This document shows positions 1 through 64,000 of a stretch of DNA of 64,000 nt, in pieces. The notes under the pieces are model-generated. The model ran no database searches, was not told the DNA's origin, and saw only the letters and a list, made by a program, of their open reading frames with translations. Position numbers and translations under genes: made by a program. The stretch lies in the NCBI GenBank assembly GCA_032718475.1, contig JAUCBJ010001036.1:1-64000 (forward strand). The letters run 5' to 3'. Numbering within the stretch: the stretch's first letter is position 1; every line of letters begins with the position of its first letter. Source of the DNA: Nemertoderma westbladi (lineage: Eukaryota; Animalia; Xenacoelomorpha).

Positions 1-87
1 TATTATATTCTTTAATCCATCCAAAACAATAAATTTGTATCAACAAAACGAATTGCTGGACATAAGCAATGGTCCTACAGTAAAATA

Positions 88-1650
88 ATTATTTATTTAT
101 TTAAATGAACTAAATATGTATGTAAGTAGCACAATATTATTAATAAATAGTACGCATTGATTTCCACCGGGAGCCAGTAATACAATTGTTAACAATAGCA
201 ATAACTGAGCTATCACTTGAGTCCAACCTTCTAGTTATGCTGCCAATTGATTGAGCACGTAAATGAGTGAACATTGGGATATTGTTCATCCCAAAAAATA
301 ATGACATGCTAGACCTAAACGGTATTTTGAAAAATAAACGTGCTGCCTTATTATACGCTACTTTAAGACGATTGTATACAGAATCTGAATAATTTAAACG
401 ACACCAAAGTGCATTGCAATATATCGGGGTTATAAATGAAATAAATAATAGACGCTTTACAGTTGTAGAGCACAGGGAATATTTACGTAATAACGAGTTA
501 GCGCGCGCGTAGAGTCCGCGCGTAGCCCTCTTTATATCAAAATCATCATCTCGGGTTTCGTGTAAAATATAGCCTAAATACTTAAACTGAGTAGTCCTAA
601 CAATGGGTATACCATACAAGTAAACCGAAGCCATTGTATGCTGCGTACAATGTTTAGGCGTTAGAAACATTACTTTCGTTTTCTTTAAGTTGAATACAAT
701 ACTGTGACCTATGGCATAATCTTGACATTTTTCAATTAGTTTTTGAAGACCAACCACAGAGTTGGAAATCAAACCTAAATCATCCGCATACGAAATGTGA
801 TTAATTCTACGTCCTTCAATAGCACAACCTACATTATAGTCTATTAATGCACGTGACAAGTCATCCATATAAACATTGAAAAAATAAGGGGAGCAAATGC
901 CACCCTGTTTTACTCCATTATAAGCACCAAATTTTCCAGTAATGTAGTTACCCCATTTGACCATCAAACCTTGATTTCTATACCAGTATGCAAAGATTCT
1001 GACCAAATATATCGGCACTTTTTTATCAATCCATTTCAAAAATAATTTGTCGTGTTCAATACGGTCAAACGCTTTGGATGCATCTATGAAACAAATATAA
1101 ACTGGTGAATCATTGTCCAAATAATAATCAATAATTTCTTGCAAAGTATGTATGGCTAATTCGGTACCTGAGTTCTTTTTGAAACCAAACTGAAAATCAC
1201 TACATATAAGGCAAGATTGTATACGAGAAAGAGTAACATATTCAAAAACTTTACTAAAGATTGTTGCAATAGCAACCGGTCGATAATTAGATTTAATATC
1301 AATAGGCTCATTTCTATCCTTCACTATAGGTACAATAATACATTCAATAATCGAACTAGGTAAATATCCATGAACAATTAGCGACGTTAAGAACAATGAT
1401 AAAATAACATGTAGTCTAGAACTACTAGCGTAGACTAAATGTTCAGCTGATATGCTGTCTGGGCCAGCAGTTTTTCCTAATTTTAAATTCGAAATAGCAC
1501 AATTTATTTCCGAGGGATATATTATCATATCCTTTGAAAAAATAACATCACCAATAATATCATCAACCTTTATATTACTAAAATTGGGCTTTCCTTTATT
1601 ACAATTTAAGAGCTCCTCGTAATCGTTTTTGAATAATTCGCCAATATTAT
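88..1650 (-). mobile_element. 5'-truncated non-LTR retrotransposon, RT and C-terminal part of ORF2 (RTE-X-like; clade uncertain)
   Basis: ORF 140..~1650 has GPDSISAEHL, NYRPVA, QFGF, FIDASKAFDRI, GVKQGGICSP, YADD and FKYLG. A (TAAA)n-like tail lies near 88-105 on the - strand. The ORF N-terminus above ~1650 is unrelated sequence. Confidence 0.9.
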
Positions 1651-2237
1651 CTTCCCCCACTGCCCCATCCACAACTTTGGGTAGTGGAATATGGATGGAT
1701 AATAGTGGATGTGTACACCACACCTTGTAGGACTTTTGGGTTGTGGGCACTGGTGGTTGGAATAGGAAATTTTTTGGACAGTGGTATGAAATAAACCGTA
1801 CTACAAACGTTTCCATTTGGGCCCAGGGTTAATTCTAAATCTAGAAATATTGAACTACTGTTCGAGAACTCCAGTGTGAATTTTATCCCGGGTTTATCGA
1901 AAACTTCCTCACACGCTTTGTCGTACCTAGATACTATATCTGTCTTCACGGTTTCATTCAGAACATACGGGAAAATACCTTCCCCATCGTCTACAAAAGT
2001 TTTAAAAAATATGGCAGCAAACCTTTCAACTAAACCCACATGTTTGTGTATACGGTCTACGACCAACACCGCCACCTCTTTGCCAGCAGGGCCCCAAAAA
2101 AAACCTATTCCTTTGATTAACTTATAAAAAGCATGGTTAAATGAAAAATATGTATGGGTAAGTACGAACTTAAGTAAGATCATAATCTTGAGGGCTATAG
2201 CGCCTAGGGCACCATTGAAGGCAAAGGCTTGATACAC
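1651..2237 (-). mobile_element. Penelope-like element reverse transcriptase fragment
   Basis: ORF 1647..2237 reads TYFSFN..YK..KG...G, FKTFVDDG and IKFTLE..SSIFLDLEL, the RT palm/thumb motifs typical of Penelope-like elements. Confidence 0.65.
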
Positions 2238-2249
2238 ATCTGCATTAAA

Positions 2250-5200
2250 GATGATACACGCCCCTCCCTGTCTATACTGGATGCTCCTCTACCAGTGTTA
2301 GGTAACCTAACCCAGGAGGCACACTTGGTTCAGGGTGTAACAAATACACAGTCGGCAGTCGGCCCCTACAGTTGGCAGCAGGGCTGTACGCCATGGATAG
2401 GTGGAAGGTATTCAACCAACGGCTAGACATGCTGACAAGGTCGGCGGAAGGTAATCAACCAATGGCGACCTACTGCGAAGACGCTTGTAGGAGTTGCGAC
2501 CATAAGTGGTTTACTCCCGCAACTGAAAGATATGAGTATGAGAACCCTCCAGGAGAAATACTGGCTCAGTCGTCGCCCGGGTCAACAAGGACCGCGTCCC
2601 TCAGTGGTACACCAGGCTGGGGTCGATAAATTGGCTACTGGAATAGAAGACAGAGAAGAAAGAAGAACCAACCTGTTGAAATTTAAAACGACACTAAAGA
2701 TTATTGCTACAATGAATGCACGCACGCTGAAAACATATACCAAACAGGGTGACATGGTCGCTCTGGCAATGGAATATAACATCGACATCATCTGCATCCA
2801 AGAACATCGGATTTGTCATGAAGACACTGCCATGAAGTACAATGACATTGGAAATGGATGGACGTTAGTAACAAGCTCAGCAGTAAAAAACTCAGCCAAT
2901 GCATCAATTGGTGGAGTAGGAATTCTGCTAAGCCAATTTGCACATAAGACCCTAAACAACATCGAATCTATAAATTCCAGGGTTATGATCGCAACATTTG
3001 TTTCGAATCCCAAGGCAACAGTTATATGTTGCTACAGTCCAACCGAAGCCTCAGAGCCAGTACAAGCAGTCAAGTCTTAAGAAGAACTGACACCGAAACA
3101 CAATGTTAAAGTCATTGCTGGTGACCTGAATGCGCAAATTGGCCCAGAAGGCATCAAGGGTTACACCTATAACACCAGTTCTAACAGAAATGGGTACTTA
3201 CTTTTAGACCAAATGGAAGAATGTGAATTGATACCAACAAACAACACATTCGAAAAGAGTAAGGGGAAGCTATGGACCTTTCAATACCCTAATGGAACCA
3301 AAGCACAACTGGAATACATCCTTTAAACAAAAAGTGGAGAAACAGTATGATCAACTGTGAGGCATACAGCTCGTTCAACCCAATTGGTTCGGACCACAGA
3401 ATTGTGACTGCAGAGATCAGACTCAGTTTGAGAGCCAGCAAACCCAGGACAAGCAAGCAAATCAAATATGACTGGGAGAAACTCAGAACGGACAATGCTG
3501 TAAAGGATGCTTATACAGTAGAAATTCAAAACCTCTTTGAAGCACTTGAATGGATGAAGACCAATCCACCAATTCAATATACCAGAATATATTAACAGCC
3601 CACAAGGAATCAGCTAAGAGGCATATCCCCCAGAAACCCAAACGAAAACAGTATGTGCCATGGCAAAACTCTGAGGTTACTTGTAAGAGAGAAGATCTTA
3701 AGATAGCCTACAAAGTTAAAACCGAACAACCAACAACCGAAAACATTAACAAGGTTGAGAAAGCTAAGGACGATCTTAAATTGGCCTACAACATCAGCCA
3801 GGAAAAGTAAATACAGGATAAAACTGAAGCAATTACAACTTCTCACATACAGCAACAATCAAACTTACCTGGCAAACTGTAAATGAGGTATCGGGTCGGA
3901 AAAGTTGTGCAAAGGGGCGCCTCAAAGCCGATAGTCCTGAAGAACGTGTTGGGAAATGGATAAATCACTTCAGCAACTTGCTTGAGCAGCTACCAAACAT
4001 CGAGGTCAGCCCTACAAGGAACATATATGACAAGACACTACCTATAGAAACAGGGGACTTTACACCTGCCGAACTCAAAAAGAAGTATTAAAAGCATGTC
4101 CAATAATAAAGCGAGTGGATTAGATGAAATCCCAGCGGAGGTATGGAAAACCGGAGTGCTAAACAAACCATTATTGAATGTTTGCAACCGGATGTTAAAA
4201 GGGGAAAAGCCACCACCAATTTGGACTACAGGTCAACTAAAGCCTCTCCCCAAGAAAGGAGACCTCGGCATACAAACAAACTATCGTGGGATCTGCCTGC
4301 TTGTGGTAGCTGCCAAAATATACAATAAAATGATTCTATATAGGATTAGGCATCACATAGAGAAACTACTGCGTAAGAGCCAAAATGGATTTCGACCAAG
4401 TAGATCAACAATAGCTCAGATACTTGCACTACGGAGACTGATTGAAGGAATTAAGTCAAAGAATCTCCCTGCAGTCATGACTTTTGTGGACTTCAAGAAG
4501 GCATTCAACTCCATCCATAGAGGTAAAATGCTTGAAATCCTAATAGCTTATGGAATACCAGAAGTAATTGTTGCAGGCATTGGATTGTTATATTGTGACA
4601 CAGAAGCGCAGGTACTCTCACCAGATGGTGAAACTGAGTTTTTTTTAATCCTGGCTGGCGTACTGCAAGGTGACACATTAGCACCATTTCTATTTGTAAT
4701 TGTGCCGGATTACGCAATGAGGACGGCCACAAAGGGTGAAGATCTGGGATTCACACTTCAAGAACGCAGAAGTAGTAGATATCCGGCAACTACAGTCACA
4801 GACACCGACTTTGCGGATGAAATCGCCCTGCTCTCTAATACGCTAGCAGATGCACATCTTCTACTAAATAAAGTGGAGAGGGCTGCTAAGGAGGGGATTG
4901 CTTATGAATGCTACAAAGACCGAATTCATGACCTTTAACCCTATTAGTACCGGGCTATAAAATGTACAAATACCGGGGGGGGGGGGTCATATTGACCCCC
5001 CCCCCCCCCCCCTCTAAAATCTACAATTTTTTACGAAAACGTCAGATTTTTTGTTTGTACGTAGGTAACACTAGTCAGGATCCGACCGAAAAAAAAAATT
5101 TTCGAAAAAATGTACTGGGGTGGTTATATTGCAGCACCAAAACTACAAGTAGTGCACAATTTTCAGAAAATTTGAAAGTTACATTTTTCGTCTAATTGTT

Positions 5201-7129
5201 TTTCAATACAGGTTTTCTGGGCCGCAAAATACATTGGAAAATATTTAAAAATGATATGATTACTATAAATGGCTGTTTAGTCCTCTCTGCGTAGAAAAAA
5301 AATGAAAAAAACAAGTAACCAGCACTTTTCAGTTAGAACACAAAATTTTTAATTCAGTTATACGATGCTATAAATTCACATTTTCAGGTTTTCTATGGCG
5401 CTGATTCTAATGGAATACATTTCTAAAATGCCCCATCATTGCTACTTGTATTTTTCGGCGTAATTTGGCAAATTTTGGTGCTAGGACCAAATTTCGTACC
5501 CATCACCAAAAAGTACAAGTTTGCAATGTCCAGTGCTGTTTTTATTGATTCCATCGGATTCAGGACCCTCATAAACCCGTATATAACGCAATAAACAAGA
5601 TGATACTATCTACTGATCAATTTGCTTATTTTCCAAAATTTGGTGCTGGCACAACAATTTTCACCCACCGGCGAAAAATACAAGTTTGAAAACTCGTATG
5701 AAATTTTTACTGATTCCATTGAATTCAGAACCCTCACAAACCCGTATAACGCAAGAAACAAGGTGACACAATCAATTTATATATTTGATGGTTTTCAAAA
5801 TTTGGTGCTAGCACCACATTTTGCACCCACTTCCGAAAAATACAAGTTTGAGATGCTTAGTTCGAAAATTATATATTCCATTCAATTCAGAATAGCCATA
5901 AACCTCTAAAACACAAGAAATATATTGTCACAAACAATTTTATCAATTGAATGAATTTTCAAAATTTCGTGCTAGCACCAAAATTTGCACCCACCACCGA
6001 AAAATACAAGTTTGATACGCTTGGTGCAACTCGTATATATTTCATCGAAAGCAGAACCCCAAAAAACCCCAATTGCGTAAAAAACAAGTTTCACACAATC
6101 AATTTACAAAATTGACATATTTCAAAATTTGGTGCTGGCACCAAAAATTGGCACCCGCAGAAAAAAAACAAGTTTGAAATTAATAAATCAATTTATATGT
6201 ATTCCATCCAATTTCTAACACCAAAAAACCGGTGTAAATCAAAAATAGAGATGTTACAATTCATATTTAGTAAAATGTAATTTTCAAAAAACGTCTCAAA
6301 AAAAGTGCCAAAAGTAGGGTTAAAAAATGGTGCTATAACTCGAAAACTACCCAATATTTTTGAAAACGGTTTCTCTACTAGGAAGACAATAGAATTTTAG
6401 GAAAAGTCCTAAAATGTCAGATTCCCAACTGCGTTTGTTTCAGAATTATAATAAAAAAACCACGGGGGGGTCATATTGACCCCCCCCCCCCCGGGTTTAA
6501 TAGGGTTAATGTTGATGGAAACTTGACAACCATTGATAATAATCAACTAAGGAAGGTCGATGACTTCCAGTACCTTGGATCATGGATAGAGAGTAGCAAA
6601 AAGGACATAGAAGTTGGGAAAGCAAAGGCTTGGATAGCTCTATCAAAAATGGATACCATCTGGAAATCAGATCTCTCCAGGCACCTGAAGACTAAGTTCT
6701 TTCGAGCCACAGTGGAAAGTGTATTTTTATACAGGGGTGAGACCTGGACACTGACTAAATCAATTGAACAACGAATTGATGGTTGCTACACAAGACTACT
6801 AAGGGCAGCCCTAAACATCAGCTGGAGACAACACATGACAAACGCTGAGCTTTATGGTACAATACCACCTGTATCAACCACCCTCCGTGAACGCAGATTA
6901 AGATTCAGTGGGCACTGCTGGCGAAGTAAGACGAGGTCATACCAGATCTACTTCTCTGGCAACCAACTCATGGAAAGCGTAGTCGTGGGCGACCGGCCAT
7001 AACATATATAGATCAACTTGAAAGGGATACTGAACTTGGGAGAAACGAAATTGCGAGAACTATGGAGAATCGGGAAGCCTGGAAGGATCTCATTTCCACT
7101 GTCCTAGTTCGCTCGACCTAGTAGTAGTA
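2250..7129 (+). mobile_element. RTE-clade LINE (family A), near full length, pseudogenised, interrupted at 4939-6505
   Basis: APE endonuclease (ATMNARTL, CIQEHR, GGVGILL, CYSPT, GDLNA, GSDHRIV) and RT (NYRGI, QNGFR, FVDFKKAF, GVLQGDTLAP, DFAD, FQYLGS), with stops and frameshifts and a (TAG)n tail at ~7119-7129. Removing the insert restores KTEFMTFN-VDGNLTT. The 5' boundary is approximate. Confidence 0.92.
4939..6505. mobile_element. Non-autonomous piggyBac-type DNA transposon
   Basis: TTAA is duplicated at 4935-4938 and 6506-6509, with termini CCCTATTA...TAATAGGG. A G-tract-TCATATTGA-C-tract hairpin sits near both ends, and internal degenerate tandem units are present. No transposase. Confidence 0.88.
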
Positions 7130-7770
7130 TCTAATTAGTATGTTAAAATTAATTTCAATTAGCTTAAAATTAAAATTAGCTAATTAGAAATTTTTTTGTT
7201 TTATCATCAATTTACAAAAAATAGTACTCTCCAGCTTTCCAATAACACCATAATTACTGAATATCATTAATATGAAGCTTGTTAGCATATCCATCCGCTG
7301 CACGCCACCTGCCGGTAGAATGGGGAACAGGGTGATCTTAGAATCACCCACAGTTATCCAACCACCCAATATAATGTTGCATACCGAGAGATGTGCTCAG
7401 TATTGCATTGATAGGTAGGAGATGGTTAACAACACATCTCAGTGGAGAAGCTAGCATAGGGTCAAGGGAACATGGAATGACAGTGGGAAAACCAACCAAT
7501 AGCGGGGCAGCACATGTCCAGTAAACGTGTATGTATTGGTAGGTCAACACGTAGGTAGGACCGTGATAAGTTTCCATGTTGTTTCTGTGCAGTTTCCATA
7601 CATATATGTTACCCAATATCAATTATGTTCAGTTGGCAAATTATCTACTGTGGATGTTGAACGGTTTTTGACCGTCGTTGTCGCCTAGCACTTACTGATT
7701 ATGCTGTGATCCGTTTACCGGTACTTATATATATCAGCTTTTATTAACAACGATAAACCAATAACTCTTG

Positions 7771-7884
7771 TTATATAACGGCCACGGCCTTTCAGCCTTT
7801 GCAGTTACTAGGACGCGTTGATGCGTACTAAACAGGACTCAAACTCACCAGTCGGGATCCCGCGCCAACTCGGATGCCGTCACA
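7771..7884 (+). repeat. Dispersed repeat segment, divergent inverted relative of 11622-11732 (possible LTR terminus)
   Basis: Collinear shared blocks TTATAT, CCAC.GCCTTTCAGC, GACGCG, CACCAGTCGGG.TCC, GCCAACTC and CCGTCACA. Confidence 0.5.
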
Positions 7885-8109
7885 AAGCTGCACAAATAAA
7901 AATACAAAAAGTATCAAATTTTGTAGGACACCTTGTTTTATAAGATTCTTCTATATGTCTTGCTTGAAGGTAGCACTATATATTTCATGCCTTTTATGCC
8001 TTTGGCATCCTCATCAGGTAATCAGTTAAATTTAGATAGCAAATTATCTAGTTAGTTATGTAATACATAATACAAAAAAAACTACATGTACTTACAGTTG
8101 CATAAGGCG

Positions 8110-8272
8110 CAGTACAAAAATTTTATCCAAAAACGTATAACTACAAAATATTACTTGTAGTTTAATAACATTTATAACTACAAAACAGTACAAAAATTTT
8201 ATCCAAAAACGTATAACTACAAAATATTACTTGTAGTTTAATAACATTTATAACTACAAAACAGTACAAAAA
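8110..8272. repeat. Tandem duplication, 76-bp unit, two full copies plus a partial copy
   Basis: CAGTACAAAAATTTTATCC... starts at 8110 and 8186, and partially at 8262. Confidence 0.85.
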
Positions 8273-9244
8273 TATTGTACAACATACAACACTATAAACC
8301 CTAGCAATATGTTACTACAAAAATGTTATATAAAGTACAAAAATATACAGTACATAATACTTACATACTACCTATATAGCACACTCAACGAAAAACTAAA
8401 TTAAATAATCGACACACTTTCCTTCATACATATCTTTCCTCCGACATAGACATATGATTCAATGTTAACCCCTTTGATTAACATTCTAATTCCTACATTC
8501 ATAATCCATTCATTCATCTTTTATAATCTTTCACCTTTTTCAGTTAGCCCCGCTAATTATGGAAGAGGTTCAATTTGTTCAATATCTGTATCCCTATTCT
8601 GCACCAATTGATTATTAAGTTTAGCTTTTACTGATGATTTTCTGATAATACTAGCTGGGGGTACCCGTTCCTTTCTAGAATATGATTAGATTTATTCCCT
8701 TACTTTTTCTCGGCACCACATCTTTTCGCAATGACTACCGCAATACACCATGTTCTGGGGAACCTGGTATATAGTGTCGTTATTCAGATACCTGCCCCCC
8801 CCCCCCCCTCCCAAACTTTTCATTCTTTAGCTACAAGCGTTTGAAATAGGTTTCTCCGGCGTTATTTCACCGGGTACACTGCAGTTATTCTTCAAAATTA
8901 CATTGATTTGTTGGTACTGATGGAAATCTGTAATGATCTAAATTTCGTTAAAAAATAGCTGAGATATGAGCGATCGAAAGTTACATGGTTTTGAGTTTGC
9001 GCATGACTATTGTATTATATTAATTAAAAAACATTTTGTTTATGTGTGAATAGCTATGTAACAGTTTTTACAATTAATTATTATTATGTGCTATGTAATA
9101 ATAATAATTATTATTATTATGTAGTGGGCCCGCGTTTTATACTTTCTCGCATTTTTGTTTTCCCTTATATTTTAGTGTGTTGCTTAACCTTAACACCGTG
9201 AAACTACCATGGCTTCATCCTAATCATCATCTTATTTCTTGCGT

Positions 9245-10018
9245 TATTCGGGTTTATGAAGGTCCTGAATCCGATGGAATTAATAAAAACCGCACTGGAC
9301 ATCTCAATCTTGTATTTTTTGGTGATGGATTCGAAATATTACGCCGAAAAATACGAGTAGCTATGATTTGGCAAATTAGAAATGTATTCCATTAGAATCA
9401 GCACCCCAGAAAACCTATAAATGTGAATTTTTTGCATTGTATAAGTGAATAAAAAATTTTGTGTACAAACTGAAAAGTGCTGGTTAATTGTTTTCTTAAT
9501 TTTTTGCCTACGTAGAGGACTAAAACAGCCATTTATACTAATCAGATTATTTTTAAATATTTTCCAATGAATTTTACGCACCAGAAAACTGGTATAAAAT
9601 GAGTTTAATAATGTGGTATTATATAATAATAATATAATGTATAAAATATAAACGCAATGTCAATGAATCTAAGGTACACATTGCATAATATACATGGATG
9701 TAATAGCCCTCCACCATCTGCTTAATCCCACTATGCAAACAATGAATACATACATTGTGATGAGGTGCTTTACACTAATATTGATGCGGCATTATTGCAT
9801 ACTACACCAAAAACCTGTATTGAAAAACTATTAGCCGAAAATTATGACTTTCAAATTTTATAAAAATTGTTCACTACTTGTAACTTTGGTGCTGCAAAAT
9901 AACCACCAAAGTACTTCTTCAAAATTTATTTTTTCTTTCGGATTCAGACTAATGAAATCTACGTACAAACAAAAAATCAGACGTTTTCGTTAAAATTTAT
10001 AGATTTTTCAGGGGGGGA
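9245..10018 (-). mobile_element. Degraded partial copy of the piggyBac-type element at 4939-6505
   Basis: Reverse-complement similarity to ~5010-5580, interrupted by unrelated sequence at ~9595-9805. Confidence 0.75.
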
Positions 10019-10019
10019 G

Positions 10020-10427
10020 GCCGCCACAACTCCCTATCACTATTTGCTAGATGATCTGCATCTTCAAGGCCAGTGTCCTTTAGATGCGTCTCAAGAAAGT
10101 CATTGGCTGTCCACCATGATACTCCATGAGGCCACCAAAGCACAAGATTATGCACTGGCTGGTCCTCGTGTCGAAAGCTATGTCCTGTAAAGCAGAGGCG
10201 TTTCCGTTCAAGTGTCAAGCTAGAGCGGACTAATGGAACACCTCCAATGATGTATAGAGTCTGATTGGAGATTATTTGTTCATTGTACTTGACACAATGA
10301 ACCCGGAGCAGCATTCTTGTGAATGTGCCATCCAGAGATTTGGTATAATCTGCAATTAGAGCCCAGCATGACACACATATAAGAGTACTGACTGGTACTA
10401 CTACTGCCATAAATAATCGAACCTTAA
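10020..10427 (-). mobile_element. RTE LINE family B, 3' fragment
   Basis: LDGTFTRML.RVHCVKYN and RLCF.GH.FRHEDQPVHNLVLW; clearly homologous to 28070-28490. Confidence 0.85.
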
Positions 10428-10619
10428 GGATTATTTTGATGTATAAGGGTGTTTAATGCTAAGTTGAACAACTGGCAGATATTGTAAAAAAGGGATGCCT
10501 TGTTCTAACTTAAGTTTTCCGGTGAATAATCGCCTCATCAATAATTTGGCTTCCCAACGCACATGAATATTTTATGTGTTTGTTTACTTTATATTTTTAC
10601 ATTATTTTTTATTTTCTAG

Positions 10620-10777
10620 TTGGATTTTGTACGACGGCGATTTTGATGGCCCAACGGATATCATTACGTTCGGTAATTATACAAGGTCCCAACTTCCTGC
10701 CACTGCTGACAAGCTCAGTTCCTTGAGAGTCGTGCCAAAACAAGGATTGATGTTATTCGAAAACATTGACTTTAAAG
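10620..10777 (+). CDS. Internal exon A of a beta/gamma-crystallin + FN2-like gene (phase 2 to 1)
   Basis: T-rich tract and TTCTAG acceptor; G|GTATAC donor. Encodes WILYDGDFDGPTDIITFGNYTRSQLPATADKLSSLRVVPKQGLMLFENIDFKG, with Greek-key signatures W..Y...F.G, DKLSSLR and LFE..DFKG. Confidence 0.85.
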
Positions 10778-11169
10778 GTATACATTTTATGTCCCAATAA
10801 AATTGCGCTTATGTGAATAATTGTTTATTTTATCCTTAATAAGGGTTTTATAGCTCTTATTTATATAACCTATAACCAAATAATAGTGTTGGTTGTCAGA
10901 AATATTTATATTAACTTAAAGGTAAACGCAAGAGGCTTCTATTCTATTCTATTACTTTTAAAAGAAATCAATAATTAATTTATTATAGACTTCTAGAAAA
11001 TATTATCTTAATATATTAACACTTTACAATATATCCAAAATTAAATATAATTTGAAGTAGTCTAATCTCTCCAAGGTAAGTTTAATTCTAATCACGCCTA
11101 GAACAAGTTTAGGGTAGGCTGGGATGGAGGGCTTTCAATAATATCGAAAAGACCTTCAGAACATGGGGA

Positions 11170-11430
11170 GTCAGTACTGGCGAGGATTGATGTTGTTTAG
11201 CCGATGAGTATGGCGATTATGATGTGCTGCAGGAGAAAGCGATGAGATCATTGTTCGAGTGTGGTGGCATGTAGTCTTCTGCTGATTTCTTTTAGAAACA
11301 CGGCAGTGGATGGTCCTTGGCGCACAAAGGTCTCAAAGGACAATGGGTGAACTAGATTTCCCTGATCAACAAAACTCAGTGTAGTTATTCCTGATTGGCA
11401 GCAACACGGCCTCCTGACAAAGTTTTAGAC
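11170..11430 (-). mobile_element. Highly degraded C-terminal fragment of a CRE-like (restriction-like endonuclease) non-LTR element
   Basis: Minus-strand translation PLSFETF..GPSTAVFLKEISRRLHATT.E..SHRFLLQHI.IAI..G..TSIL resembles the C-terminus of such elements. Confidence 0.5.
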
Positions 11431-11621
11431 AGGTGGCTTTGAGACGAATGTCTCAGTCAGCACCCAAACTCAGTCTAGCCAGTTTTTTATAATTTGATTT
11501 TATATCTGCATATTCTATTAAGAAATAAGGAGTGAGATCGTTGAATGTGGAATTGACAAATTCGTACAATTGAAATGGTACTGTATGAACATAAGTAATT
11601 GTTCTCCACCAGAAGCAATGG

Positions 11622-11732
11622 TGTGACGGGATCCAATGGAGTTGGCAGTTTGGACCCCGACTGGTGTGTGTGTTTGGTACTATACGCGTCGCCGCGTCTG
11701 TAGGCTGCTGAAAGGCTGTGGTCTGGATATAA
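11622..11732 (-). repeat. Dispersed repeat segment related to 7771-7884
   Basis: Starts TGTGACGG on the + strand and shares the same blocks in inverted orientation. Confidence 0.5.
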
Positions 11733-12804
11733 GATATGAAAGGCCGTTAGAATAACTGAGTTTTTAGTGTCAGTTGTTATAATCACAGAACATATTAATA
11801 GCACAGTCATAATATAATAGCACGGTAATGACGACAGTTAAAAACTGTTCCGTCTCACAACTCTATAGATACCACCTGAATCATAATCCACAAGTACAAC
11901 GGTTATATATTATTAACACATATTAATCACAGTTACTGTATTGAGTGGCCTGGCCAGTAGATGCCTTCCAATCACCTGTTTTCCTCTCCCATCATTGGCT
12001 AACCCGATTAATGTCTATCTCGCCACTCCCTGCTGCCACTATCCCCATGTGCTAGCCCTGCTAGCCCCTTTGTCCCTCTGAGATGGTTTATGACCTCTCA
12101 ACTTTCCTTGTGGCTGGCGATGTGTATCGCCTAAATTGGTTGTTAGGTGACATTATTATTGGTAATGTCACCTTCCCAATTATAATTGGTAAAATGCCAC
12201 TTCGCCCATTTTCCGCTGGGTAGTGCAGGGAATTAAATCCGCTTACAAATGGGCCAGATTTATTTTATACAATAGCTGTATTTTTTCTGAACTTCCTTTT
12301 CATTTTTGAATCAGAAACCGACGATTCATTCCACACATCACCTCTGCAAACTCCAAGTGATGCTGAGAATGAAACTTTTCAATTTTGTAATATCGCCCGA
12401 TCTCTGCAGCGAAAACTTTCCGAAATTAGAATATTAATCGCTAAAACCAATAACAATCTCAGAAACTTGATGTGATGATAGCGTTTCTGATGCATAAATT
12501 TATATTGATAATTACTTAGTTTTACGTTAGACGTGGAGGTCTGGACTTACATTCGATATGATTTAAATTTTCATCGTAGACAAAGTTTTTCTGTGACAAA
12601 TTGAACCTAATTTAAAAATGATGAATTGATTGAATTGATAATGATGAATAATTGAAAAATTATAAAAGTTAATAAAATTGAAAAACCTAATATAATTCCT
12701 ACCTAATCTTACCTTGGCCCCCTAAACAAGCAGATTTTTTGCAAAATTTTGAAAATACAATATGTAATCCTAGGTCAGACTGTGAAATATATTCCTGCCT
12801 TATT

Positions 12805-13532
12805 AGTAACTCCACCTACTGGCTCCAGATCCAGAAGTCGAAGAAATCCTGCCAAATACCTAACTGATCTAGACTTTGCTGATGACTTAGGAGTACTCTC
12901 AGAATCACTAGAGGGAGCCCAACGGCTCCTCAGCTCAATAGAACTGGCTGCTTCTAGTGTTTTTCTTTTTATTAACTCTAAGAAGACCAACATTTTGGCA
13001 GTTAAATTTGACAGTCCTGAGCAAATCTCTGATCAGATGAGCATAAACTCAAAGGATGGTATGATTGAGCATGTGGACGACTTCTGATACCTGGGATCAT
13101 GGATGATGATGACCTTCGAAAGGGAAAGGCATGGGCAGCATTGAATGGGCTTTCTAGGATTTGGAAGTCACACAGAATTCATTGGTTCCCCCAAGCTTGA
13201 CACTAGAACAAAGCCACCTCCGCTTTGTAGGACATTGTTTTCGCCCTAAGAACCAGCCTGTGCACAATCTTGTGCTTTGGCAGCCCCATTGAGAAAATAA
13301 GCATGGTGGACTGGACAGTCCATAACTTTCGTGAGACGCCTCCTAAAGAACACTGGCCTTGGAGGTGTGGATAAACTCTCAAAAGTCATGTTGAGTTGTG
13401 GTGGTGCCACTTTGTTGATAACCCGGCATAACGCTGCATTGGACTTGCAAATTGTGGATTGCATGGTGGTGACAAAATGTTTTTGTGTGCAGTATCAATG
13501 CAGCAGGCCGATTATAGTAGTAGTAGTAGTAG
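12805..13532 (+). mobile_element. RTE LINE family B, internally deleted 3' fragment
   Basis: RNPAKYLTDLDFADDLGVLSESLEGAQRLL; ends in a (TAG)n tail at ~13515-13532. Confidence 0.85.
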
Positions 13533-14012
13533 TGTGGAATTATATGGAAGGGTTTACTGTGGAAGCTTTCCCATGGTGGTGAATAGGCATTCCTTGGCTT
13601 AACGAGCCTAAACTATTCTCCTATTCATTATAGTAATAATTTCATACCACACTTAAATAGTTCTCATAAGGAAATATTTTGTGAGTCAAAAGTGCAAGTA
13701 AGTGAAAACGTACAAAATTATATTATGGTCGCTTTCATTGAGATGGCTTACAGTTTTGCTGCATGAAGACCCAACTAGTGTTTCTTATATTATAAAGTTG
13801 TAATAGAAAATAAAGATGATTCATAGAGCCAACGATGCACGAGATGATTCTGCTAATTTTTCAAGTTTCCCAAATTTTAAAGAAAACTACGAAATTTCGT
13901 TCATTCCTTTACGATTAGTTTTGACTGCTTAAAAGTTTAAACTCATTTGTAACCAACAATATCTATTAATTTCGGATGCGGATTTGTGGAATATAGTTAT
14001 TAGTTAATTAGA

Positions 14013-14191
14013 CTACTACTAATACTACTATATTAACTACTAATACTACTATATTAACTACTAATACTACTATATCAACTACTAATACTACTATATTAAC
14101 TACTAATACTACTATATTAACTAATATTACTACTATATTAACTACTAATACTACTATATTAACTACTAATACTACTATGTTAACTACTAAT
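14013..14191. repeat. 21-bp satellite (ACTACTAATACTACTATATTA), block 1
   Basis: About eight tandem units are directly visible. Confidence 0.97.
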
Positions 14192-15258
14192 TAACTCTTT
14201 TACAGGCACTTTATTAATAGAACAAAATGAATAATTCCTACTCCGATACCGATAATAAAAAAAATAATAAATAAAGAAAGAAGGGCCTGTTTAGAGGCCT
14301 ATGTCTACCACTGACAGTCAGTCTAGCCGGTGTTGGTATCAGCGTTAGTCAGGCGAATCGAGTCTGCGGACACCTGATGATAAACAGGGCGTTTGGTGGC
14401 GGATCTCGCTCCACGGAGACACATCAAACTGGAGCGGAGAAGCGCGAAGCTTATCTTCCTCCGCGTCCAGCAGATACACTCAGAGTAGCTGAGGTCGCGA
14501 CGATCCGAGAGTTTAAGCGATAAACGCTTAACGAACTGTTGCATCGCTGGCGCGGTACCACCAAAGGCTGAAAGTATCAGAGGCACAAACGACGACAGTT
14601 CGACCTCTCGGATGCGCTCCTCGTACTTCAGGCGTTTCCGCGCCTCGTGGTGGGAATAAGCGCCCTCGGTGGTCATGGCTGCGTTGGTGGCCGCTAGAGG
14701 GTTGTAGACCGAGACGTCGAAGTAAGTCTTCTCGAACCGGCCACCCCAGAACCCGCTGACAGAGACGTCCAACCTCGCCTGATCTTCTGTGGAGGTGGAT
14801 CTGTGGGTGAACTCCTCACCTGTTAGAGGCTGGAGTGTTGGCTCTACTGCGACGTTGTGGGCTACTTCAGTTAGCGCGTCGGCAACGAAATCGCGTATCT
14901 CGTTGTGCCTTATCGAGGGATAACCCCCGGTGGGGCACGACAGGACGTGTGAAGGGGAAAATCGTTCCCCACAGACACAACGAGAAGGGAGCGACTTCGG
15001 TTGCCAGCCGTAGCGCAGACACAGAGCGTCGCGGAACTCTTCCTTAGACAGGTGAGTTTTGTGAAGGGTGACCGGTTTTGAGTTCAACCAAGCTGAAGCC
15101 CCCTTCTCCGACACCAGCTCCCTCAGATTCTGTTGGGACTCCGATAGCCGACCATGACATTCTGTTGTTTTGGTCTTAGACGCCACGAAGGATTCAGCCT
15201 TTATTAGATTAGTGATATGGTTCTGATCCTCCCTGACGTCTGACATGGTCTGACATGG
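14192..15258 (-). mobile_element. 5'-truncated CRE-like non-LTR retrotransposon (CCHC knuckle + restriction-like endonuclease) inserted in the satellite
   Basis: Stop-free GC-rich ORF 14323..15246 with GASAWL, FRDALCLRYG, C.CG....H..SC, RHNEIRD, ARLDV..FDV and K..KY. Flanked by the 14-bp duplication TGTTAACTACTAAT (14178-14191 and 15259-15272). Confidence 0.85.
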
Positions 15259-15993
15259 TGTTAACTACTAATACTACTATATTAACTACTAATACTACTA
15301 CATTAACTACTAATACTACTATATTAACTACTAATACTACTACATTAACTACTAATACTACTATATTAACTACTAATACTACTACATTAACTACTAATAC
15401 TACTATATTAACTACTAATACTACCATATTAACTACTAATACTACTATGTTAACTACTAATACTACTATATTAACTACTAATACTACTACATTAACTACT
15501 AATACTACTATATTAACTACTAATACTACTACATTAACTACTAATACTACTATATTAACTACTAATACTACTATATTAACTACTAATACTACTATATTAA
15601 CTACTAATACTACTATATTAACTACTAATATATTAACTACTAATACTACTATATTAACTACTAATACTACTATATTAACTACTAATACTACTATATTAAC
15701 TACTAATACTATTATATTAACTACTAATACTACTATATTAACTACTAATATTTTAACTACTAATACTACTATATTAACTACTAATACTACTATATTAACT
15801 ACTAATACTACTATATTAACTACTAATACTACTATATTAACTACTAATACTACTATATTAACTACTAATACTACTATATTAACTACTAATACAACTATAT
15901 TAACTACTAATACTACCATATTAACTACTAATACTACTATATCAACTACTAATACTACTATGTTAACTACTAATACTACTATATTAACTAATA
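15259..15993. repeat. 21-bp satellite, block 2
   Basis: About 35 tandem units. It gives rise to the repetitive TTNTTIL and VVLVVNI ORFs. Confidence 0.97.
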
Positions 15994-16592
15994 ATTAAAT
16001 GCTTGAGTTAATACAATTATTTTATTCTTTAATTGTCAAGCTGAAGTAAAAAACCTTACCGGTAGGTATGCCAGTACAGTACGATACAAATACTAAAATA
16101 AAAAAGCAACTGACCATTAGACGTTGCATGCAATCAGTGATCAGCTGACGGCTGTCAGCTGATCAGTAGGTTTTGCCCCAATGGGGGCTTTCTCAAGTAG
16201 CTAGAGCACCCTTTGCGTCCTGTCCTGCAAAAACTAGAAATGTTTTATATACGCACTCGCCAGCCAGCTATTAACAAGCAGAAACGTGATTGGCGCAAGT
16301 TTGAGGTGCTGCTTCCCAGTGGTTAGACGGATACACTTCTACCTGTTTCACTTTACCGTCCCGTCTCCCTTGGGAACTTCTATCTATTGTCTCCTTTCTA
16401 GCACTAGCTACTTGAGAAAGCCCCCATTGGGGCGAAACCTACTGATCAGCTGACAGCCGTCAGCTGATCACTGATTGCATGCAACGTCTAATGGTCAGTT
16501 GCTTTTTTATTTTAGTATTTGTATCGTACTGTACTGGCATACCTACCGGTAAGGTTTTTTACTTCAGCTTGACAATTAAAGAATAAAATAAA
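15994..16592 (+). mobile_element. 5'-truncated Penelope-like element with an inverted pseudo-LTR
   Basis: 188-bp inverted arms (16017-16204 and 16404-16591). The spacer encodes LQKLEMFYIRTRQPAINKQ...* (16213-16326), the end of a GIY-YIG endonuclease. The arm carries a hammerhead-like core, GTAAG and AATAAA. Confidence 0.8.
16406..16503 (+). ncRNA. Variant hammerhead-like motif in the Penelope pseudo-LTR
   Basis: UUGAGAA core (U3/A8 variant, 16412-16418), one extra A, stem II GCCCC-CAUU-GGGGC, then GAAA (16434-16437). Candidate GUC at 16494-16496. Stems I and III are imperfect. Confidence 0.5.
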
Positions 16593-19500
16593 TATATTAA
16601 CTACTAATACTACTACATTAACTACTAATACAACTATATTAACTACTAATACTACCATATTAACTACTAATACTACTAATTAACTACTAATACTACCATA
16701 TTAACTACTAATACTACTATATTAACTACTAATACTACTATATTAACTACTAATACTACTATATTAACTACTAATACTACTATATTAACTACTAATACTA
16801 CTATATAACTACTAATACTACTATATTAACTACTAATACTACTATATAACTACTAATACTACTATATTAACTACTAATACTACTATATTAACTACTAATA
16901 CTACTATATTAACTACTAATACTACTATATTAACTACTAATACTACTATATTAACTACTAATACTACTATATTAACTACTAATACTACTATATTAACTAC
17001 TAATACTACTATATTAACTACTAATACTACTATATTAACTACTAATACTACTATATTAACTACTAATACTACTATATTAACTACTAATACTACTATATTA
17101 ACTACTAATACTACTATATTAACTACTAATACTACTATATTAACTACTAATACTACCATATTAACTACTAATACTACTATATTAACTACTAATACTACTA
17201 TATTAACTACTAATACTACTATATTAACTACATAATACTACTATATTAACTACTAATACTACTATATTAACTACTAATACTACTATATTAACTACTAATA
17301 CTACTATATTAACTACTAATACTACTATATTAACTACTAATACTACTATATTAACTACTAATACTACTATATTAACTACTAATACTACTATATTAACTAC
17401 TAATACTACTATATTAACTACTAATACTACTATATTAACTACTAATACTACTATATTAACTACTAATACTACTATATTAACTACTAATACTACTATATTA
17501 ACTACTAATACTACTATATTAACTACTAATACTACTATATTAACTAATACTACTATATTAACTACTAATACTACTATATTAACTACTAATACTACTATAT
17601 TAACTACTAATACTACGATATTAACTAATAATACTACTAATACTACGATATTAACTAATAATACTACTAATACTACGATATTAACTAATAATACTACTAA
17701 TACTACGATATAACTAATAAACTACTAATACTACATATTAACTATAATACTACTAATACTACTATATTAACTAATACTACTATATTAACTACTAATACTA
17801 CTATATTAACTAATACTACTATATTAACTACATACTACTATATTAACTACTAATACTACTATATTAACTACTAATACTACTATTAACTATAATACTACTA
17901 ATACTACGATATTAACTAATAATACTACTAATACTACTATATTAACTAATAATACTACTATATTAACTACTAATACTACTATATTAACTACTAATACTAC
18001 TATATTAACTACTAATACTACTATATTAACTACTAATACTACTAATACTACTATACTATAATACTACTAATACTACTATATTAACTACTAATACTACTCA
18101 TATTAACTACTAATACTACTAATACTACTATATTAACTACTAATACTACTATAACTACTAATACTACTAATACTACTATACTATATACTACTAATACTAC
18201 GATATTAACTACTAATACTACTAATACTACGATATTAACTAATAATACTACTAATACTACGATATTAACTAATAATACTACTAATACTACGATATTAACT
18301 AATAATACTACTAATACTACGATATTAACTAATAATACTACTATATTAACTATAATACTACTATACTACTATTAACTAATAACTACTAATACTACTATAT
18401 TAACTACTAATACTACTATATTAACTACTAATACTACTATATTAACTACTAATACTACTATATTAACTACTAATACTACTATATTAACTACTAATACTAC
18501 TATATTAACTACTAATACTACTATACTAATATACTACTAATACTACTATATTAACTACTAATACTACTATATTAACTACTAATACTACTATATTAACTAA
18601 TACTACTATATTAACTACTAATACTACTATATTAACTACTAATACTACTATATTAACTACTAATACTACTATATTAACTACTAATACTACTATATTAACT
18701 ACTAATACTACGATATTAACTACTAATACTACTAATAACTACTAATACTTAACTAATAATACTACTAATACTACTATATTAACTACTAATACTACTAATT
18801 AACTACTATACTACTATATAACTACTAATACTACTATATTAACTACTAATACTCTATTAACTACTAATACTACTATATTAACTACTAATACTACTAATAC
18901 TACTATTAACTACTAATACTACTATATTAACTACTAATACTACTATATTAACTACTAATACTACTATATTAACTACTAATACTACTATATTAACTACTAA
19001 TACTACTATATTAACTACTAATACTACTATATTAACTACTAATACTACTATATTAACTACTAATACTACTATATTAACTACTAATACTACTATATTAACT
19101 ACTAATACTACTATATTAACTACTAATACTACTATATTAACTACTAATACTACTATATTAACTACTAATACTACTATATTAACTACTAATACTACTATAT
19201 TAACTACTAATACTACTATATTAACTACTAATACTACTATATTAACTACTAATACTACTATATTAACTACTAATACTACTATATTAACTACTAATACTAC
19301 TATATTAACTACTAATACTACTATATTAACTACTAATACTACTATATTAACTACTAATACTACTATATTAACTACTAATACTACTATATTAACTACTAAT
19401 ACTACTATATTAACTACTAATACTACTATATTAACTAATAATACTACTAATACTACGATATTAACTAATAATACTACTAATACTACTATATTAACTACTA

Positions 19501-22192
19501 ATACTACTATATTAACTACTAATACTACTATATTAACTACTAATACTACTATATTAACTACTAATACTACTATATTAACTACTAATACTACTATATTAAC
19601 TACTAATACTACTATATTAACTACTAATACTACTATATTAACTAATACTACTATATTAACTACTAATACTACTATATTAACTAATAATACTACTATATTA
19701 ACTACTAATACTACTATATTAACTACTAATACTACTATATTAACTACTAATACTACTATATTAACTACTAATACTACTATATTAACTACTAATACTACTA
19801 TATTAACTACTAATACTACTATATTAACTACTAATACTACTATATTAACTACTAATACTACTATATTAACTACTAATACTACTATATTAACTACTAATAC
19901 TACTATATTAACTACTAATACTACTATATTAACTACTAATACTACTATATTAACTAATAATACTACTAATACTACGTATACTAATAAACTACTATACTAC
20001 TATATTAACTACTAATACTACTATATTAACTACTAATACTACTATATTAACTACTAATACTACTATATTATACTACTAATACTACGTATATTAACTACTA
20101 ATACTACTATATTAACTACTAATACTACTATATTAACTACTAATACTACTATATTAACTACTAATACTACTATATTAACTACTAATACTACTATATTAAC
20201 TACTAATACTACATATTAACTTATACTACTAATACTACTATTACTATAACTACTAATACTACTATATTAACTACTAATACTACTATATTAACTACTAATA
20301 CTACTATATTAACTACTAATACTACTATATTAACTACTAATACTACTATATTAACTACTAATACTACTATATTAACTACTAATACTACTATATTAACTAC
20401 TAATACTACTATATTAACTACTAATACTACTATATTAACTACTAATACTACTATATTAACTACTAATACTACTATATTAACTACTAATACTACTATATTA
20501 ACTACTAATACTACTATATTAACTACTAATACTACTATATTAACTACTAATACTACTATATTAACTACTAATACTACTATATTAACTACTAATACTACTA
20601 TATTAACTACTAATACTACTATATTAACTACTAATACTACTATATTAACTACTAATACTACTATATTAACTACTAATACTACTATATTAACTAATACTAC
20701 TATATTAACTACTAATACTACTATATTAACTACTAATACTACTATATTAACTACTAATACTACTATATTAACTACTAATACTACTATATTAACTACTAAT
20801 ACTACTATATTAACTACTAATACTACTATATTAACTACTAATACTACTATATTAACTACTAATACTACTATATTAACTACTAATACTACTATATTAACTA
20901 CTAATACTACTATATTAACTACTAATACTACTATATTAACTAATACTACTATATTAACTACTAATACTACTATATTAACTACTAATACTACTAATACTAC
21001 GATATTAACTATAATACTACTAATACTACTATATTAACTACTAATACTACTATATTAACTACTAATACTACTATATTAACTACTAATACTACTAATACTA
21101 CGATATTAACTAATCCATATTAACTACTAATACTACGATATTAACTAATAATACTACTAATACTACGATATTAACTAATAATACTACTAATACTACGATA
21201 TTAACTAATAATACTACTAATACTACTATATTAACTACTAATACTACTATATTAACTACTAATACTACGATATTAACTATAATACTACTAATACTACATA
21301 TTAACTATATACTACTAATACTACTATATTAACTACTAATACTACTATATTAACTACTAATACTACTATATTAACTACTAATACTACTATATTAACTACT
21401 AATACTACTATATTAACTACTAATACTACTATATTAACTACTAATACTACTATATTAACTACTAATACTACTATATTAACTACTAATACTACTATATTAA
21501 CTACTAATACTACTATATTAACTACTAATACTACTATATTAACTACTAATACTACATATTAACTACTACTACTACTAATACTACTATATTAACTACTAAT
21601 ACTACTATATTAACTACTAATACTACTATATTAACTACTACTATATTAACTATAATACTACTATATAACTACTAATACTACTATATTAACTACTAATACT
21701 ACTATATTAACTACTAATACTACTATTAACTTAACTACTAATACTACGATATTAACTATAATACTACTAATACTACTATATTAACTACTAATACTACTAT
21801 ATTAACTACTAATACTACTATATCGATATTAACTAATAATACTACTAATACTACTATATTAACTACTAATACTACTATATTAACTACTAATACTACTATA
21901 TTAACTACTAATACTACGATATTAACTAATAATACTACTAATACTACGATACTACTATACTACTAATACTACTATATTAACTACTAATACTACTATATTA
22001 ACTACTAATACTACTATATTAACTACTAATACTACTATATTAACTACTAATACTACTATATTAACTACTAATACTACGATATTAACTACTAATACTACTA
22101 TATTAACTACTATACTACTAATACTACTATATATAACTACTAATACTACTATATTAACTACTAATACTACTATATTAACTAATACTACTAAT
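16593..22192. repeat. 21-bp satellite, block 3 (~5.6 kb), with interspersed 30-bp variant units
   Basis: Roughly 260 units. The variant ACTAATAATACTACTAATACTACGATATTA is clustered near 17610-17710, 18195-18330 and 21130-21220. Confidence 0.97.
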
Positions 22193-22314
22193 AAATAATA
22201 AATAAATAACAATAAATAACAATAATAAATAACAATCCGCTGGCACATTAAATTCATTATAATTGTTCATTATAATTGTTCATTATAATTGTTCAATACT
22301 TGTTTGTTACTCAG

Positions 22315-22465
22315 GAAACTCATTCATATCATGTAACGCTCCAGTATACAAAGTAGACGCCGACGCAGACCGAAGATGCAACGTTCCTGACTTAGGAGTC
22401 AATGGGTTTGACAACATCGCCAGTTCCATTATAATTACAGGAATCTTTCCTTGGCAAATATACAG
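22315..22465 (+). CDS. Internal exon B of the beta/gamma-crystallin + FN2-like gene (phase 1 to 2)
   Basis: TTACTCAG acceptor and AG|GTGATT donor. Encodes (G)NSFISCNAPVYKVDADADRRCNVPDLGVNGFDNIASSIIITGIFPWQIY, with DL...GFDN.ASS....G..W.IY crystallin signature. Phase matches exon A. Confidence 0.88.
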
Positions 22466-24172
22466 GTGATTTTAGATTTCTATGAAAAAGTACAGATCGA
22501 AATCAGATATTTTTAATTAATTTAAAAATTAAAATCCTGAAGAATTGTAAAGGGCTAATTAACCGCAGCTGCAAATTTTGTATACCTAGAAACCCAGTCA
22601 ATCATTCAATACTTTTTACTCCTTATCGGATTAATTGATTTTATGTTTAGTGTGTGTCATGTACTATTATTGCTGCTATTCAGTTCTTCATATTATATCA
22701 CTATAATGCCTAAAGGAAATGACATTTTCATAAGACAAAACCAGGTAGCAGGTAGGTCTCTATAATTTAGCATTACCAGGAGCGCGATTACTTTTGAACA
22801 CTCCTGGTAAATACATTACAAACATGACGGTAAGGAAATCGAAAACTAAACATAAATTATTGTTGGTAAAACCGCTTTTAGATCGAATACGCCCAAGTCA
22901 TCAGTAAAGTCTATCAGTAAAAGGTATTTCTCTGGATTATTACCTCTACTTCTTAGGCATTAGTTTAGCCTGGTGCCCCATTTTTTTTAACCATCATCAC
23001 GACAAGATCTACGGTTATATAATTTATATATGTATTAACATATATATATACATATACATACATATAAAACAAATATATGTATGTATTAGCAATCCCATAT
23101 CCCTCGAATTTCTTAAATAAGTCAACATAGATAATATCCAGAATCAAAAACAAATCTGTCTTTCTTTGTTGATAAATCTTCAATTAACCTTATATGTGCC
23201 AGACTTGTATAAACTATACAATAGATTTCTATTAAATCGCACCAGGGATCCTGTTGAGTGACTGTTACGTGGGAAACAAAATGGGTTCCATAAAGGTCGT
23301 CAGACAATGGAGGGGAAGCCCCACTGATGGAGGAATTTTTTTCATTCCTTCTGAGTGGGTTCTCAACAAACTTCTCAAGTTCATAGAAGATAGTTGTAAA
23401 CATCAAGGGTGTTTTTTACTGAAACACAGGCTAACCCAAACAATAACCTATTTTCTACTTCATAAATTCCAATCTGAGTGCAAATAGCCCAAGCACTCTG
23501 TCTATCCTCTAGTTACCAAGGATGTGTGTTGTTCACTTGGCAATGAAATGTTTGTTTGGAGAATAATTTAATTTTAGATCAACTTCTAGGTTGGTGCTGT
23601 GTATCTGTAATGGAAGCTAGGCTACTGGAATACTAGGCTACTAGGCTACTCCTGCGTTCTGATGGATAACTGCCTGCCACTCCTGCGTACTGACGGAAAA
23701 CTGCCTGCCGTATTGCTGACAACTACCTGACTACTAAACACTGACTAACTAACCCCCCCCCCCCCCCCCACACCCCCCCTTTATAGACAACCGCTTAGCT
23801 TAGAATATATACTGGTAATAGTTTCCAAAACGTAAACAAAAGTAGCCCTATTCTCTTCTATGCAGCTTAAAAGTCCCATTAGCGTAAAACACACAGGCTA
23901 CTTTATGAATTACAAACCCAAAAAGGCTGAATGAGACACAGAATCCAAATTGCATCCCCCCCCCCCCCCCCCCCCCAATTTAAATTAAATTGCAGTAAAG
24001 CAACAAATCAGAAAATCACATAATCACTGTACTCAAAGACAGAATTGTGTAACACAGTTCCGGTACAATTATTAACATAATTAAAGATGGCTGACATATG
24101 TCATTCTTATTATAGCACAGCCTATCTCTCAGGATACATCCAATCAAAGCGCTAGAAAAGTATATACTGAAA

Positions 24173-24912
24173 ATGGTTTTCCAAAATATTGGGAAGTTTT
24201 CGAGTTATAGCACCATTTTTAACCCTACTTTTGGCACATTTTTTAGATGTTTTTTGAAAATTACATTTCTTGAAATATGATTTTTAAGCCCTTTTTTTAA
24301 TTTTCACAGGTTTTTAGAGTTTTAAGTTAGATGGAATTCATATAAATTAATTTAAAAATTTCAAACTTGTTTTTTTCGGTGGGTGCCAAATTTTTGTGCA
24401 AGCACCAAATTTTGAAATATGTCAATTATGTAAATTGATTGTTTGAACCTGTTTTTTGCGAAATAGGGGATTTTTGGGGTTCTGGTTTCCGAAGGAATAT
24501 ACGATTTGCACCAGACCTATTGAACTTGTATATTTCGGAGCTGTGTGCAAAATTTGGTGCCAGCACGAAATTTTGAAAATCCATTTTTCGGAAGTGCGTG
24601 CAATATTTGGTGATATAACCAAAATTTGAAAACCACCAAATATATAAATTGATTGTGTCACCTTGTTTCTTGTATTTTACGGGTTTGTGAGGATTGTGAG
24701 TTAAATGGAATAATTAAAGATTGCATCAGGGTTTTCAAATTTGTATTTTTCGCCGGTGGGGGAAAATTGTTGTGCCAGCACCAAAGTGCAGAAAATAAGC
24801 AAATTGATATATAGATAGTATCCTCTTGTTTATTGCTTTATACGGTTGTATGAGGGTCCTGAATCCGATGGAATCAATAAAAACAGCACTGGACATCTCA
24901 AACGTTTACTTT
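24173..24912 (-). mobile_element. Degraded partial copy of the piggyBac-type element at 4939-6505
   Basis: Reverse-complement similarity to ~5510-6370. Confidence 0.78.
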
Positions 24913-25444
24913 TATAGAAGCCTGGTAAATGGTTGGGCTATGGCCAATGTCCCTGACCCGTTTGAAGGAGGCATTTCAGGAAGCTACTGATGAGTTCACC
25001 AGCTACCAGCTGTGGTGTTGATGATGAAATCACGATAGGCATAATGTGGTTTTGTAACAGGAAGTCATTGGGTTGGGGGCAGTGGTGCACTAGAAAGCAT
25101 CTGAAATTAGGTGTTGGGATCCCTTTAGATAGTAAAGGGATCCTGTAAAGATAAAATGAGGCAGCAATGTTTTGAGTTTGAGGCAGTAGTCATAGCTCAC
25201 CACATCCAAACAGCGGTCATTGAGATTGAGGATCAATCAAAGAGGAAGTGATTGACAAGGTACTCCCATAGTGACTGGCAGTTGAGAGATGGGAGGTGGC
25301 AGTTGGATGGTAGGGATGGTACTGGGATGTCTGTAGCTGTGAGCACTCTTCATGCCAGGCCAGTGCAGAGGGTGAGGGAGGGTAGCTGCCCACCATGGAA
25401 TATCAAGCTCTGGAGGATGCCCAACAGAAATCAGGTCCTGCAAA

Positions 25445-25722
25445 AGTAAAGTAACATAAATTTTCTTCGGCCGCCAGACCAGGGATTATGCACAAAGTCT
25501 AACGACTTATTTCCAGTGCGGTCCCCCCAGAACTTTACTCCCCAGAGGAAACTCTAGTACTCATTTCGCTACCACTTAAGGATGCAAGGCAGAGATGCGC
25601 CTTGCCTGGTCCCTTTAAAGCATTCATGCCGAAACGAAAACTGCCCTGGCCCATGTGAGGATCGAACCCATGACCTACAGGAGATGTGAAATCAACGCAA
25701 CCACTATACCAAGGTGGAACCA
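25445..25722 (-). mobile_element. tRNA-derived SINE
   Basis: Minus strand shows A box TGGTATAGTGG, B box GGTTCGATCC, a central GAAATGAGTAC...GGGGAGTAAAG block and a (TTTAC)n-like tail. Confidence 0.65.
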
Positions 25723-26649
25723 AGGATAGCAATGGATAGCTGCAGGATAGCAATGTTTGGTGTAAGCCATCCAGTAGCCAGACGTCCGTGGTGCATGCTG
25801 TGTGCGGGGCGTGTCCCCTGGAACACCCCTTTGAATCCTCACCCAGAATGGTTGCCATTGGCTAATTGGGGTAACTGAATCAATGAGCTCATTAGGTGGA
25901 GGTTATTGATTGTCCACTCTAAACTCAGAGATAGTCTGGAAAGGTTTGGTGGTTATTTGGGTGCCAGAGTCGGGGTTGAACTGGAGTTCCTTGAAACTGA
26001 ACTTGGTGAGCTGGAGGAGGCCAACAGTAACCGTTTTGGGGGCCTCCAATTGCTGTAAGGCAAAAACGACGGGTGCACTCCAGCTCAGTGCCTGCAAGAA
26101 TTAACCAGACCATGACCGAGAAGGCGGCATCTTCCTCTGGGTGAAGCTTGGTGTTGGATCATGGACAACATGGGCCTGGATCTTGCTTGGTGAGGACACA
26201 TTCTATTATAGTGACCCCTCTTGTTGCAGTTTTAGCAGCAGACATTGATACTGCGGCAGAGTTCGCCAGAGTCCTGGGGTGGGTAGCGGCAGTTTGGACA
26301 CTGTGTGGTCAATGGGGAGGGCCAGTTGCTTCGATTTCGTAGTGGGTGGTTGCATGGCATATTTACCTGCAAGGCTATTATAGGTTTCACTGGTACAGGC
26401 ATGGTGGGGGTGGTGTAAGCCACCTTTAATATGAATATCGATCATGGAATGGATCATGTTTGGTTGCTGTCAAAATATCTTTTTTCCACTATTATTTCAA
26501 ATAAGCGAGAATAAGGAAAACCCTAATTCATCTCTCAATGCAAAATATTATATATCTCAAAATTCTGGACAAATATTTAAATAATATCCTAGAAGTAAAA
26601 TTAATTTGTTTATAAAAAATTAAGAAGAACTTTATTATATGAATTGCAG

Positions 26650-26771
26650 TGGTGCCGATTACACTGGAGACAACATGAAACTTAAACCAGGTTTCTATGG
26701 ATCAGAGTTGCCAATTGACGATATAAGTGCTCTCATGATAGATTGTAGAGAAGCAAAGAAAGAGCCAGAAC
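26650..26771 (+). CDS. Internal exon C of the beta/gamma-crystallin + FN2-like gene (phase 2 to 1)
   Basis: TTGCAG acceptor and C|GTAAGT donor. Encodes (S)GADYTGDNMKLKPGFYGSELPIDDISALMIDCREAKKEPE, which completes Y-SGADY-TG and L.PG.Y...DDIS. Not listed in the ORF track. Confidence 0.88.
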
Positions 26772-27719
26772 GTAAGTTTAATTGAAGACTTCGATTGGAG
26801 CTTACAATACATATGTATCAGTAGTAGCATTATTATTTTGGTTTAAGAAGACACTAGTGGATGCTTATTGGTTTTTCATTTTTGCCTTAACCTGTACTAA
26901 TTTTCTACTTGATATTGTTGTCCCTGGAATGATTGCTTTTGAAGGAGGGATATTTAAATTCCGTTCCATTCGTTACCATTCCATTCCATTCATTCATTCT
27001 AAATATTATACGCACTGTGAATATTCCATGCATTACTGTTGTGTAATACTTTAGGTGTGTAATTGTCACAATTATTAATAAGTTAGCTAACTGATAAACT
27101 GATAGCACTATAATCATGGCAAAAATACTTGCTGAAAAGCAGAAACTCTATTGACAACGGAAAAATATTTGTATAAAAAGGTAAAAAAAGTATAAAAGGG
27201 TTAATGCAAATCGACCAATTTTTACCAAGGCAATACTTAATGTACGATCTGAACACAGTTGTTTCAATGTACAATATGGAAAACAATAGTGGTTAGTCGG
27301 CCACATGTTCAAAATATTGTAAATGAAAGGAAATACTTATACCTCAATGGCGCATTACCAGAGGATGATTGTCAATGTGATACATGTGAGAACATGGAAA
27401 ATATGCTAAAACATATACCGCCTTACTGAAAACTGATGAAACTGATGAAAATTTTGCATCCTTGTAATTTTAGTTCCACTGTCGATTCCTGTCGAGGTTT
27501 TACTGCAATCAAAAAGGAATTGGATGACATTCGAGAGTACGAAGAAATATAATTTTACCAAAGGCAAGATGTCAATGAAAATAGAAAGATAATTCAAAAG
27601 AAATGTTTAAATAAGCTATTAGGCATTGACTTTACAGATTTATTGAAGCAAAAAATTATTCGATTTGCAGAGCACTGCTACATAGAGTATTTCATAAAAA
27701 TAAAATTTTGGAAATTTTA

Positions 27720-28003
27720 CGATTTCTGTGAGCCATTCTGCAGCTTTCAATTCCCCAACAAGCCTGTCTGCAGGCTGATTATGCCCTACAATGGTCTGTC
27801 TCTCAACAGTCAGTCAGCTCAATTGCCTCCCATAACACATGATCACGATTTGCGAAGAGATCATGAGCTTTTCCACAAAATTGGGGAAGCTTGAATAGTG
27901 GTGATCCAATAGCATGATCTATCCACCCAGGATAATCAACAAGTTGATCTACTTCAATACAGAACAACTGCTCCTTTGAAAGTGCCAACCTTACGCGTTG
28001 TGC
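27720..28003 (-). mobile_element. Displaced C-terminal part of the hAT-like transposase at 38312-40250
   Basis: Joins in frame across the TTGTGC duplication: ...NNGLIAQ|RVRLALSKEQLF... Confidence 0.65.
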
Positions 28004-31000
28004 TACTAGGATCGGCATGCTGCATTGCAGCTACATTTTTAAGAATGCTGTGCCGGCTTTTCGACAAAATTGCACCGCCACAACTGCCTATCGCCCATGA
28101 CATTTGCTAGATCATCAGCATCTTCAAGGCCAGTGTCCTTTAAGATGCGTCTCAAGAAAGTCATGGGCTGTCCACCATGCTTATTCACTCCATGAGGCTG
28201 CCCAAGTAGAAGATTATGCACTGGCTGGTCCTCACAGCGAAAGCAATGTCCTGCAAAGCAGAGGCGATTAGGTTCTAGTGTCAAGCTTGGGGGAACAAAT
28301 GAGACACCTCCAATGTTATATAGTGTCTGGTTGGAGATGTGTGCATTGTACTTGACACAATGAACCCGGCGTAGCATTCTTGTGAATGTGCCATCCACAG
28401 ATTTGGTGTCCTCAGCAGTTAGAGCCCAGCATGGACTCCCATAAAGGAGTACTGGAACTTCTGCTGATCTAAATAATCGGACCTTAAGTTTCCGATTAAT
28501 TCTCGGTGACTTCCAAATCCTGGAAAGCCTGTTCAAGGCTGCCCATGACTTTCCCTTACGTATTCGAAGGTCCTCTCCTGACTTCTGGATCCATGATCCC
28601 AGGTAACAGAAGTCGTCCACATACTCAAGCCACCATCCTTTGAGCTTATGCTCATCCGATCAGAGACTTACTGAGGACTTTCAAAGTTAACTGTAAAAAT
28701 GTTGGTCTTTCTAGAGTTAATAAAAAGACCAACACTAGAAGCAGCATGTTCTAATGAGCTGAGGAGCCGTTGGGCTCCCTCTAGTGATTCTGAGAGTACT
28801 CCTAAGTCATCAGCAAAGTCTAGATCAGTTAGGTACTTGGCAGGATTTCCTCGAATTCTGGAGCCAGTAGGTGGAGTTATCATCACCCCATCATCATTAT
28901 GATGATCTAAGGACATGCATAGAACATAGTCAACCACAATTATGAACAAGAATGGTGCAAGTGTGTCTCCCTGGAGGACGCCCCATAACACTTCAAATGG
29001 TTCTATCCTTCAACAGTAGACACAAATGTTGTCGAACCATCGTATACTGATCTGATTCCTGCAATAATTTCATCAGGAATCCCATATAATGAAAGTATGC
29101 TGAACATACATGACTGAGAGACTGAATCAAAGGCCTTGAAGAAGTCAACAAAGATAACAGCCAGATGCATGTCTTTCTTTTTTGATAACTCTTCAATTAT
29201 CCGTATAAGTGCCAAAATGGGCTCCATGGTCCAACGACCTTTACGGAACCCATTCTGATTTCCACGGAGCAATCTCTCAATGGGAACCCTGATGCGATTT
29301 AAAATAATTATATTGTATAGCTTTGCAGCAATCGAGATCAATGAGATTCCCCGAAAAGAACCATAGAGTGTTAGGTTGCCCTTCTTGGGAACTGGCACCA
29401 ACTTATTTGTTTTCATTTCTTGTGGGACTCTTGTTGTTCGGTACATGTCTACTATGATGGGATAGATGAGCTTTAAAAAGTCAGGTATTTTAAAGACCTC
29501 AGGGGGAACACCATCTAACTACTCCACTGGCACGATTGGTCTTAATGATCTTTGCAGCAGCCTTCACTTCTGCAAAGGAGATACCGCCAATGGGAATATC
29601 TGGGAGTACAGACTCAGACACTTTTACTTCTATAAAGTTATCAGGCAATACCCTGTCATTATTGAGGAGCTTTTCAAAGTGGGCCTGAGACGATTGGCTG
29701 GTGATTCAGCCTTAACCCTAGTGGTTGGTTGGCTTTTCCGAACAGTAAGTAAGTTGATCGATTTCCATGCCTGGGATGTTTGCCTGTTGTAGTCAGCATC
29801 ATTGATGGCATTAACCTGTTGGTTTATTAGCTCCTGTAGATTAATAGAGTACTGCCTACTCAGGGACCTAGATGCAGCCTTAACTGCATTCTTGGCCGTT
29901 GTAGTCTGTTTGAGTCGGGACTCTTTCTGCACCTTATAAAGGTCATTTCGGCACTTCTGAATTTTGTTGTCAGTCCAGGGGGCCCTTTTCCTGTTTCGAG
30001 GGTATACAGGAACTGTTTCTGCAGCTGCTAACTTAACTGCTTCTGTGGAGGCAGTATAGCCCTCACAGTGATCTGCTGCCTCAGAGGCAAGAACCTCATT
30101 CCTGTTGCTCAGCTGTAGTGTGAAGCTGGATCTCACACTTGGCTGTTGCAACAGAGAGGACCAGTCATGCCGCGGCAAGGCATTTCGTTGTTCTGCTACA
30201 GTCCCGCTCTCAAAAAGCATTCCTTTGATCAAACATTGATCAAACTTTGATCCAACATTGATCAAAGTTTGATCAAAATGTGTCCATAGAATATCATTGA
30301 AAGTAGCATTGACATTGAAATGACATTGATGGCATATTGAAATGACCTTGAAATCGATGGACCGAAATTCCAGACTTTCTGTCTCATATTGAAATGACAT
30401 TGAAATGATTTCAAAGTAACAGTTTACATCGCTCTTCTGCGGCATGCCTTTGAACTCAGATTCTCGCCGAGAACTGGCTTTTGTTAATGGCCAAGCCGCG
30501 ATGTGATTGACAGGGCGGTGGATGGAGCTGGCTTGACTTTGTGGATGGACAGTGATTGGATTTACAAGGCGGTGTTGTGGTAGTGTCCCATAAAGAAATA
30601 AATAAATCCAAGCGCTAGCGCCAGCGCACCCCCTAAAATACCTTCTAAAAATTTACGTAATTTAATTTTAATACGATAAGGTAATTTTATTGAAAACCTA
30701 ATTTGTTTTAAAGTAAACTATGGTATGTACATCATTAGTTACGTATTTTTTAATTCAGTTTAACGTATTGAAATTATAATTTTTTAAATATTAAAAATCA
30801 AATTGGGTTAGTAATACTTATTAAATTATGCTCATTCATTTTTAATTAATGGAGGGTTTTAACCATCCGGACGCGGCCGACAAACCACATTTTTGCTCAC
30901 AGGTCGTTGTAAGACAAAGGCATCAATATAACCCCAGAATTAAACTCCACACAGCACAGCCCATACCTGCCATTGCTTTCATTACGCCACATCGCCAAGT

Positions 31001-32496
31001 GGAGATTCAATTGCGAATTATTATAATCATTATTAGATTGACAACACAGTGTTGTGGTAGTGTACCAGTACCAGACTGAGTCTTGTAATAGGCCCCACTA
31101 ACAACTCCGGGCTACGTTCTGAAATACAGCCTCTGGAATATTATTAAATTATTTTCATTAGAAATTATTCACTAGAAAGCCAGTCTGTCAATTTAATCCT
31201 CCAGTATCAATTCCCGCGGGCTAATACAATTTATTTTCGGGCTAAGGATGCCCTGCCCACTGGCTAAGAAAGCTTGGGAGTAAACGATTCCCATTTTGCG
31301 GGCTGAGAATTCCCGCGGGCTAAGTCATCACCCAACCGAACATACAGTTGACTGTAACTGCTTTACTCGCATCTCTGTAACCACAACCCAAATGCTGTGA
31401 TTCACAGTATGCGATTTCACCGTGCTGTCACCGCAAGTGTATGAAGAACAGAGTGTGAGAACAGGCCCATTACTGGTACAGCTACAATTAGTTTCAAAAA
31501 AATTAATGTAAAACATCGAAAGGAGCAGGTTAAAGGGGTTGTGTTTTCTAACCAAATCAATAAACCAAAGTAGATTTCATCGATTTGCGCTGGAGAACTT
31601 TTTTATTTGCGACCAATTGGCGCCACTATAATGTAGATAATGTAGAAATTTTAATTAATATCGAGACAAATACAACGTCTGTTTAATTGTTTTTTGGCAA
31701 ACAGAAAAGTCCTCCATGTTGAAATTTTAGTTAGAAAGTTTAGTGTAATAAATTAGTTTAGTACACATTACTTACTACCTGCATAGTTCCTTTGCGACCA
31801 GGCCAGCTCAGTGCCAGGAGGCCAATCTATTTGGTTCGCGGCCTCTTGTGTATGGGTTAGTTGGCTGTCTAATTTCTTGGGAAGCCTTTAGTAAATTTCG
31901 AAATTTCGGGGAATTCCATTCCACAGCAGATAAATGGTTTTACATGCTGGGGCGGCATAAGCTAAGAGCCATTACAAATGCTATACCTTTACTTTGTTAG
32001 TGGTCTGTCGCTGGCGGCACCCCAAGCTAATAATATACAGCAAATAGCACTGAGACCGCTGATTCCTGTACTCCCTATGACATAATTTGTTGTGACTCAA
32101 ATAAATTATTTCTCCTTACAAGAAAGCAACGTATTCCCCACTTGTGGCCAGCCAGAAGGCGAAGGCCACAATGTCAACTGATATAATAATACCAAGGAAT
32201 ATTCTCATATTACCCCCCCCCCCCCCCCCCAAGGCCTTGGCCTTGGCCTTGACCTTGGTCTAGCCCTTGGCCAGCCAGGTTACAATGCGAAGCTTTCTGT
32301 TTAGAAAAATGCTTTTGTTTCAGAAAATTTGGAATGTGGATCTTTAATATATTTATATATTTTTTTCTCATTTCAACTGGAAAGGGTTTTTCAGTATGCT
32401 TTCACATGGCGATGGCCTCCCCCTCGCTCGGTTCCCCTAGTTGCCCCCCCCCCCCCCCATTATAATGTATTGTAGCCATCCACCCAACACATTGCG

Positions 32497-32779
32497 TGTA
32501 ATGGATTTCTTGTTTGAACCCAAAATTGTATTGGAAAAATAAATTGTTTTAGTCTAATTCACTCTAAATCTCGATTCATTGTAATATAATTTATAATGTA
32601 GAATATAACTTTAAACACAACCCAGTTTGTTAAGCTGAACAGCTGGTAGTGCACTGAGTAAGAGCCAAGAAACGCCCTTCACCAAATTACATGTATACTA
32701 TAACAAATTGCTCAATATTACTGCCAATTAAAATACTTATTGAATAAGGTAACTGTAAATTAGTACGAATTACATGACA
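32497..32779 (-). repeat. 3' LTR of the BEL/Pao element
   Basis: Direct repeat of 37191-37473; two substitutions seen by eye. Confidence 0.95.
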
Positions 32780-35700
32780 CTCCCCACTTTGTTCTCATAA
32801 GAGAACAAATAATAATATTGTATTGATAAATTGAATAAATCTTCAACTAAATTAGTAATTACAACAATAATTATGTTTAGTGCATGTGTAAAAAATTTAG
32901 CAATTGATATTTCCTAAGTACAGATTTAACATAATAACACACCAAAGTCACAAATCTTACTAAATATACTGTACATATCAAGCACCGATTCCTACGAAAG
33001 TAATTAGTTAATTTTCTTACAAATTTTGCATTTTTAAACAACACCTTTTTTTGAATTTTTTTTTTTTTAAACCTTTTATTTATTTATTTGAGTAACCTTT
33101 GCTGCTCGAGTTAGATATAGACGTGTACGGTTTGGATGAACGATGTTATGTTTATCTGATTGATTTGTCTTTATAACATTTTTATCATGTGGTTGTATGA
33201 TGTCCTTAGTTGATTTGACATCTTCACCGGCGTCTTTGTTTTCTAGGTTTATATTTTTTAATTCATCATCGTCTGTTATTTCCAATGGAATGATCTGTTT
33301 CACAGACCTTGTTAAGGACCTAGATTCTTTCTTTCTCTCGCATACTGTAATTTTCACTGCTCTGCATTTACCATCTCTACTAATTATCATCTCCTCCACA
33401 CGACATAATTTCCACATGCATCGTGGAAGCTGTCTGTCCACCAATAGACATATGTCCCCCTTTTTCGGAATCCTTGGGGATTTGGGATCTAAATTTCCTT
33501 TTCTGTGTTGCTCTCTTAACTCCATTATGTAATCTTCATTGAAACTACGCCAAAAAACATTAGCAGCTTCTTCTTGGCGCGTCAATCTTGTGGTTAGGCT
33601 ATAATTAGTTTGTTTTCTTTTGTTTAACCTTTTTGTTGTTTTAAGGGGCAGCACATAACCTGTGACCTACTAAGAAATGTGCTGGAGTTAAGCACTGATA
33701 GTTGTCACTGTTATCATCTGATACAAAGGTTAACGGACGACTATTCACTGAGGCTTCTACGGACACCATGAAGGTTTGCAATTCTTCATACGTCAAGATG
33801 TTTCGTCCGATAACCTTCTTCAAACACCCTTTTATGGTTCCTACTAAACGCTCGATGAAACCATAAGCTGCAGGATTTAAAGGAACATTGAACTCCCAAT
33901 CAATGCCTAATTTGCCAAACTCATCAATAACTGTTTTGTATTATTTGGACCTTTTGTATTGCTTCGATTTCTTTCCATGAATTTTTAAATGTCTTAGCAT
34001 TATCCGACAAGATTAGAGATGGTGTCCCTCTTCTACCTATAAATCTGTGGAATGCGGCTATGAATGATTGATGACTTAAATCATACACTAACTCTAAATG
34101 GATGGCGCAAACTATTGCGCAAACAAATAAACATATATATACCTTTTCTGTCGGAAGATTTGGAAGATTCATTGCCACTTTTGCATATGTTTCATCATCT
34201 TCTCTTACTTCAGTTTTATTCTTGGTTTGGTCAACCTTTGTTGAGCTAATTGATATGTCCTGCAACTGTGCTTGTAAATGGTCAGAGTTTGTTATCCATC
34301 TGCGGAGATTAAATCCACCTCGGCCAAGAATTTGTCTCGCTTCATTAACAACTTGAATACCTTATTCTACTGTTTCTGCTCCCGAATTCAAATCATCTAC
34401 ATATAACTCTCTTAATTTTTCTATCACCTGAAATTGGTTTTTATTTGCTTCTAAGAGTTAGACGAAAACGATAAAGGTTTCCAACCAAATTTGGAAGGCG
34501 ATTGGGACCGCAAATGAGACAATCATTTAATGACAAATCAGTGGGGTTGACTCGCGCTGAGGCATTATAAACTACTCTTAGTTTTGTTGACTCCTTTTCT
34601 TCTCTTAAGACCCCGTGGTGTGGAATGTAATGAACTCCTGAACTATTGTGTTCTACTTCCCCAACCTTCACCTTTTCTATGTACCCTTTCGCATAATGTT
34701 CTTTAATTACCTTGTCATAGCGATCCAAAAGCCCTAATTTCTGTAGCCGTTTAACTAATGATAACAATTGCTTGAAACACATATTGTAATGATCATGTAA
34801 TTGATCGGGATTCAGCTTCCATGGTAAACTGACTGAGTACATACCTTCTTCTAATGTACATGTTCCTATTATATTTGCTGATCGCTCACTATGGCACTCT
34901 TTTGGACAAATACCCATACTATCTAAAGACCAAAATGCTTTTAAAATTGTCGCTAGTACATCTGTTGAGTTGTTCTCGCTATTGTTAGAGGAATCGACCT
35001 CCAATGTTGAAACAAGCATGCACATATTACCTTGTTGTGAGTTATTTGCACATAATGCAATTTCATTGTTGTGTAATTGTCCGGTGTTTCCTGAAAGTAA
35101 CCAACCTACTCCAGAATCTAATGCAACAAGGCCGGTATTAGAGACTCTAATTGATCTTCCAGTTACTATTTCCCAGTAGAAATCACTTCCAACTAAGAGT
35201 TGAACCGGAAACACACATTCTTGTGTTGATTGTTTATACGAAGAATTCGCTAATTCTATTGATTCAAATGAAACTCGAATTTTTACATATGTTTCTAACG
35301 GAATGTTATTGTGTATTGGATTGCAAATTGTGTCTACTACCAATGCTGACATTGTAAATATCGAGTTGTCCTTCATAACTAGGGTAATTTGAGCTACATT
35401 TAGAGATGTAAATTCACCTTCCTTACCTCCAAATCCGTTTACACTAATACTTTCCTTTCCTATAATCGGTAAGTTGTTATCCTTCACAAACTTGTTGATA
35501 ACAAATGACTTTTGACTCCCGAAATCGAAAAATGTATTAGTTTTGCTTATACCATTGTGGTCTGTTTGGCAGTCAATAGTCGCGGTTTGAAGTAAGGCAT
35601 TTGAAGGTCTGGCGGTTGTATTGTACATATGTAATAACATAGCTGTAGTATCTTTATGCTCCACTCTGCAGAGTTCATCGTTTGATTGGTAAGGCGTTTG

Positions 35701-37190
35701 AGCCATTGTAGCTAACATGTTGTGTGTTGTATTTGATTTAAATGCTCCTGCATTTGTATTGTGTTGCAAACGAAAACAAATTGAGTTATGATGGCCTCAT
35801 TTTTTGCAGGTGTAGAACGGCTTTCTACGTGTGCAATCCTTTGCTTGATGTCCGGGAAGTAGACAATTGTAGCACAAATTCTTTTCATCGAGTGCAATTT
35901 TTCTTTGCGAAACTCCCTTGATAAGTTGGCAGTCAGTTGAAAAATGTAATTGACCGCAATATACATATTTCGGACAAAATGCGTTCGGTTTAGGTGTTGC
36001 TTGAGTTTGATAATGTTTCTGGGATGTAGATGTGGATTGGTTAGAACTTTAGTGACTTGGCCCTCTTTGTTGGTGTTCTGGGACTTTTACACCTATTGCT
36101 AAAGCTGCTGCTGTTGCCTTGTCGCCACCTTGCGGTTTAAATTATTTTTGTGCACCTTGAGTATTTGATTTATTTGTATTTGTGTTTGCGAATTCGGTCA
36201 TTGCCTCTTCGCTTGCTAACTGTAACCGAATTTGCTCCATTAACCATAACAAGTCATCTATATGATTATTTTGTTTTGCTAAAAGTTTTGCACCGAATTC
36301 GAAAGGTAATATACCCATAATATCAGGGATAACCGTAATTTGATATGACTCTGGTTTTGTGTTTAATGCTTCCAAAGCTCGTATTTGTGATTGGCAAGTA
36401 TCATACACCTGCCTTAATGTATACTTCCTACCATTAAATATGTGATTAATGTTCCTCAGTTTATCGATGTGTGCTTGTATGATACGACCTTTAGAACCGT
36501 ACCTATCTTGTAATAAATCCATTGCTACCTTATAATTTTCAGACGATATTGAAAGTCCCGTTACTACTTCTTTCGCTTCACCAATTAAACTTTGTATTAA
36601 ATGTTGTAGTTTAAATACGTCTGGTAATCCAGAATCATGAATTGCGGAGCGAAAAGAATCTCGCCACCCGCAATATTCTAATAAATTTACAGAAAATTTT
36701 GGAGGGGCTAATTTAGGTAACACAGATCTAGCATAATTACTACTATTAGCATAAAAACTACTTCTATGAGAGGGTAATTCAATTGCAGCACCACCGGTAT
36801 CTTGTTCTACTCTAGTTTCTGATAAAGTTGTTTCTGATAATGACAGTTGTAACTGAGTTATTGCGTTTGTGAGTTTAACCTAGTACGTCATTGATTGTTG
36901 TTGTTGATTATCTTCTTCGTCCATAATTGCCCAAATTGCAATGTCCATTTCGTCTAAGCGATTGACATAGCCTTGTAAGATTGACACCTGAGACATTTTT
37001 CTCCCGATATTGAAAGACTCCATATCGTCAGAGTCTTTAAGTGCGATTGTTGCTGCGGCTCGAACGCCGCCTCTTGAGCGAATTTTTCGGGATAACTCCT
37101 CAGCATCCGCCATTGTTTGTTGTGCGTATAGTACGCAATAATTAATTTAACACAAATACATGGTAAGAGTTTTTTTTATCGGGCGCCAAA

Positions 37191-37473
37191 TGTAATGGAT
37201 TTCTTGTTTGAACCCAAAATTGTATTGGAAAAATAAATTGTTTTAGTCTAATTCACTCTAAATCTCGATTCATTGTAATATAATTTATAATGCAGAATAT
37301 AACTTTAAACACAACCCAGTTTGTTAAGCTGAACAGCTGGTACTGCACTGAGTAAGAGCCAAGAAACGCCCTTCACCAAATTACATGTATACTATAACAA
37401 ATTGCTCAATATTACTGCCAATTAAAATACTTATTGAATAAGGTAACTGTAAATTAGTACGAATTACATGACA
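37191..37473 (-). repeat. 5' LTR of the BEL/Pao element
   Basis: Direct repeat of 32497-32779, followed on the - strand by the PBS. Confidence 0.95.
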
Positions 37474-38311
37474 TTGCGTAACTCAGAATTAAACTCCACA
37501 CAGCCCCTACCCGCCCTTGCTTTCATTACCACCACACCGCCAAGTGGAGATTCAATTGCGGCTGTTATTTTCTGATAATCACTGTAAATTATTAAAACCT
37601 AGGCGGTCCGGTTTAAATAACGGCTATAGCGTACAAACCTATGGTATGATATGGACGTGGTGTCCTGTGTGCTCTGCAGACATCCTACAGAGCACGAGCA
37701 TTACACACACAGGGGGAGCGAGAGAGAGAGAGAGGGCTGCTTGATTGACACACGGCTCAGTGGGAATCTAGACTTTGAAGTGCAGTGCCTTTGGTAGAAC
37801 TCAATGGCAGGATTTATAAGCCTGGTTCATTTCAATATTTGATCAAACTTTGATCAATGTTTGATTAATGTTTGATCAAAGTTTGATCAATGTTTGATCA
37901 AAGGAATGCTTTTTGAGAGTGGAACTGTAGCACGCCGACTAAGTCTTACCTTGGCCACAATAAGGCGGTGATCACTGGAGAAGGGTCGAAGTGTAAATGC
38001 ATTACAGTCTTGTATAGAGCTCCTGTATTTCCTACGAAACAGAATATGGTCTATCTGGGACTTGTGACCACTGGGTCCACTATGAGTCCATAGCTTTCCA
38101 GTTCGCTTCTTGAACTGGGTTCCAGCCGAAAACAATCCATTTCCAGATATAAAATCCTGAAGATGGACAGAATTTCGGTTAACACTATTGCTATAGACAC
38201 AGGGCGATGTAGGTGATTGATGCAGACTTGCATTAAAGTCTGCCAGGAATGTTAAGAATGCATGCTGATCCACTCCATCAGTAGCTGCTTGTAGATTGTG
38301 GTAGAACCCCA

Positions 38312-40250
38312 TTGTGCAATAAGCCCATTATTAGCAACATCAATATCATCAAGTGGCTGATTTAGCATTAAGGTTCTATAACGTTTGTCCAGAGGCAGAA
38401 AAGCAGCATCAGCGTTGTAAAGGTGTTGCTCAATAGCCTCATAGTAAGATGTTGTGAGTTTCAATTTGTCACCAACATTGGCCAACATTTGAGATATCTC
38501 TAAAGTGTTAGTAATCATGATACATCCAGTGGTGGTTATAGTGATCCTATGGGCTCTAAAATGAACAATAGCATACTGACAGAGAATTTCACCCAATTTG
38601 TCAAGATTCTTAATTTTCAACATAGCTTTTGTGTTTAGACATATGTTCTCATCTGTCTTTGACTTGAATCTGCAATTGATGTGCTGAAAGATTAAGGATT
38701 CAAGTAATTGTGAATGCAACAGTATTATATGAAGTGCACTTCCAAGGGTATTTAACCAGCGAACACCGACCTTTAGGACAGAGTTTTTGAGCTCTCGACC
38801 AGTCCAACTCAACTTGTTGGCTATCTTATAAATAAATCGCTGATCGTCATTAAAAACTGAAAGATCGGTGAATGTGCTATCATCCACAAGAGGCCAATTA
38901 TCGGGACGTCTTATTACACAATCGTCCTCAATATATTTGTAGAGATTTGAGCCACCAATGCAGTCATATAAATGGCGCATATTAAAGCACAATGTAAGTA
39001 TAGATCTAACAGTTCCACTTTAACGTTTGTCATCACTGGTTTAGTATCAAAGAACATTCTGATATAGTTTCTAACATGTGACCACAGATTGCTTCGTTAC
39101 TATGCACTCTACACATAATGACAAACATCTGGTTGTTAAATAGCGCAACCTGCTGCAAAGGCGTAATAGCACCTCCTATTTTACCAATTCCAGAGTTTAG
39201 AGAAGTTGTATCGGTACAAATTCCAATTAGTTTTTGAGATTCTAGGTCTGGTTTAAAAGATCTTGCCAGGTAAGACCCTAGTGTTCTCCCAGTATGTGGA
39301 ATGGGGAATTTCTCAATGTCATGAGGGACGTAAATAAATTTAGACTTGTTTAAATTTGATGCATGATATAGTGATACCTCATAGAGCTCTTTCCCATCAC
39401 AATGAGCGAAAAAAAGTTGTAGTCATGCTTGAGTTGAATTAAGCGATCTGAAACACCATCAGCAAGTTTCTTGCTGGCTCGATATAATGTACTATCACTG
39501 GGAACAAATTTATCTTCGGTATCAGTGAGTTTGGCATATTTTGCGAAAACCTCCTGTCCTCCCTCCGCACTTATACCATAACGAATCATAACAGCAGAAA
39601 CTGGTTGCCAGTTAATCTTTCTAGAAGATCGATTGGACGAGGTGGATGATGGGGTTTTTTCTGGTATATAATCTGAGTCTGCCTCTAAGCTGGGAGTAAT
39701 GGGTGTTGTTATATTGGAAATAGAAGCTTCACCATCACCATCATCATCTAACACCGTGAAACTTGTAGATGTAGAAGGTGACAAATTATTATATGATCTT
39801 TCGACTCTAGTTGATATGTGAGCATTGGCTGTAGCTCTTTTTGCACTGCGTTTCCATGCAGATATGTCAATAGAAGTCATGCCACCACCTTTTCCTGATT
39901 GATGATTAGTGTACCACATTAGATCTTCTTTCAGAACCCATTTAGGTTGTGAGGCTGCCTTGAATGATATTGGAGAATCACAACTTTCCAGAAAGTTACT
40001 TTTTTTTATGCCTAATATGATTTTGAAATTCTTTAGAGTAGTATGCGAGATTCGTATCTTACTATTTGTATTAGTGATACACTGTATTCTATATTCTTTA
40101 TACAATGTCTGAACTTCCTGAGAGAGACGATTTATTGAGTCATGTAGATTTGAATCTTCATGTATAAAAAATGCTAAACGTTTAAGAATTATTCGGTTCG
40201 AATGAGCCTAATTTTATGACCATGTGACCTCAAGAAGTCGAGTGAGCATA
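38312..40250 (-). mobile_element. Degenerate hAT-superfamily (hATm-like) transposase
   Basis: Minus-strand translation gives GICTDTTSLNSG...GGA...CRVHSNE (DTT.N.G and CxxH motifs, ~39090-39230), DDQRFIY and RWL.T. Broken by frameshifts. Confidence 0.65.
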
Positions 40251-41829
40251 TTTTTCCATCCTCATACCTTTCACGGCAGCCGCGGAATATAATAGATTTG
40301 AAAATTACTGGTGGGTGTTTGCGCTTTTAGTAAATTATGTTCTTTCACTCTCAAATTTCATATATTTTGACTCTTTTCTGTTACTTAATAAACCATGCAA
40401 AAATGAAGGCAAGATGTCCGGTCTGATACAATAAACGGGATTGCGCTAGTGTACCTGTCAACAAGGGCCGCTCACTGTATCTGTTTATTTGCCCCTTTTT
40501 CCCTTCGATGCATTGATTTGCTCTATATTTCACTTAGTTCAATACGGTATTTGATTATCTATTGTATTTAACTGAGATCCTATACCGGGAGGGTGTGACA
40601 ACAAAGTATAACAAGCAAATGACTGACCAATTAATTCTGTAAGAACTCAAGTCTGGTGATTGTGTTTCCCTTTAGGGGAAACGTATAGAGACAAGTCTTC
40701 GGGTCTAATTATATTGATATCGCTACAGTATTCAATTTGTGACAACTCTCAATCGTGATGTAATTAATAATGAGAGCTTTGCTTACATTAATGGTCTAAA
40801 ATATCGCCATATATTAATTATTTAGTAAGTCAGAGATATGACAACACACAAATCTGATACAATTGTCCAGATTATCACTGATACTTAGTTACAGCAACCC
40901 ACCTGTTGTGGCGCGTGTAAAACCTCCTTGATTACATAATATCGGCGATATATTAAGCAAATAATAAAGATAAATTGAATAAAGCAGTAGAATATACAAT
41001 GTAGTGATGAATAATTATAATTCAATTATTAACTCTTTAAATTTAGACCTTAGGCCTGTAATAACCACCAGTCAATTAAACTTGACTGGGGACAAAAGCC
41101 TCTGCATGGGCAGTACAACTTATTCTGTCAAACAATAACAAAAAGAGAGTAAAATCAATCATAGCACAACCACACTTATATACTAGCTTTATCGGCAAGG
41201 AGCATAGCCAATAAGCATCACGTATTCCATTTGAGGTTTAGTAGGCCTTTACAGTAGAAATTAGATCGAATATAGGTGTAATAGCACTAGATGGCGTAAG
41301 AACCTTTACTAAAGAATAATTTGTAAGAAACAATTCAATATGATACCGTAACTGTTATCAATATATATACAGTATTTTGGGAAAATTGTTAAAATAAGTA
41401 ATTTTAAAGGCAGGATTTATACCTGCAGCAACACCGCTTCCATTCATTTAGCTACAAGGGTGTTAAAGTCAAGGCAGAAGTTCAAATTCGTACATAAAAA
41501 ATAATCTAATTACCTGGACTTGGGTCATTTCAACACTAATTTTAGATTTTTAAAAACAGGAAAAGGTTAGTGAGCATTGCTTTTTAGTTTATTGGATATT
41601 CATGTCTCATATAAATTTTATTTAGCTATTTTAATGTGAAAAGCCAAAAGTTATAACAGTTCAAAATTTCATGTCAAAAAAATGTGATTCCTTCATCCAT
41701 ACAATACCAAGATGATTTTGTATTAAAATATCTTATTTAGATATGTTGAAGAAGTATTTTTTGGGTTTTTACCAATGTCCTCATTATCCATGCATCTTTG
41801 GTGACCACTTTCACTCGCAGGCGACCTGG

Positions 41830-42780
41830 TAATGCAGTTTGATAACTCTCGGTCATTATGCGAGCCATTAGCCATTCAACCAATTTGATGACCCAACAGA
41901 TGTAAGAAAAGCGCAGGAAGAAGCCACAAAGTAGATAAAGGCAGTGGAAGCAGTCTGGCTAACAGTGAAGCAGGAAGCACTTAAGACAACACTGCCCCAG
42001 AACCAACTACGGCTTCAGGAGCTGACCTCAGAAGAGTGCATTGTCCTGGTTGAACACTCAACCCGTGACGTTACACTGCATGCATCTGAACAAACAGGAG
42101 TTCCATGATGCTTTGTGCCTGCACGACGCAGCCACAACTTCTTGTCCCCGTATGCCAGTGGGATACAATTTTCAGTCAATCATGCTTTGTCGCCCTTCCA
42201 TTCTCTTCCATCACACTTCTTTGCAACCACCCTGACCGAAGTACCTCACAATGTCAGTCACTGTTGAGCCACACTTGTAGCCAGTCACTGGTGAGCAATT
42301 CAGCTATCACTCCACCTCCACTGACCAACAGGCTCGTCTTGACATGTCCTGTTCGGGTTTTTGGGATCTCGTTACCAAAAGACATTCCTTGACGTCTTAG
42401 TATTCAATCCCCTGGCTCAATCGAATGCTACCATGACACTCGAGTCTGCCCACCTACACCACGAGGCTCACAAATGCAACCACTGTGAGGAACAACGAGT
42501 ACATATGATCGAGCTTGCCACCTTCATTCCTTTGATTTTTTCGGCATTTGGTGGACTCTCCCCAACAATGACCCAGTTTATCAAACGCCTTGGAATCCTC
42601 CTGTCAGAGAAGTGCGAGATACCTTATTTGGAGTGCATCCGCTGGTTTGTCGAGAAGTGAGCTTTGCTCTTCTCCAAGCCAGCCTAATGTGCCTCCGAGG
42701 TGTACACTCTGCTCGACATCAACCAGTCTGCTGCGAGGCCTCCATTCTCATGGCAAATTCCGACAATGACGTCTGATTGT
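41830..42780 (+). mobile_element. Degraded CRE-like element related to 14192-15258
   Basis: SWLNTQPVTLH..HLNKQEF.DALCL, KTFLDV.VFNPLA, HHEAHK and FIPLIFSAFGG, with many frameshifts. Confidence 0.85.
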
Positions 42781-43569
42781 TTTAGAGGATACGGAAGTTC
42801 CCATGTTTTCCAACATTAATTAACCTTATCTGGCCTGAGCTATTTTACTACTGCAACATTAACTACCTACTAATTATTTTGTAAATAAATACAATTTTTT
42901 TTGTGTATCTAATTTCCATTATTTATATTTGTAATTAAGCAATAAAAAATAATGCATTGCAATAATGCACTGAGTAAAAAAAGAAATTTCAAGTACTAAG
43001 TCTACGGCAATGTAAACACTGGCCAGATCGAAAAATAGCGCAGTCAATTTTATATACATACTAAAACACCAAGCATTAATATACAGCATGCTAAAGATTT
43101 GGATAAATATTTTCATATGTACTTAATTTTTTTCATACATTTTTCACACACATTTTTTATTATGCGATACAATTTTAGAATAGATTTCAATTAAAAATTA
43201 ATTTTCTTTATATTAATTATTCAATATAAAATGAATTTACATTTATTTATTTTTTAAATTTGGTGCAATTAAAACTAAAATTAGAAACTACAGTACAGGC
43301 CACCAGAAAAAGCAGATTACATCCAATGTGATCACATGTGAACACATTTGTTCAAGTCATCTGATTGGCAGGTTATGGCGAGTTATCTAGCTAACTTGCT
43401 GGGACCGACAAAGGCTTAGTGTGCGGTGCGCCTGTATGTCTGATATCAGGTAGATGAGAGAGCCCACAGGGCGTAACATTGCGAACATGGGCTGTATTGG
43501 TAGAGAGAGAACTACATACAAGACCACATGGAGGTTCATGGAGTGTATCGGAGTGGATGGGTATATACT

Positions 43570-45735
43570 ATATTTACCCTACTGTTAACTTTCGAGAAAA
43601 TATTTTTCACTGTACTTTCTCCTGATAAGCAGTTATCCAATGTGGCGCCTAAATATTTAACTTCCTTTTTATTTTCAATCTTATGTCCATTACTAGTGAC
43701 TTCAAACTTAGTTACCTTCTTTAACTTTCTTTTGGAACCAAACAAAATACTTTCAGTTTTACCGTAGTGAATGGATAGCTTATTATCAACCAACCACTCA
43801 TTACAGGATTCTAGAACTGCACTTAACTTTTGGGAAATATGGATAGGATCTTTATGAGAGAAAATAAGAGCACTGTCGTCGGCATATAAAATGAGTTTAA
43901 AATCGGGATCTATACTACTTATCATATCATTTACAAGGCATACAAAAAGCAGAGGACCTAATATACTACCTTGCGGTACACCACAGGTAATCTCTTGTAC
44001 AGTAGACAGCGATTTGCTAATGACTACAGTTTGACCTCTGTCTGACAGGTAGGACTTGAACCAGTCTATAGAACCTACACCCATCAGGCCTAACTTACCA
44101 AGCAGAATTTCGTGATCTACAGTATCGAAAGCCTTTTGTAGGTCCAACATTACCATACCAGTATATAAACCCTTTGCGTTATTACATCTAATTGTATCAG
44201 TTAAGTTAATAAGGCAGGTGTCTGTAGAATATGATTTACGAAAACCGGACTGAAGTTCATAGATCAGATTTAGCCTACTAAGATGTGCCTCCAGCTGTAG
44301 AAAAACAGAACGTTCTAGAATTTTAGATACAATACTTAAGATACTAACAGGTCTGTAATTACAGGGTTCTACTTTACTATTCTTTTTATACAAAGGAACA
44401 ACCTTAGCTAATTTCAGTTCGTCTGGTACTACATTATCTACGATAGAGTAATTAATAATAAAAGTAATAGGCACTTTAAGTACTTCAGCACCATCCTTAA
44501 GAAAACGGGCAGGTATTAGATCTAGACCGGTACTTTTTGAGGCTGATAGGCTCAGTAGATTTTTAAAAACGAAATCCTCAGAAACGGGTTTTAAAAATAA
44601 CTTTTCTGAATTTTGTAACTTTTCTAAATAAAAATTATTTAGAGTTTCGGACCCTATACTATATTTATTACTTGATAACGGTAATTTCTTAACTAAATTA
44701 GAGGCAACATTAGTAAAATAATTATTAAATAAATTACTAACTAGAGTATGATCATGAATCAGCTCACCGTTATCTTGCAGAACAATATTCGATTTAGATT
44801 TAAGGTTTTTATAACCTAAAGATTTTAGGGTAGACCATAGACTTTTAGGATTATCTTTATTCTCACTTATTTTGTTGTACAAATATTCAGATTTAGCTTT
44901 TTTTATTTCCCGTTGGACAAGGTTTCTATATTTGCAGTAATTATTATAATCAGCTAAAACACGGTATTTCCTAAATTTATACAAATAGTTATCTCTTTCT
45001 CTGATATTACTAAGAATACCCGAGGTCATCCAGGGCTCAGTGCGTTGTTTAAGACTAATTTCTTTAATTGGTGCTACAGTATTAAGTGCCTTTAAAAATA
45101 TATCTTTAAAAACAGTGTACGCAAGGTTAATGTCAGCGGCCTTAAAACAGGGTTCCCAGTCAGAATTAACTAACAAACTTAAAAAGCGTTCCTTGCTGTA
45201 ATTTTTCATAGACCTAACTGTTACTGTTTTATGATCCCCGAAAAAAGATTTTTGTGTCTTTCTTGTGCAAAAAACTATAAAATGATCGCTTAGACCTATA
45301 GGTAAAACCCCAGATTGAGAAATAATATCGGTATTATTACAAAGGATGTGATCTAGTAAAGTAGAAGTTTTACTGGTAATTCTGGTAGAATCTCGAATAA
45401 TTTGTTTTAAACCAAACAAATTTAAAATACTTTGGTACTGCTTACAGATGGGGGATGCTTTGTGATGGTAACAGATATTAAAATCACCTAAGAAATATAT
45501 TTCGCAGTCTGACCTAAGATTACATAAAATTGTATTTTCAAAATTTTGCAAAAAATCTGATTGTTTAGGGGGCCGATATAAAGTACCGATTAAAATAGGT
45601 TTAGTTTTAGGAAGTAAAAGTTCCACCAGTAAAACTTCGTCACAAGTCTCTAAATCTTCCCTACGATTAAAAGCTAAATCACATCGAATGTAAGTACAGA
45701 CACCACCACCGTGTCTGTCCCTATCCTTACGTAAT
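43570..45735 (-). mobile_element. CR1/L2-group LINE ORF2 (APE endonuclease + RT), truncated at both ends
   Basis: Stop-free 696-aa ORF with [59 protein letters not shown] and KYLG. Confidence 0.93.
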
Positions 45736-45829
45736 ATAAACGTAAACGCTTATAAATACGCTTATTTAACAGAATTAATAATTCAAGTGCAAGCAAACTA
45801 ACAGTCAGCCGAAGCCGTAGGCGATAGCT

Positions 45830-46792
45830 GCTACCCGATGGTAGGGGTGGACGCTACTCCTATCCCAAGATTTGCTGCCAGTTATTTAAGTGGTACTCAT
45901 TTTATCGACCCCAGTGGATGAAAGGCTGAGTGGACCCTGGCGGGGCTGAACCTACAACTCAGTTTCTCAGTTTTCTTCAGTCTCTCGTTCACGTATGTTC
46001 AGCATACTTTCATTATATGGGATTACTGAAGAAATTATTGCAGCAATCAGATCAGTATACGATGGTTCGACAACATTTCTGTCTACTGTTGATCTGATAT
46101 GGGGCGTCCTCCAGGGAGAAACAATTGCACCATTCTTGTTCATAATTGTGGTTGACTATGTTCTACGCATGTCCTTAGATCATCATAATGCTGATGGGGT
46201 GATGATAACTCCACCTACTGGCTCCAGAAGTCGATGAAATCCTCCCAAGTACCTAACTGATCTAGACTTTGCTGATGACTTAGGAGTACTCTCAGAATCA
46301 CTAGAGTGAGCCCAATGGCTCCTCAGCTCATTAGAACATGAGGGATGGCACATTCACAAGAATGCTACGCCGGGTTCATTGTGTCAAGTACAATGCACAT
46401 ATCTCCAACCAGACACTATATAACATTGGAGGTGTCTCATTGGTTCCCCCAAGCTTGACACTAGAACAAAATCGCCTCCGCTTTGCAGGACATTGCTTTC
46501 GCCATGAGGACCAGCCAATGCATAATCTTGTACTTTGGCAGCCTCATGGAGTGAATAAGCATGGTGGACAGCCCATGGCGTTCTTGAGACGCATCTTAAA
46601 GGACACTGGCCTTGAAGATGCGGATGATCTAGCAAATGTCATGGGTGATAGCGAGTTGTGGTGGCGCAATTTTGTCGACAAGCCGGCACAGCATTCTTAA
46701 AAAGGCAGCTGAAATGCAGCATGCCGATCCTAGTAGAACCTACAATCAATAGAGTGCAGGCCCGGCGCTCAGCCAACTGAGCTACCCCCACC
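45830..46792 (-). mobile_element. tRNA-derived SINE (Nin-domain-like core) split by an RTE insertion
   Basis: Head GGGGGTAGCTCAGTTGG...GTAGGTTC at 46736-46792. Body CTCAGCCTTTCATCC..GGGGTCGATAAAATGAGTACC at 45890-45935. Confidence 0.7.
45958..46735 (+). mobile_element. RTE LINE family B, 5'-truncated and internally deleted copy
   Basis: GVLQGET.APFLF, DFADD and RLRFAGHC. TAGTA tail; 10-bp duplication GAACCTACAA at 45948-45957 and 46736-46745. Confidence 0.9.
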
Positions 46793-47175
46793 TTCGAAAA
46801 TTCAAGTAACTTGGTGTAATTCGCTCTGTATGCTATGTGGACCGCTGTTCCCACATACAATTTATGCAAAATAATACAAGTGCGTGGTAATATTAATTGT
46901 TAACTATTTGTTGTGGTCACGGTCAGTGTTAATTGATGTTATACATAATACATAATGATGCACATAATGATACATAATACATAATGATAGATGTACATCT
47001 AAAATACTTTAAGTAATATATTCTAATTTATTATTAATTTTTAATATTAATCTTTTGTGCTAGATTGGTATTCAATGAATAATAATTTTAAAGTTGGGAT
47101 GTGTACTACAGAAAAACTGCTAATCCATCTTGCAAAAATAAATTCTTACATTAGGAGTCGAATAGTAATGCTTCA

Positions 47176-47326
47176 CGATATTTTTCAACACCTGATATTT
47201 AACTCTCGATATTTTTCAAGTCTCGATATTTTTACTCTCCATATTTTTACTCTCCACATTTTTACTCTCCATATTTTTGCTCTCGATATTTTTACTCTCG
47301 ATATTTTTCAAGTCTCGATATTTTAC
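47176..47326. repeat. ~15-bp minisatellite (CTCGATATTTTTACT)
   Basis: About nine degenerate units. Confidence 0.8.
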
Positions 47327-50319
47327 ACCATTACCTCTTCCTACTTACCTAATGTATCTTCATCTCTTGCAATTGTATTAATGATGAAACGAGAGAAAGT
47401 CGCCCCAATATTAGATTATTACAACAACATATCCATTGGGTAAGAAAGTGGAGGAGAGCCAGCCCGTCTCTTAATTTTTTAGTTTATATTACGCGATCAA
47501 TTTTCACTCATCTCGTCATGAACCCAACATGTATGTAACCTTTTGTTAAATTTGTTGGCTATGCGTTTGCGGTTGTTTGGGCGGAGTGTGGTAGGCCTAC
47601 ACTTTTCACACTTAAATATTTTGGTTGTGAAATGTTACAGGGCATAGCTATCTGAGATATTTCATTTATATTTTATTATGAGAGGAAGAAGAACATACAA
47701 CGTTATTTACTATGTAACAAAATAATTGTTTTCGGGTTTAACTTGGATGCCTCTCCAAATAGTTGATATACAATTATATTTAAAATTATTTCCATGGTCA
47801 TGGTCATTCACCCGTCTTTAGTTAGAAATTTGTTTGCATGAAAGACAGTTTAGTTTAGTTTTTACTGATTTATTATCTCTTATCTGACTGGGGTAATAAT
47901 AAAGGATAGGATAAATGGAAGCAAGTGTGACAGTAACAAATATTTCCCCGTCACCCTAGCATGTCTTAAGTATAGGATATATCAAAGGGGGAAGTTTGGA
48001 TTCACTGCATAAATGCAGTTCACCAAACTTCCCCCGAATGCACACTGTAACTTCCCCCTTCCCCCAAATATCCACTGTTAAATTAATTTGAGGCGATATA
48101 ATAAGTACAAAATTGTGCGAGTTTTTAATTGTGTGGTCCAATTGTTATTTGATTTCTATTTATTATTTAAAGTGCATTTAATATCACACTGGTTTTTAGA
48201 ATATTATACTATACAACCTTATGTTTTATTAATTTACCCAATCGAAGCCTCATAAAGGCCGGTTATTTGTACGCATATCCCCTAATGCGCTCAGTAAGGT
48301 TCAAACAACATATTAATATGAAAATAAAGTATCTGCAAAGAAAATAACCCAATACTATATAATTTGACCTTATTAAAAAATTTGCACTTTTGCACACTTA
48401 TTTGTACAAATGCACTTTAGCAGATCGTAATGGTGGCTCTTATTTAACAAACTTATGTTTATCCTCTACCGATCTACGATGGTGTATGATCATCAAGTGT
48501 CAGTCGCTAAAAGTGTCAAAAATCCAATTTAATAAATCTGGATTTGCGATTTTGGACCATATTCATGGACATTTTAAGTCACTTTATAGACATAAAAAGT
48601 TAAACAAATGTTACGATTATAGTTAGAAATCATTCCAAACTACATTTTAATCCAAAAAATAACATTCTACGATGAATAGAACTGGAAATAATAGTGTTTG
48701 AAATATCGAAAAATGTTCACTATTTAAGTGCATTTTGCACTAAGTGCACATAAGTCTTTTCCCAAGTTGTATCCTATTTCACACACTACAATCTATCCTC
48801 TATTCAATGAAAAAAGTTTCAGATTAAACGGCCCTGTAGAACCGAAGTTATTTATGTTTAAAAATAGTCACTCGAAAATTTCAAATTCTCTTGGTCACAT
48901 AGTCTAGTGGTTATCAATCACGTTAATGAAACCTAAGTTCGCGGGTTCGAAATCCAATATTGACCTGACCATTCTTAATTTTTTTGCAAAAAAAATTATT
49001 TTTATTTTTTCACTAAAATCGCTCTAACTTCGATTCTGGTGGTCCAAATTCAATAAAATTGGTATATTCTTTGCCGTAATTTTTTTCTTAATCTTTTGAG
49101 AAGGGGTTATTTTTGGCCCCAAAAAAATTTAAAAAAAGGGCCAAAATAACGCGATATTTTTCGACCCTTAAAATTCGTAATTTTAATTATATATGTTAAG
49201 ATAAAAGATAGCGGAGTTAATTTGATACTTTTTACAGGTACTTTTGGCGCAATACGCTAAATTATAATGGAATAGCGATTTGTTAAAAAAAAAAATTTTT
49301 CGTCCCTTTTTATAAATATTATATTTCACACGATCGCCTGCCGCTCCAGTTTTATAATACCTCCGGCGCTGTGATTAACGCTGTTAGATAGATAATTTAA
49401 CGCACTATAAGTCTGTGTAAACAAATCTCCCGTAAGTTAAGTAGTTTTTGAGCTAGACGATTTCCCGCGAAGCAAGTTTGAAGCGCGAAATTATAATTTT
49501 GGCCCTCATTTTTTTAATATCATCCTTGGAGCAAAACCGATAGCATATTTGAATTCCCCGTATGGATATTGACTGTATAGAATGTACCTTAACCAACTAA
49601 AGTTAAAAATAAAAAATTATTCGATAAAAACTACTTTACAAATTCTGGCCCTTTTTGGCCCCTATTGCCGACATATTTTTTGTACCCCCATTCGATAGGA
49701 ACGTAGCCCCAATGGTCTTCTACGAGTTTCATAAAAGAATTAGTGGATTCCTACCCGCGTCGTCGAATTAAACATTTCGGAAATAAGTTTTCCAAAAAAG
49801 ACGGACAAAAACGTACAAATTTACAGCCCCTTTTTCCACCCGAAATTTTAATAAATATCTTACCCCCATTCGATACGAAGGTAGTACCACTCTTCCCCTT
49901 TATAAACGCGTTACTTTCGTCCCCGTACGATTAATATTAGCAGAGTTATAGCTAATCCCGCAAAGTCATTTTGTCCGTTTTTTCAACTTTGACGGACATT
50001 TTCGAAAAAAGGCGTGGTAATCTTTTTTGAAGAAAAAAACGAATTCACTAATTAATCCCTTCTATCGTATCCCGGCGTCGGCTAAGCAATAACCTAGGGT
50101 TTTTTCGAGCCACTGTAGAGCGCCTTTCAAAAAAATTTTAAAATTGTCGAAAAAATGACGGTTTTTTGTCCGCTGTGTCCGTCGAAGGGTTAGATTTAAT
50201 AATGTTAGAGTTGCTAATATCTTAGAATTCCGAGCCGCTCCCCTGGTGAGAAAATAAAAAAATTTGGTCAGTTCCTTCATCGAAAAGTCCCCCAGAATCC
50301 CAAGTTAACCTATATAGTT

Positions 50320-53300
50320 AGCGATGGCCTGCGGCTTTAGGAGCGGCCGCGGTATTCACCTCCCTCATAGCGGCCGCGGCGGTGTTGCGTCAAATGGAGA
50401 AATATTTATCCCACCTAGAATCATAATTTAGACAAAGTCCTAGATAGATATCCCAAAAATATGAAATTCTACTAGGACTGTCCTGCTCCTGCTCCTGCCT
50501 ATATGTCTACCTTGAAAATATGGCCTACAATTAGCAGTGGTGATCTTATTCCAGTCATTAAACTGCAGATCGGGAATAATTTGTGGTTTGATGTAACTGT
50601 GTAATACTTGAAATCATAACCATTGACTGATCCAACAGAACTAGACAAGACCTTAGCCGCAAGCAAAATTGAACATTGAGGTATCATGATTATTATAAAC
50701 GGTATATCATGGTTTCTGCACAGGCCAGCCCAAATGCCCTTCACTAATTTTCAGATATTGACAAATTTTAGATCTAAATGCCATCCTGACGTGCTGGAGA
50801 TTCCGGTGGATGAGGAGGGGCCATTCCAGCTCCAGCGTAAACAACGGCAACGACATATCGTCGGTACCGGTGGTAGTGCAGGAACCGGGGCGTCTGGGGT
50901 TTCTGCTCATAAAACAAAAGCTGCTCCGGCTAACATCTTCGTCTTCCGAGTTCACAAGTCGGTAACTACCGCTGATCTAGTTTCTGATCTCGCTGAATCA
51001 GGTATCACAATCCAGGTCTCAGACATTGAAATAAAGTCCCATAGCGATACCAGATCGAAAAGTTATAAGATATCAGTTCCGCAGTCTGCTTATCAGAAGG
51101 CACTCTCCCCTGAAACGTGGGGAGCGGGGATTTGTGTTTGACCTTGGCGTTATTATAGTAATAACTCGCAGGGGCGCATTGATAATAATACATGATCAGG
51201 GGTCGTGATGTCATTTCATAATCTTTTTGTTATTTAAATTTTAGCATTAGCGTGTATATATTCTAAACTCAATATTATACTAAAATGGCTACCTCAAATC
51301 CTACTGTTGTTAACAATAGTTTTTGTATTTCATCCTACAATAGCACTGGTTTGTCGCCGGATAAACGGGAATTTATAAATATGTTATTATTAGGGAGTGA
51401 CATAGTCTGTTTGCAAGAACACTTTGTGCTAAGAGAGAATAGTTATATAATAAAATCAGCTTTTAGCGACTATCAGTGCATAATACAGCCTGCAACTTAT
51501 CCCGTGAATGAAATCCGTGCAGGCAGGCCATCAGGTGGATTATGTTATATTTTTCGAAATAAATTATCTAAATACATTTCTAGAATAAATGTGAAGAATA
51601 CGCGTTTACAAGCAATACGTTTACATTTACAAAATGATAAACCATTGGTTATTATCAATTCTTATTTTCCGGTTGACTCGCGTGATAATAATATCAGCGA
51701 CGATTTACTTACGACAATAAACGATATTAAAGATATTATTTTATCAGTTAATCAGTGCAATATTCTGCTCACAGGGGATTTTAATGCTGACTTCTGCCGC
51801 ACTACGATGCACTGTAGTTTAATTAATCAAATGATACAAGAATTTCAATTCGATCGCCTTTGGGATTCTTACCCAGTTGACTATACATATACATGTTTTA
51901 GAGAGAATTCAGCATTTCATTCAACGTTGGATCATTTTTTCAGTAATTCACAATTTTGTGAAAATATTTTTGATTCAGGTGTTATTCATACTGGTGTCAA
52001 TTTGTCATTTCATTCCCCAATTTTTCTTAAGTTTAAAGTAAATGTTTCAAATGTGCAATGCGATAGCAATGATAATGATAATGGTAGTAATATAGGTGAA
52101 GGTAATGTAAAATTTAAACGTTCCACTAATGATCAGCAACGTGAATTTATTAACCAATTAACTATCAGATTGAATTCATTAGCAGAACCGCTGCCTATGT
52201 GTACTCAGTGTAATAATATTTTTTGTAATGTTCCAGAACATTTGTTATCTACTGAGAAATATGCCTTAGATATATTGGAAGCTATTGACCAGTGTAGCAG
52301 TAATATTTTACATCGTAGTAATGGAAGTAGGGGATCCCCCTTTAATCATCCTATTATCCCCGGGTGGTCTGAACGGGTGAAACCGTTCAGAGATGATGCT
52401 ATGTTTTAGCATTCCTTATGGGTCTCGGCGGGTTGCCCTAATGTATCACAAAATAGCCACTTATATCATATGCGAAGGGTCTCTCGCGCTCAGTATAAAT
52501 ATGCTGTTCGCCGGGTGAAACGCTCAGCTGATAATGTGCGAAGGGATAAATTAATTGAGGCCTGCTTGTTGAATAATACTGACATCTTTAAGGAAATAAG
52601 GAATCTCCGCTTCTCATCGAATAATGTTAGTTCATCGATCGATGGTTGTACAGACCCGCAGTCTATCGCTGATCGATTTGCGGGAATCTATTCATCTTTG
52701 TATAATCAGCCATACAATTCAGATTTAGAAGCATTGAAGGCACTAATTGATGCCAAGTTGGTAAATTGTACTCTGGACGATGTTCCTCGGGTTTCTCCGG
52801 ATTTTGTTGCTGAGGGTCTCCACAGACTAAAAAGTTCTAAAACAGATGTGACTTTTGGCTTTGATTCTGACTGTCTAATCCATGGTCCTCCTGAACTTTG
52901 TTTTCATCTCAGTAATCTATTTAATTCCTTTTTGACTCACGGATTCGTTCCGCAATTTCTTTTGAATTGTGTTATCATTCCATTGATCAAGGATAAGTTG
53001 GGCGATGATACAGTATCCGGAAATTATAGGGCCATCGCTTTGTCGTCTCTCCTGATTAAATTGTTTGAATGGGTGATGCTACTCGCACAGGCTGATTGTT
53101 TAAAATTAGATGAATTACAGTTTGGGTTTCAACGGGGATCTAGTACCACTCAGTGTACTTGGGCTGCAACTGAGGTAATTAGTTTCTATTCCAGAAATGC
53201 AACTCCAGGGTTTGGCTGTTTGCTTGATCTTTCTAAAGCATTTGATATGGTGGAATGGTGCAAGCTGTTCCTTGAGCTCTTAAAGAAGGGGTTTTCTCCG

Positions 53301-54524
53301 TTTTACATCCGGTCTCTGTTATTTATCTACAATAATCAATCTTGTGTAGTGCGATGGAATAATACGCATTCTGAGTCTTTTACATCGTCCAATGGGGTAC
53401 GCCAAGGGTCTGTTGCCTCGCCAATCTTATTCTGTATCTTACTTGATAAGCTGTTTAGGAAATTAAGAAATTCCAAAGTAGGTTGCTTCGTGGGGTCTGT
53501 ATATTTTGGGGTGGTTGGTTATGCCGATGACCTATTTTTGCTATGTCCGTCCATCGTAGGCCTTCAGCATATGGTTAAATTGTGCGAAGAGTTTGCATCG
53601 GAAAACAAGTTAATATTCAGCACGAATCCGAATCCGGACAAGTCCAAGTCAAAGTGTATAGCTTTCGGGCGGGTCTGGGTTAAGCCTTTAGCGACAATTA
53701 AGTTGAACGGTTCGCCTCTTCCATGGGTTAAGGAGGCGCTGCATCTCGGTAACCTTCTTGACTTTAAAAACTCAATGGAATCTGATATCGTGCGTAAACG
53801 AGGGCAGTTTATAGGCAAATTGAATGCCTTAAGGCAGGAACTATATTTTTCGGACCCGTTTGTGCTTTGCAATGTACAACGTAGTTATTGCACTAGTTTC
53901 TACGGTAGTAACCTGTGAAACCTTTTTTCGCCAACATGTATAAGAATTTTTAGCACCTGGAATGTAAATGTTAGAATGATTTTTGGATTACCATTTAATT
54001 CTCATCGATATATTGTTGAAAACCTAGTGCAGTTTAAACACCCGTGTATTATGCTTTACTCTCGCTTCGTTTCATTTTGTTTATCATTACGTAGGTCTAA
54101 CAAAATGTGCATTCGTTTTCTTGCTAATATATGTTTAGTTGATTGTCGTACCCGGTCTGGGAGAAATTTACGAGAAATAGGAAACATGTGTAACATATTT
54201 AATCTTGAATTGCTGACATCTCGTGCGGTATCTAATCTTACTTATGTACCGTTACTGAACGCAGATAAGTGGCGAGTTAATTTTTGTAGGGAAATTATTT
54301 GGTGCCTAAACAACGGAGGTATTGTAGATGGCTTTACCCGCCAGGAATTGAGTAATATTTTAAATAGTGTATCTTCATCATAATTAATTACCTTCTTAGA
54401 TCTGCAGTACTTAGACATATCATATTATTTTATAATAGTGCTTGTATTATTAACCTATTGTGCTTTGTGTACCCATCTGTATATTTGGTGTACGAAATTA
54501 AATTAAATAAAATAAATAAATAAA
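50320..54524 (+). mobile_element. Near full-length non-LTR retrotransposon (RTE-X-like; ORF1 remnant + APE/RT ORF2)
   Basis: ORF1-like 50686-51141. ORF2 51285-54383 lies in a single frame with two nonsense codons and has SYNSTG, LQEHF, GRPSGGL, GDFNAD, LDHF, NYRAIA, QFGF, LDLSKAFD, GVRQG and YADD. (TAAA)n tail at ~54497-54524. The 5' end is approximate. Confidence 0.92.
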
Positions 54525-54550
54525 TGAAATTTAAATAAATTATATTGCAG

Positions 54551-54748
54551 TTCAGAAATGCTCAACAGTAGCAGGGCCACGACCATATCGGGATTGTGTT
54601 TTTCCATTCAAATATAATGGCACTGAATACACAAATACTTGTCCTGTTGAACCCAATGATCACCCTTGGTGTGCCACAGAAGTTGACAATGATGGAAGTT
54701 TCGTTGTTGGCTCTGGAAATTGGGGAATATGTGCCTGGCAGTGTATTG
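54551..54748 (+). CDS. Internal exon D: fibronectin type II-like module (phase 1 to 1)
   Basis: TTGCAG acceptor and G|GTATGT donor; 198 nt. Encodes (L)QKCSTVAGPRPYRDCVFPFKYNGTEYTNTCPVEPNDHPWCATEVDNDGSFVVGSGNWGICAWQCI, with FN2 signatures C.FPF.Y.G..Y, WCAT and WG.C. Not listed in the ORF track. Confidence 0.9.
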
Positions 54749-55025
54749 GTATGTTAAACATATACAACTGCTGTGTGAGTTGTATATATATGTACGATAA
54801 TAACAAAATCTATTTTTATATTAATAAAAACTAGATATCTATTTATGTACAATAACAACACAATTCATTTTTATTAATTACTAAACTAGATATCCATTTT
54901 TATGTTAATTATAACTAGATTCTCTATCTAGTTTGCATAATTTTTTAGATAAGACTTGTGGATAATTTAATAAATATTGTATAATATGTAGAACAAATAA
55001 ATAAGGGCTATAAAACATGGAAGCA

Positions 55026-55638
55026 GGACAATTCGGTCCCGGACAATTCGGTCCCGGACAATTCGGTCCCGGACAATTCGGTCCCGGACAATTCGGTCCT
55101 GGACAATTCGGTCCCGGACAATTCGATCTGGACAATTCGGTCCTGGTAAATTCGGTCCCGGACAATTCGGTCCCGGACAATTCGGTCCCGGACAATTCGG
55201 TCCCGGACAATTCGGTCCCGGACAATTCGGTCCCGGACAGTTTGGTCCGGTCAATTCGGTCCCGGACATTACAGTCCCGGACAATTCGGTCCCGGACAAT
55301 TCAGTCCTGGACAATTCGGTCCAGGACATGTCGGTCCGGGACAATTCGGTCTTGCTTGGACAATTCCGTCCCGACAATTCTGTCCTGGACAATTCGGTCC
55401 TGGACAATTTACTCCCGGACAATTCTGTCCCAGACAATTGGGTCCCGGACAATTCGGTCCCGGACAATTCGGTCCTGGACAATTCGGTCCCGGACAATTC
55501 GGTCCTGGACAATTCGGTCCAGACAATTCGGTCCCGGGCAATTCGGTCTCGGACAATTCGGTCCCATTAATTTTGTGTTTTGGGACCGTATTGTCCGGGA
55601 CCGAATTGTCCAGATACTGACTAGGACAATTCGGTCCC
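55026..55638. repeat. 15-bp minisatellite GGACAATTCGGTCCC with two inverted units; probably a repeat-rich non-autonomous element
   Basis: About 36 tandem units at 55026-55565, inverted units at ~55582-55611 and one more forward unit at ~55624. Confidence 0.9.
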
Positions 55639-57039
55639 AAACAGGGGCAGTTTCATGGGGGGGATGTGGGGGTGGGACACCCCCCTAATTCCCAACTAAA
55701 TGAAAAAGAGACGAAAATCCACGGGCAGCAGTGCGATATCTCATCGCGGTCAACGCTACAAAGTAAAATGCAAAACAGATACAGTAGGTGTGGAGCTATA
55801 TTAACAATGGTTACAGGATAGAAAACAATAAAACATTTCACGATGGAAAGACTGTCAGGTATGAAAGAATTTAGAGTCATTGTTACCGATAGCATGTGAA
55901 ACGGATATTGTTGAAACTATCGAATTGAGTACAGTAATTAAGAACTGGATTAAAATAGGATTTAAAAAAACGTAAGATTCAATTCAAATAATTAAAACGA
56001 TAATTTGTTGAATTGAATTTTTTTGTCAACTTTTATAAATTACTGTTAGTAGCCTACTACCTCGTTTTAAACATTAATATTTAGTTGTGATAATAGGGTT
56101 GCTGCGTGAAATTTTTCGAGCTGATATTATGATTGCATATTGTCAATTACTATTATGATTATATTTAATTATTAATTAGGCCTACTATTATAATTATCAC
56201 CGCATAAAAATATAAACATTTATTCGTGAATTGTTACTTTTTCGCTCGAATGTACCCCAAAATAGGGAGAAAAAAGTTTCACTTTTTTACCTAAGGAAAA
56301 TAGTAACCCGCAAGATTGCATTGATTTTACTTTTTTCCCTGCTTAAATTAAACAATTTTTGGTGGAATTTCTTATAAATACAGTATGTGGTTTTTCTCCA
56401 CATTTCACCACATTACATGTGGTAAAAGAGCATCAGCGTAGAAAAGGTTTGCACGTAATTGGAGCAAAATCCAGACACGGTCTCAAAAGTTATTGCAACT
56501 TTAGTGTCTGCACGGCGTACTCTAAAACGGAATTCAGTATCTAATATTAATAAGGTAGTTCCGTGCCCAGGTCACCGGGGTAATCATAATATTGTTGGGG
56601 GGAGTTTGATCTTTTACAGGTGACACAAAACTGATTTCGGTTGCCACATAGGAGGAACTTTTCAAACAGATTACTTAGATGGTCCAATATTAACATGTTG
56701 AATAGCTTAGCTCAATTGAAATCAGGCTAATTCCACGATATTATGAACAATATCAGTATTAGAAGGATTAGGGACATAAATACCTATTACATTATACGTA
56801 TTTATTCGGGTATGATAATTGTATGGTACATTATCTTGAATGAATAATTTGAATGATAATGAATTTGAATGAGTAACCTTGACTGCATCTTTAGAGACTT
56901 TAGAGATCTTTGAGACCGTTATAGTGAACTCTATCTTAACACTAGGGTTCTTCAAGGCAGACCAATCATGCTGACCTGAGGAATTCTTAATAGGTTTAAC
57001 AATGTTTTGTCTCCCAAGAATATTTCAATTAGGTAGTTA

Positions 57040-57529
57040 GGCCCCCTTCACACGGAGCAACTTGTTTCTGAAACTTGTTGCTGGACACCCTCACACACAG
57101 AAACTTGTTGCTGCACCTTGTTTCCGAAACTTGTTATTGTGTGTGAGGAGTCCAGCAACAAGTTGCTGCATCTTGTTTCAGAAACTTATTTCTGTGTGTG
57201 AGGGGGTCCAGCAACAAGTTGCTGGAAGTTATATTCCCAGCAACTTTTTTAAAAACCTTTTTCACATCCAATTTTTATATTAGAGCTAATATTCGATAAA
57301 TTGAGTGATTTAATAATATATATAAATGACTGGACATGTTAGCTATTTGTTTTGAAATAATTGTTATTTTCTTGAGCAACAAGTTTCTATGTGTGAGGGG
57401 GTCCAGCAACGAGTTGCTGAAACAAGTTTCGGAAACAAGTTGCAGCAACTTGTTTCTGTGTGTGAGGGGGTCCAGCAACAAGTTTCAGAAACAAGTTGCA
57501 GAAACAAGTTGCTCCGTGTGAGGGGGGCC
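57040..57529. mobile_element. PIF/Harbinger-type MITE
   Basis: TIRs GGCCCCCTTCACACGGAGCAACTTGTTTCTG and CAGAAACAAGTTGCTCCGTGTGAGGGGGGCC. TTA duplication at 57037-57039 and 57530-57532; internal repeats. Confidence 0.9.
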
Positions 57530-57829
57530 TTAGTTAGTTTATCTTTATTCATATAAAATTCAAATGTATAAAATACAAATGAGGCAGTTAATATTGAGAT
57601 ATTTACTGATAGCTAAATGAGCCAATGCCAATGCCAAAAATGCCAATGCTACTAAGTAGCACCTGTAACACAATGAATACCATACAAATATATATACATA
57701 TAAATTATAAAATATCTCTACTCGTAATAAATTTACTCCAACCAAAACATAACAAATAGTATTGGAACTAGGTGTTACTACCATCCTACTTCTTATTTAG
57801 TTCACGTTTAAAATTTGTTAGAAAATAGC

Positions 57830-59518
57830 ACCATCATCTGGCAAACCGCAGGATTGCATTATCATATTTGACGAGGTTCACATAAAGGCCAGTATACAGT
57901 AACGCGGCGGACATTTGATAGGACATGCAGTAGATGGACCATTCGAAACAATCTAACAATCAAAACCAGCTAGAAAGGTTCTGAGTATCATGGTTAAGCC
58001 CTTATTGAGATTGAGTAGATGTGCATTCATGGTGAAGTTGATCCCAGTCTACTCATTGCAGAATGACTTTCTCATAGAACAGCTTTCGAAGGTAATTAAC
58101 CTTGTAAATTCTTGCAATGGAAATGTGATTAGCCTATTAGCTGACAACTTATCTACAAACCGAACTGCCTTTAAATAGTACAACGCAAACTATGGTAATC
58201 CGAACTTTCCTTACCTTGGTTCAGTGTCTCCAGATGTTGGTCAATCTAAATTCTTCCACATGCTCTATGACCCGACTCATCTCCTTAAGTCAATTCGCAA
58301 TAACTGGGTCACTGAAAATATCCAAAGATTGACAATAAGGGTTCCTGGCACATCGCGTTATATTCGCGGTGACTGGAAGGACATTAAAGAGCTATACAAG
58401 GTTGATTCCATGAATATAGTGCGAATGACTACTCTAACCCAGGCAGCCATAAACCCATCTTCTTTTGAGAAGCAGAAGGTTTCTCTAACACTCCAGGTTT
58501 TCAATGAGAAAACTGTGGCCGCTTTAGCCTTGAGAGGAAACAAAGAGACAGCCGAGTTTGTTGATATAGTGCTGCGTTTCTGGAAGATTGTCAATGTCAA
58601 GTCCACTAGCATAGGATATAGGTTGAATGATCCTCACCGTTATCCAATAAAGCCGCCGACTGATTCCCGTTTGACATATCTGAGAGATTTGGCTGGTAAT
58701 ATTAAAGATATGAAAGGGGGGAAGGGAGTGAAACGTGTAGAGAGTTTGACCACAGAAACTCGAACCTCAATGATATCTACACTCGAAGGATTATGTGACA
58801 TTACAGAGAAACTGCTTAGATTCAATGGATATAATTATGTCTTGCTTGGCTTACTACATTCTGATCCGATCGAAGGAGAGTTTGGAGTATACAGGCAAAT
58901 GAGTGGCGAAAATTATAACATCTCTCTGGAACAGGTCATGTATTCAGAGAGATTACGACGAATGAAGATTTACCACAGCTTTGACATCGAACCTATTAGT
59001 CACGAAAAGAACCACTGCTGCACGAGCGAATTAACTAATAATGAACTGGAAGATATTGACTACGTCCTTGAAAATGAAGAATACAGCATTAGTGACACAG
59101 AGAAAAGCGCTTTGATGTACAGTATACATGCGGCTATGTGACCTTCAAGGAACAACTGCCCATTGATGTCTCAGAACTTAAAGATTGTTCACAACTTCCA
59201 AAGTGTGACTTCACGGACATGGTATCTAGAGGAAAGCTTTCAATTCCACGTGTAGACATATTGCATCTAGCCTGTGCTTCTCTGTCACTTACCAAACGGC
59301 GCTATATTGGATGTACAACCAGGATGAGGCGATTTGTCGATATCATATATGACAATACCGTGGTCGATAGTGCTATTGATGGTAGGAAGGCAGGTAATAT
59401 CCACAGACTCTGCAATATACGGATGAAGGGATTCTCCAAGTTCTACAGCAATAAAGCGGCTAATGACAGAGATGTAGAGACTAATAATAGGAAGAAGATA
59501 AAACTGAATAGCCAATAG
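57830..59518 (+). mobile_element. P-element/THAP9-like transposase pseudogene (catalytic core and C-terminus)
   Basis: IIFDEVHIK, LADNLSTNR, YDPTHLLKSIRNNW, FEKQKV and SDPIEGEFGVYRQMSG, with stops and frameshifts. Confidence 0.9.
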
Positions 59519-60219
59519 GGCTGCAATAACATAAATTAGACAGAGACTCTGTTGAATAATAGCTTACTGTAAGCTAAATGACGTGTTATCGAAAATGAAC
59601 ACTTATTTTGAATAAAAATTAAGTAAAGTTTTTCACCCGTTAGGCCGCGATTACATTACGCACAAAGTTCTTTGACTTATTCTCAGTAAATAAACAGTAA
59701 ATTTCCAGTAAACAATAATAAGTCTAACAGGTCTAACTGTACTCTGGGATAAACGTATCCCAGAGTCTGCTCTGGGATGCCTCCGTACAGATTATATATA
59801 TTTCGAAATATTGTGGCTCGTATATTTTATTAGGAGTTCGGTTTCCGTAGTAGATACAGTCAGTTATTTCACACAACTTATTTCAAAGGTTATTTCGAAT
59901 ATCTTTCAACAGTTAGTTATTTTATACTAATAAATTATCGCCAGCAAATTGTCGTAAAATATTTACATTAAGTACAATACTACATTAGGTTGTTAGCAAT
60001 ACAAATTAAAAACATTAAAAACGTTCGCATTAAAAACAATGAAAGGAAATTGAGAAGTTTACTTCTGTAAATTAAATTAATTAGGCATACACTGAATAGA
60101 AAAAACCGGCCTCTAATAAAATTAACACTGTATGCGAGCATCGCGTCCTGAATATATACTATGTTCTAGAAGTCCTTGGTGTGTGTTTATCTGGTTTTTG
60201 GTGTAGTTAGTTTGATTAA

Positions 60220-60275
60220 CATGTGTCCTGCACGGGTTAGTGTAGCTGATGAGCCAAATCCCGGCGAAACACATG
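60220..60275 (+). ncRNA. Type III hammerhead ribozyme
   Basis: Stem III CAUGUGU/ACACAUG (7 bp); GUC cleavage triplet ending at 60227; stem I CUGCAC/GUGUAG with loop GGGUUA; CUGAUGA (60246-60252); stem II GCC/GGC with loop AAAUCCC; GAAA (60266-60269). Confidence 0.9.
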
Positions 60276-60563
60276 CAAAAATGTAACCAATGTGATAATT
60301 TTACTTACAGTATTTAAACAGGGTTGCGCTTTGTGTTTAAATAAAATGATGACTACTTACGGTTGAACAGAGAGGAACATGTTGTTTCTCTGTTTCCAAT
60401 TAATTTTACTTGCTTGATATTGTTGGTCTGTCAAAAACATAATTCGTTCAACTCAAAATTATATTTAAGAGACCGGATCATGCTGAACATGGTTGTATAA
60501 AATACCTTCCTATTATTTTATTTTTATTATATATATAACTATATACAGTATTTAGGGCTGTAT

Positions 60564-61864
60564 CAGGGCCTTCATAAAATAACAGGCCTGGACACAGAGC
60601 TGCCCTCAAAAAAATAAGAGGCCAAGTAGGAAGTTTTCAAGAATAAAATCATAAAGGATTTACACAAATTGCCAATGGAGTTATGTTCTAGAACAAAAAT
60701 AATTTAATATTTTATTAAATACTTGTTGTGTGTTGTGAAATTTTGAAATTATGGTTAGACACTGCAGTGTCAATAACTGTGAAAGTGGGAGTCAGCGGAG
60801 TGCATTGAGAACTGTTTTTGCTCCACCAAAAAACGTCGAAAAGAGAAAGTTGTGGCAAGAGGCACTACGCGAAAATTGTGTAGTGACATTAACTGATAGT
60901 ATGGGAGTTTGTGAGAACCATTTCATTCCAAGTCATGTGATTGGAACAGGGCAAAGAAAGCGCCTTCATAGAGATGCAACACCGTTTTCGTGCCGGGGTA
61001 ATGTGGGAGCAAGCTCAAATTAATTTGCATCAACTGAAGAGAAGAGAAGACTTGTAAATGAGGGTGAAAGACTAGATGCGGAGATCAGAGAGTTTTTGTC
61101 AAGTGACATAATAGTGTCCACATCTCAATTCGATGAGGGCGAACTATCTGAACCAAACAAGCTATTCTATAACTTAATCCAGATAGCTGACGACAAAAAA
61201 CTCAAAAAGTTGAAAAGTGTTGGATGATGGAACTATTTACGTCAACATTTTACAAACATGATCGAAATACTAATTCTTTTTGTATAATTTATCTATGAAA
61301 CGCAATCTTTAATTTCAGTTCAGAAAATAAAGTAAATGTTTAATTAATCATTCACGTAATATCAATAAATTATTATCAGATATTAATGGTATCATCAATA
61401 AAAAGTTAGCTTACTTTATAACGAAATGGCTTTATATATAGATAGATATAGATATATAGATAGATATAGATATAGATGTATAGGCTACTGTATATAGCTT
61501 ACAGATAACGAAAAAGAGCCCTTACTTACCCGTTGCTAGGGCGAAAGTCATACCCGATATACTGTAGTGGGGTGGGTGTTGGTCACATAGCCCCAAACTT
61601 GTTAGTTCATACACGATATAGTACTGATTTCTGTTGATCCAATGGCCACAAAGTTGTTTGTTTACCCATTGCTAAGGAGAAAGTCACTGTTGCTATGGTA
61701 ACTGTGACTTAAAAATGTGTCCATTAAATTCCCCATACACGATATAGTACTGATATGTGTTGGTCCCATGATCATAGAGTGAAATGAAGTAACACTTCCT
61801 ACTTGGCCTCTTATTTTTTTGAGGGCAGCTCTGTGTCCAGGCCTGTTATTTTATGAAGGCCCTG
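60564..61864 (+). mobile_element. Non-autonomous P-superfamily element retaining the THAP domain
   Basis: ~71-bp TIRs CAGGGCCTTCATAAAATAACAGGCCTGG...; 7-bp duplication GCTGTAT at 60557-60563 and 61865-61871. ORF 60751-61023 reads CSVNNC...F..P......W...VCENHF...RL..DATP (C2CH THAP finger). Confidence 0.92.
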
Positions 61865-62059
61865 GCTGTATTCATATTTTATTTTGCAAAATAATAAAAT
61901 AAAGGTTAGAAGAATAATTGTGCTCATTTAATCGAGTTAACTGATACAATATGTAAGTGAAACTCCTATTTACTTGTGTAGCATCAAACCAGAAATCGCA
62001 TTAGTAACTGCGCTCGAGATGTGGCTGACATGTCTGTGGCCCAGGCCCGAGTCCCAGAC

Positions 62060-62983
62060 CATGGCCTACTATATTTATACGGCCTAACAGTTCACTTGAA
62101 CTGGCCTCTTAAAAAGAGGCCAGTTTTTTTTAACAATATTTTGAGATTTTGATATGGGAAGAGTTCTATAAATTTTCATTTGCAGCAATTTGGTCAATGG
62201 ACGTAATTGAAGTCTCCTCGTTAATTAAGCAAGATACTAAATTGTATGGTAGCTAGTGTTTTACATAGGTTTAGCTAGTAATTTCAACACTGGTTCCGAC
62301 ATCCTACTTCATTCTATAAATATTTTTTATTAGCTAGTTTTTATTACTATTTGTATAGAAAATGTTCCAGAACATGTTAGCTCTTCATTTTAAAAAAAAT
62401 ATGTTCTAGAACAAATATTTTTTGTTCTAGAACATTTTTTTTTTTTTAATCTGGATTATGTTTAAAACGCATGGAATCGTTCTAAAACGTGTTGAAAATT
62501 GTGAAAAAAAATATTGTTGAAAAATCTTTTCGAAAAAAAAAATTTTGAAAATTGTTTTTTATTAATTTTAAACACGTTTTAGAACTATTCCATGCGTTTT
62601 AAATAGAATCCAGATGTTTTTCAAAAAAATGTTCTAGAACAAATATTTTTTGTTAAACTTTTAAATTAATTTTAAATTTTTTTTTTAAAAATGAATAGCT
62701 AACATGTTCTGGAACATTTTTTTAAGTAGGATGTCGGAACCAGTGCAGTGTGGAAATTACTAGCTAAACCTACCTAAAACATTAGCTACCATAAAATTTA
62801 GAATTTAAAATTTAAAATTTAATGAGGAGACTTCAATTACGACCGTTGACCAAATTGCTGCAAATGAAAATTTATAGAACTCTTCCCATATCAAAATCTC
62901 AAAATATTGTTAAAAAAAACTGACCTCTTTTTAAGAGGCCAGTTCAAGTGACCTGTTAGACCGTATAAATATAGTAGGCCATG
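62060..62983. mobile_element. Foldback (almost fully palindromic) non-autonomous element with P-like ends
   Basis: Termini CATGGCCTACTATATTTATACGG and CCGTATAAATATAGTAGGCCATG; 7-bp duplication CCCAGAC at 62053-62059 and 62984-62990. Arms are complementary up to a centre near 62525. Confidence 0.9.
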
Positions 62984-62990
62984 CCCAGAC

Positions 62991-64000
62991 GCAGGTCTGT
63001 GATCCGGTCGTTGTTGGTTTGCTTTTGCTTTGATTGTAATAGCTATGGGAATTGTTCAATTAATGAAGTTGACATCTTTCATGGACATGATCTTAAGTTG
63101 TGCATTAGTTGTACGCTTTTAAGGTCCCCAAGCTGTATTAGTGCCTTAAGATTCCTTACCATGCCTCTTTACTGAAGTTGGTGAGGGATCTCCACAAATC
63201 GAAGAATGTACACAACGTTATGGAATGCACAATGGAATGGCGTTATACTGGTTTGGGTACCTGATGTTCCTTGCCCAATCCACGTTTCGTCCTACCGCGA
63301 ATTGGGCAACCTGAAATCTTCCTTAGCTTAACATTCTCTATACCATTCTTTAACATACTCTTAATTTGATGGTTTTTAGCGTTTTGACTCGTTGATACTG
63401 ATAAGATTAACTCGCTTTGTTTGCAGTAATAGTTATAAGCAGGCAGTTGTTGAGGTGTTCTTCAGCGGTATGCAGCACTGCTAAGCGTAATTTTCGTGGT
63501 GATGTCTCGGAGGTGCACAACGCACATCTCTGGAGTCTCTTCGGGGAGACATTTTCAGTTGGAGATCTATCTTGGCAGTGGACATGGATGTTGTTCCGCC
63601 ATCGCCGCATCGATGTGCTCGCCGACTCGTATAGGATTATGGTGATATCTTAGTTCTCCTCAGGTGTCAAGGCCTTTGGTGATGGCATTTGTTGACTGTG
63701 TAAAGGCCACCATTAGGGCGGCCCCTGATTGGCACTGTGTAACGTGAAGGAGAACGGTTGAGAGTTCAGCGTCTGGTGGGTCAGCGGGGTCCGCCACATA
63801 AAGGGCACACAGCCCAGAGGGGATATGGAACGCCTCCCACTTATCGCACTTCAATCCCAAGTGAGGCATTCGGATTCTATGTCGAACGTAGGCAGACTGC
63901 CTTGTAGGATAAAGCTGTGGGGATCTCGCCTGGCATTAGTGCAGGAGTAGGTAGGGGATGTGGAATGTATTTGGAAGGCGTCAGTTTGGTCGTACCTATC
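62991..64000 (-). mobile_element. Probable degraded retroelement coding remnant, continuing at ~61980-62059
   Basis: GC-richer, coding-like sequence that is contiguous across the foldback insertion. No diagnostic motif was confidently recognised. Confidence 0.3.

Follow-up and report, generated by a model that had tools for sequence, protein, structure and literature searches.

The window, that is, the 64-kb stretch of DNA from Nemertoderma westbladi that was analysed as a whole, is rich in transposons and contains LINE remnants, BEL/Pao-type remnants and a THAP domain. A dispersed, non-coding repeat of about 350 bases with a G+C content of 33% is located on the + strand at 60179-60531 and carries a type III hammerhead motif (60220-60275). 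This repeat is wedged between two DNA transposons. The one on its left is P-element-like and broken (57830-60180, + strand, left limit approximate); it was recognized by a match to Pfam TNP-like_GBD and by relatives with PF21787. Its right end abuts the repeat, with loose ends behind 60177/60180, unlike flanks and internal skips, and no left end was found in the window. The last 70 bases of this transposon are much deeper in DNA contigs than its body, as if they were common to many short derivatives. Because the 5' flank of the repeat is the end of a DNA transposon, the original target of the repeat is unreadable. On the right lies a THAP-bearing element (60564-61864, + strand, Pfam THAP) with 74-base terminal inverted repeats (I23); the 7 bases at 60557-60563 recur at 61865-61871 as its target duplication. 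For this THAP-only element, one contig of 3,000-3,700 bases was seen in each of three runs, suggesting that a longer form exists elsewhere.

A fibronectin type II exon with AG and GT ends (54551-54748, + strand; Pfam fn2, E 2.5e-9) is located 5.5 kb upstream of the hammerhead on the same strand and is likely the exon D of the first-pass annotation, which had considered the motif to lie probably in the following intron. The exon and its GT donor were recovered, but Pfam identified no further exon in 118 of the 136 other + strand frames, the frames left out being the known exon, transposon-like frames and others. With one exon upstream and no other exon found among these frames, the hammerhead may plausibly be intronic.

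Several further elements were recorded. A BEL/Pao-type LTR retrotransposon remnant (DUF1759, DUF5641) is present at 33079-36879 (- strand), and several LINE reverse transcriptase remnants lie elsewhere in the window. A frame at 1650-2288 (- strand) resembles by eye the thumb region of a Penelope-type reverse transcriptase; it fits no Pfam family, and its atlas look-alike (0.94) has PF26215 HTH_animal in 39% of the members, so that it serves as a lead only. A large satellite with a 21-base unit and a strong strand skew occupies 13800-23000.

The hammerhead motif and its repeat

The motif was identified from its sequence, by a descriptor scan and with the Rfam model RF00008 (Hammerhead_3). Stem III is formed by 60220-60226 and 60269-60275 (7 pairs). 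U16.1 and C17 are found at 60226 and 60227 in a GUC triplet, and the predicted cut falls between 60227 and 60228. Stem I pairs 60228-60233 with 60240-60245 (6 pairs including one G-U) and is closed by loop I, GGGUUA (60234-60239). CUGAUGA (60246-60252) is followed by stem II, GCC/GGC (60253-60255 with 60263-60265, 3 pairs), which is closed by loop II, AAAUCCC (60256-60262), and GAAA is located at 60266-60269. The topology is that of type III, with loops closing helices I and II and helix III open, and the CUGANGA and GAAA core and the NUH site are present. The first-pass annotation of an intact type III hammerhead with a complete core and three paired stems was thus borne out by the scan and by the full-length model match.

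The descriptor scan found this single hammerhead in the 64-kb window; there was no second one on either strand, and no type I match either. As a background, 150 Markov-simulated windows with the same local dinucleotide make-up were scanned, and these contained one loose and no strict type III match. RF00008 applied to an 86-base stretch matched the full length of the motif (60220-60275) with 31.7 bits and an E-value of 1e-5, a score below the gathering cut-off of 48.5. No Rfam family matched at its gathering score across the window, and an E-value scan of 1.5 kb with Rfam reported no hammerhead. The TGATGA at 60347-60352 was considered as a second ribozyme core and is not one in this copy; other copies have C at 60347.

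The first-pass annotation had found neither a tandem partner nor a parent element for the motif. This holds inside the window, where no tandem partner is present, but not genome-wide, where the motif lies in a multi-copy repeat; the accompanying guess of an undescribed retrozyme- or SINE-like family gains support from the same result. The repeat was mapped over 59300-60900 with public Logan DNA contigs from the runs X1, X2 and X3, which represent two samples, and its limits were placed at about 60179 and 60530 by a step in depth and by contig ends. Four of six runs contained the stretch, and none of the six is recorded as RNA, which carries no information about expression. The summed contig depth in X1 is 18,000-72,000 at 60164-60541, about 8,600 at 60110-60163 (the transposon end) and 235-1,445 outside 60110-60541; contig depth collapses past about 60530. 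The segment 60150-60560 (411 bases) was matched by 403 contigs in X1 and 187 in X2, of which 206 and 87, respectively, were at least 99% alike.

Contig depth is not equal to copy number. Single contigs on the repeat reach a depth of 1,605 (X1), 2,518 (X2) and 7,632 (X3), and long contigs that enter unlike flanks have depths of about 19-38, 2-29 and 42-82 in the same runs. From the comparison of these two sets, a copy number of about 100, as an order of magnitude, is inferred. A figure of thousands of copies taken from the summed depth was rejected because overlapping short contigs add up; for the same reason, the rise in depth across 60179-60247 was not taken as 5' truncation.

Among the 16 pieces listed out of 601, three begin at 60179/60180 and three stop at 60530, all of them continuing in unlike DNA; in each trio, two probably represent one locus in both samples. 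In three of the 16, the ribozyme and rod region alone is shared and is followed by 236, 286 and 833 unlike bases, so older relatives keep the ribozyme-leader module while the rest diverges. None of the 12 substitutions listed falls in 60220-60275. This is weak evidence of constraint, because the substitution tables are incomplete and the family is young; 40 of 125 substitutions are listed for 59300-60900, and one among them, at 60347, is missing from those for 60150-60560. The run X4 (small share) had no cover at 60218-60271 and shallow cover elsewhere in the repeat; a hole of this kind is not evidential.

At the 5' end of the repeat, the family extends at least 13-26 bases upstream of 60179 in other, short contigs, and in other copies the end merges into TG/TATG repeats. 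Long contigs beginning at 60180 have a single-copy-like upstream depth. The 3' end consists of a T-rich stretch followed by a TA run. No terminal inverted repeats are present at the ends, and for this reason a MITE was rejected. There is no long ORF in or beside the repeat and no reverse transcriptase or GIY-YIG frame adjoining it. The window contains no tRNA, and the repeat has no GGTTC box B; a box-A-like match is present at 60199. Among the contig joints listed, none goes back into the repeat as a tandem arrangement would. Two opposite-strand joints are listed. One of them connects 60228, the base that directly follows the cut, with 60394 and occurs in both X1 and X2; since 60228 is also the tip of a hairpin and the strand geometry of the joint is not given, it does not necessarily go back to a cut RNA.

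This copy is without six bases that other copies have at 60333-60336. These bases would complete a second hairpin at 60311-60343 (AGGG facing CCCT), which is lost here; one diverged loose end retains the pairing with different letters.

Fold of the motif, antisense leader and predicted rod

The complementarity of loops I and II through GGG/CCC, pointed out in the first-pass annotation, is present in the sequence. A Watson-Crick run of three bases between the loops is also present in 40 of 63 environmental motifs; GGG/CCC is a candidate tertiary contact, the copies offering no covariation by which to judge it. When the isolated motif was folded with ViennaRNA, the GGG/CCC bases were recruited into a nested misfold 4.7 kcal/mol below the hammerhead fold. 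For environmental type III motifs the correct fold was the minimum in 37 of 61 cases, and a gap as large as 4.7 kcal/mol occurred in 4 of the 61. ViennaRNA ignores tertiary contacts, so this preference is a caution and not a verdict; with that caution, the isolated motif is predicted to fold poorly, which counts against fast activity.

Pattern scans of metagenome and viral contigs, exact as well as near-exact, yielded no relative. When the pattern for type III was loosened, 75 loci were obtained in metagenome contigs and 12 in viral contigs. These were rejected as relatives, their best similarity to the repeat being two matches of 30-31 bases inside the ribozyme. Some of the loci occur in pairs (L004/L005, L011/L012, L041/L042 and L058/L059), where a short environmental contig carries two instances of one type III hammerhead on a single strand, like circular RNA-like contigs with terminal overlap; some of these have partly blocking leaders.

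The repeat begins with a feature that is absent from the first-pass description of the motif. The 41 bases directly in front of the ribozyme (60179-60219, + strand) are an imperfect, G/U-rich antisense copy of its 3' half and are referred to as the leader, or blocking arm; other copies have extra related bases upstream, seen in loose ends before 60179. The reverse complement of the leader contains no hammerhead core. The duplex of leader and ribozyme has a predicted energy of -33.3 kcal/mol, matched by none of the 25,493 41-mers of the window outside the locus; these were judged by duplex energy because joint folds are confounded by self-folding G+C-rich stretches. None of 1000 leader shuffles reached the joint fold of leader and ribozyme. 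Measured alike, the leader duplex is stronger than those of all 66 environmental hammerhead leaders (next -28.8 kcal/mol).

Leader and ribozyme together are predicted to form a rod of 98 bases (60179-60276, + strand) with 38 pairs and small internal loops. Its energy is -41.0 kcal/mol (z -6.4), and none of 300 shuffles was as good. The rod has 10 G-U pairs and no A facing C; the absence of C in the leader is the same fact and not an independent one. The opposite strand folds much worse (-24.5 kcal/mol, z -3.6 versus -6.4 on the + strand), and the region folded as DNA is weak (z about -2), on which ground a role as a DNA hairpin was rejected. Taken together, the G-U pairs without A-C, the poor fold of the opposite strand and the weak DNA fold would be a signature of selection on the + strand RNA.

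According to the prediction, the rod buries CUGAU, both strands of stem II and GAAAC, and its apical loop (60227-60229) coincides exactly with the scissile bond. The cost of forcing the hammerhead fold is 24.5 kcal/mol in 60179-60280, 14.3 kcal/mol in the whole repeat and 7.8 kcal/mol when 180 further upstream bases are added (60000-60540). With a 42-base leader included, the gap is 20.9 kcal/mol, larger than in all 57 environmental cases (maximum 12.0). Given the gaps of 4.7 kcal/mol for the isolated motif and 20.9 kcal/mol with leader, the ribozyme with its leader may rarely cleave. Prefix folding indicates that stem I forms earlier than the leader captures it.

In a circular fold of 60179-60531 the pairs of the rod hold a mean probability of 0.98. 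Outside the rod, the repeat has no greater structure than its shuffles (z -0.2), and the circle is 63% paired, compared with above 70% reported for retrozymes (PMC4918200). The sole rod position among the listed substitutions, 60213, occurs with two letters and is unpaired in this copy; it faces the U at 60243, with which both variant letters could pair. In about half of the depth in X1 and about two fifths in X2, two bases are inserted behind 60272, and stem III then has 6 pairs.

Retrozyme-like reading and known hammerhead elements

The reading preferred here, to which a probability of about one half is assigned, is that the repeat is a non-autonomous retrozyme-like element, the tandem transcript of which would be cut into units, while the rod would hold the ends and lock the circle. 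A head-to-tail transcript would be cut after C17 (60227) in each unit. The 5' end of the monomer would then be 60228, and its 3' end would consist of the leader of the next unit and 60220-60227. With the monomer thus opening at 60228-60276 and closing with the leader and 60220-60227, the rod would pair the last 48 bases of the monomer with the first 48 and juxtapose the two ends, so that 2',3'-cyclic phosphate and 5'-OH, the ends that cleavage leaves (PMC7936874, in part), would lie side by side at the tip of the hairpin for ligation. In the circle, the rod would prevent the ribozyme from refolding. A borrowed reverse transcriptase, most likely a Penelope-like one, would copy the circle once round from the U/A-rich stretch; such one-round copying would explain why the copies have their start about 48 bases ahead of the cut site and their end in the TA run. 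The monomer ends and their juxtaposition are deduced from the anatomy, the reverse transcription by a helper is deduced as well, and the identity of the helper is a guess.

Several observations speak for the retrozyme-like reading: copies are dispersed, their ends are fixed in unlike flanks, the module is kept in diverged relatives, the fold points to a design at the RNA level on the + strand, and size and G+C content fit animal retrozymes. The joint at 60228 in X1 and X2 is indirect support, with the reservation given above. In X2 and X3, moreover, the loose ends that precede 60179 look like the T-rich 3' end of the repeat itself, as a head-to-tail junction would give; this resemblance was judged by eye in AT-rich low-complexity sequence. 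Against it, no tandem master was seen, either as a partner in the window or as a joint that goes back. The predicted gaps are large both for the isolated motif and with leader, and there is no excess of structure outside the rod. A further point against it is that, for one Penelope element, cleavage was dispensable for insertion in vitro (PMC11167929). As regards the lock, a self-cleavage of 54% was recorded for a fragment of a plant retrozyme, a kind of element in which the arm is likewise blocked (PMC4918200).

In the papers cited here, the known elements are divided: plant LTR elements have type III ribozymes and animal tandem repeats have type I ribozymes (PMC4918200, PMC7229834), and it has been asked whether the propagation of repeats requires the type I form (PMC3088659). 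Plant LTR retrozymes contain type III ribozymes in LTRs of 300-400 bases in which a hairpin blocks the ribozyme, together with a PBS, a PPT and 4-base target duplications (Cervera, Urbina and de la Pena 2016, PMC4918200). The repeat is like them in having a type III ribozyme in a repeat of 300-400 bases, a complementary arm predicted over the ribozyme and frequent isolated copies. It is unlike them in its animal host, in that no second LTR, PBS, PPT or 4-base target duplication was seen, in its T-rich/TA 3' end, the loose ends listed having neither a terminal CA nor a primer site, and in its G+C content of 33%, versus over 55% in the plant elements (PMC7229834).

Animal non-LTR retrozymes are repeats of 150-450 bases and low G+C content with type I ribozymes that are expressed as circles (PMC7229834; review PMC7761336); many of them occur as monomers, and the terminal repeats of Penelope elements are related to them (Li et al. 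2026, bioRxiv 10.64898/2026.07.22.740005). The metazoan elements of these authors and of Cervera and de la Pena 2020 (PMC7229834) agree with the repeat in being animal and non-coding, with a unit of 150-450 bases, low G+C content (criterion under 45-50%), one hammerhead per unit, frequent dispersed monomers and no LTR signals. They differ in that theirs are of type I, often with a weak helix III, whereas the present one is of type III with a 7-pair helix III, a predicted control by an antisense leader, and no tandem arrays seen in the window or in contig joints.

Type III motifs in animals have been described before. Those in termite and dipteran genomes and in HDV-like RNAs have long helices (de la Pena et al. 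2021, PMC7936874), and mammalian Clec2 has a discontinuous type III hammerhead (PMC6155905). The termite, dipteran and HDV-like motifs share with the present one the type III form, the occurrence in animal genomes and Watson-Crick complementarity of loops I and II, in the present one as a candidate contact. However, theirs have long helices I and II and an internal GCCR loop, and the termite ones are isolated; here a compact ribozyme, with 6 bp in stem I and 3 bp in stem II, lies in a multi-copy repeat with no adjoining long frame.

The element thus falls short of one defining trait of plant LTR retrozymes and of one of animal non-LTR retrozymes. By analogy, the best reading is that it would work like a retrozyme, with its lock as in the plant kind and its size, composition and ends as in the animal kind. 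The fuller proposal of a type III animal retrozyme lineage, with a 350-nt circular RNA, a compact ribozyme with an antisense lock and a mover of the Penelope type, not the LTR type, is put forward tentatively. If true, it would mean that a viroid-like design is encoded and amplified in an animal genome, with the rod offering the cut ends to a ligase.

A full-text literature search, with most subscription papers outside its scope, found no animal repeat of many copies that combines a compact type III ribozyme with a blocking leader. Supplementary motif lists (e.g. of PMC7229834 and PMC3088659) lay outside the search and could hold such families, and fly motifs have been announced as in preparation. 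If a repeat that is young and present in many copies in an animal unites an intact type III ribozyme with a blocking arm of the plant style, then the parts can mix. The element offers a small testable system and would be a clean exception to the split between type I and type III, and does not indicate a new kind of gene control.

Other possible origins of the repeat and the neighbouring gene

The alternative that survives best, although unlikely, is that the repeat belongs to a longer autonomous retroelement, e.g. a Penelope-like one, as its terminal repeat (pseudo-LTR) or its 3' end, and that the ribozyme trims the transcript of that element. This copy would then be 5'-truncated, or its upstream part would have been lost to the DNA transposon. 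The continuation of the family upstream of 60179 in short contigs is consistent with this. Penelope-like hammerheads likewise occupy terminal repeats that are a few hundred bases long and are accompanied by inversions and AT-rich or (TA)n targets (PMC4209133, PMC8557442, PMC11167929); inverted 5' pieces and (TA)n targets are called typical (PMC8557442), and the present repeat has the two opposite-strand joints and the TA run at its 3' end. The weak reverse transcriptase remnant at 1650-2288 (- strand) is the only Penelope-like trace in the window and is a lead only. Against this origin stands the type of the ribozyme: those of Penelope repeats are of type I and mostly minimal, and the term 'type III' does not occur in the excerpts of PMC4209133 and PMC8557442. 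They also lie beside a reverse transcriptase or GIY-YIG frame, whereas the repeat adjoins neither, and the upstream depth of long contigs beginning at 60180 is single-copy-like.

Slightly less probable again is that the repeat is a solo LTR left by an LTR retrozyme or TRIM of animals, directly corresponding to the plant LTR retrozymes, which a Gypsy- or BEL-type helper would move by way of a larger circle. The type III ribozyme, the blocking hairpin and the size of 300-400 bases are as in the LTRs of plant retrozymes, among which solo LTRs are common (PMC4918200, in part). This copy starts with TG at 60180, and LTR retrotransposon remnants (DUF1759, DUF5641) are present in the window. The ends of the repeat argue otherwise. 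LTRs typically end in CA, whereas the 3' end near 60530 is T-rich with a TA run, and the 5' end runs into TG/TATG repeats in other copies. Among the loose ends listed behind the 3' end (12 of 118 and 24 of 287), there is no common sequence resembling a primer site. The LTR of the Helenus TRIM has a box A and a GGTTC box B (PMC10886601), whereas the repeat has the box-A-like match only.

Doubtful, and more so than either of these origins, is that the repeat is SINE-like and copied from an uncut transcript, the leader keeping the hammerhead permanently off as a tolerated relic. That copies start upstream of the cut site, that the predicted lock amounts to 21-25 kcal/mol, and that a box-A-like match lies at 60199 would all fit. 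Unprocessed RNA was, moreover, the main substrate of a Penelope reverse transcriptase in vitro (PMC11167929, in part). However, box B is missing, and Pol III would terminate at the T runs that lie at 60195 and 60299. Neither a perfect core nor diverged relatives that keep the ribozyme-plus-leader module would be expected of a dead motif.

With the retrozyme-like reading still preferred, the suggestion of the first-pass annotation that a co-opted element cuts the host pre-mRNA is not supported. That the motif is an intronic ribozyme regulating the fibronectin-domain gene in this way is very improbable. In its favour, the motif shares its strand with an upstream exon that has a splice donor, conserved intronic hammerheads are known in amniotes (PMC6155905), and the predicted gap shrinks to 7.8 kcal/mol in 60000-60540. 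Against it, this copy, which is wedged between transposons, has many young and nearly identical counterparts, the predicted effect of its own leader is to block it, Pfam found no downstream exon in the window among the 118 + strand frames, and 42-44% of Xenopus retrozyme copies are intronic without special meaning (bioRxiv 10.64898/2026.07.22.740005). A RECK-type hammerhead is a single-copy motif conserved at an orthologous intron position; a young multi-copy repeat was found here. The region between or around the exon and the ribozyme also contains a tandem array of short period and two MITE-like palindromic elements (55014-55620, 57039-57530 and 62060-62983). Regulation of the host gene is accordingly regarded as unlikely; most likely this copy was inserted passively and plays no part in the neighbouring gene.
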